From Asterias rubens (lineage: Eukaryota), in the NCBI RefSeq assembly GCF_902459465.1, contig NW_022985702.1:62001-126000 (forward strand): 64,000 nucleotides of DNA, given 5' to 3'. The position numbers and the translations under genes are program-made. The notes below the pieces were generated by a model that was given only the letters and a program-made list of their open reading frames with translations, ran no database searches and had not been told where the DNA came from. Of this stretch, positions 1 to 64,000 are shown one piece after another (position 1 is the first letter of the stretch; every line of letters begins with the position of its first letter).

Positions 1-1017
1 TAGTTAAATGTATCTTTCTCAATATCATTGGCATTATAAATCTTAACCAGGGTGTCACTGATATCTTGGGAGAAAGATTCAGTGGGATCAGAAGCACATT
101 CAATGTAATGATCAGTGTTACTGAGCTGTCTAAGGCCCTCAGCAATGTAGTCATGTGTGTTCATGACTACAACTGCGGACCCCTTGTCAGCCCGTTTAAT
201 CACTATGTCTGGTGATTGGCGGAGTTGTGTAAGGGCGTGACGCTCATCTTGGGGGAGGTTGTTGGGAGTAGGGGTACTGGGGGCCTTAAGAACCTCGGAG
301 TTAACCGAATTGATGTATGTCTCTAGAGACACATCTCGGTTCTTAGGGGGTACCCAAGTACTCTTTTCCCTGAAGCGGTTGCGGGGAATAGGTTGGGTCT
401 CCACAGATGACTCGTCATCCATGGAGGGCTCTACATGAAAGTATTCACGTAGGCGTAACCTACGATTGAATTGGGCCATGTCCTGTTGGAAAAGAAGTTG
501 GTTAGGCTCTCTGGGTGTGGGGCAAAACTTAAGACCCCTTGAGAGGAGTTTAACCTGTGGGTCAGTAAGGACCATGTCAGACAGGTTAACTACAGTATTG
601 GTCTCTGGCAACCTAACAGTAGGAGGAGCAATGGTGGCTCTCTTACTGTGGAAACGTCTATGGGTGTGTTTCTTATGGTTAGCCAGGACATTCATACGTT
701 TCTTGTTCTGTTTGTCCATTAGGGTGGACCTTAAGTGTTTGACGTTACATAGTATGGTATCTTGTAACTGTTCAAACTCTTCAATAGAGCATGACTCCTG
801 GAGTTGAGACTCAGTGTTTGTTATCTCAAGTAACTGATTATCAATGAATTGTTGGCATTGATTTTCCAGCAACTTGATCAAACGGAAAGACGTATTAGTG
901 AGTGTCTTGTTCCATTTCTTCAAAAAGGATGGGTCAAGGTCCCCAAAGGAAGGGGTACACTTGATCTTTTTTGAAATTGGTGATAGTGTTATTATACTAA
1001 TACTACATGTTTTTTTG
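1..1017 (-). mobile_element. Penelope-like retroelement (PLE) ORF, N-terminal part; runs off the window start
   Basis: My minus-strand translation is open from about 1017 to base 1: VNLSDMVLTDPQVKLLSRGLKFCPTP, FNRRLRLREYF, NNLPQDERHALTQLRQSPDIVIKRADKGSAVVVMNTHDY. These are the usual pre-RT motifs of PLE ORFs. Absent from the ORF track because there is no stop inside the window. Confidence 0.85.
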
Positions 1018-1386
1018 CATCAGTACAGTGATTTGTTTCAAATGGTTTGTTTTTTAATTATGAACTAAAAGTAGTTTTTACACTAAAATATATTTTTTGC
1101 CGATAATGTAGTGAACTACACTAATACTGCTGGTCACTTAATATGAAAACATAAATGTTTAAAAGTTTATGCATACATGTATAACAAAATATACTTTTCA
1201 CCGTTTTTGTACAGATTTGTTTTTTTACACATTTCATATTTCCTGAGTTGTACATAGCACTTCACATTGCTAAAAACAATTAAGCTAAAACGTAGACGCC
1301 AACATGGTCTGTTCACTACTTACTTTCAAGGCGATCTCTAAACACATGCAGTCACAAAATATGTCTCTGTTTAAATCACTCCACAG

Positions 1387-1552
1387 TTAAAAGGCTGGGT
1401 TATAATCGACTGCACGATGGTCGCGCGATGGAAATCTTGATGCGTGATCATGAACAAACACTTTTTTAGGCCTCAGCAACAACTACAAAGTGTGTTTTTT
1501 AAGATCGCGCGTCTAGATTTCCATCGCGCAACTGACTTTAAACAGGCCTTAA
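1387..1552. mobile_element. Short TTAA-flanked inverted-repeat element (MITE-like)
   Basis: gcgcgatggaaatcttgatgcgtgatc near the left end is the imperfect reverse complement of gatcgcgcgtctagatttccatcgcgc near the right end; TTAA at both ends. Confidence 0.5.
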
Positions 1553-2659
1553 TGACCAAATAACGTAGTTATCATGTCTAAAATGCTCGATTTTAGAGAA
1601 CAAATAATTTGCGACATAAAAATCTGAAGATGCTTGGTAGCTATTTCTGTTCTGTTTGTTGTGACTCAAATTAAAGTAATGTTGAGGTTCAATTTTTTAG
1701 GCTATTTCCATGTTAAGTGTTTTGCCAGACATAAGGGACTAAAAAGTGGGAGTGAATGCTTTTAGCACACATACAGGGATATTTCGTTATTGCATTAATA
1801 AGGCAAGTGCTTAGCGGGGGAAATTTTTGTCAGAATACATCATGTCTTGAAGACTTGCAATAAGACATAGGCCTACGTACGTACATACAATCAGCACGCA
1901 TCAAAGTTGTCTGAATAATTGACTAGAGCGCGAACACCCCGTTATACACGTTCTGAAGCCGTGTGGGCGCATCCATGTTTATGTACAAACCAATACAAAA
2001 GCTTGAAATTTTGTACGGCTGTTTGCATGATAGTGCGTTTGTTCTTTTGTATGTGTCATCAAACCCAAAAATGCACAATCTACTGATGAGCAGACAAACT
2101 GCAAGCGTCATGTGATGTTTAAAAGGCGCGTATATTTTTTGTTTACATCATTCAAGTTGAACTTGCGGTTTTTGTTTTTTCTTTAATTAGCATGTGTGAA
2201 ATAATGGCTGCCTAAATTTCTTGCTGTAAAATACGCACATGCTTACCTAAATTAAACTGGGCCCAATTTCATAAAGCTGTCTACCGGTATAACCAAGTTG
2301 TTGTTGTTACTATTTTAGTATTATAGAAAAGATTGTGCGTACATAAACGTATTTGATTTCTCAAACTTTAGGCAGCGCGGACGTACGTGAATGGGCAGGC
2401 GCAGACGTAGACGTAAGCGCACACGCCGAATGAATAAAAAACGCGGCAATAAATAAGTGTTCTCTTGAAATTAAAATAGTTCCAAAGTCACGCAAGACAC
2501 CAAACATGTCTGCGCCCAGGGTGGCTTCAAAACCCAGGGGAAGTTAGCGCTCTAGTTAATAGATAAAGCTCTATGGCTATTGGACATCAACTAAAGGGTC
2601 TATAGAGATAAGTACAAAAAAAAGTGTTAGAAAAATGTACATAGATTTTTCTAACAAAA

Positions 2660-3260
2660 CATTTCCTCAAAAACTACAGCACCTCAGCAAGTAATATTTT
2701 CAGGGAAGCTTTCTACTATCATTATCCTCAAACTGTTTAAGTTTAATGAAAATCTGTGGACATTGTGTTAAAGGATTTGGGTACCTTTTCAAAAAGTCCA
2801 CATATATTAAACTTACAGGGTTTGAAGGTAATGATAGCAGAAAGCTTCCCTTCAACTATTACTAACTGAGGTTGTGTAGTTTTTGAGAAATGGGTAAAAC
2901 AAGTCACAAAATAATTGTTGTCTCAAGTGAGCAAAAATTATTTTAGCATGTAAAATCCCATTAACCAGTTATATACGATTTTACACGCTAAAACTGAGAC
3001 AAAATTTATTTGTTTTACTCATTTCTCAAAAACTACAGCACCTCAGTAAGTAAAATTTCAAGGGAAGCTTTCTACTATCATAATCTTCAAACTGTGTAAG
3101 TTTAATGTAAATCTGTGGACAGTGTGTTTTTTGTTTAAAAAGGGTACATAGACTCTTTAAAAGTACCATGACTATTAAAAATATTACTTACTGAGGTGCT
3201 GTAGTTTTTGATAAATGAGTAAAACAATGTAACAAAACTAATTTCATCTCAGTTTTAGCA
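2660..3260. repeat. Alternating-orientation copies of one MITE-like repeat
   Basis: Block actacagcacctcag-aagtaa...gggaagctttctactatca occurs on + at about 2675 and 3032 and as its reverse complement at about 2825-2890 and 3180-3230. Confidence 0.55.
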
Positions 3261-4045
3261 TGTAAAAATGTATTAACCAGTTACGGTATGTTATTGTATA
3301 ATACCATAACTGATTAATACATTTTTACATGCAAAATTAATTTATGTCTCTTACTGATCTGGTCTCCTCTTTGCCAGGCGATTTGACACATTGTTCAGTT
3401 TAGTTCTGATGTAGCCTTTGATGTCGCCTGGCTTCCTATCCATAAATCTGGCTCTCACACATTCTAGCATCAAAAGAAACATTAAAATGTTGTTAAGTAC
3501 ATGTTCTACAAATTTAATATGTCAAAGCTTTTGCTCATCCATTCTTTAAAGGTCAAATATACGTTACTGTTCTATACACACCAAAGCAACATTTCCTAGC
3601 ACCAGTGTATGATTGGGCATTACTATCAGGATATTCCTTTGCTTTGAGACATGTGTTTTCAACAGTCCAACCAGGTACTTACTAAACACTTAAGAACATA
3701 TTGTAACAAAAATATTTATAAAAGATTGTTCGCCCTTAACCGATGTGCCAAGTCTCCGTGTAGAAAGTTTTCCACATGGATTGGTACGTGTTAAGACCAG
3801 GATATTCCTTTAGAAAACATAGAAACTAATTATGTCGTGTGGATGAATGACGGGTACACAAAACGTTTACAGCCTATTTGGTGTACGATTTACCTAACAA
3901 TTCTTGTGCTTACTTTGTCATGAGCATTTTGTTGTTTTCTACACCACTTTTTAAATTAAATTTGTATAGTGATTGCTACAGAAGCGCGGAAATCTTAATG
4001 GCAAGTTAAAAAAAGAAAAGCCAAATTGGCTATTATAAATCTTAC

Positions 4046-7000
4046 CCATAATGGCATTAACCATGTCTATGTCCATTGCTGCCTTTTGTTTGGTTAGGTC
4101 GCCTTGATGGACCGATTTGCTGCCTGTCAATGAATGAGTCGCTAAGTACTCATCTGTACATAGACAGGACAGCAAATCATTGACCAACTTCTGTGGGTCC
4201 CTTGTATTACATCTTAACAGCATTTCATGGGTGATTAGTCCTGCAGGCTGAAGAGTCAAAAAACAGAACACCACACAGATGCATAAATATGTAAGGATGC
4301 CACTGAGTAGTCCTACCACTGAGGTGTTTAGAATATTAATAAGGAATTTTCAAGACTTCAGCTTTTATCATTTGCTGGTGAAAGGCTAACGCAATGGCCT
4401 TCCACCAATTGTCTGTTTTTCCAGCCAAGAGAAAGCTATTTTAGTAGTATGAAATGATTTTCTGTGAAACAATTAATAAAATAACCCCCACTACAAGACA
4501 AGTGAGCGATTAATCGGTCACACTTGAGTTTAGTGGACTAGATTTCCATTGGTCTATTAAAACCCCCAATTTTACTAAATAAAATGCCACATTGCCTATT
4601 TGTTATTACTTGTACTTCATGTATATAAGTAGAAAAAGGGATATACTGATGCGGAAGAAAGCAGTTTGAAAAAGTAAATTGCTGACCATTCAAGGAATTT
4701 AAAGGGGACCAAACAATAAAAAAAAAAAAAAACAGAATTTCAAATTGTTGGAATTACTTCATTTCTGAAAATGGATGAAGAGAGCACGGATAATCCATTT
4801 TAAAAAATAAATGTACAGCTCATCTTTAAGTGAGGCCGTAATTCGTTCTTAAATGCTTTACATGTACTAGGTTTATTAGAACCTATATTCAACATGTGAT
4901 GTGTAACTACATGCACTCTATAAACCAATGTACTTTGACTAACCCGAGGTTCTGGTGTCTGGCATGGGGTTGTGACAGAACAACCCAGCTGGTTCTCTTG
5001 CATTGTTGATTCAGGCTGCCCTGCAGATTCGGCTCTCTTCAGTAATGATGGCAATGCTAAAATATTGAAAAGGGCAAATTTGAACACTATTGTCAGTGAA
5101 TTAAACACAATTGTGTCTCAGGTTTAGTTCAAAACCGACAGCTTACAGGCCAACAACAATTATAGTGCAAAATATTCAGTCTTATTACACAGAGTCTCTT
5201 TTTTAGATGGTGAACAGGCCAATATCATTCAAATGTGTCAAATAACATGTACTAGAATAAAGACACATACACATGTTGGCTAAGTGTACATGCATTGTCA
5301 CATCAACATTTTAAAGTTAACATGTTTAAGTTTCATTGGTTGATTTTACTTGAAGGACCCCTAATTCTGACTCAATGTGGAGAAGGCAGACAACTAATCA
5401 CCTCAATGGAGGTTCCAGTTTTCAAGTTCCGCATGAAAGTTTGTTCATTTACATTGCCAACTGTTATTTGAAAAGAATTTCAACTAAACTTACATTTTAT
5501 TAGGGACAGGGTTTTCACTAATGCTTTCTTCTCGATGTTGAGGGCGTTATTCTCTTTTTCTAAAGTTGCCACTTGTCTGTTGGCATTGCAGCAGGCGACC
5601 TAGAATAAATTGTAAAATTATTTTAGACAGTTTTTTGTACATTTAAAAGATGTGATTACTCGACACTTGAAACCTGAGAGTGGAGCCGAAAAATCCCAGC
5701 TCCCATATTTTATGCAATTGAATTCCTTCAAAGCCTTCACTATACATCAATCTTTTGATACAACACAGACATGTATGTATTCACTTACATCTGTCTCATT
5801 ATCTTGGTCGTCAAATTGGACTCCTAGCTGGGCTACAATCCTGTTGTAGCCCAGGTCGGCGGGAGGCTTCTTCCTACGAGGCTGCCGCGTAACTTCCTGT
5901 GGGGTGACAAAAATCAATCAATGTTTCCATGGTAATTACAGTCACTAAAAGGAATATTTGAAATGTACTACTGTACAAGCCAGGCATGCCAGGGGAAAAA
6001 CCAACCTCCTCACTTCCAGACTCCTCATCACTGGTAAACCTCTTCCTCTTCACCGATCGCTTTCCACGCCCCATGACTGTCTCTTCTTGGCTGCTGCTTG
6101 AACACAACGCACGGTCGTCATCAAGGCATGTTGCAGCTGGTCCACCTTTGGTCAGCTCATTCCGGCGTTTCACCAGCTCCTCTCTGCGATCTTGAAAAAA
6201 AAAAATTATGTTTTTTAGCTAATTTTTTTTGGTGAAAAAGTCCCAACCTCAAGTCATTTTCATGTTCAGTCAACGTCAGTGATGCTTCTGAAATTTCCAA
6301 TTATTATATCTATGGAGAGGGCCGATGGGCCAGGGGGAGGGCCGAGGGATACATTTCACTTTTGTGGGTTTTTGTGTTTGAAAATAACCATCTAGGCCTA
6401 CATGATCTAGCACAAAGTATTTTACTGTGTTGCACTTGTTCAACACAGTGGTCGCACTTAATACCGACAACTCACAACAACAAATTTTAAATGCACTTTA
6501 ACAAGTTTAAAAGATTATTTGAACACAAGTCAATCGTTAAATATATGTATGTAGGACCCTAGAAGAGTATGCATCTAAATCACTTTCAAACTGTTGACAA
6601 ATTTGTATTTTTAACTGTAAAAAAGGTTTTTTTTTTACCCAGAATTAATAACGAACGGTAATATCCGCCATGTTGTCTTTCGAGGTACCTGAACGATGAA
6701 TTACCATTATATCCCAGTTAGCAATAAACGGTTGGTCCACTAGCGGTCCACCGGCGGCACCGACGTCGGGCCGCGGGTGGCTGCCAACGGTGGACCGCCG
6801 AAGAAATGTCCGTCAGCAAGCTGTCGGTCCATCAGCGGCATCCGAGTGGCCGCCATCGGCGGGCCGATGGCGGACCGTGGCTGTCATTTAATACCCAGCG
6901 GGAGCCTCTATTGGACCGACGTCGGCCCGCCCGTTCCATCGACAAGCCGGCTGCTGCCGCTGGTGGGCCGCTGGGGGACCAACGTTGGTAACCAGTTGTC

Positions 7001-10000
7001 TACCGCCCTCCGACCGCTCATTATACCCTCCCCCTCCCTCCCCTTCCCTAGGCCCTCATCCCTCCTCTCCCCTTGTGCTCCAAACGATTGAACAATTATT
7101 AAACATGTACATGTACACACAGGCTGAAATGTATAGGTTAAATTGCACCAATTAACATGGTACACTTTATTTTGAAACAAATGAAGCTAAAGTTGGCAAA
7201 ACTGGCAATGTTCTGTACATGAGTTACATGACTCTTGTTATTGCCACTAATACAAAACAAGTCTTTTGTACAATGAATACATTGTATTACTTAATTATTA
7301 TAGCAAAACCCTGAGTATTTTCTTTAAGGTTGTACTGCACAATGAGTACATCTAAACAGTGGCTTACATCTGGCAAATAAAAGTGTTGGCAATTTTTGTT
7401 CTACGAGAACAGAGCAAAATCATCAGTATTGTCACTAATAAAAAAACAAGTATTTTGTATTTTTGTTCTGGACTTCACAACCTTAATCAATAACTAGCAT
7501 CGTCAATAATTGAAACATTATTTTTGTACAATAAATGAGGTGAAAAAAGTTAATTAAATACATGTAATACCACAAGGTTATTAAAGTAAGAACAATCAGT
7601 ACAGCAAAACCGTGGCTGAAATACTAGCAAATATTTATCTTGTCTGTATTTTTATGTAATAGGCCAACTAAAACAAACGAAATAAATTAGTAAGTTTATC
7701 AAATACTTTAAAACAAATTTTGTGTAGAATAAATAATGTGAAGACAACTTTTTAAATAGTAGCACAATAGTAGCACAAAACATCCATGATATTTCATTAC
7801 TTAAATGGTAAAACCCCGAGTGTTTTCAAAATTGTTTGACTACACAATGAGAAAAGCAAAACTGTGGCAAATATTGTACTTGGCAAGGTTAACCAAAAAA
7901 ACACAATTAAAACCAAACCTACTACTCTTTAACACAGCACGCAGGACTTTAACACGCCTTTGAACATCTTTAATATTAATATTATTTATTAACCAAAGCA
8001 AACAATGTGGGGTCAGACAGGGGTCACACTGTTTATTGCTGCTCAACACCATTGTTATCAGCGATGGCATCAGCAGCTTCAGCAGCTGCAGCAGCAGCAG
8101 CACGGTTTAGTCGCTCCTTTCTACCACCACATCTATCTGCAGAGCCCTTAAAAAAATGGGCAACCTCCCGCTGTATTTCGGCATCAGACGCCTTGCAGGT
8201 TGGTCTGTTTCTCCGGATAGCTTCTATTTGAAATAAATGAAAACAGATATTTAATGTAGCACATGATGTTATGAATAACCAAATTCATTAAAGAAAATCG
8301 ACAACAAATGGCTAAATATGTAATTTTGACAATCAGGCAAAATATATCAAACTAATTAATGTTGACCTTTCATAATGCAACATGTACATGTACACGGTTG
8401 GCTTGTTCAGCAAAATTCATTCCACTGCCCAGTTTTCTGCTGATATATTATACAGCAATTGAAAGGCATCACAGCCTAATTGTAAAATCAGTGTACAAGT
8501 GCTTGTGCAAGTTTGGGTCAGTCTCCAGAAGGTTTTCCAACACGTCAACATCTTCCAGAGACTTTAGAGGGAAGTCTAAACCGTCTGGCAGTTCGAAGTC
8601 ATTTTCAGTAGCCCTAGCCTCTTGAAGTTTTGCCAACAACTGGCTGTGGTGATCAGCCTTCTTCTTTAATTCTGCCAAGTCACTCTTGATTTCAGTCAAC
8701 AGAGTGATGAGAAGGCGCTGTGTGGCTGCAAGAGGGATAGTACATTTATAGAGGTTTTGAAACAAAACAACATACAAACAAAACAAAAATAATCGAATTG
8801 ACAATGTTTGAAAGTTAGATTATACAGAAGTCTTATGCTGCACATACGTATTAGTCTTGGTGTAATTAAAGATCAGCTGTCCACTTAATTTGTTCTCATA
8901 GCCCAAATTTCAGGTCGATATCTACAATTGAGTTTGGCTAGTACCACCATTTCTTGGTAGACCACAAGGCCTTTCTCAACAGTAGAAATACCTTTAGTAC
9001 ATCTTAATGCGCCATTTGGAGTTTTGTTCCTTTGCCAATTTATTTGAGGTCAAAAGTTCTTTAATTTCCTCATAAAATCCAGCTTCTTCGATTCAGCAGA
9101 TTAATGAAAAAATTGATAGAAACTTACCATCAAACGAAGATTTGTTCAACCCCTGTCGAACAAGATGACTTACAGCCGGTGGTCTTTCCTGGAGCAGACT
9201 AACAGCCGTTGGTCTTTCCTGAAGCGGGGACTGGGTCCTTTCTCGGTTGGATGGTCTCTGGGTGGCCCGTGGTCTTCGCAGTTCAGGGGTTTGCATTACC
9301 ATTGTATGGCCTGCATCGGAGGTGAAATTCAGAAGGCCAGCAGCATTTCTTGGAGGGATGGGCGAGTCGTGCAAGGTTTCAACCACCTCTTCATCAGAAG
9401 AGTCGGAAACATACTTTCGATTGATCCTAAAACAAAAACAAAATGTAAAACCTCCTAAATGCATCGTCTTAAAACCAGGACAAATGCTAATTTTTTAGGC
9501 AAGGAAAAAGATCACTTGTGATATCACTAAAAGAAACAGTTTATCACAAAGATTGACAGGGACTTTAAGCATTAAACCATTTAAAGTTTGCATACACCAA
9601 ATATGTGGTTGCAAAACTGGTTTTGAAAACATATTGATAATTCAAGTGCCAGAGATTTCTTGATGTGCAAAAATATTGCAGCTTTGTACAAGACTTTTTT
9701 TCGAGACATGGCAAAATTTGTGTAGATTAGTCAGTGAGTAGAAGAGGTGTTTTGAAAAAAGCAAGTTATATTAAACCAATAATTTCGTGCGTACCTCCTC
9801 CTTCTCTTGGCTGGAGGGTTCTCTCAGTTTGCAGATCTGATGTGTCCTCAGCTCGTCTGAGTCGATGCCTTGCCATTTCGTAAGAGTCTAAGGATACAGA
9901 ATTTGAAAAAATGAAATTTTGTAAAAGGTCCGTATAAACAAGCAATATTTATAACCGGCAATTTTAGAAGAAAAAGAAATAATTGAGAAAATGTACATTA

Positions 10001-13000
10001 TTTTTTTCACAATGTGGGATTTTTAATAATATTAAAAACAAAATTGAAAAAAATAGAGCGCTATTTGTACTTCCTTTAGCAAACTCACACAGAAAATTTA
10101 TGTTTGGTTTAATAATGCAACACGTGCATGTGAAGACGTTACAATTGAGTGAACATGTACAGATAAACTTGATAGCAAATCATACTCATTTCTACTTCCA
10201 GTGGTAGCACTATTATGGGCACCACACACGCAAAATCGGTGCAGGTCTCCATGGTTCATCACAGTCTACGGAACGTAGTAAGAATTTGGGTTTTAAACTG
10301 ACGAATTGTGCTCGCTGTTTTTTCTTTTTTTTTAAGACTTCAACAAAACGCTGCTTGCAACTTGTTCCCCATGCTATGTGTCAAACGAATAGTACGTTTG
10401 TGAAAAATTGTCCATACAAGCATATTCCAGTATGTGTTGACCAGCGATCATGACACTGGAGTGCCTTTTTGAAATCGAGACCGCGGCTAACACACACATA
10501 CATGTTGCGGTAAATGTAAAAAAAACAAATCGCCCTCTGACTGCCAAGTTTCATGTTATGTTCGTAATTTGATATATAAAAAAATGCTGGCCTAAGTGAT
10601 ATCGAGATGAAAAAAAAGAAGAAAAGGTACTGTTTCTTACCAGTTGTTGTCAACACTCTGATGGCATGGATATGCCACTCTGACCCTGGAACTTCTGCCT
10701 CACGCACAGCCTTGTCAATGCGGAAGGTTGTCCTGTACGGTGGCCAATAGCAATCCTTATCATTTATAAGCCACCTTGTAGACACTATAGCCAGGTCGTC
10801 GTCCTCCCCGGTAAACGCTACTACAGCTTAAGTCATGCTGAAATGGAAGAAACTGTATATGTTTATGATCAATGCAAGAGGGGGAGTATTACATGCTGCT
10901 TTCTGTATGGTAGCATTACGCATTTCCTACCAATGGCTGTTACCTCACACGATTCCAATACACCACTCAACTGAGAAACTCTACAAATGCCGAGATGAGT
11001 GGAGTCCAGAGGATATGAGAACATTTTTTTAACAACTGTGAACTTTTCGAAAACCACAAACTTGTCTTGCTCAACAGTGTAAAAGTTTCTCACAACTACC
11101 ATGTCTTTGTCGATTTCAACACAGTTATCCCCCACAGTACATTTGATGGTGCAATCCTCTCTGTGAAGTTCACTGTAGTGAGAGCTGACATAGCATGCAT
11201 ACGCAGGAAGTGGCCCTATATGCCGCTCCTTCTGAAGAAGACAACCAGCATGTGCGGGATCTTTTTGACGTTTCTCGGATAACCGTCGGGCAACTTGCTG
11301 CAGTGGTGATTCTATGCGTTTAAGCCTTCCCAAGAAGTTTTCGAATTCAAAGCAAGATATGTTGTCGAGATGACCATGCAGTTTCATCTCTTCTGACAAG
11401 TGTACTAACCCGTGTACATTGTATGTTAACATGTCGCGGCCATAAATATCTGCAAACTGATGGATGAAAGACACCAACAAGTCATGAGCATACTGGCTGT
11501 TGTTGACGCACAGTGATGGATTAAGAAAAATGTGAATTCCTACAGACAAGAGCATAAAATTGTGGTACATATCTTCAGGCAAATAGGTGCGCATCACCAA
11601 TGGGCCGGTGTATAGCAACAGCTGGCGAAATTCTGTAGCCTTCCATCGCTCAAATTCACTTATGGCCCTAGGTTTTCGGGCAAATTCACTGGCAGTGAAA
11701 GGCCTGAAGGACACAAGCATTGTTGACATGCCCTTGACATCTCTTGGGCTTAACCTATTTTTTAAAGGACCTTTCAACCAAAACTTGACAAGTCGGAAGG
11801 TTGAAACCATATCTATCCGAAGTCTAACTAGTGGTGTGCTGCCTTGCAGGTGATGTCCTTTGTTAGCCTTTCTGCGGAAAGAGTCATCAGTTCTCAGTGG
11901 GGCATCAGTTTCTGGAAATGTAACTTTTCCCAAGTACACTCCATATTGATTGCACTTGTCACATCCATAGTAACCGCTATGTCCTTTTACATTCTTTATA
12001 AAAGCACGGGCAGGGGTGTCACACATCACAGCGCTGATATTGAATTCAAAATGTTTTGTCTGGTACATAACACCATCACTTTCAAGACGCTCAGCTTCAT
12101 CAACAAAATCTTGCAAGAAATCGAGGTTGGATGGCTTGCTAGTACCATAGAACAATCCAATAACAAAAGGACCATTTTTGCGACAATTTTCTACCAAACC
12201 AAGAATAGGCCAAAATTGTCCACCAGAACTTTTGAACAAAGGGAGACGGTCAACATTTACTTGCAGAATGACTTTATCACATAACAGGCAAGCCTCGGTC
12301 AGTACCGACAGTACACCTTCCTTGATGCCTTTATGGTAGTACAATCCACCTGAAACACCTTTTGTTATGATTTGAGTATCAGTTTGAAGCAGGGTTCTTG
12401 GGTCTTTGGGCAAGTCTGGGTGATGTTTCTGTAGGATTGACAGAATTCCAGACAACGCTCTGTGGGTTATGTTGTGCTCTGCAGCCCAGCAAGCAAGATC
12501 GTCTTTCATATCATCTCTACTACAACAATCTGTGAGACTGCGAGTTGGCATGGGCATCGCGTTTCCCCTGAAATCATACAATGGGTAAATGTTGGTACAC
12601 TTTACTAATAATAATAATGACATATGTTACAGATGGGCTTTCTCTCCCCTTATCCTGTTCCTTTTGTTATGACATATTTGTTGGTCTTTAAGAACATCTG
12701 TGGTATTTGGCAAAACAGGTCAGTCTGTTTCACAATGTGTATTGTTAGATGTTATGCAACGGTCATAATGTAACATTGTGTCCTTAATGTGTTGACACTC
12801 CAAACTTATTGTTAATGTGCAGTGGACACAATGTTTAGTATAATTGCCCACTGCATTGTGTGATGTTTCTAGCCTATAAAATACTGGGTATGCCTCTTGC
12901 TGGGTTACACTCATCACTCCGCCACCACTGAGTCAGCCAGGGGCTCTGCCCAACCCATACATTGATGGGTGTCACCACTCCAACCGTCGGCCACACCATT

Positions 13001-16000
13001 GTCCAGTGTTGGTGTTTCAGCCATATTCCAGTTATAGAGGCAGTCAGTCACAACTGTGCTCTTTCTCCTTCAAGTTGATGGCTTGAACCAACCGGTTCTT
13101 GCACAGAGACAGTCAGTCAAAACTGTGCTCTTTCTCCTTCAAGTTGATGGCTTGAACCACCCGGTTCTTGCGCTCCGATGGCCTAAAACCCACGCCCGGT
13201 TTTGAGGCTCTTCCTAGATGGCCTAAAACCCACGCCCGGTTTTGAGGCTCTTCCTAGATGGCCTAAACCCATGCCAGGTTTGAGGCTCTCCCCAGATGTA
13301 CCAATCTAGTGCCAGACGTCAATTTAGAAGAGACACCGTGTAACCAGCACATCAAACCCAGTCATCAAACTTCCGGTAGCTATAATCTTAGAGTCTCTCA
13401 TTTGAATTGTATTAAATCTGCCATGTACATTATTAATTGTTCTATTGCTTTAAATATTGTTGTTTGAGTAAAATAAATTATCATCGTGAATATAATCGCT
13501 GGTTAGGTTTCACTCTTCCTTGTCAAATGTCTCTGTCGTGCTTTAGTTCCTTTTTGACATTGTAATGGACTAGGCGCACGTAACAGAATTGGGGGCTTGT
13601 CCGGGAGCGAACTGAACAAAATTCAGTAAATTCCTGAGCCATTTTAAAATTCAGTGTTTCGATTTCACTTACAAATTTTAAGTGAACCAATTTCTCTGTT
13701 GTTTAACCAGCAATTATATCACGATGGCGGAGAAGTTTTCAATACAAGACTTCGTCGCTGACTTTGAAGAGAGTCCTTTAGGGAGCAAAGTGTTTGGTTT
13801 AAAAAGGACCGAGTTATTTGAGGTTGCCAAACATTACAAAATTTCCGTAGCTGCTAGTATGAAAAAGACTGACCTACGAGCAGTAATTTTGGAACATTTG
13901 GTTGATGTAGAAATTTTGGAAGAATCAATGGTTGAAGAAAAACAAGTAGAGGGTAATGCTCATTCAGTTAAGGCGGCTATTAAACTTAAACAACTTGAGC
14001 TAGAATTTCAGCTAGTAGCGTCAAAGAAATTAGACAAAGAGTTGGAATTGTTTCAGCTGAAACAGCATTCCAAATCCAATGAGCAATCAAGCTAAGAAAT
14101 TTGATCCTACCAAGTTCATTAGATTAGTACCTCCTTTTGAGGAGAAAGACGTTGACAAATATTTCGCTCACTTTGAGAAAGTTGCCGATAGACTTGAGAG
14201 GCCTAAAGATATGCGTACTTTGCTTCTACAGAGTGTACTAGTTGGTAAGGCACAAGAGGTTTATTCCACTTTTCCTATTGACAAAAGCGCTGATTATGAT
14301 TTAGTCAAGGCTGCAATTTTGAAAGCCTACGAACTTGTTCCAGAGGCATATAGGCAGAAGTTTCGTGAAAAATGAAAACGAGAAAACAAAACGTATGTTG
14401 AGTTTGCTTATGAGAAGAAAACCTTGTTCAATAGTTGGTGTAGATCCTGTAAAGTTAAGGAAGATTTTGGCATGTTACGACAGCTAATCCTCCTTGAGGA
14501 ATTTAAGGCTAACATGCCTTATGCTGTCAAAGCGCACCTAGAAGAGCAGAAAGTTACAGATTTAGAATTAGCGGCTGTGATGGCCGATGATTTTGCTTTG
14601 ACACACAAAGTTAGTTTTTTGCATGCTAATGTTCAGGATCACAAGAAAGGCAACAAGACTTTTGTTCAATCTAAACCTGTTTCTGATAATAGGCCAAAGA
14701 CTGAGACAAAACCACAGTCTACCTCTGATGCAAGTTCTAAAGGGTCAACTTCCGATAGCTTTTTTGACACTTCCAAACAAGTACAATGCAATTACTGTAA
14801 GAAATTTGGGCATACTATATCAGTTTGTAATGCATTGAAAAGGAAAAATGCGGCTCTTGCCGAGTCAAAAACTGTTGCTTTTACCAATAGTACATCTCTT
14901 TCAAGCTTAAATAAGTTTGATCACAAAAGGACATCTTTGTCTGACATTAGAGAGGAGTTTATGCCCTTTGTTTCTAAGGGATTTGTATCGCATACAATTG
15001 TCATCTGCATATTTTTATGCTTTTAAAGTGTCAGTATATAAGACTTTTCTGGCAACAAATTTCACCTTTTCAACGCGCGATTTTGTGTGCGCAACGCATT
15101 CGGAATGTACCATTACGATCTTGGGTATTTTTGCGCTCCATGACGTAAGCTTGGTGAGAAAGCAAACACGGCGGTAAAAAAAATAACAAAAACCTTATTT
15201 GTTCACACTTCAACAACAAAAATAAACAGATGGTGATTGTATGAGATATTTATATTTTGCTTTTGTTTAAGGATTTTAGTGCATTTTGAACATGAGTTTT
15301 GTCATGAGTTGTTGGTAATAAGTAGGACCATACTGATGCGGTAAACAACCTTACATCAATCAACACTAGTAGCACTCCATGACGGAAAAACTATTTTGGC
15401 CCCAACAGTACAGGAATCAAAAAACACTTCCCCGCTCTATTCGAGACACTGAAAGTGAAACTGCTCTATACACCCAACCAAAAACTGACCTGAAAAAGAA
15501 TAACAGATTTAAAACCTACTGAATTATGGCCAAAACAAAATCTAAAAACATCCACTCTCGCTCTCAAAGAGTCAAACCTGTGATGTGTACAAGACATGCT
15601 GATGTTTTCGTCTGTCGTGTGGTTCCTAGTGTGATATCTGTAGCCGTCTACGGAACCACTGAGGGTTACCAGCCTATTTTTCTCCATTACATGGACACGT
15701 TTTGGCATACACTCACAGGATTGTCATGTACTCGTACAACACATTTCTTTGATCCAATATAACAGACTTACAAATTGCAACTGATCACGTTCACAGGATA
15801 TTGTCCGCTCAATAAGAAGAGCTGTATGTTAGAGTAGATCATGATGATTGATACTTGATGAGGTAATTTTTTCGTCAGACCTATTTACTATTACAATAGT
15901 ATTTAGTATTAGGAACCGGGCGCCAACTACATCACCCAGATCTTTCGATCCATGATCTATATTATAATATATACTACTTACCTTATATATCTGAGCTTTT

Positions 16001-17426
16001 TCGGTACATGTAAATGTGAAGATACGCAAATTCAACGCTGTTTCTCTCGAAGTAAGTGTAGGCTGCTGATGAGCGAAGTCTGCTTTTGAATTGAAATGGT
16101 GATTTCGCTTTGCCCGGCTGGCCCCCACGCGCGTGGGGGGGATTAACGTGCCACGTCAATGGCTTGTCAATGGCTGTATGGAAGTCCATGCACGCGCCCC
16201 GATCATGCATGCACATACCACGCAGATATCACATGCACACCATTGCACACACGGCATTAGGTGATAGAAGAATAAAAGGCCTGGGTCTATGCAATCGTAC
16301 GTGCTACAAATACAGTGCAGTGGAGATACACAACGAATAAACTTCCGGGGCATGCAGCCGCCGCCGGATGATTGTCAAACAGCCGAAGTAAAAGAGAAGA
16401 AAAAATAAACCAGGTCCCATGCATGATAAACGATAAAATATTCTTTATAATTATTCTATAGCCGTTGCTGTTAATTATTGTCAGAGCTTAATTGTGTATT
16501 TTCTGTCGGAAACAGAAGTGTCAAAGCTGTAATGCGTGGTTTAGTACAAAACATGTATAATTTCGTCAACATCGGTCCCCCATCGGTCCAACCTCGGCTG
16601 GACGACCATTATTTAGTACACGGCGGTCCGTTAGCGGTCCGGAAGCGGCAAACCGATGGTATTTACGCGGCCGTTTAATGGTGGCTACCATCGGCGGACC
16701 ACTGTCGGTAGACGGGCGGCGTGCCGATGCCGCTCATCCGCTTCTCAGCCGCTGGCGGCCCGACGGTGGCTTGCGCACTGGGATACTGCAGGGGTAATTT
16801 CTCAGGGATGAGTTGTATTTTTTTCTTTGTACGACGGTTGGGTCAATGCTTCGTTTTACATATACAAGCTTTTTAGTTAGTATTTTCATGTCTTAAAATT
16901 GATTTAAATGTATCAGCATGTATGTATAGGCCTAGCTGCTGTTTTTTCGGATATAACTAAGCCGCCACACTCTGGAGTGTGAAGTTACAAGCATGGCAAG
17001 CCAAGGGCAAGGGGGAATTCAAATAAAATATTATTTGTTTCAACTCCATCAGACTACACGGTAGTACAGTACAGAGGCATGATAAAATGGTAAATATTCA
17101 TCTTGCCTTTTAATGGCGACTGTGATAAGATCGATGTTAAAAGAGAGCCAATTTACAGCTCAACAAGGTAGGCTAGTAACCCGTTAGCATGGCTATGTTT
17201 TAATTTACTTACCACTGAATCGAATAACTTTTGCTGGACAACGCTTTGCTGCATATGTCGTCTTCTTCTTCCCAGCTTGCCGCCACGTCACTGTCACAAC
17301 TTTGTTTTTGTGGTCCCAGCCATCATTTTGGAGAGGTGGCAGATTTTCAACGCCCGTAATCCACGATGTTTCACCAATTTCAATACAATCTTCTTCGAAA
17401 AAGACGAACAGCGCGTACTTCATCAT
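4046..17426 (-). CDS. Spliced BEN-domain accessory gene of a CACTA-like element, interrupted by a 10-kb nested insertion
   Basis: Exon 1 17426-17213 (MMKYALFVFFEEDCIEIGETSWI...PAKVIRFS, donor g|gtaagt) splices in phase 1 to the exon starting at 6190 (ttcaag|at) to give RFSDRREELVKRRNELTKGG. Exon 4247-4046 has a BEN-type pattern: KLVNDLLSCLCTDEYLATHSLTG...KAAMDIDMVNAIM. Intermediate exons not fully resolved. Confidence 0.7.
8033..10836 (-). pseudogene. Spliced CACTA accessory gene, DUF4806-like C-terminus; stop at codon 3
   Basis: Exon 10836-10641 MT*AVVAFTGEDDDLAIVSTRWLINDKDCYWPP...RVLTTT splices to DSYEMARHRLRRAEDTSDLQTE (about 9885-9795). Later exons: RKYVSDSSDEE (about 9420), coiled coil plus FPLKSLEDVDVLENLL (8720-8490), and EIQREVAHFFKGSADRCGGRKER (8230-8100). 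Confidence 0.7.
10869..12560 (-). CDS. CACTA/EnSpm transposase, main exon; DYMH catalytic-region motif missing
   Basis: LPKDPRTLL, VNVDRLPLFKSS...FWPILG, CDTPARAFIKNVKGHSGYYGCDKC, WKATEFRQLLLY, YNVHGLVHL, FENFLGRLKR. The DYMH motif expected after DMVSTF is absent. Confidence 0.9.
   Translation of the reverse strand, partial: AMPMPTRSLTDCCSRDDMKDDLACWAAEHNITHRALSGILSILQKHHPDLPKDPRTLLQTDTQIITKGVSGGLYYHKGIKEGVLSVLTEACLLCDKVILQVNVDRLPLFKSSGGQFWPILGLVENCRKNGPFVIGLFYGTSKPSNLDFLQDFVDEAERLESDGVMYQTKHFEFNISAVMCDTPARAFIKNVKGHSGYYGCDKCNQYGVYLGKVTFPETDAPLRTDDSFRRKANKGHHLQGSTPLVRLRIDMVSTFRLVKFWLKGPLKNRLSPRDVKGMSTMLVSFRPFTASEFARKPRAISEFERWKATEFRQLLLYTGPLVMRTYLPEDMYHNFMLLSVGIHIFLNPSLCVNNSQYAHDLLVSFIHQFADIYGRDMLTYNVHGLVHLSEEMKLHGHLDNISCFEFENFLGRLKRIESPLQQVARRLSEKRQKDPAHAGCLLQKERHIGPLPAYACYVSSHYSELHREDCTIKCTVGDNCVEIDKDMVVVRNFYTVEQDKFVVFEKFTVVKKMFSYPLDSTHLGICRVSQLSGVLESCEVTAIGRKCVMLPYRKQHVILPLLH
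12665..13585 (+). repeat. 5' LTR of a Gypsy-type retrotransposon
   Basis: Ends ...GTAACA directly before a PBS; start TGTTATG at 12665 is less certain; internal tandem duplications of about 70 bp (13037-13172) and 40 bp (13177-13295). Confidence 0.65.
13590..13606 (+). promoter_or_regulatory. Primer-binding site complementary to the tRNA-Pro 3' end
   Basis: TGGGGGCTTGTCCGGGA versus canonical PBS-Pro TGGGGGCTCGTCCGGGA (1 mismatch), 4 nt after the LTR end. Confidence 0.85.
13724..14990 (+). pseudogene. gag: Gypsy (Gmr1-like) gag with SCAN-like capsid region and CCHC zinc knuckle; frameshift, stop, truncated at the protease boundary
   Basis: VPPFEEKDVDKYFAHFEKVA, LLQSVLVGKAQEVY, AYELVPEAYRQKFR, LRQLILLEEFK, CNYCKKFGHTISVC; ends at PFVSKGFVS. 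Frameshift at about 14085, TGA at 14373-14375; no pol and no 3' LTR. Confidence 0.88.
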
Positions 17427-18227
17427 GCGATGACGCGAATATTATAAATAAACAACAAAAATTACAATGACAAAACAAAGTGAAGTGCAACAGTTCAAAG
17501 TTCTCAGGTCGATGCGTTGCGTGGCCGGGTGGTGCATGGGAAATAAATGCAGGCGTGCGTAGAGAGTCGGTGGTCGTCGAATAGTCTGGTACGTAGCTCT
17601 TTCCTGCATCACACTATAGTAACGGGAGCCGGCTATTGTGGGAGGCGAAACTCAGACATATAGTAATTCCGGGTTTCCGAAACTAGTATCAAGGGTTTAT
17701 TAAAAACTAATTTCAAAAACGAGTGCAATATTTAGAAATTTCATGTTGTAATTTTTAAAATTATAAAATAAAATGGCAGACAATTATGGTACGCTTCTTA
17801 CTGTAATAGAATTGTTAAACTCTTAAAAGCAGAGTACCAGTTTTGCATAGATCTAGTAGTTAATTTAAGAAAGTAACCAGGGAATTAAGTTCAACATCAT
17901 ACCCTCCTAATTAATAGTCTAAAAATACTCAAAACAGTGCTAAATTTATTAAAAACAAAAAAAATAATAATAAAACAGATCTTTATTTCAAACGAAATTT
18001 TTTAAATTTGTTACTTTTGGTCACAACGTCTTCCAGCAGAATTAAAAGTAATAGGAAATTTTGGCCTCGATGATTTCAGCGCGTTTTGTATACATTTTAG
18101 GTCTATGTACAGTACATTGACATGTACATGTACATGCAATCAGTATCGGGCCGGGGCTGGATGACCGACCGAAGACCTCCATGCAGAAAACAAATGTCTT
18201 CGGAATCGGAGAAAAGAAACTCTCAAA

Positions 18228-21200
18228 ATGGCCCACAATGGTAGAGCAAGAGGCCCTTATAAGCGATATCTTCAAGACGATACAAAAGAGGTTCCCAGTC
18301 GTAGTTGCAGCAGATTCAAACGTTACAAGAAATCTCGAGCACCACATACACAACGAATCGTCAACGCCGAACGCGAAGTCGACACATCCCTTCATGATCA
18401 TGCGAGCGAGACGGTCATTAATAACAGGTAGGTAAACCGGTCTGGGAGGAGGTATATCTGTATCTGGCTACATAAATATAGGCTACATATATTAAATCGC
18501 GGAGGCCATTTATGCCCCAAAATGAAAGAATATAACATCAAACTGCCACCTGCAATTTTAGTCTCATAGTAGTCACATTAATAATTTTCTCCTACAGTAC
18601 AACTACAAGCTACATTAACCCTCATAACAAAAAATCCTATACAGAAGAAGTGGGTAATGTCTATTTATATTATAAACAAATATATTTTAGTAAATTAGTA
18701 GTAAGTATTGGGAATTATTGAGGAAAACCTCAAAATTGCGTGTGCAATCTCAACACTGTCCCCACTGAGCAAATCCAAAAACTCAACAGTCTGTTTACTC
18801 ACTCAGTCTTGTCAGTCATTGTCACTCAGTCACTAAGTTAAAGATTACTGGTTAAGACAGTGATCATTTTCTTCTTTTCTTCAGAAGTGCCACAGAGTGT
18901 TTGCCAACAACGTCAAGTGAAATTAGACACCCTGCTTTAGTGCTTTCAGCATGTCCAGTTCCAGAACGGGTGAGTAATTTTTTTCTGTGTTTTATAATCC
19001 GTAACAGGTGCATTTGTGTGCACGTACATGTAACCAAAACTTTGTAGGGTGCGGACCGTGACCTTAATCCCACCGGCACCACCTAATAATGGTTGACGTT
19101 ATTAGCATTTTATCTTGCAACAACGGAGAGCAATCTCAAAATTGCGAGCACATTTTTCAATTGAACAATTATCCAAAGAATGCGCTCAACAGTTGCCAAG
19201 CGTAGCAATTGATGTATTTACAAGTGCTTGCAGTCTTCTGCTGTCAAGTATAAAAACTGTTTACACATACATAGGCCCTGATGTCTTGTGTTCTGGCTGC
19301 TTTGGTGGTCATCATGTTATATATCAATTAATCCATCAACCTATTTGTACGCTGATCAGTAGGTCACATCTAATTTCAAAAGGCAAATCGGACTCCCATC
19401 CATGAAAAATAAGTTATAAAAAAGTACATGTGCCAATATTTTTTTACTCTTGAAGATTACTGTATTCTGTCCCATTCTAATAAATTTTGACACTGGTGTG
19501 GTTTGACATCAATATTCATGATTCCTAACTAACTTTGCAAACATCACAAACAAATATTCACGAGCAAATATCATAAACATTTTGTTCTGTTGCATGCAGG
19601 TTCACAGCAACATTTATTCTTCTGATAATGGCGATGATCAATCAGAGCCTAATCACTCTGGCTCCGAAGATGGCGATGATCGACCACAGGCTCATCACTC
19701 GGACTCCGAAGATGGCGATGATCGACCAGAGGCTCATGACATGCAGGTACAGTTTACTGTTTTGTGTGCAGTCCCCTTAAACCTTTAGTTGAACAAAATT
19801 GACAAATCATTGGCATGCCATGTGCACAAAACTTGTTACCGTTTCTCACAGACTGGAAATTACATGTCTATATCTTTCCGCTGCATACATATATTGTAAA
19901 GGATTAGATTTTCTCGGTTAGAGCGGTTCACATGGTGTTACTAAAATCATTCATTTCTTATTTTGTACCTATAATAATGCCCTTCATCTGTCTTTTGTTG
20001 TTTACCTTTCCGCAGGGAGCACATGAGAAAGTTTCAGCTGGTTCAGCTCTGACAAAGTTTCAACTACTGATACTGCTTCTAAGCTTCGTCATCCGACACC
20101 ATCTGAGCGACAGTGGACTTGGTGACTTGTTGAAGATTTTAAACCTCATCCAACTAGACTGTGTCCCTAAAACTAAGTATCGGTTTTATGCGAACTTTAA
20201 GACAACCAAGGAAACAGTTGAAATGCACTTCTACTGCGATGATTGCCTTGCCTATATTGGCATGGACCCTCTAGTTTCCCACTGCCCAGATTGTAAATGT
20301 CCTTTTTCCAAAAGAGACAGTAAATGTAGGGGAAATTTTTTCTTGTATCTTCCGATAGCCCAACAACTTAAAGAACTGTTCGAAAATCCAGGCCTTGCAA
20401 ATTTAATCAGGACACCTGTTAATAATGGAAATATCAGGGATATCTCGGACGGACTAAGTTATCAAAAGCTAAAAGCAAACGGTGCATTTAATGACAGACA
20501 TAGCATATCATTGATGTGGAACTCGGACGGTGTCCCTTTATTTAAAAGCTCAAATTATTCACTAAACCCCATTCAATGTATAATTAATGAGGTTCCACCA
20601 AAAGAACGATCAAAAAATGTAATCCTTGCAGCTTTGTGGTTTGGCCCAAGAAAACCCAAAACAGAGACATTGTTTCGCCCTTTCGTTTTTGAAATGAACA
20701 AATTAAAGCGAGAGGGTGTGACATTTAAAATAGGTAATGAAACCTTCTGTTCAAAGGTGTGTGCACCACTTTGTTCTTGTGACTCTCCTGCTAGAGCACC
20801 GCTGCAAAACATCAAGCAGTTCAATGGGTTACATGGATGCAATTTTTGTTTACATCCTGGAGAAACGGTTGAAAGAGGCCATGGCAGATGTAGAGTTTAT
20901 CCATTAACAACTCCATTGCCTGAACACAGGACTGCCCAAAACATGAAAGTCCATGCAACCCAGTCAATTGAGCAAAGAGAATGTGTATTTGGTGTCAAAG
21001 GGCCCACGGTATTGTCTTGTTTACCAAGATTTGATATTTCGTGGGGATTTGTTCCAGAATACATGCATGCAGTTGCACTTGGTGTTGTGAGGTCATTTGT
21101 TTCGAAGTGGTTTGATTCAAGTTCACATAATACAGCATATTATCTTGGACGAAACGTTAATGAGGTTAACAAGCGACTTACTTCCATTAAACCGCCAAAT

Positions 21201-21275
21201 GAAGTGTCTAGACTTCCAAGATCTATGAAAGAGTCAACATTTTGGAAAGCTACTGAGTGGAAAAACTTCCTGGCT
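18228..21275 (+). pseudogene. Second CACTA/EnSpm-family transposase, spliced, 3'-truncated
   Basis: Exon 1 RGPYKRYLQD...VP; acidic repeat exon 19600-19746; main exon from 20016 with CxxC pairs, SLMWNSDGVPLFKSS, CDSPARAPLQNIKQFNGLHGCNFC, PEYMHAVALGV, WKATEWKNFL, then unrelated sequence. Confidence 0.88.
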
Positions 21276-21483
21276 GTATCACAGTAAAATTATACTAACC
21301 AAATACAGTTTTCACTTTAATTTTAATATAAGTATACTGTAGTTTTACTATATAATTAACATATTTTGTTTAATATAGTAAAACTACAGTAAGTGAAACT
21401 TCATTTGTACTTCAAATATTATAGGTTTACTTTGGATAGTACAATAAAACTATAGTAAAAATACAGTCGATTTTTATAAGGGA
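21276..21483. mobile_element. Candidate CMC-type terminal fragment (possible right end of the second CACTA-like element)
   Basis: AT-rich block with repeated actacagta/tactgtag motifs ending TTTTTATAAGGG; begins where the transposase breaks off; no matching left end found. Confidence 0.35.
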
Positions 21484-22839
21484 TGCCATGGTTAGATCGC
21501 TCCATTATTTTGCAGGAATGGCGCACTGGGTACAACTATTCACCCATTGTGCAAACAGGTGAAACTGTCCACATTGCACCAGTCACTCAAAATATTAGAT
21601 TCAAAGAACAAAGTAAATGACGTCAATGACGCCATAGACATTATCATTTTAAAAAAAGCCCTCACGTATTAGAGCTTCTTAACTAGAATTTCTTTTAACT
21701 AATTTAAAATGCTTAATTTATCATACACAAACATGGTATGGGAGAAAACTCCCTAGAAATTAAGTTCGCAAAGATACTTCTTTCAATATTATTTTGAAAT
21801 ATCAGAAATTCAACTGAAGTTGTTGATCTTAAGTTAGCTTAAATTTGTCAATCAAAGCTATAACTAAAATATCTAGAATTACTGGCAGGTACTGTAGGTT
21901 ACTTCTTTTATCTTCACCTTTTGTTTTTTTTGTAGACCAAGTAAGTCGGCTACAACATCATCCGCGTTAAAGTATTTTTTTATCACTTGACTAATTTTAC
22001 TATGAGTCAGAAAAAAAAAGAGATCAAAAAGTTTTCACTCCCGACCATGATGACACTGTCAAAGGAATTAACGTATTTCCTGAATGTCGCTCTTTGACCA
22101 TGTACAATATTTACACACCACCGGTGGTGTTCACTGGAGTGAACGAGATTACGTAATACATTAAACAAGTGAATTGAAAATTTTACAGTATCGCTCAATT
22201 CGTGGAAAATATCTGAGTGATTTTGACAAAAGCATGACGTCACAGTTGTGGGTTAAGTAGCATCATGCCCTCAGTGAGCGCGCCATTCGCGGGTTCGAAT
22301 GGTGCGCACCTCTGGCATTATCCTGTACATAAATGAGAAGCTAGTTTGGCTGGGTGTAGCTGAATGAGTATGTCACCAAAGATAAGGACACCAATGTCTA
22401 TTACTAAGCAGAATCATTTAAGATTTTGTGACCAGATGAACTTGGGTTAGAACTCCTTGAACATAAAGCATGGCTTGCAGGACACATGATTTTAAACAAT
22501 TTTTCATTAGGATACACACAAAATTTTCAAATTAAATTCCTAGAGTCATACAAGCCCTTCAACCTGACTTTCACTAATCATGACCAGAAATATTTCAACC
22601 AGTCCAGTGAGAGCCAAATCAAGATTTCAGGAGAGCTTGGACACACCACTTCATCATACAATTGAAAAAGTGTTGACATTTTTGGACTGAGGCAATTATA
22701 TGCCTTCCAGCAGTTTGATATGATTGTGGATCCAATGGCAACATATTCTTAAATCCAAGGAGTAAGTGTTGCTGAATCCCGTTTGGACACCTCAATCACA
22801 ATAATGTCTTAGCAAATAATTTGGATCAGTTGAAGACAA

Positions 22840-23202
22840 TTAAAGATGCTATGTCAGATATTTGGCCCCAAACATTAAAAAAAAATTGTTTTTGAGTGAA
22901 TGGTATTTCAATGAGTATCACCCGCTGTAACGAAAAAAAGGTTAACTTTTACTTTTAATGGTCAGGAACCATGACAAAAAATTAAAACGGTTATTGTAAA
23001 ACACACAATAATTGGTCACATGATCCCGACAAAATCTATTTTTGAGCACTTTGTTTCACTACTACTAATAATTGGCGGACTTTTTCGAGCAATGGCTCAA
23101 ATGAAAGCTTGTAACTTTCTCGACCCCCATCAAAATACCTATTGAATTTTAAATCAAAATTTTTGAGTCAAATCGGCCAAAAATCTGACATAGCATCTTT
23201 AA
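22840..23202. mobile_element. TTAA-flanked MITE (Kolobok/piggyBac-type target)
   Basis: ttaaagatgctatgtcagat...atctgacatagcatctttaa terminal inverted repeats. Confidence 0.75.
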
Positions 23203-23924
23203 TTGTGGAGAAGTTATGATGTGAGTACCAGAGCTGCCAACAAAGTTCCATGAAAAAGCAACTCGATCATCTTTCCTTGTTCCGATTAACAAGTTTTAAT
23301 TCTCCTAGATTATGAATTTTTTCCCCCTTCTGCTTATTGGCAGATATTTATACTATATGGGGCAGAAGGTATGTTATGTTGACTAGATGTAGTCAACAGA
23401 ATTTGCCTGGATTTATTAAAACAGAGGTGGAAATCTTGGTTAGGCTCTCACTGTTCTTGTGAAAATCTTTCAGATCTTTATTAAATGTAAGCCATTAAGA
23501 TAAGTTTATGTACAATCCCGTAAAAACATCTTCATCAATTGTTTTTTGTTATCATTTGACTAAAGTATTAATTTAAACCAGTTTTGATTTGTGTCCTCAA
23601 ACGTATCTATGCAGACATGATATTCTTCCCACTACTCTAATTTCAGATTCGTTTTTATCCTACTTTCCTCCAACGGCCAAATATCATGCCTGTTTATGTA
23701 CAGTATGTGAGTGGTATGTTAATTTGGCTAGATGTAGCCAACTGAGTGTGCCATAACTATTTGATGGACACCAAATCCCACTTACTGAAGGCACCTGTAC
23801 CTGTCATTGAGAATATAGTGGGAATTGTAATTTGTCTTCCACCCAACTGAGAATGCCATTCTGGGATTGTCAAAAAGGTTTAACATATTAGCTATTTGTA
23901 GTGAGATAAATCACCCTAGTTCCT

Positions 23925-24098
23925 TTAAAGGAACACATTGCTGTGTTCGCGATGTAAAAGACAAACTGTGCAATTTTGAGTAAATCTTGTGTGGATCATT
24001 AAATATTCTACTTTATAACCATTTACATTTCATAACAAACGGTTTCAAATGCTTTTAAAAGACAAACTCGTGCGATCAAAGGCAACATGTTCCTTTAA
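23925..24098. mobile_element. TTAA-flanked MITE
   Basis: ttaaaggaacacattgc ... gcaacatgttcctttaa termini. Confidence 0.65.
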
Positions 24099-24141
24099 AT
24101 ATATCTGTCACTAAATTATGTAATCTTGGCTTTGTATAGAG

Positions 24142-24823
24142 CATGGAGGAAGGAAGAGAAGGAGTTTGACTGGCCTGCCAGGGTATTCACAAAGTCGTCT
24201 TTGATTACAGGGTTTCTTGTCGCACGTCTCTCACACAGCGAGAATCAAGCTCTGATATAACATTGGAGTTACCAAATTCGAACTCACTAACGGATTCGAC
24301 TATGCATGCACAGTAGCTGTGTCCAGGGTGTTTAAGTGCGCCATGTTTCCATGTAATTTTATAAAACAAGCTGAATTTTTGGATGGTTTGAACGTCGCGA
24401 TCTGCTTTTTTTGCCGCAAGAACAAGGGATATTTGTATCCATTTTTGAAGAAAATATTATGAGAAATATGGGATTATATTTGATATTTGTGTGATAATAT
24501 GGGCATTCTAACCTTTTCCTAAAGTTCAATTAAGGGATCGTGTACATGATGGTTTCCTTTGTCTATTTGAATATTCTGTTTGGTGGAGCGATGTGGAGCA
24601 TTTTGATTATGAGGCAGTTTAAAATTGATATTGGACAAAACTTTGTCAGAAATGCTACATAATGCATGCGCCCATCTTGCCACAATGCAACGCGGCTTGT
24701 GTCTGGCTTGGGCCCTTAGCGGAATTTGCGCTTTGTTACCCACAGCTGTTTTACATCCGTGACAAGAAAGTCTGTGTCTTTAATATGAAGCTCACTTGAA
24801 CTCCTTCTCTTCCTTTCTCCATG
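24142..24823. mobile_element. Non-autonomous TIR element with CATG...CATG ends and a 7-bp TSD (P-element-like)
   Basis: TIR catggaggaaggaagagaaggagtt versus aactccttctcttcctttctccatg; direct repeat TATAGAG at 24135-24141 and 24824-24830. Confidence 0.7.
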
Positions 24824-25352
24824 TATAGAGGTAACCAATCCAGCAAGCAATTTAAAATATCATGAATGAAAGAAAATGTTCATCAATGCAAAAGGGAAAC
24901 ATACCCGGTAATCTATTTTGGCTAGATGTAGGCAATTGTGTTTACCAAAAGTAAGATACCGAATTCCATTTATGACCCTTTATACCTGCACCAATGATGC
25001 TGTACTGCAGTGGTAGTTCTAATTCAGCTAGATGTAGCTGATTGAGACTGCCATGCTTATTTCAGCAGCTCTAGGCATAAGGATGTGTAGTTCATTGCAA
25101 TGTAGCGGTGTACTAGTTTGGTCAGGTGTGGCTGAATGAGTTTGCCAAAAGTACATGGAAAGAAATTGTTCTGCCGGATAATTTAGGTGTTGGACTAGTG
25201 AGGTTTCTATGAATGACAAGCTAGTTTGGCTAGATGTAGCTGAATGAGTGTGTCACCAAAGATAAGGACACCAATGTCAGTTAATTTGCAAAACCATTTC
25301 AGATTTTAATTAGGTCAGGTGCAAAAACAATAGTAGTTAAGATAGACTCTCT

Positions 25353-25600
25353 GGAACACTTTGACCTTTGCCCTAGAGGACAATGAGAGGTCAAACTGTA
25401 CCCCAAATAGGGTAGAAATATGGAACACTTTGCCCTTTGCCCTAGAGAACAATGAGAGGTCAAACTGTACCCCAAATAGGGTAGAAATATGGAACACTTT
25501 GCCCTTTGCCCTAGAGAACAATGAGAGGTCAAACTGTACCCAAAATAGGGTAGAAATATGGAACACTTTTAATTTGACCTTCCTTCAGAGAGGTCAAACT
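25353..25600. repeat. 69-bp tandem repeat, 3 full copies plus partial
   Basis: Units start at 25353, 25422, 25491 and 25560 (ggaacactttgccctttgccctagagaacaatgagaggtcaaactg...). Confidence 0.95.
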
Positions 25601-25689
25601 GTGCCCGAAATGGGTTAAAAACAGTTAAAATTTCTCGCTGTGGTGCAATGCATAGGTAGTGTGTGTGTGTGTGTGTGTATTGGTATAGC

Positions 25690-25945
25690 AGTTGACAGGG
25701 GAATCCCGGAACAAGGGGTCGCGTGTGGGAATGACGTTGCAGTATTACTGGTCAGTGGTGGTGGGGATAATCCCCGAACAAAGGTCGCGTGTGGGAATGA
25801 CGTTGCAGTATTACTGGATAGTTGACAGGGAAATCCCCGAACAAAGGTCGCGTGTGGGAATGATGTTGCAGTATTACTATTACTGGTCAGTGCTGGTAGG
25901 AAATATCCTCCGACAAAGAGGGCGTGTGAAAATGACGTTGCAGTT
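25690..25945 (+). promoter_or_regulatory. Four approximately 65-bp repeats, each with a kB-like site and a TGACGT (CRE/ATF) motif
   Basis: GGGGAATCCC 25698, GGGGATAATCCCC 25763, GGGAAATCCC 25828, degenerate GGAAATATCC 25899; TGACGT at 25732, 25798, 25933 (TGATGT at 25861); TATAAA at 25997. Confidence 0.6.
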
Positions 25946-26058
25946 TTGAGAGATATACAGAAAATATAAGTGTACATAATAAATATCCCAATGGTTTATA
26001 AATATTATGATCATTAAATGATCATAACATTATAACTTTGGTCAGTTGAACGGTCATC

Positions 26059-26484
26059 ATGTCTGCAGAAAAACATCATCGTTCGGATGCATCTTCAAGG
26101 GTTGAGCCACTGTGTGATGGGTTGCGTTATCTGCGTCAACAAAACCAAACGGAGGACGTTACTTATCCGCGACTAGTTCATTTATCTACACGACTAAATA
26201 AAAAACAGTTAGAACAGTTAACCTCAAAGCTGTTTGAAGAATTCGACGACCCAGAAATCTTTGAAAAGTCATTGGAAAAACTTGTTTTAGCACTTGGTTC
26301 TTCAAATGCCGACATATATAAACATAAAATAAACCATATGTATAATCCTTGGTCTATGTGTTTTGGCGCTTTATTACATTGGTATCAACGTAACTATGAA
26401 GAAGCCACGATTGAAAAGATGATATTGGCGTGTCAACGAAGTAATATGTTTTATAATGTATATGAATTTTTAATTCCAGCATAA
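26059..26484 (+). CDS. Intronless Death-domain-like protein (Polinton accessory gene)
   Basis: LEKLVLALGSSNADIYKHKINHMYNPWSMCFGALLHWYQRNYEEATIEKMILACQRS fits the DD pattern L..LG.S..DI......P.......L..W.......AT...L..A. The start context GTCATCATG is identical to that at 30916 and 31268. Confidence 0.7.
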   Translation: MSAEKHHRSDASSRVEPLCDGLRYLRQQNQTEDVTYPRLVHLSTRLNKKQLEQLTSKLFEEFDDPEIFEKSLEKLVLALGSSNADIYKHKINHMYNPWSMCFGALLHWYQRNYEEATIEKMILACQRSNMFYNVYEFLIPA

Positions 26485-26599
26485 AACATTATTTCGGGCG
26501 TAGAAGTGTTCACGATATGTTTACTGTAATGTTTTGAATAAGGTCTGCTATCGTTATTGCACCACACAGTGTAAACCCTGTAGCCAATCAAATCTAATA

Positions 26600-27125
26600 T
26601 TGAATAGCCTATTATAGGATTATCCTGCCATGTAATTGTGAGTTTGGAATTAAGAGTATCAATATACGAGCCGGGGGATGTATTGACATGATAGGGGCGC
26701 CAATTTCAAAAGACTCATGTTAATGAATTCAATCGTTCCAAACTGTTAAACCTTTTGGGGGGACAAAGATGTTTTAACTTATATAAAATATAATGGATAA
26801 GATACAGAGCTTCATAAATATATTTAAGCGTGAAAAGATGGGTTATCTCATCGTATATATCGTTGAATAGTTTATTATAGGATTATCCTGCCATGTAATT
26901 GTGAGTTGGGAGTTAAGAGTATCGATATACGAGCCGGGGATGTATTGACATGATAGGGGCGCCAATTTCAAAAGACTCATGTTAATGAATACAATCGTTC
27001 CAAACTGTCAAACCTTTTTGGGTGACGAAGCTGTTTTATAACTTATATAATATATAATTGATAAGATACAGAGCTTCATAAATATATTTGAGCGTAAAAA
27101 GATGGGTGGTCTAATCGTAGCTATT
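26600..27125 (+). repeat. 263-bp tandem duplication (promoter-like, TATA plus start region)
   Basis: Near-identical blocks begin at 26600 and 26863 (ttgaatag..tattataggattatcctgccatgtaattgtgag...). Confidence 0.9.
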
Positions 27126-27400
27126 GTTTTGTTCGTACTTGTTACAATAGCCCTTTTAATAAATGCGATACAGATTGTTAGCTTACAAAATATAGGCGAA
27201 GGAACTGCTCTAATTGAGAAATTTAGAGATGTGACTTACGTAAAAATTAGGGATTACACCCAAGCAAAAAAGAAAGGCTTTCCATTGGTTCCTGGGCGAG
27301 GGATTAACCTCACTGTTGAGGAGTGGCAAAGTCTAAACTAAAGACAATGCTTCCCACCATAGACGAAGCCGTTGAAGAAGTTTCCGACGCTTGTATTGGT
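27102..27400 (+). pseudogene. PC4-family (transcriptional coactivator p15) ssDNA-binding domain with a hydrophobic N-terminal leader; frameshifted
   Basis: IEKFRDVTYVKIRDY...LVPGRGINLTVEEWQSL, then after a frameshift at about 27338 LKTMLPTIDEAVEE, matching the PC4 pattern F....YV.IR.Y....P...GI.LT.EQW..L. Confidence 0.8.
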
Positions 27401-27583
27401 TAACTAAAAACAAAGAACTAAGAAATGGTCACTTACATATCCAAAAGCGTGTGTTGTAATGTAAAAAACAAATGGATAAAAAGCCCACGACAAATCGTTT
27501 GGAGCCACAGATCTTCACAGCAAATCAGCAAACCAGCAAACCAGCAACATCAGTAGCAGTAAATTATAAACATCATCATCATC

Positions 27584-28690
27584 ATGGCTGAAAACAAATT
27601 TTTTCCTGATTCCTTCAACGCGGCGGAAGAATGGCGGAGGCTGTTAGGAGAAGACATGATGTGGGGACAAATTATCCCCCATTCCCTACCTCCACCACCT
27701 ACAAGTGTCTTCCAAGAGCAGGCAGAGTGTAAGTTTTATTTTATTTGTTTGCTTCCACTACTTAAATGTTCTTTTTAGAACAACCCCCTCCCCTTCCAAT
27801 ACACCTCTTTCTGAATGTGTTTGTTTTAATGTAAAAGACGTCACGCCTAAAAATTAAATTAAATAAATTTGTTTCTCTTTTGTTTTATTTTTAGTTACTC
27901 ATGTCATAGAATTTGAGATGGAGGAGGACACGGCCGGAGAAGGAGATGACGATGATTTGGAGGGGTATTCTTGGCAATGTGGTACGTTACGTTTTATTTT
28001 ATTTTTATATTTTTATTTATTTATTATTATTGTTTTTGTTTTTTTTTGCTGTTAAACTGTGATTAACTGATTGATCAGAAGATGTTCTCATATTAGCAAC
28101 ATTGCCGTTACATTGCTCAAGACCAAACCCAAACTTCAAGCTTGCAATCAAGTTTTCAACCATTCAACTTATTTATACCATTTCTTTTTGTGTGTTACTT
28201 GTATAGCGTCGGAAATTCTTTGCCCCGACGATGTGTTTGATGAACCCCTTCCTTCAGTGCCGTCACCCGTTCCAGTTGCTTTACCTGTTCCGTCACCCGT
28301 TTGTTTGCCTCCGATGTCACCATTAGCTCTCCCCACCGTACCAGCCACAATCGGCCAACATATGTACGGGCACGTAGGGTTCTACGTGCGCACAGTGTTA
28401 TGTTTTATTATCCAATCAAATTGTTATGGATGTGAGGTGGATCATCCATCTCAAAGGCAGCATAGCTGCCTGATGGATGATCCACAGGATCAATTTAACA
28501 TGTAAATGTATATTGAAGAAATGTTAGAAAAACTTCGCAAGGATAGCGATGTCCTTGTGTGTCACTGGCTTGAAAAAGTCAGTACTATTGACGCACTAAA
28601 CAAAGGTATCCTTGCGAAGATTCTGCGGTCGCAGAACTTATTGAATTTTTATTTTTTACATTAACTACGGAAGAGGGCATGGAAGAGTTA
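27584..28690 (+). CDS. Three-exon Polinton gene: acidic and Pro-rich protein with a CYGCEVDHPSQRQHSC motif; TAA at 28503-28505 may be premature
   Basis: Exons 27584-27728, 27895-27981 and 28207 onward, joined by canonical phase-1 GT-AG introns (gtaagt, ttttag; gtacgt, tgtatag) that keep one frame. The frame reopens for about 50 codons after the TAA. Confidence 0.7.
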
Positions 28691-29017
28691 AGAGATTATG
28701 TTGCTTGACATTTTTCCAAGTCCTCTTTTGTATTTAATAATTGTGTTTTATTTGACTGCATTTGTGTGTAAACTTTTTAAAACTGTACATACATGTTTGA
28801 TTAAAACATTTCCTTTGTAAAATTTTATTTTAAACTTTTTAAAATTAACAACTGTACATGACTGTACATAACTGTTTGATTGAAGTGAATAAAATCAAAA
28901 ACAATTTTTTTAACGTGAAATAATTTGATAAATAGTGTGTTATTATTAGTCGTTTGTAATAAATACTTGAACATAAAGGGGTGGATTCATTTTGACTTTG
29001 CAACTAAGAGAGTCAAC

Positions 29018-30105
29018 ATGGGGGAGATGAAAGATTGGGTCGATTACTTATACACTTTATATTATGACATTGAACATGAATCGGGGTTAAGTAGCGTTGA
29101 AAAGTTATATCAGAGAGTCAAAGCCGAGGGTGTGTACGAGTTGTCTCGGAAACAAATAGTTCAATACTTGGAAAAACAAGATACTTATACTTTGCATAAA
29201 CCAATAAAAAGAACTTTTCCTAGAAATCGTGTTCTCGCCATTGCAATTGATGAAATATGGCAACTTGATCTATGTGATGCTCAAGCGCTTTCAAGATATA
29301 ATAAGGGGTATAAATACATATTAACATGTATCGATGTGTTTTCCAAATTTGCTTGGGCAAGACCACTGAAAAATAAGAGGTAAAACGATCCTAAATGCCT
29401 TTAGATCCATTGTAAATAGTGGTCAAAAGAGGGCCCCTCTGAGAGTCCAAACGGACGAGGGTAAGGAGTTCTTGAATTCTCATGTGCAAGAATTCTTAAC
29501 TCATCACTAAATTGAATTTTACACTACAAATAACAAAACACAAAGCTAGCGTCATAGAGAGATTTAATTCTACCTTGAATACAAAACTTTGGAAATTATT
29601 TTCATATCAAAATACCTTCAAGTACAAAGATGTGTTGCAAAAAGTGATCAATACGTATAATAATTCGACACATAGATCGATACGTATGAAACCCAACGAA
29701 GTGTCTGAAGAAAATGACGGGAAAGTGTGGAAGGCGTTGTATAGTGATGCCAGACATGCAGCCAAACCTAAATATAAGTTTAAGATCGGAGACTCGGTTA
29801 GGATTAGCATAGCGGCAAAAGTATTTCGAAAAGGATATTTACCCAAATGGTCCGAGGAAATATTCACCATCGATCGACGTATACGAAATGTAAGACCATT
29901 ATATGTTTTGAAAGATTATGGAGGCGAGGAGCTGAAGTGTACCTTTTACGAGGAGGAATTACAGAAAGTTTTAAAAGATACGTTTGATACGTACAGAGTG
30001 GAAAAAGTTTTTCGTCAGAGAACAAAACTTGGCCAAAAGGAATATTTTGTAAAGTGGTTGGGATATCCCTCTTCGTTCAACAGTTTGGTAACTAAACTCG
30101 AATAA
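29018..30105 (+). pseudogene. int: Polinton retroviral-like (rve) integrase with C-terminal chromodomain; frameshifts and a stop
   Basis: YTLHKPIKRTF, WQLDLCD, ILTCIDVFSKFAW, QTDEGKEF, ASVIERFNSTL, YNNSTHRSIRMKP, KGYLPKWSEEIF, EYFVKWLGYPSSFNS. Confidence 0.95.
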
Positions 30106-30154
30106 TAACGGGGATCCGACATGCCTGCAGGCAGAAACTACTCAAACTCGAAAC

Positions 30155-30910
30155 ATGTCGGACCGTCAATTCTATTTGACCCTTCCTAGCAATGCCTCTC
30201 TGGATGTGTATCCGAACAATACACTATCGGATTACACGACCAGACTATTTAATCCTATTCAACTAACTGGTAATTGGGAGGTCGGTCTGAGCGAAATTCA
30301 ATATCCTCATTGTTATTTTAACATAACGGATGGAAATAATTCGCTGACCTACTCTGAAAATGGTAAACTGACAAGATATTTAAAAATACCACATGGCTAC
30401 TACAGTTCTATTCAAGAGCTTCTCGAAACCATCAATGAACTTATGGTTGACGAAGCCAAGCCGAGTATAAGTTTGACGGTAGACAGAAAATCTAAAAAAG
30501 TTTTAGTGAGATTGAAACCGGGTGCTTACGTAATATTTAACGATGGATTATACAATTCACTAGGATTGCCTCGCAAAACACTCTTTGAAACGACAATAGG
30601 AACTCGACCTTCTGACATTTATTCTGGAATTTATAGTTTGTACATATATAGTGATATCATAGAACCTCAATATGTAGGCGATTCTAACGTTCCCTTGATA
30701 AAAATAGTACCGCTAAAGACAGGTAATAAAACCATGGGGGAAATGATATCCACGTCTTACAGTATGCCTCATTATATACCAGTTAAAACAAAGAACTTTG
30801 ACACGATAAATTTGACTATAAGAAACAATGCTGGATTCAAATTTTCATTCGAACGAGGTAAAGTCATCGTGAAACTACACTTTCGTCAGGTCCGCCCTCC
30901 CCTTTTTTAG
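30155..30910 (+). CDS. Polinton minor capsid (penton) protein; ORF intact
   Basis: FYLTLPSNAS...NT.SDY.T.L..PI.L.GNWEVGLSEIQYP and YIYSDIIEPQYVGDS.VPLIKIVP; position after the integrase. Confidence 0.88.
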   Translation: MSDRQFYLTLPSNASLDVYPNNTLSDYTTRLFNPIQLTGNWEVGLSEIQYPHCYFNITDGNNSLTYSENGKLTRYLKIPHGYYSSIQELLETINELMVDEAKPSISLTVDRKSKKVLVRLKPGAYVIFNDGLYNSLGLPRKTLFETTIGTRPSDIYSGIYSLYIYSDIIEPQYVGDSNVPLIKIVPLKTGNKTMGEMISTSYSMPHYIPVKTKNFDTINLTIRNNAGFKFSFERGKVIVKLHFRQVRPPLF

Positions 30911-30915
30911 TCATC

Positions 30916-31260
30916 ATGTCACTCTACGAACAGTATTATAAAGCTCAGGCGGGAGGTGGAAACTACTTCAAAGGAGCACCGATGCAAAGGGGTTATGGTT
31001 TAGGTGGAATTCTCTCCGGGTTATTCCGTCAGCTCTCCCCATCCTGACATGGGGAGCTAAGACAATTGGGAAACAAGCTCTCCAGACTGGTCTGCAAATG
31101 GCTAATGATGCACTTAAGGGTTAAACTACCCCCATCGCTCGTCAACCGAAGAAAAAACTAACCCATGGAGTACGCAAGAAGGTTATAAAGAGAAAGGGTC
31201 GAGGTCGACCCACCATTTCATCCGCTAGGAAGCGTCCACTCGATATATTTGATGTTAAAT
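30916..31260 (+). pseudogene. Small Gly-rich/basic virion core-like protein; frameshifted
   Basis: MSLYEQYYKAQAGGGNYFKGAPMQRGYGLGGILSGLF followed by a basic tail; lies between minor and major capsid genes. Confidence 0.75.
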
Positions 31261-31267
31261 CGTCATC

Positions 31268-32590
31268 ATGGCTTTTGCTCATAAGAATTCCTCAGAATGT
31301 ACCAAGTCAGAGCTGGACCTCTTTTCTTTGCCCGGTACGCAGGCTAGTTTGACCAGGGCCAGTTGGATACAGTTTCAACCTCTGACAAATATCGTGGACG
31401 CTGGTCCGATTGAATTTGTAATAAATGGATCCAGCGATACTTACTTGGACTTGGCGCAGACCATGCTTCACGTACAGGCTAAAATCGTGGGTGCTGATTG
31501 AGCGGCACTAGACGATGACGTACCTGTGGCCCCCGTAAATCTAATGTTACAGTCTCTATTTTCCGAAGTCGACGTGTCCTTAAATGATCGTGTAATAACG
31601 CCATCAACTAACACGTACCAATACCGATCTGTCTTCGAATCGTTTTTCAGTTATGGGCCAGCCGCTAAGTCGTCTCACCTCACGTCGGGATTATTCTATA
31701 AAGATTCAGCCGGGAAAATGGATGTTACTGATCCCACGATCGAAGATGTAGACAATCGCAATGAAGGATTACATCAAAGGTTTCTACACACAAAGGGGAG
31801 CAAACTGGTGGACCTGATAGGACCTATACACGCCGACATATTTTTTGTTATTAAACGGTGTTTCCATGAAAATAAAATTGCACCGTTCGAAGGATTCTTT
31901 CTGTCTCATGTCTTCTACACCCGATGCAGATTACAAAGTAAAGATTCAGAGCGCTACCTTGTACATTCGAAGAGTCAGCGTGAATCCCACGGTAGCTTTA
32001 GCCCAGGCAAACACATTGGAGCAAACAACTGCAAAATATCCATTATGCAGAGTGGAGTTAAAAACATTCTCCGTTCCGCAAGGCAATCAATCTTTTACGA
32101 GGGAAAGGATGTTTCTGGGTCAGACTCCCAAACGCATTGTTTTAGGTTGTGTTGAAAATACGGCTATAAATGGGGATTTTAAGAAAAACCCATACAATTT
32201 CAAACATTTTAATTTAAACTTTTTAGCGCTGTATATAGACGGGGAACAACTGCCTTGGAAACCACTCAAACCAAAATTTGTGGGACCCGACAGTAATTAT
32301 CTCATGGCATATCAGACGTTATTTTCGGGTCTAAACAATCTTCATCAGAATTCTGGAAACGATATTTCTAGATCGGATTACGCTAACGGTTACACCCTCT
32401 ATGCATTTGACTTGACTCCAGATCTGTGTTCCGGCGGTCATTTTAATCTAATACGAAGCGGTAATGTACGCTTGGAGCTCGCCTTTAGAGATCCATTGAT
32501 TAACACCGTGAATGTACTCGTTTATGCGGAGTCAATTCGATTCCAGAAATAGACAAGTCCCGTAACATACTGATTGATTATTCATTCTGA
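31268..32590 (+). pseudogene. Polinton major capsid (double jelly-roll) protein; stop and frameshifts
   Basis: ECTKSELDLFSLP.TQ, GPIEFVI.G, YLDL..T.LHV, NLMLQSLFSEVDVSLN, PKRIVLG.V.N.A.NGDFKKNPYNFKHF, GYTLYAFDLTPD, G.VRLELAF. Spread over three ORF-track pieces. Confidence 0.93.
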
Positions 32591-33093
32591 AAACTGACAA
32601 AATAACCAGACAACACAATGGTGGCGTTTTTCCCATAGATAAGTTACCCGAAAAAATTTCCAGCTTTCCTATTCTATATGTCATAAATACAGACAAAAGT
32701 GATAAACCGGGGATGCATTGGGTCGCTTTATATTTTAATGAAGACAAAAGGGCAGAATTTTTCGATTCATACGGTAACCCACTAGACAAATACGATGCGC
32801 ATTTAATGCGGTTTATTGATAGACATTCCTCGGGGGTCTTATACAATGACCGCTGTCTTCAGTCTCTGGACAGTACAGTCTGCGGTCAGTATTGTATCAT
32901 GTTTGCTCAATACAGGTGTAGGAACGTTGCAATGCAGACTATTGTTCGCATGCTCACTAGGGATACCCGTTATAATGATGCGTTTGTACATAACTTTGTG
33001 GAATCCCTCTACAACGTTGCTCTACCAATATCACATGGTGATTTTATTATTAATCAAATTGTGAAAAGTTTTCAAAGTATTGTAAATAAATAG
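32590..33093 (+). pseudogene. Adenain-like cysteine protease; start codon apparently lost
   Basis: GVFPIDKLP, VINTDKSDKPGMHWVALY (His), AEFFDSYG (Asp), LQSLDSTVCGQYC (Gln, Cys). Confidence 0.92.
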
Positions 33094-33372
33094 CCTCTTT
33101 TTATTGTATAAAAAGTTTGTCGTGTCTTTTTGAATAAAAGTTTTGATTAATTAAATAAATGAAGTAAAGTTTTAAGTAAAAACAAACAAAAACCAAGTTT
33201 AAATAAAATAACAACAGACAAAACAAAGTTTGAATTAGTTAATTAATAACCAAAGACAAAAATAAAAACGCAATTACAATGTATAAATATTATATTTCAT
33301 GTACTTTATTTTATTTCGCAATAAAACAACAAAAATACAATTGACAATTGTTTATCATTATTGTTTACGTTA

Positions 33373-34131
33373 TTACAAAGACTCCCAAAGTAACTGTTTT
33401 TTAGGTCTGTGTCTAGAATAGGCCCGTGTGACTCTCTTTCGATTAGCTTTTGAAGTTGCGGTAGGCAACACGGGTAGTACCCTTTTTTCATTCGGTGTCA
33501 TCAAGTTTTGCTTGTGACGTTGGACTATGGTTCGGCGTGACACATTACCCACTAGCGTTTCGGGCACGTTCATACTCGCCAAACCACGTACAAATTGTTG
33601 CCATCCAAGAGGGTCAAATCCTTTTGTAGCGTGTAAAACATCATTGATTAAATCCGTAATGTTAGATCCCTTAACCACATCTTCACCAATTTTTAGCTCG
33701 CCCATATCGTTCCAATTCATGGCGTCATTCTTTTTAATTTTTTCTAATAATAGTTGGGCTTTATGCTTGTACGTCTTGGGCACACCCTCAATGATTTCTG
33801 CGGCAGTGTCAGGTTGATTTACAGGGGTTACCGTATTTGTTTTGGTGACATCTTCGGTCATGTCATAATATCCTTTCGGATTACTCATAGTCACTGATAT
33901 GGGTTCTTGTTTTCTGGCTCGATCAAACTGTAGGTAGCGTTGGAGCGCTTGTTGATACAAAAGTACCTTGGTGTTGTCATCCAGGTCGGTTCTGTCCAGA
34001 GTATCCTTCATGTCCCGTTCCAGCGATTGTACTTTTGTTTCTCCAATGTCACTTTTCAAAAGTACATTTTGAATGGCACGTGTGACTTGATCCGCGGTAG
34101 CGTTCATCTCAATCTTCTTGGCGTAACGCAT
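33373..34131 (-). CDS. Conserved Polinton core gene (PW/PZ class)
   Basis: KVLLYQQALQRYL, MNWNDMGEL, KGSNITDLIND, PLGWQQFVRGL..MNVP..LVGN. ATG overlaps the upstream stop (TGATG at 34133-34129). Confidence 0.8.
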   Translation of the reverse strand: MRYAKKIEMNATADQVTRAIQNVLLKSDIGETKVQSLERDMKDTLDRTDLDDNTKVLLYQQALQRYLQFDRARKQEPISVTMSNPKGYYDMTEDVTKTNTVTPVNQPDTAAEIIEGVPKTYKHKAQLLLEKIKKNDAMNWNDMGELKIGEDVVKGSNITDLINDVLHATKGFDPLGWQQFVRGLASMNVPETLVGNVSRRTIVQRHKQNLMTPNEKRVLPVLPTATSKANRKRVTRAYSRHRPKKQLLWESL

Positions 34132-34461
34132 CAGTTTCCTAGGAACAGACCACCTAATGCTCTTAAGATGGGTGCAATGAGCGAACCAAAAAAAGCCACC
34201 TTTTTGCACGAGTAGATGTTTTCGTTTCTTGTGTGACAGTCGTTTATTAGCCAATTGTCTCAGGTGTGTCTTGTGACGTGATAACTTCTTCCTATGAGCA
34301 GAAGTCAAATGTACATGGCCTTTTAATACGTTCAAAGCACATTCGCACAGATATGATATCAGTTCTTTGTCGGCTCCTTTTATAATATCTTTCCTTATTT
34401 TGGGTGAAGACTTGCCCAATAGTTTTAGAGTATGGGCATTGTTCCCGAGTCGATGCGTCAT
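34131..34461 (-). CDS. Small basic Polinton core protein ending in a QKGGF motif (PW/PZ class); 1-nt homopolymer frameshift
   Basis: ADKELISYLCECALNVLKGHV.L...KKLSRHK..LR.L...LLVQKGGF. Removing one T from the T7 run at about 34188-34194 restores FFGSLIAPILRALGGLFLGN-stop. Confidence 0.8.
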
Positions 34462-34499
34462 CTTGACAAAATGAAGACAAAGGCATTTGTACGGGTCTA

Positions 34500-34794
34500 T
34501 TATACTTTGGGTATATAGGCGTAGGGCGTCTCTCCCTTGAATATTTTTGTGTCGTGGGTCGAGGTGATCGGACCAATCGTCCGGCAACCCCTCCACAAAT
34601 TGTATACCAGGTACACTATCAGAAAATTTTTGGAAAAGCGGCTGAAATTCTCCATAACGCCACAAAATTCTCTCAGGTGTATCAAGAATAACATCATTTT
34701 TCTGTTCCAATAACTTTTTTACAAAGACTGTTTTCCCACTGGAACTTGGTCCGGCAATGATGCAAGTAAATGGATGTTGCAGTTTAGTCGACAT
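34500..34794 (-). pseudogene. A32/FtsK-like packaging ATPase with a large internal deletion
   Basis: LQHPFTCIIAGPSSSGKT (Walker A), ILWRYGEFQPLF, FVEGLP, then directly, in another frame, the C-terminal TKIFKGETPYAYIPKV-stop; Walker B region absent. Confidence 0.88.
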
Positions 34795-35044
34795 GAGATC
34801 GTCTGAAGTTAAAAATAATAATACAGAGTATAAAAATAGCACTGAAAAAAAAAGCTTTGCGATTGGTTATTCGAGCGATGTACTGTTCACAAGAAAAAGA
34901 GTCAATAAATCCTTTACATGTTCTTCTCGAACCATAGTCTTTCCAAATAAAACGGATGCAATACGTAATCAGCAAAATAATAATTAAAATCAGTTTAAGC
35001 ATACGTGTTTTATCCCGTGTGCTTGTATTTGACGTTGCATCCAT
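34784..35044 (-). CDS. 86-aa protein with two predicted transmembrane segments (Polinton accessory)
   Basis: Hydrophobic runs LKLILIIILLITYCIRFIW and AFFFSAIFILCIIIFNF; fills the gap between the polB stop and the ATPase start, overlapping the latter. Confidence 0.5.
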   Translation of the reverse strand: MDATSNTSTRDKTRMLKLILIIILLITYCIRFIWKDYGSRRTCKGFIDSFSCEQYIARITNRKAFFFSAIFILCIIIFNFRRSHVD

Positions 35045-35057
35045 GATGTTTAGAAGC

Positions 35058-35985
35058 TCAATGAGTGGTTGACGTGGGTGTGCCAGCTTTATAACCGTAG
35101 GGTACGGTGTTGTACTGATCTACTCTAACCCTCTTGCTATAGACGACGCGGTAATCTTTTGTGCTTGACTTGGTCAGTATTTCTTTAGTTTTACTGTTCC
35201 TTACTATTTTATGAGGGTCTGATATCATAATTTTATGAGGGCCTACACCTTTTACCATGTCGACCACTGAATCAAAATTAATCTGTTGTGAATTTCTAAA
35301 GTTTAGGGTAAAGCCCCGCACTTTACAGCAGGTTTTTCCAGTGTCTAATCGATACGGGTAGTTCTTGGGCCCCCCCCCCCGACACAAATGTCTCTATATA
35401 ATTTCCATCTTTTGGGTTTAACTCATTCGTCAAATCGCCCAGATAATCACCCTCTGGAGGATTGTACTGTCCCGGTTTGGTTACGTATAAGACACTGTCT
35501 GTATCGTAATACAATACGGACTCTTGCAATTGTTCGAGTAGTTCGTAGAGCTTGAGTCTAGCATGGGCAGTAGTAAAAGCTGCAATAACCACATCTGTTT
35601 TGGCGTTTGGTTCAACAAACTCTTCTTCGGCTTCGTATCGAACTTCAGCAATTTCGTGATTAATGAAATTTATGTCATGTACAATCTTATCATCTGCCAA
35701 TAGAATGTCATTCAGTTTGGCTGGATCACTTATCACTTCGACTTTTGGCATGTTAATTCTCTGACCAAATTTTCCCCAGAAACTATTTAGCATCAGTTTG
35801 GCAAGGGCTCTCAGGCCTGGATTCTTTGTAATTTTGGATGCATCTAAATGTATCCCTTCGTGTTCATAATAGTCATTTAGATATTGTGTCTTGTCTTGTT
35901 CGCTGACGACCCATGATGGCCACCCAGAAGCTTCAACTTTAAGCTTAAGAAAAGTGTTAATATACTCCGTGAATAAACCACCCGT
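35058..35985 (-). pseudogene. polB: Protein-primed family B DNA polymerase, C-terminal part
   Basis: GGLFTEYINTFLKLKVEASGWP, GLRALAKLMLNSFWGKFGQ, AAFTTAHARLKLY, VLYYDTDSV, YLGDLTNEL, KVRGFTLN, VPYGY; one frameshift near 35370. Confidence 0.95.
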
Positions 35986-36908
35986 GTCTACTTCACTCTA
36001 CTTACCGGTAGAGTCGAATTACTAATTTGCATATTCCCTATGCCGTGAGGCAGAAATTCTAAGACTTTTACACACAGTAGCGCCCTCCACCGTCCTACCC
36101 ATAACGCCCCGCGACATGCCCGTCACGGAGTCGTCCTCTTTTCTCTTAGCCGCGAGTGGGTGAGGTTGTGTTTTAAATCTGTTCCAACAGTTCATAAGAA
36201 AACCGTTGTCTAAACCTTATCCTCGCTAAGAGTGCTATAAAAAGACTAGAAAGATTGTAGAGTTTTAGTTGTTGTGTTGTAGTGAGTTGTGAAATAAACT
36301 ATAGTTTGATTTCGTTGAGAAAATAATGAGTAGCGTAAAGAAACTGGGGAGGGCTTCGACTGTCAGTACTGGGGTTACGTCCGTTTCCCTGGGACAGTCG
36401 GAGCTCTCGGGGGACTGCGCCGGCGACACTACGTCGCCCGGCTTGCAGTCCTCCAGCCAGCCTACGCAGCCTCTGTCGGCAGAGGCTGTGTCGGCCGGAA
36501 GACCCACCGATCAAAGAGGTTGCTTACCGCTCCCCCTCCTCGGTCAGTGTGCGTGGGTCGACCCAGTCGAAGGTCAAGCGCCCCGGCAAGGCCAAGAAAG
36601 CCGGTGCCGGGGCAACGACCAAGAGAGGTAGGGCGAAAGGTGGCTCTGGTCCGGAGCGCACCGCCCACTCTCCCAGCACCGCCTCCGCACGGCTCAGAAT
36701 ACCCAGCCCGCAACGACACCGTGGATTCCCCCACGACGGTTGGTGACGGCCTTTTGCGAGGGTTGAAGACCCACAAGGCACCCGCCCACGCCATAGGCTG
36801 TGGGGTGCTAGCCATGAGGAGAAGGATTATGGGTGCGGAGTCGGGTACCTGGGACGCCCCCAGGATACCCCACTCACAGGGCCCGCCCTCGTCTTCGAAT
36901 TTCATCCG

Positions 36909-38991
36909 TTGCTCGGGCATCCCTGTCACTGGTTTTCGTGCGCCCGCCCGCCCCCCGGTATCGTGGGGCGTGGCGGAAGTGACCTCCCGGTCTCCAGGCG
37001 ACCTCCCGCCGACGGACCCGTGGGAGGTCGCCTTCAGGAATTTTTGGGGTCCTGGGCTCAGATCACGTCCGACAGATGGGTCCTCGAGACAATCGAGTGT
37101 GGCTACGCACTCGATTTCACGAGAACCCCCCCGTCGGACATGCTGATACGGCCAACGCCCACCCCGTCCGACCCTCTCAAGCGCCAGGCCCTCGAAGGGG
37201 AGATCAGTTCCCTTCTCCTCAAACGGGCAATACGCCTTGTCCCCGACCAGGGGACACGGATGGGGTTCATGTCCACTTTCTTCTTAGTTCCCAAGAAGGA
37301 GGCGGACACTTGGCGACCGATCCTGAATTTAAAGCCCCTAAACCGATTTATCCTCCCAAAGCGCTTCCGCATGGAAACGCTGCGGGCAATCCTCGAATCA
37401 ATCGATACACCTGCATGGGGGGCGAGCTTGGACATTCGGGACGCTTACCTCCACGTCCCCATCAGGTCCGAACACTGCAAATTTCTGCGCTTCCTTTACA
37501 ACAGAATGCTATACGAATTTGTGGTACTCCCCTTCGGACTGTCAACCTCCCCTCGAGTTTTTACCCGAGTGGGACGGGCGATCGGAGCAGCACTTTGGAG
37601 ACGAGGACTGCTGATTTTCCAATACCTCGACGATTGGCTGATTGTGGGCCGATCACGGGAGGCAACGGACGCGGCGCTGACACTTACGTGGCGCCTCACG
37701 TCCAGCCTGGGGTTCCTCATCAACATCGAGAAATCGCACCCGATCCCCTCTCAGGTGCCCACCTTTCTCGGTGCGGCTCTCGACTTTCAGAGGGGGCTAG
37801 CCCGCCCTTTGGCGGAATGGGTACAGAACCTTCGGCAGTGCATGGCTCTTTTCCTGGGGGCTACGGTGGCACCGGCGGTAGCCTGGCTCAAGTTACTTGG
37901 TCTCATGGCCAGCATGGTAGACCTAGTAGATTTCTGCAGGCTGAGGATGAGACCTATCCAGCTCCATCTCCTCGCCTACTTTCGGCCCAGCCGTCATTCG
38001 GTCAACCTCCCGGTGCCTACCACGCCTTGGCTGACCCCCCACCTTCAATGGTGGGTGGAGGACGCCAACCTCACATGTGGTCGAGTGTTCCGCCCGCCCC
38101 GACCGTCAGCGACTCATCACCGATGCGTCTCTGTACGGCTGGGGGGCGACCCTCGACCCCCATCAGATAGCGGGGGTGTGGGGCCCGGAACACCACTCGA
38201 CCCACATCAACGTCCTGGAAATGCTGGCGGTCCAGAATGCCCTCCAGCACTTCCGGGCACAGTTAGTGGGGCAGGCCGTCCTGGTGCACTTCGACAACGC
38301 TACAGTGGTAGCGTATATCAATCACCAGGGGGGCACCCGGTCGGCCCGACTGTGTGCACTAGCCTGGGACCTAATCCACTGGTGCATACGGCAGGGGATC
38401 GCCCTGTCGGCGTTGTACATCCCAGGGAAGGAGAATGTCACGGCCGACGCTCTCTCCCGGGGCTGGATCGTCCCGACAGAGTAGTCCCTCCGCCCCTGTG
38501 TGGCCCAGTCGCTCTTCCTGCTTATCGACCGACCTCACGTAGATCTGTTCGCCTCTCGGACGAACAATCAGCTACCGATCTACTGCGCCAGGGGTACCGA
38601 CCCCGGGGCATGGCGGATTGACGCTCTGACTATGCGATGGGAGGGGCTGTTGGCATACGCCTACCCGCCCATCTCCCTCATTCCACGGGTGCTGACAAAG
38701 ATCGAGCAGGATCATTGCAAAGTTCTCTTGATCGCCCCCTTTTGGCCCCTACAGCCCTGGTTCCCTCGGCTGGTCAGGCTCCTGGTGCACAGGCCGGTGG
38801 TTCTCCCACAACGCCCGGACCTCATATACCAGCTCGGGTCCGGAGTGGTTCATCCGACTCCGAGGGACCTGCACCTGACGTGCTGGGTGCTGTCACAAGA
38901 TCCCTCAGAGCAGCGGGCCTTTCGAGACGGGCTGCGGAAATTGCCGCCCAGTCCCGAAGGGCCTCGACTGCCGACTTCGCCATTTCTTTAA
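36909..38991 (+). pseudogene. DIRS RT - RNase H - DAM-like methyltransferase ORF; frameshift and stop
   Basis: FLVPKK...WRPILNLKPLN, LDIRDAYLHVPI, LPFGLSTSPRVFT, QYLDDWL; TDASLYGWGA, HINVLEM, DNATVVAYINHQGGTRS, NVTADALSR; VDLFAS..N, YAYPP, LIAPFWP.QPWFP. Frameshift at about 38100, TAG at 38482-38484. Confidence 0.95.
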
Positions 38992-39960
38992 ATGGTGTAG
39001 GCGGCGAGCTATTCGTCCCACCGATACTTCTGTAGAGGAGGTCGGGGATTTCCTCCTATATCTTTTTGATAGCGGACTGGCAACGGCCACAGTGAAAAAT
39101 TACCGGTCGGCCATTGCAGCAGTCCACGGAGGATTCGCCGACGGCTCGACAGTCTCGGATAACCGGGCGATTGGGCAGCTGACTAAGGGGATGTTTGTCA
39201 CCCGTCCCCCTGTGCGCAAATTGGTCCCATCCTGGGACCTCTTTAGCGTGCTGTCGGCACTAACAAAACCCCCGTTCGAACCACTGAGTGGGGCCACGTT
39301 GCTACATCTAACGGTCAAAGTGGCCTTTTTGGTGGCGGTCACTACGTCTCGCCGACGTAGCGAGCTCCACTCCCTTACAGTGGCGGCGGGGCACATCCGG
39401 TGGGAACCCGGAGGGGTCCGCCTAATCCCTACGCCAGGGTTTTTAGCCAAGAACCAGTCCGGTTCTTTCGAACCTCCAGATATTTTTGTTCCCGACCTTT
39501 AAACCTTTTCGGCGGTCACAGAGGACAAACTTTGGTGCCCGGTATGGGCGCTAAAGTGGTACATCGATCGTACGAAGTCACTCCGAACCGGCCACGAACA
39601 GCTGTTCGTGTCCACGGTTCCACCATTCCGACCGGCATCCCGCGATACAATCGCGCGTTGGATAGTTACAGCCATCCGCTCGGTGCCGGGCGGATGGCCA
39701 GCGACCGATGGTCCAGTTCATGCCCACGAGGTACGGGGGGTGTCGGCCTCATGGGCTTTCTTTAAAGGGGTCTCCATGAGTGACATAACAAGGGCGGCCT
39801 CCTGGAAGAGCCCGTCCACGTTCTCTGACTGCTACCTGAAGGTCGTTCTACAGGTGGATGGGAGAGCGGGTAGAGCGGTGTTGCAGGCGGCCAGCTGCAA
39901 AGCCAGAACAAGCTCCACCTCGTCAGTCTCGTGTTTAGGTGAGTTTTTTTCCACGGTAAT
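38900..39960 (+). pseudogene. DIRS tyrosine recombinase
   Basis: TVKNYRSAI, TSRRRSELHSL (R), FLAKNQ (K), HAHEVRGVSASWA (HxxR), AASWKSPSTFSDCY (W, Y); TAA at 39500-39502 and a short N-terminal deletion relative to the copy at about 53600. Confidence 0.93.
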
Positions 39961-40093
39961 ATAGTGCTAACAATACTTATAATGTTTTGCTCACCCGTGG
40001 GACGACACCCCCTTGGGCGCGCCGGGGTCCTACGCCCCCCATAAGACATGCAGTAGCACCGCGTATACCCACCGCCTTTCCTCGGTGCGAGTC

Positions 40094-40198
40094 TATGCAA
40101 ATTAGTAATTCGACTCTACCGGTAAGTAGAGTGAAGTAGACTCCCCCCCCCACAGTAGTGTGGATGGGGTCTACGAACGAATACTTACCGGTAGAGTA
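40094..40198 (+). repeat. DIRS internal complementary region (ICR)
   Basis: Reverse complement of the left terminus (...gtgaagtagac) joined directly to the reverse complement of the right terminus (tccccc...cacagtagtgtggatgggg). Confidence 0.9.
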
Positions 40199-40440
40199 TC
40201 CCTCCCTCCTTCCCCACATACTCGGTCCTTGGGTGCTTACATTTAGTAGGGCTCATCGAAAAGAGGACGACTCCGTGACGGGCATGTCGCGGGGCGTTAT
40301 GGGTAGGACGGTGGAGGGCGCTATTGTGTGTAAAAGTCTTAGCATTTCTGCCTCGCGGCATAGGGAATATGCAAATTAGTAATTCGACTCTACCGGTAAG
40401 TATTCGTTCGTAGACCCCATCCACACTACTGTGGGGGGGA

Positions 40441-42810
40441 TTTGGTCTCCCTATCGTACTGTTCACTATGCTCAAAATGCCACACAACTTCAATATCGAT
40501 CACTCTATACCCCAATTCAATAGCCTTTTCGAGTTCTATAGACACCCACGTACCGTGCTAAGCCCTTTCATCATCAGTATGTGTACACAAAGTCTGCTGC
40601 AGAGTGTCTACGCAGCTTCGGCACAAAGGAAATGTCAATTTGCCCCCCGATCGATAGGGTAACAAGGGATGGATTAATTTGGGGGGTGCGACTACTTGGC
40701 ATTTGATGAGACCGTAGTAGTCTGAGACATTTTTGAGTTATGATTTCGGGATGGTACAGTGGATAAGAACAATACTTATTTATGAATGGATATAACGAAC
40801 AAAAGTCTAAATACCTGATTACGTCATCCCCCTTTGTTTTATGAAACAAACAAGACGTGTTCGTACGCCCGCCGTAGAATCCGTGCCTGGGATTTAACGT
40901 TGCGCGGGGTCCAGTAATTGATTTGTGCTGGAGGGTAACTTTTATGTCTTCGGGTAAGTTTTTGACAATGGCTTTCCACTCACATTCCCACATCTCGACA
41001 AACTTTGTACATGTTGATTCCAAGAAAGTTTTCCTTTCTAGGGTGCGCGTGTCTAACTCTGACATGGGCGTCATCATTGTATTATTGATTGTCTTCTTAT
41101 TTGGATAACACTTGACGCACCCGTGAAAGTAGCATCCATTGAAAGAATATATTGTTTGACTTTCAGCATCATATTCGTCCACCTTATATTTGCCAGTCTG
41201 TTTTTCTCCTTTATTTCTCGCGTGTTGGATATATTTACCCTCCGTCAAGTGAACGTAATGTAACCATTGCAAAGCGACTTTTGATTGTTGTTCCTTGCAC
41301 TCGTACCCAGTAGGAGGTAAGACCGCAATGGTGTCGGCACTCAGGAAATTTCTCCTGTACACCAGATTACACGCAGAGGCTATTGTAATACAATTCTGAA
41401 AGGGATCGATACCTTCGTCATTCTCCCCCTGGGAGGATACTTTCTTAAATAGGGTTCGAAACTGCAAACAACAGCGACGAAGAATTTGTACGTCACTGAT
41501 ACAACAGTTCATCTTGTAACACAAAATGTTTTCCCTTTTCTCCCTCGTACCATTCATAAAATTGTTGTCTCTTTTCTGGGCTCATACTGTCGGGGGTGTA
41601 GTACTTGGCATCCGGAAAGGGACCTTCGTACTCTTGGTTTTGTTTTGTATTCCATAAGTGAGGGAAAAACCCTTTGTGTAATTCTTTGTAACCGAATGTT
41701 TGAGGCAGTTTACTTAAAGCCATGGGTAAAAAGTTGATAGAATCAACAATTTTGCGCTTGATAGACTGTATCTTACACCCCGTGTAAATAACATCGGGTA
41801 TGATAGCATTGTCGTACAGGAAACTGAGCAAAAAATACCCATCGTACGCTTTTAAATTATGCGCCAGAGCGATAGAATTATCCGTCTCTTTAGAACTGAA
41901 TAACCAATCGCAGAACTCTTCCTTACATTTCTCACCTTTAAATATCTTCTGACGAGACTCTGAACAATGTTTACATGATTTATACAGCGGGTCATCTTCT
42001 GATTTATCCTCACACAATTCACACACAACATGTGCAACGCATAAGTTTGGTTCGTGAACGCCGTTATCTTCAGTGCACTCAAAGTCAAAGAATACATATT
42101 TTGCTACGTCCTTCTCCTTCTTTGGCCCTGTACCGTCCCCATTACCAACTCGACCATCGGTATCGATCTGTTTACTTCCCGTACCAGTGATAGGCTTGAC
42201 AAAGCATTCGTGATCGACAAACCCCATCTCTTTACATACGGTACAGTATCTTTTGGTGCAGTCGTGCGTGCCATGTTTACCCTCGAGTTCATTGTTTACG
42301 TACCAGTCGCAGCGTTTACATCTGTAATATAACTTACATATTGTTTTACCTTTGATCTTCTTAGTCTTATGATTATTAAAACACTTCTGGTCCTTAAAAT
42401 TACGATTACATTCCGTACAGTGTACCCAAGTGATTATCTCACCCGATTTACAGCCGGGAGAAAAACACATTCTACAATCATCTACGCATCGCTTTTGTCT
42501 GTCTTGAGAATCAAAACCCCTTTGAGACGTGTCACAAAAATAACCCCTGTTTAAAAAGCCCTTCATTGACGTGATCAAATCGTAATGGTTATTGTAAAAA
42601 TACAGATAGATCGTTTGCCGTTGTACTGGCCCCTGAAAATAGAAGCGTTAAAACGATCGCTGGATAAAACCACCAATCGATACTCGGTCAGGACGTCTTG
42701 AAATTTCTGTATTTCTTCCAGACCCGCAAGGCCCTTCTTTTACACCGCTTTTGCGTGTAAATCCCTAGCAAGGTATTCTTGCTCTTTTCGACCCATTTTT
42801 ATCTGTTTTA
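40441..42810 (-). pseudogene. polB: Protein-primed PolB, N-terminal Cys-rich, exonuclease and palm-A part; several frameshifts
   Basis: HYDLITSMKGFLNRGYFC, VFFDFECT (ExoI), HNLKAYDGYF (ExoII), KGFFPHLWN, ITIASAC, FNGCYFHGC, FYGGRT, YLDFCSLYPFINKY. Confidence 0.93.
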
Positions 42811-45266
42811 ACTTTAATTCGTCATAGATTGACACACTCTTTTCTCGACAAATATGAAAAAAATGGTTCGACATGTTCCTTCATGATTTTGGTAGCAAAG
42901 GTGGGTTTCATAATGCACTCCTGTTCACCTAACTCAGCCAGTAGTCCAGGTAGGTTTTCTTTAGTTGGTAGTCTCCTGCACTCATATCCTCCCAGAATGG
43001 GTGTCATCAGAAGGAAACTTATCCAATGCTGCTTCAATAATTTCCCGATCAGATTCGGGAATGAACTGCAGGAAAGTTTCCTTGGTGTCAGCTTCACTGT
43101 TGCCATAAATGACAGTTTCCATAAACACTGGAGCAAGACCAATGGGGAAATATCGCAGGTCCTTCCATCCCTTCGCAGTGATCCTTCCTACAGCTTCCCA
43201 TTTCCGCTCACCAAAGTCGTGCCGAATGACAGGTACCTTAATTGTCGCCCCTGTCGTCATTTTTTCGTTAAACTCCAACCAGAACTGGGTGAGAGCATCT
43301 TGGTAAACTCCAATACCTTGCCCCGACTCCATGTCACCATTGGGTAAAATCATGTGGACCGATAATTTTGCTCCCATGATGCTTGGCCTCGAGAAGGCCT
43401 CGACCAAATCATCAATTATAAATGCTCTCCTAAGGACGACCACTTCAAATTCACCAGAACTTTCTGTACCCCCTTTCTTCGTCTGGCACCTGGTTGGTTT
43501 CTAATGGTAGGGTGTCATTCAGATGTTCGACTTCATTTCTGCCCAATGGTCCAAACTGCACAGTTGGAGTATCAGGTTGTGATGATCCAACTTGATCCAA
43601 CTTGATCCGGACTGTCGATGTCTACAACCACCTCATTGCCAATATCCGACCAAATTGCCGGTAGTTCTTGGACGTCCTCTTCATCAACCACAGCTTCAGT
43701 TTTATTTTCCTCTGGCTTTTCTTTGTTTTTCTGTTTCTTGTTTCCTCCACACCCACTTTCCTCTGCTGAGGCGTCTTCTTCAGTTTTGGCACCTTCTTCA
43801 GCTTGGGGGCTTTCTTCACCCTGACTTTTCCCTTGGCTTTTCTTTGTCGTCTGCAGATAAAAACGCAGTACAGGCATTTTAACTTCATCATACAGGGTAC
43901 CTACGGTGAAATCAGAAGACACAGGAAGTTGTCTGAAGTCGCACATTTCAAACTCAAAATCGTCTGACTTTCCTCTTGAGGATTTCCCGCCCTTAAAAAA
44001 AAGGTTCTTGGATAACTTCACCAACTCTTCCTTGCCAGCTTTTTTGGAAACTGAAATTGGCCGAGTTCCTCCTCCATGCTGTTTACTGACTTGCTTTTAG
44101 GAACTCGTTTGGTAGTTATAGTCAATCCACCCAATGTCAATTTTTCTAACATCCTTCCGGGCATTGCTGTTGCCTTTCAGCTTCACTGATCGGTTGTCAC
44201 TAGATCCAGATGCTTCAAAATCGTCTTCATCATCAGTATCCGTGAGTGTTTCCTTTCGTCGTTTAAGCTGCAGCTTCCGACGCAGTGTGTTCAGGAGTTT
44301 GTTTTTCTTTGATGATAGTGGTGGTTGATCTGATGGGCCTGCCATTTGACAAAAGCTCCTTACTGCAATTCTGTCGCCAAGCAGAGGGATGAAGGTCTTT
44401 AAAGTGTCATCATCCATCATCCCAATTGTGTCTGCGTCAATCTAAAGCAAAAATAGAAAATAAAGAAAGGTTAGCCTCTTCGGTTAAAAGAAATGCCATT
44501 CCATAAACAGTCTTCATACAACAAGTTTTATTGTTTAACTCACAGAAATGTTACTATATAGTAACCTTACATTTTTGTTGAGCCCACCCCCCTGCCCCAT
44601 CGTAATAAGTCCAATGCCCACACAGACACATGTCTACAATCCCGGCCAAAATGCTTGGGCCACCCTTTCCTAATGTTGTATACAACGATTCCCTGTGCAC
44701 TTCCCATTCACATTCAAAACATTTGTCCCCCGCCCCCCGCCCCCCACTCAATGTTGACTGTAACTCAGAACACAACTCAGAACACAATCAGCAATTGGAA
44801 CCAACATTGAAAGGGGGCAGGGGGGCCCAACGAGATATGGCCAGGATTGTAGAACATGTTATTCTTTTTACTGACCACTAACCACCCTCATCCTCACTGA
44901 CCATGTCACTCTAAAACTTCCTGACCAGTATATAAAAGTGTTATTTTCTTTTCTTAATCATTCTCTATCCTATTGCAATAGGCCTCTAACTATCTTTCAA
45001 AGACTTTTAACCAAAATAGATGCTTTAATACATTAACTTGTTTAGCATATAGCCTTGTGTCATTCGAAACCCCCCTGAATATCAGGTAAAACAATGGAAA
45101 CATTAACAAACAATAAACGAAACAATTGTTTTCTTATAGACCTATTATGCATGTTATATAATCCGGTAAAGGGAGAGAATGAGTTTTAAACCTTTTCATC
45201 TTTCATTTGGTTGATCGTCTTCATTGGAATTCCTCTCTCCTGTAGGTATTTGTAAATGTCCCCCAT
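42810..45266 (-). pseudogene. Spliced SAM-like N-terminus plus HECT-like (G2E3-type) gene, truncated before the HECT C-lobe
   Basis: Exon 1 45266-45192 MGDIYKYLQERGIPMKTINQMKDEK| joins phase 0 to IDADTI...FIPLLGDRIAVRSFC (44441). Then RKIDIGW, GGGTR, LFFKGGKS, LRFYLQT, and ESGQGIGVYQDALTQFW...VPVIRHDFGERKWEAVGRI..KGW....YFPIGL. Stop at 44097-44099, frameshifts. Confidence 0.75.
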
Positions 45267-45552
45267 CGCTGCACACCTATCTGGTTGATAGGAAATGAAC
45301 AAAAATAGTCAAGTGCTATAAATTAGAACATGCGAAAACATTTTTTAAACTCTTAATTAATTATTTAACAGTCCCTTGTACTATACTGAAGGATTGCTAA
45401 TACTGGGGGAAAAAATGAAATAAAAATAATCTCAATGCATAATATGCACGTAAACTTAATTAGTATACAAAACACTAATTAAGTACCGACAAAGACTTAA
45501 TGATCACACCCAGGGGATACCGCAAGGGAAAAGGCCGGCAATGTAGATGGCC

Positions 45553-46020
45553 ATGTGGGCGAGGATCCCAGGTGTGGCAGTCTCGGAGCTCCGACGGTCT
45601 CAGAGCTCCAGATTACCAAGTCATGGCGACGCCCATGAACGAGTGGAGCGTATGCTTTATGTGGAGCTTTATGTGGAGCTTTATGTGGAGCTTTATGTGA
45701 AAAAAGTAAACACGTTTATAATAAGTATTGTAGGAGTGGGAATTACAAAGAAGGTTCTTGTGAAAGCCAGAAAAGGGTTTTGGGTTGCCCCTCGGAAAAG
45801 CACTCGTACGATAACAAAACAGGTCTCGAAAATTTATTCGTGGCGGTAGCGGGGGCGGGGAGTCACGCCCGCAACGACAGCATGCTACGTCATCCCAGAG
45901 AGCTTGGCACGCCAGAGATCTGAGACCGTGATTACTGCGTGCCGAAATCTCCGGTGACGTCACCCGGAGCTCTGAGACCGCCGGAGCGCTGAGGCCGCCA
46001 GTCCGGCATGGGACCACCCA
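45553..46020. mobile_element. GC-rich inverted-repeat element (MITE-like) with an internal 12-bp tandem repeat
   Basis: gagctccgacggtctcagagctcc (45586) mirrors ggagctctgagaccgccggagcgc (about 45966); tatgtggagctt repeated at 45651-45700. Confidence 0.5.
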
Positions 46021-46938
46021 TTCCCAGTCAGTAATGCACATGTACAGATAATAAGTTCTTGGTAAATTCATACATTTATATTCACTATCTACAAATAAGA
46101 CTCAAATGTGTCCGATTTAACGACACGTTTAAACGTAGATAAACCTGTGGAAACTCTCAGGTTTCACTAAGCACGTTCCACAGCATGGGTCCCTTATGTT
46201 TAATAGTTTTATGAGCAAAGGAAGAACGAGTGTTATATTATATGCAATTTAGATGCTTTGCGGGTAGAGTGAGCTAGAATGAACATCTGAATTTAATATG
46301 TTTGGTCCCCATCTATTCTTGGCCCCATGCCAGGCTTCGCCCAAAATCAATGTACTTATAATCTCCCTATCGCCCACAGTCGGTTCAACATCGGGACGCG
46401 ACGGCGTTCCCTTCAAATTCAAGCTCTGTGGCATAAACTATTAGTCATAGCTATAGCAGCAATTTTGGCAGGCCACTTACTAATTTTAACAATGAAACTA
46501 AAGACTGATTGAATTTCATGGGCGAAGTTAAGGCCTGTGTCCAGGATTACCAACTGAGCATTACAGCTAGCTAGTGCCCAACTTTCTCAGTCTCACAGGC
46601 TTACCGTTATATAATAGGTGTATGGCCATGACAGTCAAAGGGTAGTGTACACTGTGGAACTAGAAGCACAAGCGCGCAACCGCTGAAGCAGTGGAGCAGC
46701 GCTTAAAAACAGTACACACTATTTCCAAACAAGCCTATTATAGCACCTACTTCAGTTACACTTTAGGTCTATAATCCAGTGAACATGAAAATGTTAAAAC
46801 GACTAAATACCTGCGTTTTATTACCAAGAATCTCCAATCACGATAGCGCTTCGGTCACTCAATCACGTTGAAAACATCGTACCACATCGCTCCAGGGATG
46901 CAGAGTGACCAGTAAATAGCGCCCTCTAGGGATGAGTG

Positions 46939-47110
46939 AATCCGTAATAACGGATTACTAATCCGTAATAACGGATTACTAATCCGTAATAACGGATTAC
47001 TAATCCGTAATTACGGATTAATTACGGATTACTAATCCGTAATAACGGATTGCTAATCCGTTATAACGGATTACTAATCCGTAATAACGGATTGCGAATT
47101 CGTTATTACT
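46939..47110. repeat. 21-bp palindromic minisatellite, about 8 units
   Basis: Unit aatccgtaataacggattact contains the stem aatccgt/acggatt. Confidence 0.95.
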
Positions 47111-48164
47111 GATTTGAAATTTATTTTTTTACTGGCGCTAATGGGCCTTCGTAGTTTTCTTTTTTCCCCAGGAACACAAAGTATGATTTATATAACTACA
47201 CTAGCTTTCAACTTTGTGCACCACATAAGCACATCTCATTCTTGACAAACTAACATGTAACTCTTGTTTATTCCAAAGTTTTCTTTGTAAAGAACACTAA
47301 ATATACACTAATATGATTTTCAAACTGAATCCAATAAACCTTTATCATGGTGCAGCCAACTTGTTTCTCTCCCATCCAAGTTATGATTAAGATTTTTAGA
47401 TTAAAGAGGGGCTCTAAGGTAAAATTCATTTTTTGCTCCACTCATTTTCCATTCCATTTCCAGAGTCATTAAAACGTTGTAAAATGTCATTTTAACTGAT
47501 ACTTTGTATGGCACCGGGAACATGAAGTCACTGGACAATAAATGGGTCTGTACCTTCCACACATGACTATCGTAGATATTCATGAATGAACTGAAAATTC
47601 CCTGTAAAAAAATGTACATACCCACATTTTTTAAATATGACTTCATAAGATGTGTTTGGATGTTCACAGATTTTGCACTGTGGAAGGGTATCAACTAAGA
47701 AGAAATTTAATTTTATACCATTTTAAACGAGGTAAGAGACTTGTGATGTTTTTTCACTTTCATATTGACTCTTGGAAAATGAGTGCAGCAAGAAAAAATA
47801 ATAATGATTTGACCTAAGATTCCCCATTCCTTTTAAAGCTATTAAACCCCAAACTTTTACTGTGTATATTGTTTTGGGAAAGTTTGAGGTAAGATAGTTT
47901 TGAAGATAAACTAGAGATCACCGGTCTACAACACCCACTCGTTTTCATAGTTGCCCAGTGCATTGGTGAGAGCGAGCAGCTTCGCACTGATCCTTGGTTG
48001 CTTTCCCTTTGGTCTCTTCCTCTTAGACCCACATTCTGGGTTGATCCCAAGCATAACTCAAAAAAAAAAAAAAAAAAAATGTTCAGTTTTAAAAATCAGA
48101 CTTTAGTAGGAAGAATATCAAACCTACCTCGGAGGTATCCATTTACTCATGGGTATTGAGCAGA

Positions 48165-48308
48165 AATAAGTGTCTTATTCCAGGACACAAGCATCATGAC
48201 TGGCCAGTCTGGGATTCAAACCAAAATTCTCATGGCTCAGCTGACAGAACTTGAGTTTGGTGTGCTAGACCACTCAGCCACAACACTAGACCACTCAGCC
48301 ACAACACT
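48165..48308 (-). mobile_element. tRNA-derived SINE head fragment
   Basis: Minus strand has an A-box-like TGGCTGAGTGG and a B-box-like GGTTTGAATCCC, followed by cttgtgtcc; 20-bp duplication at the 5' end; no cloverleaf. Confidence 0.65.
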
Positions 48309-49443
48309 CCACGAAGCAAACTCACAAGTAAGGTCAAATGATATAAGTCAAATGACCTTAACTTTAAGTTCTAGGGAGTGGCTAAGGAGAAAAAGATTCA
48401 AACTCGTTAATTACCTCTGTAGAAATTCCAAAACAGTTGAACAGCTTTCTGGGTATTACAAATTCAACATGTAGTAGGCCCCGAACCACACGTAAATAGC
48501 CGACAGAGGATTGGTGACCTCTACCACCACAGCATCATCGATGCACAGCGAGAAGACACTGGCAGTGAGGGGTTGACCTGTGTAATTAATATTGTTTGCA
48601 ATTATAATAATAAAAATAATTTTAAAAAGGCCAATCGAGGTGAGGGCTAAAATAAAGATATAAAAAGAAAGCGTAGAAAATTGAGTCAAAACAGGAAACA
48701 GGATGCAGGTAGAGAGTTCCACAGTGAAGCAGTTTAATGACAATAACAATAATAAGAATGGCTTAGTTAATTATTGGTGGTAGTCATGTCATCAAGAGGA
48801 TGATTTTCACATCAGATGACAATAGGCCCTGGTGTGCTACCAGATAAAAAAACAAAGGAAACAATACCAGCAATAATGATTTCATACATAACATTGAGCA
48901 GAAAGAAGAAACCATATGAATGCATGATCTCTTCTTACCAGTCTTGGTATAAAGTTCATCACTCTCACTTACCACAAGTCACAAGACATGGTGATCCTGG
49001 GAGTTCCATAGTCTCAAGCTTCTGTAGTAATTTTTTTTTTTAAATTCATTGTTATCACATACAGATCAAAGACCTAGATCCATTTACATCAAACTCTTGT
49101 TTGCATTTTCACTACATTGTAAACAAATTGAAGGAAAATAAAGCCCTTAATTCTCAGTCTGTTATTTTGCCTGTCAAATTGTTATGTCTGAAAATCACAT
49201 GTGCAATATCAGTGTCGAAACCATAGGGTCTCATTAACAGGGGTGGGGGGTGGGGGGAATCAGGGATGCAACAATTTGTCTATGGGAGCAAAACCAAATT
49301 CACTCATCAGGGGTCTTGGCGGCACATCAACCGTGCCCCCCTCAATTTTTTGATTTCTTTGCAAATAAAAAAAAAGTGCACTGAACTACTACCCAAAGAA
49401 AATGGAAATAGGAGAGAAAAGCAAAATAACAGAAGATCAGTAG

Positions 49444-52400
49444 GTCTACTTCACTCTACTTACCGGTAGAGTCGATTTACTAATTTGCATATTCCCTATG
49501 CCGCCAGGCAATATTGCTAAGACTTTACACACAATAGCGCCCTCCACCGTCCTACCCACAATGCCCCATGACATGCTTGCCACGAAGTCGTCCTCTTTTC
49601 TCATAGCCACAGTTGGGTGAGGATGTAAATAATTCTGTGTCCAACAGTTTACCGTTTTTAAAATGAAATAAAAACACCTTACCTTTATGGCTGAGATTTG
49701 AAATAAAGACTGAGATTGAAGATAGTAGAGTTGTTGTTTAGTTGAAGTGTTTTAGATAAAGATCGTTATAAATGAGTAGTTCAAGGAAATGGAATTTGGG
49801 GAGGGCTCTGGCTGTCGGAACTGGGGGTACGTCCATTCCCCGGGACAGTCGCAGCCCTCGGAGGGCTGCGCCGGTGACACTCAGTCACTGGGCTCACCCT
49901 TCAACCGGCCTCAGTCGGCTGCGTCGGCTGGGGACCCACTGACCAAGGAGGGAGCCTCCCTGCTCCCCCTCTTCGATCAGCGTAAGTGGGTCCACCCAAT
50001 CTAAGGTCAAGCGCCCCGACAAGTCAAAGAAAACTAGTGCCGGGGCGGCGACCAAGAGAGGTAGGGCTAAAGGTAACTCCGTTCCGGAGCGCGCCGCGCC
50101 CTCTCTCGAGCCTCGGGGTCACTGCAGCCGGAGGGATTCCACCTCCACCTGGCTCAGTGAACCCAGCCCTCGCCAACCACGTGGGTTCCCCCACGACGGT
50201 CGTTGATGGGCCTTTGCGAGGCCACCCTACCCGATCAACACCCGCCCACGCCATAGGCGGTGGTGTGCTTGCGATGGGTAGAAGCATTGGCTTACCCGGC
50301 CCTCGCTACCACATGGGTTCCCCCACGACGGTCGTTGACGGGCTTTTGCAGGGCCGCCTTACCCAATTAACACCCGCCCACGCCATGGGCTGTGGGGCGC
50401 TTGCAATATTATGAGTTGAAGGATTGTTTACATGGAGCAGGGTAGCTGGGAGTCCCCCGGCAAACCAGGTGAAATAATTATAAATAAATTAAATTAAATA
50501 AAATAATAAAAAAAATAAAATAAAAAAAAAGTCACTCTGACAATTTTTTTTGCTTGGCTCCCACAGGGTCGGGCGTCTCCGGGATAACGAGTCAGTATGC
50601 CAAGACGATTTCATGACAGCTTTTCAGACCCTCATGGCCACATTTCCGGCCGACATGAGGTTTAGAATTTTGCCCCACCCGGGCTGTACATCCAACCCGA
50701 CTATTCCGGTCACGACTGGGTGCACACAGGTCAGGGAGGCCCCAAGGGCTTGGTTAGCTGTGCATCGGCCTCCTCTCACAGCCACTGCTCAGCACCTACC
50801 ACACACGATATTACGTGGGGTGGCGCGGGGCACTATGGACAGTCACGCACTTGGGTACAAGGGCACCATCCCCGACGGGGATCAGCCTGCACCCTTCAAG
50901 GTCCTTCGTGTCAGATAGGGGTCGGACCATCATGGTTTGGGCACAGCTCTGCCATTTGGTGGCACGCCTTTGCTGGGTGCCTCCGACCCTTTTTTGAGTC
51001 CGGCTAGCTACTCGTCCCTGGGTAAAGGACGAGTTGGCCACTAGCATTCAGCAGTCTTCAATTACCGAAACTAAATTGCGCCTTGTCAAGCGGGACAGGA
51101 CTTGGATGCCGGGCCTTCCCGTCGAGAAATCTGAGGATCATCCTGCTGAACGACAATCATTCAAGTGGAGGACAGGCCCGACTCTGCGTAGCGGAAATAA
51201 TTTTCCAGCTATGCCACTCGATTGTGTCTGCAGTGACCGTATCGAGGGCATTATGTTGGTGACCATTTGGGAATACTTACTCCAAGTGGGCGGAGACTTA
51301 TTATCAATTCCCCACGGTGGACTTCGATATATATTTTTTGAACCCAGTTCTACCAGACTCGGCGTCAGATAGACTTGCCGCCGATAGGGGGACAGCTCCT
51401 TCCAAATTTCCCTTTGCAGACAAAGCCCAAGGGAAAATGGAAGAGTATAGTTGGGAAGAGGGACTCAGTGTCACACTTTGGCATGCGCACGTCGTCCTTC
51501 CGACTCCTTCTATCCGATTACCTCACACTAGCTGGTGTTGAGGACTCGGCGGTTCGGGCAGACATGTTGGTAGCTTCCATCCATTGTCTGACAGCAGACT
51601 GCATACCGATCTGGACCAGTTTGCAAGGGTTTTGACCCTAGCAACATCGGCCTAACGGCTGCACGTCTAAGATGCGCTTTTTGTCTCCCGTCCGCAGGGC
51701 AGGACAAGCGTATTGACACGCTCCCTCTGGGGAAAGTCCTGTTTGCGGGTAATTTTCAGGAGTCCATGGAGTCCAAGGCTAAACGCCTTAAGGCCACGGA
51801 CGAGATGGACCTGAGGAAACCACAGGCCTCCACGCCACAGGCGAAGTAGCTGGGGTTGATTGGGCAGCACTTTGGAGACGAGGGGTGATGATTTTCCATT
51901 ACTTCGACGATTGGTTAATCGTGGGTCGGTCAAGGGAGATAACTTGAGGCCTCACTCCCAACCTGGGGTTCTTGGTGACAGACGAGAAGTTGCACCCAAT
52001 CCCCTCTCAGGTGTCCACCTTCATCGGTGCTGCCCTCAACTTTCAGAAGGAGCTGGCCGGCCCATCGGTGGACCAGGTGTTGAACTTGCGTCAATGCGTG
52101 GCCGCCCCCTTTTTTCCTCGGGCAATGAAGCTGGCCTGGCTCAGATTCCTGGGCCTTATAGCCAGCATGGTACAATAAGTTTGTTCACCCATGGAGACGA
52201 AACCTCATTCATTCGGGCATGGACCTTAAGTGGGCCTAGGGTCCGCAAGACGTTCTCTGAACTTTGGAGTGCGCCTGGGTCCTACGCCCCTAAAGACATG
52301 CAGTAGCACCGCGTATACCCAAGGCCTTTCCTCGGTGCGAGTCTATGCAAATTAGTAATTCGACTCTACCGGTAAGTAGAGTGCAGTAGACTCCCCCCCC

Positions 52401-52627
52401 ACAGAAGTGTGGATGGGGTCTACGAACGAATACTTACCGCTAGAGTATCCCTCCCTCCTTCCCCACATACTCGGTTCTTGGGTGCTTACATTTTGGTAGG
52501 GCTCATAGAAAAGAGGACGACTTCGTGGCAAGCATGTCATGGAGCATTGTGGGTAGGACAGTGGAGGGCGCTATTGTGTGTAAAGTCTTAGCAATATTGC
52601 CTGGTGGCATAGGAAATATGCAAATTA
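49444..52627 (+). mobile_element. Second DIRS copy of the same family: left ITR, gag remnants, RT fragment, ICR, truncated right ITR
   Basis: Starts gtctacttcactctacttaccggtagag as at 35986; FHYFDDWL-type RT remnant at about 51890; ICR at about 52334-52445; right ITR breaks at about 52627. Confidence 0.85.
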
Positions 52628-52629
52628 AT

Positions 52630-55600
52630 CTCCCAGTCAGCCCCCTCAGCCACCGCTGACAGATCTGTAACCGGCCGAGCGGGGGACCTTACGGTCTCGC
52701 CGTCTCCGCCCGTCAGAAGGGGAAATGCCCCGGTAAGGCCAAAAAGGTAGGGCTGGTGACCGTCACGACCGACGCGTCACTCCTCGGCTAGGGGGCAACC
52801 CTCCACCCGCGTCAAATCGCAGGCGTGTGGGGTTCCGAACACCGATCGGCCCACATCAACATCCTGGAAATGTTGGCAGTCTCCAACGCACTACGGTATT
52901 CCAGTCGGACGTCAGGGGCTGTGCAGTCCTGGTGAGATGGCGACATTGCCACAGTCGTGGCCTACATCAACCACTGGGGGGGCACCCGGTCGGGACGCCT
53001 GTGTGCACTGGCCTGGGATCTCATCCACTGGTGCACACAGTGGGGAACAGCACCACATTCCGGGCGTAGAGAACGTCACAGCCAACGCTCTCTCAAGGGG
53101 CTGGATTGCCCCCACGGAGTGGTCCCTTCTCCCACAGGTGGCTCGGTCGCTCTTCCACCTGATCGACCGGCCACACCTGGACCTGTTCGCCTCCTATGCG
53201 AACCACCAGTTGCCGATCTACTGCGCAAGGGGGCCAGACCCCAACGCGTGGAAGATCGATGCTCTATCAGTACAATGGGACGGCCTACTGGCCTATGCGT
53301 TCCCACCCATCTCGCTCATCTCTCGGGTTCTGACCAAGATCGAGCAGGAGGATTGTTGGGTCCTTCTCATAGCCCCGTTCTGGCCCTGCCAACCGTGGTT
53401 CCCACGACTCGTCAGGTTACTGGTCCACCGTCCGGTGATCCTACCAGGGCGAGCGGATCTCCTGTACCAGCCCAGTTCGGGGATGGTCCATTCGGCTCCG
53501 GGGGATCTTCACCTGACGTGCTGGGTGCTGTCACGCGATCCCTCTGCTCAGCAGGCCTTTCGCAACGGGCTGCAACAATCGCAGCCCAGTCACGACGGGC
53601 CTCCACCAGGAAGGTATACCACAGCCGACTACGCCATTTCTTTAAATGGTGTAGCCGGGAATCCCTCCATCCTCCCAATACTTCTGTAGGGGAGGTGGGG
53701 GATTTCCTGGTATATCTTCTAGACAGCGGCCTGACGACCGGTACGGTCAGAAATTACAGGTCAGCCATCGCCGTGATCCAGCCCCGATTCACGAACGGTT
53801 CCTCCGTCTCAGACAACGGGGCCCTTAGGGACCATGGATAAATTATGTCACGGGAACGACCGCGTCGCGACGCTTTCCTTTGCGTGACAAATCGAACAAA
53901 AGAAAAACTACGGAGTGGAACGCGTTCTCCTCAACCACCGGGTCTCGAGGAAGACCCACTGTATAACAAAGGAACAATGGTGTAGGCCGAAAACCCCTGT
54001 GTAGTTATAATCGGCTTATCTGGGTAGATAAACCCAAGTTGTAGCCCTTTTCACACAATAAGTCAAAACACAACCGCAGATTAAAAAATAAAAAATACTA
54101 CGTCTTTGCACGACCGCCATGCAAAATAATCCCCCAAAGTAAAACAAAGTCAATAGGAAAAACATCTTACAGTAAACAGTAAAACTATACTCTTTTTTGT
54201 ACATCCAAGGTGTCCAAAATGTTTCATGTTTGAACAATGAAGCCAACACGTTATGAAGTTTTTCTTAAACACGCTTAATATTTCCCAAGGAACTGCTGAA
54301 AATTCACCACGTTGCCCAAGGTACCAGCGACGGCACCAATGTTGTATGAGTTTAGCTCGGGCACCAACGCTGGTTAGTATTGCAATTTTCGGACACCAGA
54401 TTCTCCCGAAAGTCTTAATCTCAAGGCGGTTGAAACTAATTTCGTAAGCTGTTGCGCAATTTTTCCAACGGAGGGCGGCTCTCCCGCTATCACATTGTTT
54501 AGGAAAGCCCTCTAGCGATCAATGTTTCATGCATTATAGTTTGTTGCACGCAAAATAACAAGACTACTAGGCCTGAATATTGAAAACACTGTGTGTGAGT
54601 GTGTAGCTAGATGGAGTGTTTGTGTACTACGATGTAATTGTGCGTTGTGTTTTGTGTGATTGCGAGCCGGTCAGCATGATTTTGCGGTACCTTTTTGAAC
54701 GAATCTTGTAAGTGTAATCATCTCTGTAAACACGGGTCCTAATGTAACAATTAGATGTAGATCTAAATAAGTTGGCGATGATTTCAAATTTAAGAATAAT
54801 AGTCACCACTTCAACTTGTTATGGCAGTAGCATATTATTGTATTAGCTTTGGCAAACTTGAGGGTTGGCTGTACATGGACATCTCCAACCCATTGTCTGG
54901 TGTATACCTGAGCTAGACCGCAAACACTAATCCTTCACCCCTTCGTGGCTTACTTGCAAGCTGCCTTGTCCATGTAATCTGAACAACAAAAGGCACCAAC
55001 AATAGAGTTCGATAATGAGGGACCTTAAAAATCAGTGAAGCGCTTAATCCATCTTGGGACGGGCGCGTGACAATTTTGGGACGGACTCGTTCTAGAACGA
55101 GTCTGACCGCGGGCGGCCGCGTTCTTAATTTATCCATGGTCCCTTAGCCAATTTATCAAGAGGGTGTTTGTCACCTGTCCCCCAGAACGCAAACTCGTCC
55201 CGTCTTGGGACCTGTTCGACGTTCTGTCAACCTTAGCAGGGCCTCCCTACGAGCCTATGGATTGCTCCACACTACTACAGCTCTCCGTCAAATTGGCGTT
55301 TCTACTGACCGTCGCTACTTCGCGACGGCGCAGTGAGCTGCATGCCCTGTCAATAGAGACCGGACATATCCGATGGGAACCAGGCGTCATCCGCTTGATC
55401 CCCACGATCGGCTTCTTAACCAAGAACCAGTCAAGTTCCTTCACGTCCCCAGACATTTTTGTCCCGGACATTAGTCCTTTTCATCAGAGGCGAAGGACAA
55501 ACTATGGTGCCCCGTCCGGGCACTAAAGTGGTACTTGAATCGTACGAAGTCGCTTCGTACGGACCATCAGAAGCTGTTCGTGATGACAACACCGCCCTTT

Positions 55601-55890
55601 CGGCCGGCGTCACAGTGCACCATCTCACGCTGGATCGTGACCGCCATCCGCTCCGTGCTGGGCGGCTGGCCGGCGACCAAGAATACGATTCGGGCGCATG
55701 ATGTTAGGGTGTAGCCGCCTCTTGGGCCTTCTTTAAAGGGGCTCCCTTAGCAGACATCACCAAGGGGGGCCTGCTGGAAGTGCCCTAACACCTTCAGCGA
55801 CCTTTACCTGAATGATGTCCTCCAGGCAGACGGCAGAGCCGGGAGGGAAGTGCTGAAGACGACCAGTCAAGTTTCCCAGAAACGCTAACT
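52630..55890 (+). mobile_element. Third DIRS fragment: gag remnant, RNase H, MT and YR; interrupted by a Harbinger MITE
   Basis: TDAS, VAYINHWGGTRSGRL, LDLFASYANHQLP, YAFPPISL, TVRNYRSAI, TSRRRSELHAL, FLTKNQ. Confidence 0.85.
53828..55143. mobile_element. PIF/Harbinger-type non-autonomous element
   Basis: 18-bp TIR GGGACCATGGATAAATTA; TTA direct repeat at 53825-53827 and 55144-55146; removal restores the YR frame NGALSQFIKRVFVT. Confidence 0.88.
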
Positions 55891-56074
55891 GGTGAGTCCA
55901 CTTTCCTCTCTTATACATGTAATAATTTATATATTACCTATGTGCATTGGACATTTAACGAGGTGTACCTATTATGTTTTTACCCCATAATGGCGATACC
56001 CCCCTAAGATCTTGCGCACGATTCGCGGGCCCCCAGGGCCGCGCGCGTTGTTCTCGCGGTTCCACGCGCCTGTA

Positions 56075-56410
56075 CCGACCTGTTAATCATGTATCTTCCA
56101 TCAACCTTATAAGACAACAATGGGCAAAAATCCATTAACTTGGAGTATACAACACAAACAACGTCATTTGATCCTGTGTCCCTATGTTGCACTTGGTATA
56201 AGCCACAACTATGCAAATAGGTAGACTGGTGTAGCTTGACAATGAAAATCACTTCCTCTCTTGACACTAATATAAGCATGATACTAGCAAAAGTCCAGCC
56301 TCTGCCTTCCTTTACTATGAGAAACATTCCTTTCTTGTACTTTGTACCAAACATGCAAACTTTGTCAGAAACAAGACACTCTATGGCAAGTCATAAGCAA
56401 GTACAGCTTC
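56075..56410 (-). pseudogene. Probable C-terminal fragment of a third CMC/EnSpm-type transposase
   Basis: KVCMFGTKYKKGMFLIV...FASIMLILV...VIFIV...YLHSCGLYQV...CVVYSKLMDFCPLLSYKVDG pattern, recognised by eye. Confidence 0.5.
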
Positions 56411-56829
56411 TTGGACTTCTCTAACATACATATCTGGGTAGGAAAATTCTAATTCTGAGGTCTCAAAATCAAATTCGTGGAAAATTGCTTCTTTCTCAAA
56501 ACTTACATTGCTTCAGAGGGAGCCGTTTCTCACAATGTTTTGTCCGATCAACCTCTTCACATTACTTGTTACCAAAGGTTTTATGCTAATAATTATTTTG
56601 AGTCATTACCAATACTGTCCAGTGCCTTTATGATCAGTTTGTCGATGGGGAAGGACATCCGTTTTTAGGGAGGGGGTGGGGAGGGGTTGAACAACAAAGA
56701 AATTGACAAAATGAGATACCTCGCCAGCTTCATCGGCACCTTTCCATGCAGATATTTTTACTAAAAAAGATCCCAAAATTTACGAGTGAGCTTTTTTATT
56801 GTAAAGTGAACTTTTGTATTGTAAGGGTA

Positions 56830-57016
56830 AAGGCCCCGTCACACAGGCCCAGATAATGAGAACGATAACAAGAACGATAGAAATGCACGCGCTCGATTGG
56901 TTGAAATGCTCCACGCAGAATACGATCATTCAACCAATAGAGGGCGTGCATTTTTATCGTTCTCGTTATCGTTCTCGTTATCGTTCTCGTTATCGGGGCC
57001 TGTGTGACCGGGCCTT
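56830..57016. mobile_element. Near-perfect palindromic MITE, TA-flanked
   Basis: aaggccccgtcacacaggccc ... ggggcctgtgtgaccgggcctt; internal gagaacgataac/gttatcgttctc repeats; TA on both sides. Confidence 0.85.
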
Positions 57017-58100
57017 TATACACCCATCTTTGCAGGTTGTGCAATGTCCATGGCTGAATTAAATGTTTTGGTATTTTTCATAATTTATCCTTCCTTTGAT
57101 CAGAGAAAACAATCTTTTTAAAACTTTCAGTGAAAATGACCACCATCAAACCTATACAGCGCCCTCGTACGTCGCTCCAAACATCAACAATAAAATTACA
57201 GTTTGGTACCAAGACGACTTGTTTGAAATTCTTATTTAAACTAGCCCTTAAATTTGGAGGTACCCGACTAAAGCTAATGTTGAGGGGATGCCATGTGGGC
57301 AAACTGCGGCTTGCTGTTTGTTGTGAGTTGTGTGATGTGTGGTGAACGGACGTGTTTCTATGGGTTTATGTTCGCAGGGTTGGTTCAGTACGACGAATTT
57401 TAACCCTCTGTTCAGAGCCTAAAATACACAAAAGTCGCAGCGTATAAAATGACTACATTCTCTTCACGATAAGGTGAGTCGAGTTAGTTTGAGGTGATGA
57501 ACCGTTAACTGGAGTCTGGGACTGGAAGAAGAATCACACTAACTTGGGAAGCGGCAACCCCCCGTCACGTGTTGCTGCCATCGATGTCCGCGAAGGGGGA
57601 CTTCACACGACACGGTACAATGCACGGTAGCTGACCAGTGACTGGTGTGGTAGTGTCTCCTTCTTTTTGTACACACTGCGGGGGAGCCTTGGCCGGTGAG
57701 TCATTCTGTAAGGTTTTTCATGTTTTTTTTAATGCATTCAGCCCCATTTAATTCCTCTATGCTTCTTAAAGACAGTTCTTGAGTAAAAACATTTGAGCGC
57801 AAGATTTTGCTTACAATTAAGGTGGAAAATGGGGGCCAAATAAGGAAACATGACAAAGAAGGCATCTTCTTTGAAATCAAATATGGACCATTTTACAACC
57901 TCAAATGTAATTTAATTTTGTGTGGGTGGACCTTTTAATACATTTTAAATGGATGCTGATTACTTCTACAACCTATAAGGCTCCCCTAGGGGGTCTAGTA
58001 TTTTGGGCCTCCTTAACGCTATACGTTTTTCAAATCAGCGTTGATATGTGAAAGTTTTACGACCGTTAGCCAGCAATAACTGAAGTTTCTTTTGTACTAA

Positions 58101-60878
58101 GGCCGAGTAAAAAAAAAAAAACATGTTTAGCGTCCGGGTTTCTAAAAAAAAGGAAGGAGGAGGGGCTTTTTATTTTTTATTTTTTATTTTCAAGATGGCC
58201 GCCATTCTTTTAAAAATTTCAAATATACATTGTTTTTCTACTGTTCAAACACAAAATTCATAAAAGAAACATGTTGGACAAGACATTGAACACGTTTACA
58301 GTGGTTTTATTTGTTTTTTGTCAACGTAATTGCAAATTAAAAGGCAAGATTATCAAGAAAGATGCATCAAATAAAACTCATAAGTGAAAGTTTGAGTTGA
58401 AAAATGCAGTGCCTACTTATTGAGTAAACTGCAAAAAACTGTCACGGTTTTTCCATCCAATGCATCCACGTTCAACGAGCTGACAGTGGGTACCAACCTC
58501 ATCTCTGGCTGTATTGAGGGCAGCACTCCAACGGACACCATGGACATTTCTCAAAAACGCCTGCAGGCAATTTTGGAGATTCAAAGTTTTCTACATAATT
58601 TGTTAGTGTTTTTTATCAACAGGGGAACTAGACAAAATAATTTTGCTGGATGCTTACTACCACCAAGTATGCTTTCGGATAAAAAGTAATCTATTTCTTA
58701 AAACTGTGGAGTTCCAGGCAAAAATCAATTTAACGTTAAAAAATAGAACTAAATTGAACTTGAGGTTCCAATCTGTGTTCTGTGCTCTTTTTTTAATATT
58801 CCAAACATTGTGAACCAGATTTGAAAAGTAAAACTTTAAGTGTTAAAAGATCATACAACACTTGGTTCTTTCCTTGCTGAAGGAATGCAGTAAAATGACC
58901 TACTGTGGTCGAGGATTAAAGGCCCTAGTCTTCTTCTTGTGAGGTTTCTTGCCTGCATCTCTACACTCATTACACAGAGGGTAGTTCCCATCCCCAGTGA
59001 TAAGATCGTGTTCACTTCCACAAAAAAAGCACAGAGGGTCGTCAAAAGTAACATAGTATGGTGCTTCTATTGGCAAGTCACAGGTGAGTTTATCGTTGAC
59101 GTAGACTACATTGAAGACAGACTCTTCATCACCATCAGTAGAAACATCTTGAAAGCATGTGCCACAAGAGAAGGCCAACAATTCCAGTTCCCGCTCTAGT
59201 TGCCGCCTTTGCTCAGGTTTTAGAACTCGTGCTGCATAGCACACTCTCCACTTGAGGCGTTCTCCACACTGGGAAAATAAAATTGTCAAACATAAATTGA
59301 ACATTCCATATTTTGTTAATCTTAAATTTTATTCCAGCTATATTAAAAGGATTGGTGCCATTATTTTCATTTCTTGAAGGAACTCTTACTCTTCCAATGC
59401 AACACTTGGGACTCACAACAACAACATTTCTTATTGACATACTATTCCATCCAAGCCTCCCCAAGTTCCCATCAATCATTTTGATTAAACCTGTATAGTT
59501 TTTATATGAGAGTTCAGACACAATGAAAGGGCCAATTTTCAAAAAAAGGGTTAAATCCATTATTTGCTCTGTGAAAAATTCTACATTGTAAATGCAGTCA
59601 TGCATCAATACAGAAATATATGTACGTAGGGTCAGGGCTTGACCAACATGCTACAAATAAAAAGAAGGGGAAAACAGAGGGAAATAGACGTGGGTCATCT
59701 CCCAGACACAATAGAGGAAAAGGTCATGGGTCATTTCAACCCCGACACAGGATGCTACAAAAAATAGCAAAAAAGACCTGGGTCATATACCCGACAAGCC
59801 ATGCTACAAAAAAAAAGAAATGGCATGGGTCATATACCCGACACGCCATTCTAAAAAATAAAATAATCAAAGTGTGTCATGTACCCGAAACGGTTTTCCC
59901 CCCCCTGCCCTTCTATTTCTAAAAAAGTAAACAAACTTGTCAAATGTACCCAACATCACATGTACCCCATATTAATAAAGCTAATTTTTTTGATAAATTT
60001 TGAAAAACCTATTTTTAAACCAAAATACAAAAACTTTGTTTAGTAAATGTTGAGACTTGAGTACTGACCTGCGTAGTTTCATACTGGTCGCCAATGGGGT
60101 CCCCTTCGTCAAAAACTCCACTCGCAAATGAGACGAAAACATCTGTGAACGAAATCTTTGCATCCAGTACGCTACGTCCATACCACGGCTTTACTACCTT
60201 CGTTTTTGTTCGTATCAATATACAAACAAACACCATTTTCTTCCTTTCTTGAGACTTTCAACTATAAAACAAGACAGAAAACCCTAAGGCAGCCGATCAC
60301 AGACACATGCAGCTAGCTGTCAAGAGTCCATGTGGTTGTTGTCAACTCATGAAATATTAAACTTCAAATCAAGTCAAACCGAGTTTAGTTGCCGCTAGCT
60401 TCAACAGCGTTCCGCACTTGTACGTATACGGCGGCGCGTACTGAGAACACGACTGTCTAACCGACTTGTCCGAGTTTAGTATTAAATACGCAATAGTCAT
60501 GACAAACGAGTCTGTACCCCGACTTTACATGTAGCAACGACGATAAAAAAAATTGACGTATCCGGTCCACGTGAAAAAGACAAACGTTTATTACTCGTTA
60601 GTGCTACTAGAGTACAGCTAGTAATACCAAAGGATTACGGGAAAAAAATACCCGAATGGATCGTACGTACTTGGAGTGGAGATTGGGTCAACTGGACCGA
60701 TAACAATCTATAAATTGGAATTTCTGACTTGCAAGTTTTTTATTTTCCGATGGCTCGGCTGACATTTTACGATTTTTAAAATCTCATTTTGAATTGGTAA
60801 AAATAAAAATAAAATCCATGCGGCCCCCAAAAAGGAAGCGGGCGGGGACGCTAAACATAAGTTTTTTTTTACTTCGCC
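58101..60878 (-). mobile_element. Zator-type DNA transposon, internally deleted
   Basis: GG...CC termini, TIR ggccgagtaaaaaaaaaaaacatgtttagcgtcc versus ggcgaagtaaaaaaaaacttatgtttagcgtcc; TAA direct repeat at 58098-58100 and 60879-60881; Cys-rich C-terminal fragment present, no DDE core seen. Confidence 0.7.
58900..59270 (-). pseudogene. Cys-rich transposase C-terminal fragment
   Basis: CGERLKWRVCYAARVL...FSCG...LTCDLPIEAPYY...LCFFCGS...YPLCNECRDAGK. Confidence 0.65.
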
Positions 60879-62379
60879 TAACTACTAAAACTTTCCCCAC
60901 ATACTCAATATACATTCATAATGCTTGAATTCCTTTTTGTTGAGTGAAATTAAAAAACATTGTCAAAAAATAAAATTTTCTGCTCGGTACTCACTGTTTT
61001 TTTTATTTTTTTTTTATTTTACGTTTTGAAATTGTGATACATATAAAAACGGAAATTTGAGACTTAAATCAGACTATGCCTGCCTTTTTTGCAAGGGGGG
61101 GGGGTCAGAATTTTCTGTTTCTTTATGTTTTAATAAAAAAGTGCTGTTATGTTTTTTTTAATAGATTTTTGGTCTGAGAGAGGGGGGGGGGGGCTGCGGT
61201 GACCCCTTTTCCTTCACAAACAAAAATTCAGGCTCTGAAGGAAAGAGCCACTGGCATCCCTGAATTATAAAAGGAAAATCAACTTAAAACAGCTGCATCT
61301 TTAAAACTAATGTAGGCCTACACAAAGGCTTTCAACAAAATTTGCAGATGATGATGAGTGTGACGAGCTCTATCAAAATAAGGTATAATCCCCACTGTTG
61401 TTCATTTTTTTTTGGATATTCATAATGCAACCCATGAATTAATTTTTTGTGTTAATAATGATCAAACAACAATCCTTTCTAAAATTTTGAGAAAATTACA
61501 ACAACCTGTTTTGAAAAACCTTTCGTGAGATAAAGTAATTTTTCGTCTGCCTGGTGGTGTTGTACGTTTCCTAGTAAAAACATGAAATAGATTGTTTTTG
61601 TCTCTTAAAGATCTTTTTAGTTTTCTATCCCTTTTTCTGTAATTTCTTAAAGCTGGAGCGTACAGACTATACTGGAGCAGATGTGTTATAGATGCGTGAC
61701 ATCAGCGTGGTAACTTGATTCCAAGTTACATCTGAGTTTTTACCACTTGCTGCTGGGCGCGCTCAAGATTATATTAATTGTGATTTATGCTGTCTGAAAT
61801 ATCATATTTGACGAGAAATTGCATTTTGAGTTTGTATTATTGAGCGTTTTATTAACTTTTGTTTTGGCATCGAAACAATGCAAAATTTGTTATCAATTGT
61901 TTAACTTTTCTTTGTGACCATGATGGCCGATTGATCTCAAACTTTTACATGTTTATCAGTTTATGTAAATGATGGCTTACACTGCCAGCAACTTTTTTGC
62001 TAGCCAAACCAATTCTGTAATGTTACTTTAAGCTAAGCAATAGTGGTTGTTTGTGGAAACTTTCTGATGGATATTTCACTAAGAAATAGAAGAAAAAAAA
62101 TGAACACTACAGACTCTGCAAAAACAAAGTCTGAATACTGGCCCATTTGCTGTGTCATATCTTTTTTACAAACGTATTAGAGATATTACTTACAAACACT
62201 TTTCAGCCCATCAGTTTGCTGCCTTCATTTTTTGAGTGGGTGTGGGTGAAATCTTCTTCACTTAGGTAGGCTACAATGTAGTTCACTGACACACTCCACA
62301 CCAATTTGTGTGAGGTATGCAAGGAATAGTGTAAGGTGCTGCTCTTTGATGTTTGGTTAAACATCTACTATTTGATCTT

Positions 62380-62825
62380 TGAGTTCTTGTGCTGTGAAAT
62401 CGGAATCACTATCACTGCCTTCTAATAGCGGACCCTCCATTGTACACTCTGGAAATGCATAAGCTAACCTTTCATAAAAACTGAGGGCATAAACATCCAT
62501 TGACAAGTATTGTGATTTTGTTAATAATTCAACTAAATTCGATGGCTCGCGCCGGTTTGGATGCGTTTTTGTTTCCTCCGAGTTTTGTAGATTTGGTAGC
62601 TACTTTTTCTTCTTCAGATTCACCACTGGATGATGGATCCATTATTTTAATTCCTCTCTGGATGGATTCCTTGCAATTGTGTTTGCGTTTATCTATGGCA
62701 GACTCTAGCTTAGATGATCGATGTCTTGTGCAGAGTTCTCGTATGGCCATGCGGTCTCCCATGCATAGGAACTGTCCAAGCTCGGCGTTGTCTGCACCCA
62801 TTCTGCTAACAACCTCCATGTCGAT
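62380..62825 (-). pseudogene. Second, divergent fragment of the SAM-like/HECT-type gene family (N-terminal exon)
   Basis: ttttcag|IDMEVVSRMGADNAELGQFLCMGDRMAIRELC...KLGGNKNASKPARAIEF parallels IDADTIGMMDDDTLKTFIPLLGDRIAVRSFC...KLKGNSNARKDVRKIDI at 44441. Confidence 0.65.
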
Positions 62826-64000
62826 CTGAAAATATACATGGTTCAACACTGTTAACCATGCTGGACAAATAATAGTCTGGGCAGATTCATTTATGCATTT
62901 GTTGTGTTATTACTCAACTAAATAACAATTGCTATTGGTAAATAATAATAAGTATTTAGCATTGTGCATTTTCTGAATGGAATTAACATTTTCTTGTTTA
63001 CTTTTTGCAACAATACAGAAGTTTTCTTTCTGGCTCTATGCTATACGCTATTTTATTAGTCATCTGGAAAAAGTACGGTTCTTGAACTCGATAGGCGTGC
63101 AATACGAACAGAGATTATCTTGTGACCTATCCTTACAGAATCCAGGTTAGTCAAACAATTGCTAGTTAGTTCCCCGGTGTTTTGTTAATTAATTTTTTTT
63201 CCGGTATTATTTAGTGCGCCATTTTTTGAGGTTGCAATACATACGTGTAGACTAGACATGTTTGCACTCTGTCATTTAAATTAAAACTAATTGACTATGT
63301 TCTGGAAGGTGAAACTCCCATTAGAGGCCATTCATAATAGTCAATGTTAAAAAATATACTCTATACACTTAAGAACAAAGTAATGCCTCAAATGATGCAG
63401 ATTTATAAGGTCAAAGGACTCCATCATGAGTAGTTTTTAATAGCTCTTTCTGGCTTAAACAAACAACTTTGTAGTTACAATATGTACCTTAAGACCCTTA
63501 TGACCCATTTCAGTTAACTGTTCAGTAACGACGAGCGGACACCACAGGTCTTCCCCGTTAACAAATGAGGCCATCTGCTTTCTTGTGTTTCATCAGTTGA
63601 AATGCGCTAGAAAACGGTGAGTCACACCCTTCAAAAATGCAGATGTGTCAATCACTTTGTCTCTTTCTTGTGTGACAAATCAGGGAGTGCCTATCACTGA
63701 CGTCGGAGGCTAAGGAACCAGCGCTGTCGTTGCCCAGGCTCTCTTGACTTGAAAAATATTCTTGACAAAACTCTGAGACATTGCATTTCCTACACCAGGA
63801 AGATTGACATGCCGCAGGTCAGTCATGGCTTCAGGTCGTTAGGGCAAGATGGGGAAAACAGTTTTTATTGACCCCCCCCCCCCACAGTCTAATAATGAAG
63901 TTGAACACAACCTCTCGAAGATTTGCTGCAGCTGATGGTAACTTTCTCTGCAGGGCCTCGAGTACCTTCTGATAGTCCTTTTTTTGACGGCGTGACATCA

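What the first reader, a model, noticed from the sequence alone, without database searches (positions are those of the whole stretch)
22334..25255. Array of seven covarying 40-42-nt hairpins: candidate new structured-RNA cluster
Seen: each copy folds into a stem of about 18 bp with a G(A/G)UG tetraloop. The upper stem varies with compensation (UUGGCUA/UAGCCAA, UUGACUA/UAGUCAA, UCAGCUA/UAGCUGA). Most other changes give G-U pairs that work only on the + strand (UUGGUCA/UGGCUGA); copy 4 is the weakest, with a G-G mismatch and a poor lower stem. An A-G mismatch 3 positions below the upper stem is present in all seven. The basal stem changes sequence but still pairs (GGUA/UGCC, GGUAA/UUACC, UGACA/UGUCA). 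Loop spacing is 1033, 345, 1194, 106, 94, 108 nt; the large gaps contain TIR-element insertions, so the array predates them. Spacers are diverged except for about 100 bp shared by copies 1 and 7; a degenerate partial copy lies at about 23820-23858. Inference: selection on RNA structure. Geometry resembles Dicer-independent pre-miR-451-type hairpins, and 100-nt spacing resembles polycistronic miRNA clusters; a multivalent protein-binding array is an alternative. I recognise no known family.
Basis: partly seen in the sequence, partly recalled or inferred. Interest (0 to 1): 0.8.

Follow-up and report, generated by a model that had tools for sequence, protein, structure and literature searches.

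The report
Sea-star array of covarying RNA hairpins
A 3-kb stretch of the common starfish genome holds seven diverged copies of a 40-nt stem-loop whose pairing, four-base loop and one mismatch have been kept while everything between them has decayed; this points to a functional RNA structure of unknown class, and it does not fit a microRNA well.

Summary
Seven same-strand copies of a 40-42-nt hairpin lie at 22335-25254, with one decayed eighth copy and none elsewhere in the 64 kb. The stem has 18 pairs, 88% of cells are paired, and 11 pairs carry double (compensatory) changes against 4.5 in shuffles. G·U outnumbers A·C 23 to 2, so the structure works on the + strand only. The G(A/G)UG loop and an A·G mismatch are invariant. 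Spacers share no detectable similarity except next to copies 1 and 7. The large gaps are TTAA-flanked MITEs and a TIR element with a target-site duplication.

The window is from Asterias rubens. The neighbouring Transposase_21 (CACTA-like) remnant has its own, different subterminal motif, and that cluster ends at 21467. The hairpins are therefore not its subterminal repeats.

The mir-451 reading fits only in size. No consistent basal stem exists, no arm or seed is conserved, the loop is the best-kept part, and the invariant mismatch sits where Argonaute would need central pairing. I favour a protein-recognised stem-loop array on a + strand non-coding or intronic transcript, with a non-canonical small-RNA cluster as the main rival.

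Transcription is not shown. No relatives outside the window could be fetched. Contig depth suggests a few paralogous arrays in the genome.

The parts
22335..22374 (+). Hairpin copy 1 (GGUG loop); a near-duplicate of copy 7 together with about 55 nt of 3' flank (22329-22427)
   Evidence: 58.7 bits
23368..23407 (+). Hairpin copy 2 (upper stem UUGACUA/UAGUCAA)
   Evidence: 60.8 bits
23713..23752 (+). Hairpin copy 3 (upper stem UUGGCUA/UAGCCAA)
   Evidence: 62.6 bits
23816..23862 (+). Decayed eighth copy; only the 3' arm is recognisable
   Evidence: 16.2 bits, E 0.12; family D12
24907..24946 (+). Hairpin copy 4, the weakest (G.G mismatch, 5 non-pairs)
   Evidence: 53.1 bits
25012..25052 (+). Hairpin copy 5 (upper stem UCAGCUA/UAGCUGA, with a 1-nt bulge); the only copy with a long flanking stem
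25107..25146 (+). Hairpin copy 6 (GGUG loop, six G.U pairs)
   Evidence: 58.8 bits
25215..25254 (+). Hairpin copy 7
   Evidence: 62.6 bits
22840..23202 (.). Very high-copy MITE with 32-bp TIRs, flanked by TTAA; a later insertion between copies 1 and 2
   Evidence: I2; depth, and loose ends at 22840 and 23202
23924..24099 (.). Second high-copy TTAA-flanked MITE; a later insertion
   Evidence: I10
24142..24823 (.). TIR element (25-bp TIRs, TATAGAG target-site duplication); a later insertion. It also supplies the last annotated exon of LOC117305804.
   Evidence: I3; flanks

Best explanation
This is an old, locally duplicated array of stem-loops that act as RNA on the + strand. They are held by selection on three things: base pairing, the G(A/G)UG tetraloop with its A-U closing pair, and an A.G mismatch nine pairs below the loop. 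That pattern (a constant loop, a constant internal mismatch at a fixed distance, both arms free to covary, no conserved 'mature' arm) is the signature of a hairpin read by a protein. Comparable cases from general knowledge are the five IREs of the transferrin-receptor 3' UTR and the tandem stem-loop units of Xist repeat A. I therefore propose that a non-coding or intronic + strand transcript of Asterias rubens carries seven to eight binding sites for one RNA-binding protein, which gives multivalent binding. Shown here: the hairpins, the covariation, the strand asymmetry, the decay of the spacers and the later TE insertions. Inferred: transcription, the protein partner, and the purpose of binding.
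For: Covariation is far above shuffled and slid controls. G.U to A.C is 23:2 in cells and 10:1 in columns, where strand-symmetric decay of a DNA palindrome predicts 1:1. The + strand folds average about -17 kcal/mol against about -11 on the - strand. The invariant columns are the loop G, U and G, the first 3'-arm U, and the A and G of the mismatch, while the stems vary. Hairpins score mean z 7.3 in pairwise alignment while flanks score about 0. No copies lie elsewhere or on the - strand in 64 kb. All copies share the strand of the NCBI gene model LOC117305804, whose last intron (20622-24137) encloses copies 1-3. A marine metatranscriptome run holds a 163-nt contig, with 1 mismatch, across copies 5-6.
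Against: No RNA evidence is firm. The gene model is a TE-derived prediction. Copies 4-7 lie beyond its 3' end. The metatranscriptome contig has depth 3.6 and could be DNA. All seven sequences come from one locus, so they are paralogues and not independent lineages. No protein partner or known motif matches the GRUG loop. Contig depth over copies 4-7 is several-fold above neighbouring single-copy sequence in three runs, so the array belongs to a low-copy repeated segment, which also fits a mobile-element origin.
Confidence: 0.4

Rival explanations
1. It is a non-canonical small-RNA (miRNA-like) cluster. The 42-nt hairpins would be released from a polycistronic + strand transcript and matured without Dicer (mir-451-type, Argonaute-sliced), or by a Dicer that tolerates tight loops.
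For: Same-strand paralogous hairpins about 100 nt apart with diverged spacers is the usual look of animal miRNA clusters. The size (18-bp stem, 4-nt loop, about 42 nt) equals pre-mir-451. A UGU lies at the loop/3'-arm junction. Copy 5 has an extended flanking stem of about 33 positions. Tight 3-4-nt-loop miRNA hairpins that are Dicer-processed are reported in the annelid Capitella (PMC8915122).
Against: There is no consistent basal stem: flank pairing is better than shuffles only for copies 1 and 5, with p about 0.05 for the sum. The candidate seeds differ among most copies, and the loop, not an arm, is the most conserved part. The invariant A.G mismatch and the often unpaired next two pairs fall at guide positions 9-11, where slicing needs pairing. 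No miRNA family appears in Rfam even at E 10. An 18-bp stem is too short to yield a Dicer duplex.
Confidence: 0.25
2. It is a DNA-level element: an internal or subterminal hairpin array of a non-autonomous mobile element (a Helitron-like or other single-strand-handling transposon), or small palindromic units that insert next to each other. The hairpin would be used as single-stranded DNA.
For: The scaffold is packed with mobile elements. Depth over copies 4-7 is several-fold above neighbouring single-copy sequence in three runs, and contigs of about 87-91% identity exist, so paralogous copies exist. If the units inserted independently, the unalignable spacers would be expected.
Against: All copies share one orientation and a regular 94-108-nt spacing, with none elsewhere in 64 kb. 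No TIR pair brackets the array, and no target-site duplications flank the units. The adjacent Transposase_21 element carries a different subterminal motif that ends at 21467. Copies 1 and 2 show no excess depth. G.T wobbles on one strand favour RNA.
Confidence: 0.2
3. It has no function. Quasi-palindromes would be kept paired by replication template switching, which copies one arm from the other and mimics compensatory change.
For: Template switching is documented to create and repair hairpins and to produce apparent compensatory substitutions (bioRxiv 10.1101/2021.04.15.439925, also PMC8794818).
Against: Template switching yields Watson-Crick pairs. It explains neither 23 G.U pairs on one strand, nor an invariant mismatch and loop, nor why hairpins survive while the spacers decayed beyond recognition.
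Confidence: 0.07

Closest known systems
Vertebrate pre-mir-451 (Dicer-independent, Ago2-sliced hairpin)
   Same: The total length is about 42 nt, with a 17-18-bp stem and a 4-nt loop. It sits in a cluster about 100 nt from neighbouring hairpins.
   Different: There is no sequence similarity and no Rfam hit. There is no consistent basal stem for Drosha. An invariant A.G mismatch sits at guide position 9-10. The seeds are not conserved. Seven paralogues stand in tandem rather than one hairpin beside mir-144. The taxon is an echinoderm.
Canonical polycistronic miRNA clusters
   Same: The hairpins are paralogous, on one strand and about 100 nt apart. The spacers have diverged and the stems carry compensatory changes.
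   Different: The stems are about half the canonical 33-35 bp. The loop is 4 nt. The loop is better conserved than either arm. No arm shows a mature-strand signature.
Multi-copy protein-binding stem-loops in one RNA (transferrin-receptor 3' UTR IREs; Xist repeat A units)
   Same: There are several copies in tandem within under 1 kb. The loop is conserved, an internal irregularity sits at a fixed distance from it, the stems covary and the linkers vary.
   Different: The loop and mismatch sequences are unrelated to those elements. No transcript and no binding protein are known. The comparison rests on general knowledge, not on a test made here.
Subterminal repeats of CACTA/EnSpm-type (Transposase_21) DNA transposons
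   Same: These are short repeated motifs, some in inverted pairs, and a transposase gene of that kind lies next to the array.
   Different: The neighbouring element's own motif (ACTGYAGTTTTAC, 21336-21467) is unrelated and ends about 870 nt before the array. The hairpins keep pairing rather than sequence, all face one way, and they are not matched by a second set at an opposite end.

Membership tests
mir-451-type Dicer-independent miRNA | A pre-miRNA of about 42 nt with a 17-18-bp stem and a 4-nt loop | tested here: met
   18 pairs plus a tetraloop in all seven copies
mir-451-type Dicer-independent miRNA | Continuous pairing around guide positions 9-12, so that Argonaute can slice the 3' arm | tested here: not met
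   The invariant A.G mismatch lies at alignment columns 14/37, which is guide position 9 or 10. Pairs 15/36 and 16/35 are unpaired in 1 and 3 of the 7 copies. The slicing requirement itself is from established knowledge.
mir-451-type Dicer-independent miRNA | A basal stem of about 11 bp below the hairpin, for Drosha cropping | tested here: not met
   Folds with wide flanks show no common extension. Flank pairing against shuffles is below p 0.05 only for copies 1 and 5; for the sum p is about 0.05.
mir-451-type Dicer-independent miRNA | Small RNAs of about 23-30 nt with a fixed 5' end that span the loop | not testable with these tools
   No small-RNA run was offered, and read laying returned assembled contigs only.
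Canonical animal miRNA cluster | A hairpin stem of about 33-35 bp with a terminal loop of roughly 10 nt or more | tested here: not met
Canonical animal miRNA cluster | One arm or seed conserved more than the loop among paralogues | tested here: not met
   the loop and its closing pair are invariant, and the candidate seeds differ among most copies
Canonical animal miRNA cluster | A match to a described miRNA family | tested here: not met
   Rfam 15 at gathering threshold and at E up to 10 gave no miRNA hit
Subterminal repeats of a DNA transposon | The repeats lie inside an element, next to its termini, at both ends and in both orientations | tested here: not met
   All copies are on +, with none on - in 64 kb. 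No bracketing TIRs were found. The neighbouring element's subterminal cluster is a different motif at 21336-21467. Other element families of this genome could not be searched.
Satellite / tandem repeat | The whole unit, spacer included, is homogeneous | tested here: not met
   TRF reports nothing at 22.3-25.3 kb; spacer similarity has z about 0
Protein-recognised stem-loop array on an RNA | A constant loop and internal irregularity at a fixed distance, with covarying stems | tested here: met
Protein-recognised stem-loop array on an RNA | All copies lie on one transcript, and a protein binds them | not testable with these tools
   Only indirect hints exist: a + strand gene model over copies 1-3 and one low-depth metatranscriptome contig over copies 5-6.

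The most novel reading that the evidence does not exclude
The hairpins are a previously unknown class of echinoderm structured RNA. One reading is the first non-vertebrate family of short, Drosha/Dicer-bypassing hairpin small RNAs. The other is a repeated stem-loop module through which a lineage-specific RNA-binding protein is recruited multivalently to a non-coding RNA, an invertebrate counterpart of the Xist repeat-A logic.
Probability: 0.3. Interest if true: 0.8.

Novelty: new variant of a known kind. Interest (0 to 1): 0.6.

Why it matters
Structured non-coding RNA families are almost unexplored in echinoderms. Covariation this clear within a single locus is rare. If the hairpins are transcribed, they define a small, easily testable module: a 40-nt stem-loop with a fixed tetraloop and a fixed mismatch, repeated seven times. 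That module could be used to pull down its partner protein. It would either extend short-hairpin small-RNA biogenesis beyond vertebrates or add a new example of multivalent RNA-protein scaffolding. If the array instead belongs to a mobile element, it would be an unusual case of a transposon keeping an array of single-strand hairpins under selection.

Tried and rejected
1. Rfam at gathering threshold over the whole window and at E up to 10 over 22000-25700 gave only noise hits.
2. A literature search for six sub-sequences of the hairpin returned only unrelated bacterial primers.
3. A gapped two-loop pattern in JGI metagenome contigs gave 40 loci. The multi-match loci I read (L008, L010) are unrelated minisatellites, and none of the 40 carries the hairpin.
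4. A 15-mer scan of IMG/VR gave 68 single hits. I took them as chance matches, given one hit per contig with a 15-mer, and did not inspect them.
5. I tried to reach paralogous arrays through a 63-aa spurious ORF across copies 5-7; no protein shares words with it.
6. I tried through the neighbouring 141-aa ORF; the only hit is a 576-nt contig.
7. I looked for Polinton or other TIRs bracketing the array and found none.
8. I tested whether the missing C-terminal part of the transposase lies beyond the array, which would make the array an insertion in that element. It does not.
9. I compared a full-length relative of that transposon (L110). It has its own 32-nt subterminal repeats and no hit to the hairpin model.
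10. tRNA and SINE origin: no tRNA genes were found.
11. C/D box, H/ACA, SECIS, IRE and histone stem-loop were considered by eye and rejected, because their defining motifs are absent or not conserved across the copies.
12. Read laying returned contigs only, so it gives no strand or small-RNA information, and depth mixes copy number with expression.

Full report
**What is there.** The repeat finder returns one family of seven copies starting at 22335, 23368, 23713, 24907, 25013, 25107 and 25215.
- Each copy folds on the + strand into a stem of about 18 pairs, closed by GAUG (five copies) or GGUG (copies 1 and 6). Energies run from -10.8 to -24.8 kcal/mol.
- The reverse complements fold clearly worse, and for four copies they lose the common shape.
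- A loop-plus-upper-stem pattern occurs 8 times against 0.11 expected.
- A covariance model built from the seven finds only these, at 53-63 bits, plus a decayed copy at 23816-23862 (16 bits, E 0.12). Nothing credible lies elsewhere or on the - strand of the 64-kb window.

**Is it more than chance?** On the 50-column alignment I counted the 18 pairs of the common stem.
- 88.1% of cells are standard pairs, against 81.2 +/- 2.0 in shuffles.
- 11 pairs carry a change on both sides, against 4.5 +/- 1.4. None of 500 shuffles reaches that value, and this measure is the one least inflated by relatedness.
- Sliding the partner by 1-3 columns drops pairing to 29-43%.
- G.U pairs fill 23 cells in 10 pair columns. 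A.C, which would be G.U on the other strand, fills 2 cells in 1 column. Strand-symmetric decay of a DNA palindrome predicts equal numbers, so pairing is kept on the + strand specifically.
- The invariant columns are three of the four loop bases, the first base of the 3' arm, and the A and G of a mismatch nine pairs below the loop.
- In pairwise alignments against shuffles, the hairpins score mean z 7.3. The 55 nt downstream score about 0 and the 30 nt upstream about 0.9, apart from the 99-bp, 87% duplicate shared by copies 1 and 7.

The hairpins are therefore islands of conservation in sequence that has otherwise decayed beyond alignment.

**Insertions.**
- 22840-23202 is a very high-copy MITE with 32-bp TIRs between TTAA sites.
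- 23924-24099 is a second TTAA-flanked MITE.
- 24142-24823 is a TIR element flanked by TATAGAG on both sides.

These readings rest. One run also holds contigs of a related form that skip 23864-24825.

**Where it is.** A protein hit and its contig identify the window as Asterias rubens, assembly GCA_902459465.3, scaffold CABPRM030000009.1. The fetched locus is 100% identical to window 8228-34260. The surroundings are mobile elements.
- Two Transposase_21 (CACTA/EnSpm-like) genes lie at 10869-12623 (-) and 18228-21287 (+).
- To the right are Polinton genes: a chromo-domain ORF in the integrase region (29512-30105), an A32-type ATPase and a protein-primed polymerase, broken by a reverse-transcriptase element.

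**The transposon test.**
- Full-length relatives of the + strand transposase are about 700 aa. Only their first ~400-445 residues align, ending at 21281, and the C-terminal part is nowhere in the window.
- Directly after the ORF comes a cluster of ACTGYAGTTTTAC motifs in both orientations at 21336-21467.
- A full-length relative from another genome has the same kind of motif array just after its ORF (L110 12756-12999), and it has no hit to the hairpin model.
- That element therefore ends about 870 nt before copy 1, and its subterminal repeats are something else.
- No inverted repeat brackets the array.

**Copy number and transcription.** Read laying could only use assembled contigs.
- Depth over copies 4-7 is several-fold above neighbouring single-copy sequence in three runs, with the same profile in each. 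Contigs of 87-91% identity also exist.
- I read this as a few paralogous arrays in these genomes, not as expression. Copies 1 and 2 show no excess.
- A marine metatranscriptome run holds one 163-nt contig (25012-25174, one mismatch, depth 3.6) across copies 5-6. This is only a hint of RNA.
- The NCBI gene model LOC117305804 is on the + strand. Its last intron (20622-24137) encloses copies 1-3. The model is a TE-derived prediction whose last exon lies in the TIR element.
- Transcription is therefore plausible but not shown.

**How it most likely works.** The signals that define the module are pairing, the loop, and one mismatch at a fixed distance. Neither arm is better kept than the other. The candidate seeds differ among most copies: at the 5' arm AGAAGCU, GUAUGUU (twice), GUAAUCU, GUAGUUC, GUGUACU and ACAAGCU.

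This is the opposite of a miRNA family, where a mature arm is kept and the loop drifts. It is what protein-recognised stem-loops look like. I therefore favour a multivalent protein-binding array on a + strand RNA (confidence 0.4).

**Tests of the mir-451 analogy.**
- Size: met.
- Basal stem for Drosha: not met. Wide folds share no extension. Flank pairing beats shuffles only for copies 1 and 5, and for the sum p is about 0.05.
- Central pairing for slicing: not met. The invariant A.G falls at guide position 9 or 10, and the next two pairs are often open.
- Family match: none.

A non-canonical small-RNA cluster remains the main rival (0.25). Same-strand hairpin clusters in animals are usually miRNAs, and tight-loop hairpins processed by Dicer are reported in an annelid (PMC8915122). 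A DNA-level mobile-element array (0.2) is kept alive by the paralogous copies and the TE-rich setting. Neutral maintenance by template switching (PMC8794818) does not explain the one-strand G.U pairs or the invariant mismatch (0.07).

**Limits.**
- All seven sequences are paralogues from one locus.
- No relative outside the window could be fetched. The pattern scans of metagenome and viral contigs gave no relative: the metagenome loci are unrelated repeats, and the viral single hits were taken as chance and not inspected. Two attempts to reach paralogues through neighbouring ORFs failed.
- No small-RNA or stranded read data were reachable. The decisive tests are simple and use existing public data (PMC6085071).

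Noticed in passing
window 18228-21467: An internally deleted Transposase_21 (CACTA/EnSpm-like) element. The ORF stops at 21287, at about residue 400-445 of ~700-aa relatives, and is followed directly by its subterminal ACTGYAGTTTTAC motif cluster (21336-21467). NCBI annotates it as LOC117305804, spliced from 20621 into an exon inside a TIR element at 24138-24260.
   Followed up: yes
window 22258-22326: A GC-rich 25-pair hairpin (-28.9 kcal/mol) with a 12-bp near-perfect core (GCGCGCCATTCG/CGAATGGTGCGC) lies immediately upstream of copy 1. Its bin shows about 30-fold excess contig depth in one run, so it is probably part of a dispersed repeat. A TGACGTCA (CRE) palindrome lies at 22236-22243.
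   Followed up: partly
window 25352-25642 and 25689-25945: Two tandem-repeat blocks (69-bp x 3-4, and 63-66-bp x ~4) lie directly to the right of copy 7, separated by a (GT)10 run. They precede a 141-aa ORF (26059-26484) whose only database relative is a 95%-identical 113-aa protein on a 576-nt contig.
   Followed up: partly
window 29500-46000: A Polinton/Maverick-like gene set: a chromo-domain ORF in the integrase region, an A32-type ATPase, and a protein-primed polymerase split over 40574-42578. It is interrupted at about 35986-40440 by a GC-rich reverse-transcriptase element with inverted terminal repeats. No Polinton TIRs could be found in the window, so its left boundary relative to the hairpin array is undefined.
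   Followed up: partly
window 35986-36151, 40094-40439, 49444-49608, 52344-52627: Four related terminal-repeat blocks (85-100% complementary) bound two GC-rich elements. One carries RVT_1 (36909-38621) and the other a tyrosine-recombinase SAM-like domain (52957-53841). This looks like two copies or fragments of a DIRS-like retroelement.
   Followed up: no
window 23603-23701: A ~100-bp unit bounded by a 22-nt, 77%-complementary inverted repeat lies just upstream of copy 3. It shows about 200-fold excess contig depth and is probably another MITE.
   Followed up: no

Follow-up and report, generated by a model that had tools for sequence, protein, structure and literature searches.

A RAIDD-type death-domain gene behind a kB-bearing terminal inverted repeat in a sea star Polinton

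Structure of the element and its first gene

The window, a 64,000-nt stretch of the Asterias rubens genome assembly, contains a Polinton/Maverick that carries a death-domain (DD) gene (Table 1). The DD open reading frame (ORF) is the first gene inside the left terminal inverted repeat (TIR), followed in order by PC4-like, integrase, likely capsid, protease, ATPase, and PolB frames. Pfam matches in the window exceeded the cut-off for protein-primed PolB (PF03175, in three pieces), the chromodomain, and the adenain-type protease (PF00770), those to the A32-type ATPase (PF04665, E=0.001) and the rve integrase (E=0.003) fell below it, the latter because the integrase frame is split, and zero capsid families reached it. 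The frames which we take to be likely minor and major capsid genes were labelled by gene order (PMC8097293). Integrase, major capsid, and polymerase are broken in the window copy while the DD frame is open, with PolB split by an insertion at ~35986-40440.

A full-length sister copy of 14.7 kb (G000:C15:13632995-13647679, hereafter the C15 copy) has both TIRs, a 6-bp target-site duplication, and (AGT)2 ends, and its core genes are likewise broken. Among eight other copies examined, three have a perfect 6-bp duplication and one has unlike flanks (the other four, in which the terminal pattern was not found, were left out of this scoring). With two inward-facing core modules, (AGT)2 ends, a TIR, a 6-bp duplication, and an accessory region beside the core, the family shares the layout reported for animal Polintons/Mavericks (adintoviruses; PMC8502044, PMC8097293), including the accessory regions described as flanking the core in vertebrate Mavericks (PMC8097293). 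Directly 3′ of the DD gene lies a 262-bp tandem duplication (26600-27128, 91% identical) that the C15 copy also has, and ~870 bp at 27210 is present in the C15 copy and missing from the window copy.

Table 1. Features of the Polinton and its left end, in window positions.
Feature	Position	Strand	Description
Putative left half of target-site duplication, 6 bp	25326..25331	+	Adjoins element end; partner not found, right end missing here
Left TIR, starts AGTAGT	25332..25875	+	Reverse match to right end of C15 copy, 91.5% over 553 nt
Outer array, 3.2 x 69 bp	25352..25569	+	Per unit: DR1-type direct repeat (25362, 25431, 25500) and AACAAT word
Inner array, 3.7 x ~65 bp (63-72 bp), A-B-A-B order	25689..25945	+	kB-type site, CSL-type TGTGGGAA, ATGACGTTG core
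kB consensus site 1	25698..25707	.	Exact GGGRNWYYCC; one base short of perfect 11-mer
13-bp near-palindrome GGGGATAATCCCC, unit 2	25763..25775	.	kB-like, consensus spacing not met
kB consensus site 2	25828..25838	.	Exact GGGRNWYYCC match at 25828
TATA box TATAAA (25997), predicted start region and 5′ leader	25997..26058	+	
Intronless 141-aa ORF	26059..26484	+	~36 low-confidence N-terminal residues, then six-helix RAIDD/CRADD-type DD (residues ~46-140)
Accessory frames (PC4-like; Cys-motif ORF), partly broken	27051..28505	+	Pfam PC4 E=1.2e-6
Integrase with chromodomain (two frames), likely minor capsid, small basic ORF, likely major capsid (two frames), adenain-type protease	28919..33093	+	
Protein-primed PolB (broken), A32-type ATPase, neighbours	33373..42647	-	Copy end ~42650, without right TIR

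An earlier note on this DNA had described a TATAAA followed by an open, intronless frame with a death-domain-like product, and both the arrangement and the fold were borne out. The predicted model of the 141-aa protein has a pLDDT of 85-93 over residues 41-140, and its best-ranked structural matches are death domains, although the Pfam Death match (E=0.012) is below the cut-off. RAIDD ranks first by both sequence and fold, and the ORF domain groups with CRADD domains in a tree (96 columns; 20 of 46 inner branches open), so that the domain very likely belongs to the RAIDD clade. The MyD88/FADD/IMD-type adaptor decoy envisaged in the earlier note was rejected, as the domain is not closest to those families. 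Neither the window nor the C15 element contains a match to the host CARD exon, and without an N-terminal CARD the ORF is a CRADD derivative and not CRADD itself.

Compared with CRADD/RAIDD (PDB 2O71, 2OF5) and an echinoderm CRADD-like protein (XP_038061424.1), the element protein has the same DD clade, fold, helix-3 patch, and C-terminal YEFL, but differs in having no CARD, no intron, a ~10-aa insertion between helices 1 and 2, and the marks H89 and C101-F102. Its identity to the host and Patiria CRADD domains is 34-35%, and the DD gene has no DNA-level match to a host exon. The nearest named relatives are from Patiria and Acanthaster, and six further stand-alone lineages, known from protein records alone, are 39-51% identical and carry the same family marks. 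At the helix-3 positions equivalent to Y146/R147, all seven lineages have Y/F and K/R.

Terminal repeat and promoter

The four ~65-bp repeats and two exact GGGRNWYYCC sites of the earlier note were recovered as the inner array and its two consensus sites. The further claim that each unit pairs a kB site with TGACGT held in part: TGACGT occurs in three of four units (25732, 25798, 25933), with TGATGT in unit 3, and unit 4 has only a decayed kB site. The TGTGGGAA word, which we take to be CSL/Su(H)-type just as we presume the outer words to be DR1-type nuclear-receptor motifs, occurs in three of the four. These units are the inner part of the Polinton TIR, the last of them placed just inside its boundary, and not a private enhancer of the DD gene. 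The left and right TIRs of the C15 copy can be aligned over 534-536 nt (~535 bp), and its right end, a reverse match to window 25326-25875, faces the PolB frame and has no TATAAA within 900 nt. Besides three 69-bp units, this end contains one perfect kB 11-mer and the 13-bp variant, along with two words of CSL type and three TGACGTTG cores. The repeats do lie upstream of the DD gene, as had been proposed, but are not specific to it, since the TIR serves both ends of the element.

Across TIR-linked loci, a consensus kB site lies upstream of the start codon at 29 of 29 and the perfect 11-mer GGGGAATCCCC, reported in PMC9991059 as the MHC-kB site read on the opposite strand, at 28 of 29; of the 240 perfect kB 11-mers in the 418-Mb genome, about 30 sit in these TIRs. 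The kB consensus is not enriched window-wide (11 strand-matches vs. 6.1 expected, with 8 of 100 shuffles reaching 11), and the four inner units count as about one event because they are tandem copies of one ancestor. In the repeat-collapsed 280-nt TIR (20,000 shuffles; motifs chosen after inspection), the chance expectation was 0.0001 for the perfect 11-mer, 0.026 for the consensus 10-mer, 0.0017 for the DR1-type word, 0.068 for CSL, and 0.092 for TGACGT. The kB site has a slightly better than even chance of being bound in vivo, and immune inducibility of the TIR is possible but doubtful.

A sister promoter is 68% identical overall, and the segments that it shares with the window family form a footprint composed of ATGACGTTG (at -126/-128), TATAAATATTAT, and the leader, including 30 nt before the ATG. 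ATGACGTTG is the best-conserved motif, present in every unit type and in this sister promoter, while the TATA-proximal unit of the window family and that of the sister promoter no longer have the kB consensus. This footprint argues for a working promoter, in which the ATF/CREB half-site rather than kB would be the most constant part. The start context GTCATCATG occurs five times in the window against 0.53 expected, with three of the five at element starts (26053, 30910, 31262), in agreement with the earlier observation that the DD and core genes share it.

A second Polinton family in the same genome (G000:C15:7296119-7312912), with a 457-bp TIR whose arms are 99.8% identical, has eight 66-bp TGACGT repeats that precede a TATA box at one end, and its opposite end has two full CREs nearby. 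It has no DD gene, and its ends have no kB sites. From these layouts, tandem arrays of host-factor sites look like a design common to both families, with kB particular to that of the window. The PolB start of the second family is apparently spliced, and a reverse-transcriptase-like element is inserted in it.

Copies of the gene and its possible roles

The ORF and the repeats recur in other family members: counting the window copy, there are three intact copies, and a further 26 loci have truncated remnants. The intact gene occurs at separate sites (window, C15, and C3), always behind a TIR, and this placement, the multiple copies, and the element-type start context indicate with near certainty that it is element-borne. 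The three copies differ by six synonymous and five non-synonymous changes and one in-frame codon difference. The proposed dN/dS check gave 0.21-0.29 (p 0.011-0.039) for the three copies, and no significant selection for the window-C15 pair alone (p 0.055-0.12). PolB has a similar dN/dS (0.23-0.32), and we consider it likely that the DD protein is under selection. The remnants, which lack helix 1 and everything past helix 2, lie in a non-autonomous derivative that has spread to about 14 sites; an intact DD gene is missing at 13 of these, which counts against the decoy reading. In the remnants, the 5′ part is unconstrained (two synonymous vs. 11 non-synonymous changes).

The elements of this derivative family (10-19 kb; C12, C15, C5, C59, C17, C7, C3, C2, C137) have a window-type TIR and arms in inverted orientation that measure from 2.2 kb to more than 5 kb, with one truncated DD-gene remnant per arm and an almost wholly palindromic copy on C2. 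None of the 11 core and accessory proteins of the window family has a match in them. In a chimera (G000:C3:14526913-14537982), a left arm consisting of a window-type TIR and the whole DD gene stops one base past the DD stop codon and is joined to a non-autonomous body.

The host genome encodes a p50-like NF-kB and Rel, a CARD-DD adaptor (CRADD-like, G000:C2:7722084-7723260), and a PIDD1-like gene (G000:C7:4006943-4013900) with LRR-ZU5-ZU5-UPA architecture, both HFS autoproteolysis motifs, two death-like domains, and relatives in sea urchins, amphioxus, and Owenia. The terminal domain of the PIDD1-like gene has no sequence match to the PIDD DD, and the gene is named from its architecture and the two HFS motifs only. 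PMC11463336 describes PIDD as possibly vertebrate-specific, and echinoderms as having no caspase-2 and a duplicated caspase-9; given this reported loss, the mammalian PIDDosome cannot simply be copied over. RAIDD connects a CARD caspase to a platform of death domains; helix 3 of RAIDD is central, and peptides derived from this helix block assembly (PMC4977500). Mammalian PIDD1 can also assemble with RIPK1 and NEMO into a complex that activates NF-kB (PMC9162469).

A domain of RAIDD/CRADD type makes the host's CARD-DD adaptor pathway a likelier target than Toll/MyD88, FADD, or IMD. The Polinton would have captured the DD of a host RAIDD/CRADD-type adaptor without its CARD, and the protein may dock through the conserved helix-3 patch on the adaptor's DD partner (PIDD1-like or RIPK-like), occupying a platform from which it could not recruit a CARD caspase. 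A cell holding linear, protein-capped element DNA or integrase cuts would then survive. The loss of the CARD, together with the account of RAIDD assembly in PMC4977500, somewhat favors an inhibitory protein, and we rate as evenly balanced the combined proposal that it acts as a dominant-negative decoy and is expressed from a TATA promoter under the control of host-factor sites within the TIR. More tentatively, the TIR may serve as a compact viral enhancer with constant ATF/CREB half-sites and with kB, CSL, and nuclear-receptor sites for tuning, NF-kB being one input, which might be repressive in resting cells and activating in stressed ones. The p52 homodimer is reported to bind the MHC-kB site tightly without activating (PMC9991059), and the role of the kB site may therefore be to silence the element no less than to activate it. 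That the kB sites switch on the right PolB and the left decoy together, with infection or DNA damage triggering replication while the cell is kept alive, is an unlikely scenario.

Several other readings would account for parts of these data. Host co-option of the window DD gene, raised in the earlier note from the contrast between its open frame and the broken core genes, is extremely improbable: at the core genes' indel rate, the probability that two copies differ by no indel across a 426-nt frame is 0.40, so an open frame needs no co-option, and the gene travels with the TIR to unrelated sites with a dN/dS resembling that of PolB. Only slightly more credible is a captured host exon riding along without function. 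The small number of changes behind the dN/dS values, the prevalence of unconstrained remnants among TIR-bearing elements, and a Leu in the window copy where 24 of 26 aligned sequences have Trp would fit such a passenger, but its divergence from the host exon (35% protein identity) would then have left an open frame with its own TATA and an element-type start context, and six further lineages keep common family marks.

If the DD protein is functional, it could also act as an activator, seeding host DD assemblies and either driving NF-kB, which would feed forward onto the TIR of the element itself, or killing the cell late for particle release. The signaling of mammalian PIDD1 to NF-kB (PMC9162469) keeps this reading alive, as do the unaltered helix-3 patch and the kB sites directly upstream of the gene; yet the element has no CARD or other effector part, and the other death-related Polinton cargo reported in PMC8502044 is anti-apoptotic or regulatory, which makes activation quite improbable. 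The TIR arrays may instead act generally, as an enhancer or as an aid to a replication origin, with ATF/CREB-type factors as their main readers, as at adenovirus ends, and with kB incidental or repressive and DD expression unlinked to immunity. Retention of ATGACGTTG throughout, the kB-free TGACGT array and CREs of the unrelated second family, the strong constitutive activity described for the adenovirus 5 ITR-plus-packaging region (10.1101/2025.07.20.665756), and the lack of window-wide kB enrichment all speak for this reading. Against it, the perfect 11-mer is kept in nearly all TIR-linked copies at a low chance expectation, the window variants stay within the consensus, and B units hold a second palindromic GGGG...CCCC variant, and on balance we regard it as rather unlikely.

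Viruses encode inhibitors that consist of death-fold domains only, including the tandem DEDs of vFLIP/MC159, poxviral PYD-only proteins, and iridoviral CARD-only proteins. The element protein resembles these in retaining an adaptor interaction domain while the effector-recruiting part is missing, and vFLIP structures were among its structural matches; it differs in belonging to the DD subfamily rather than to the DED, PYD, or CARD ones, and its inhibitory action is putative. Viral control regions bearing kB and CRE sites are likewise familiar from the CMV major immediate-early enhancer and the HIV LTR. Like these and the adenovirus terminal region, the Polinton TIR has tandem units of putative host-factor sites before a TATA box at a genome end, but its array belongs to an element that integrates, is repeated in inverted orientation so that a gene is faced at either end, and has a CRE half-site.

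The gene is a real, element-borne RAIDD derivative behind a kB-bearing TIR, and would be a new class of anti-death cargo. Adintoviruses are reported to carry Bcl2, IAP, and gasdermin-domain homologues (PMC8502044), whereas the cargo here is a RAIDD-type death domain. Our literature search found no Polinton with such cargo or with a kB-bearing TIR, no paper joining Polintons and death domains, and no relevant one for Mavericks, and there is no mention of it in the available portions of PMC11131425 and 10.64898/2026.10.13.758929. Among the matches listed, no RAIDD is virus-borne, and 0 of 413 BFVD matches to the DD protein reach E 0.001. As a trigger that might wake an animal Polinton, this family offers a concrete candidate in the perfect kB site, which almost all of its TIRs carry and which precedes the terminal gene on either side. 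If the TIR is immune-gated, the DD would be the first virus-borne RAIDD homologue, from an old family found in several Polinton lineages of echinoderms, and the spread of the non-autonomous derivatives would have seeded the host genome with about 30 perfect kB sites. Should a CARD-less RAIDD be under selection in a group reported to have no caspase-2, then DNA viruses or transposons are probably restricted by the CRADD-like adaptor of echinoderms, and the decoy could help identify the partners through which this happens. If neither trigger nor decoy holds, the gene simply adds to the captured cell-death genes that elements of this class are known to accumulate.

Accessory module and neighboring elements

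The PC4-like/Cys-motif module (window 27211-28840) also occurs as tandem solo copies at G000:C8:11765895-11769471 and 17008336-17015842, which have no TIR pattern. Deep contigs from runs X1 and X4 cover the module and begin or end at 27265, 27550, and 28840, the same window positions as the C8:11.77 Mb copies, and run X3 contains a GT..AG joint at 27728-27895. The module is possibly a transcribed fragment kept by the host. Two related GC-rich elements at 35986-40440 and 49444-52627 have inverted terminal repeats and internal complementary repeats and are DIRS-like by structure. Outside the Polinton, the window holds long transposase-like ORFs at 10869-12623 (-) and 19932-21287 (+), with weak DUF4218 and DUF1258 matches.
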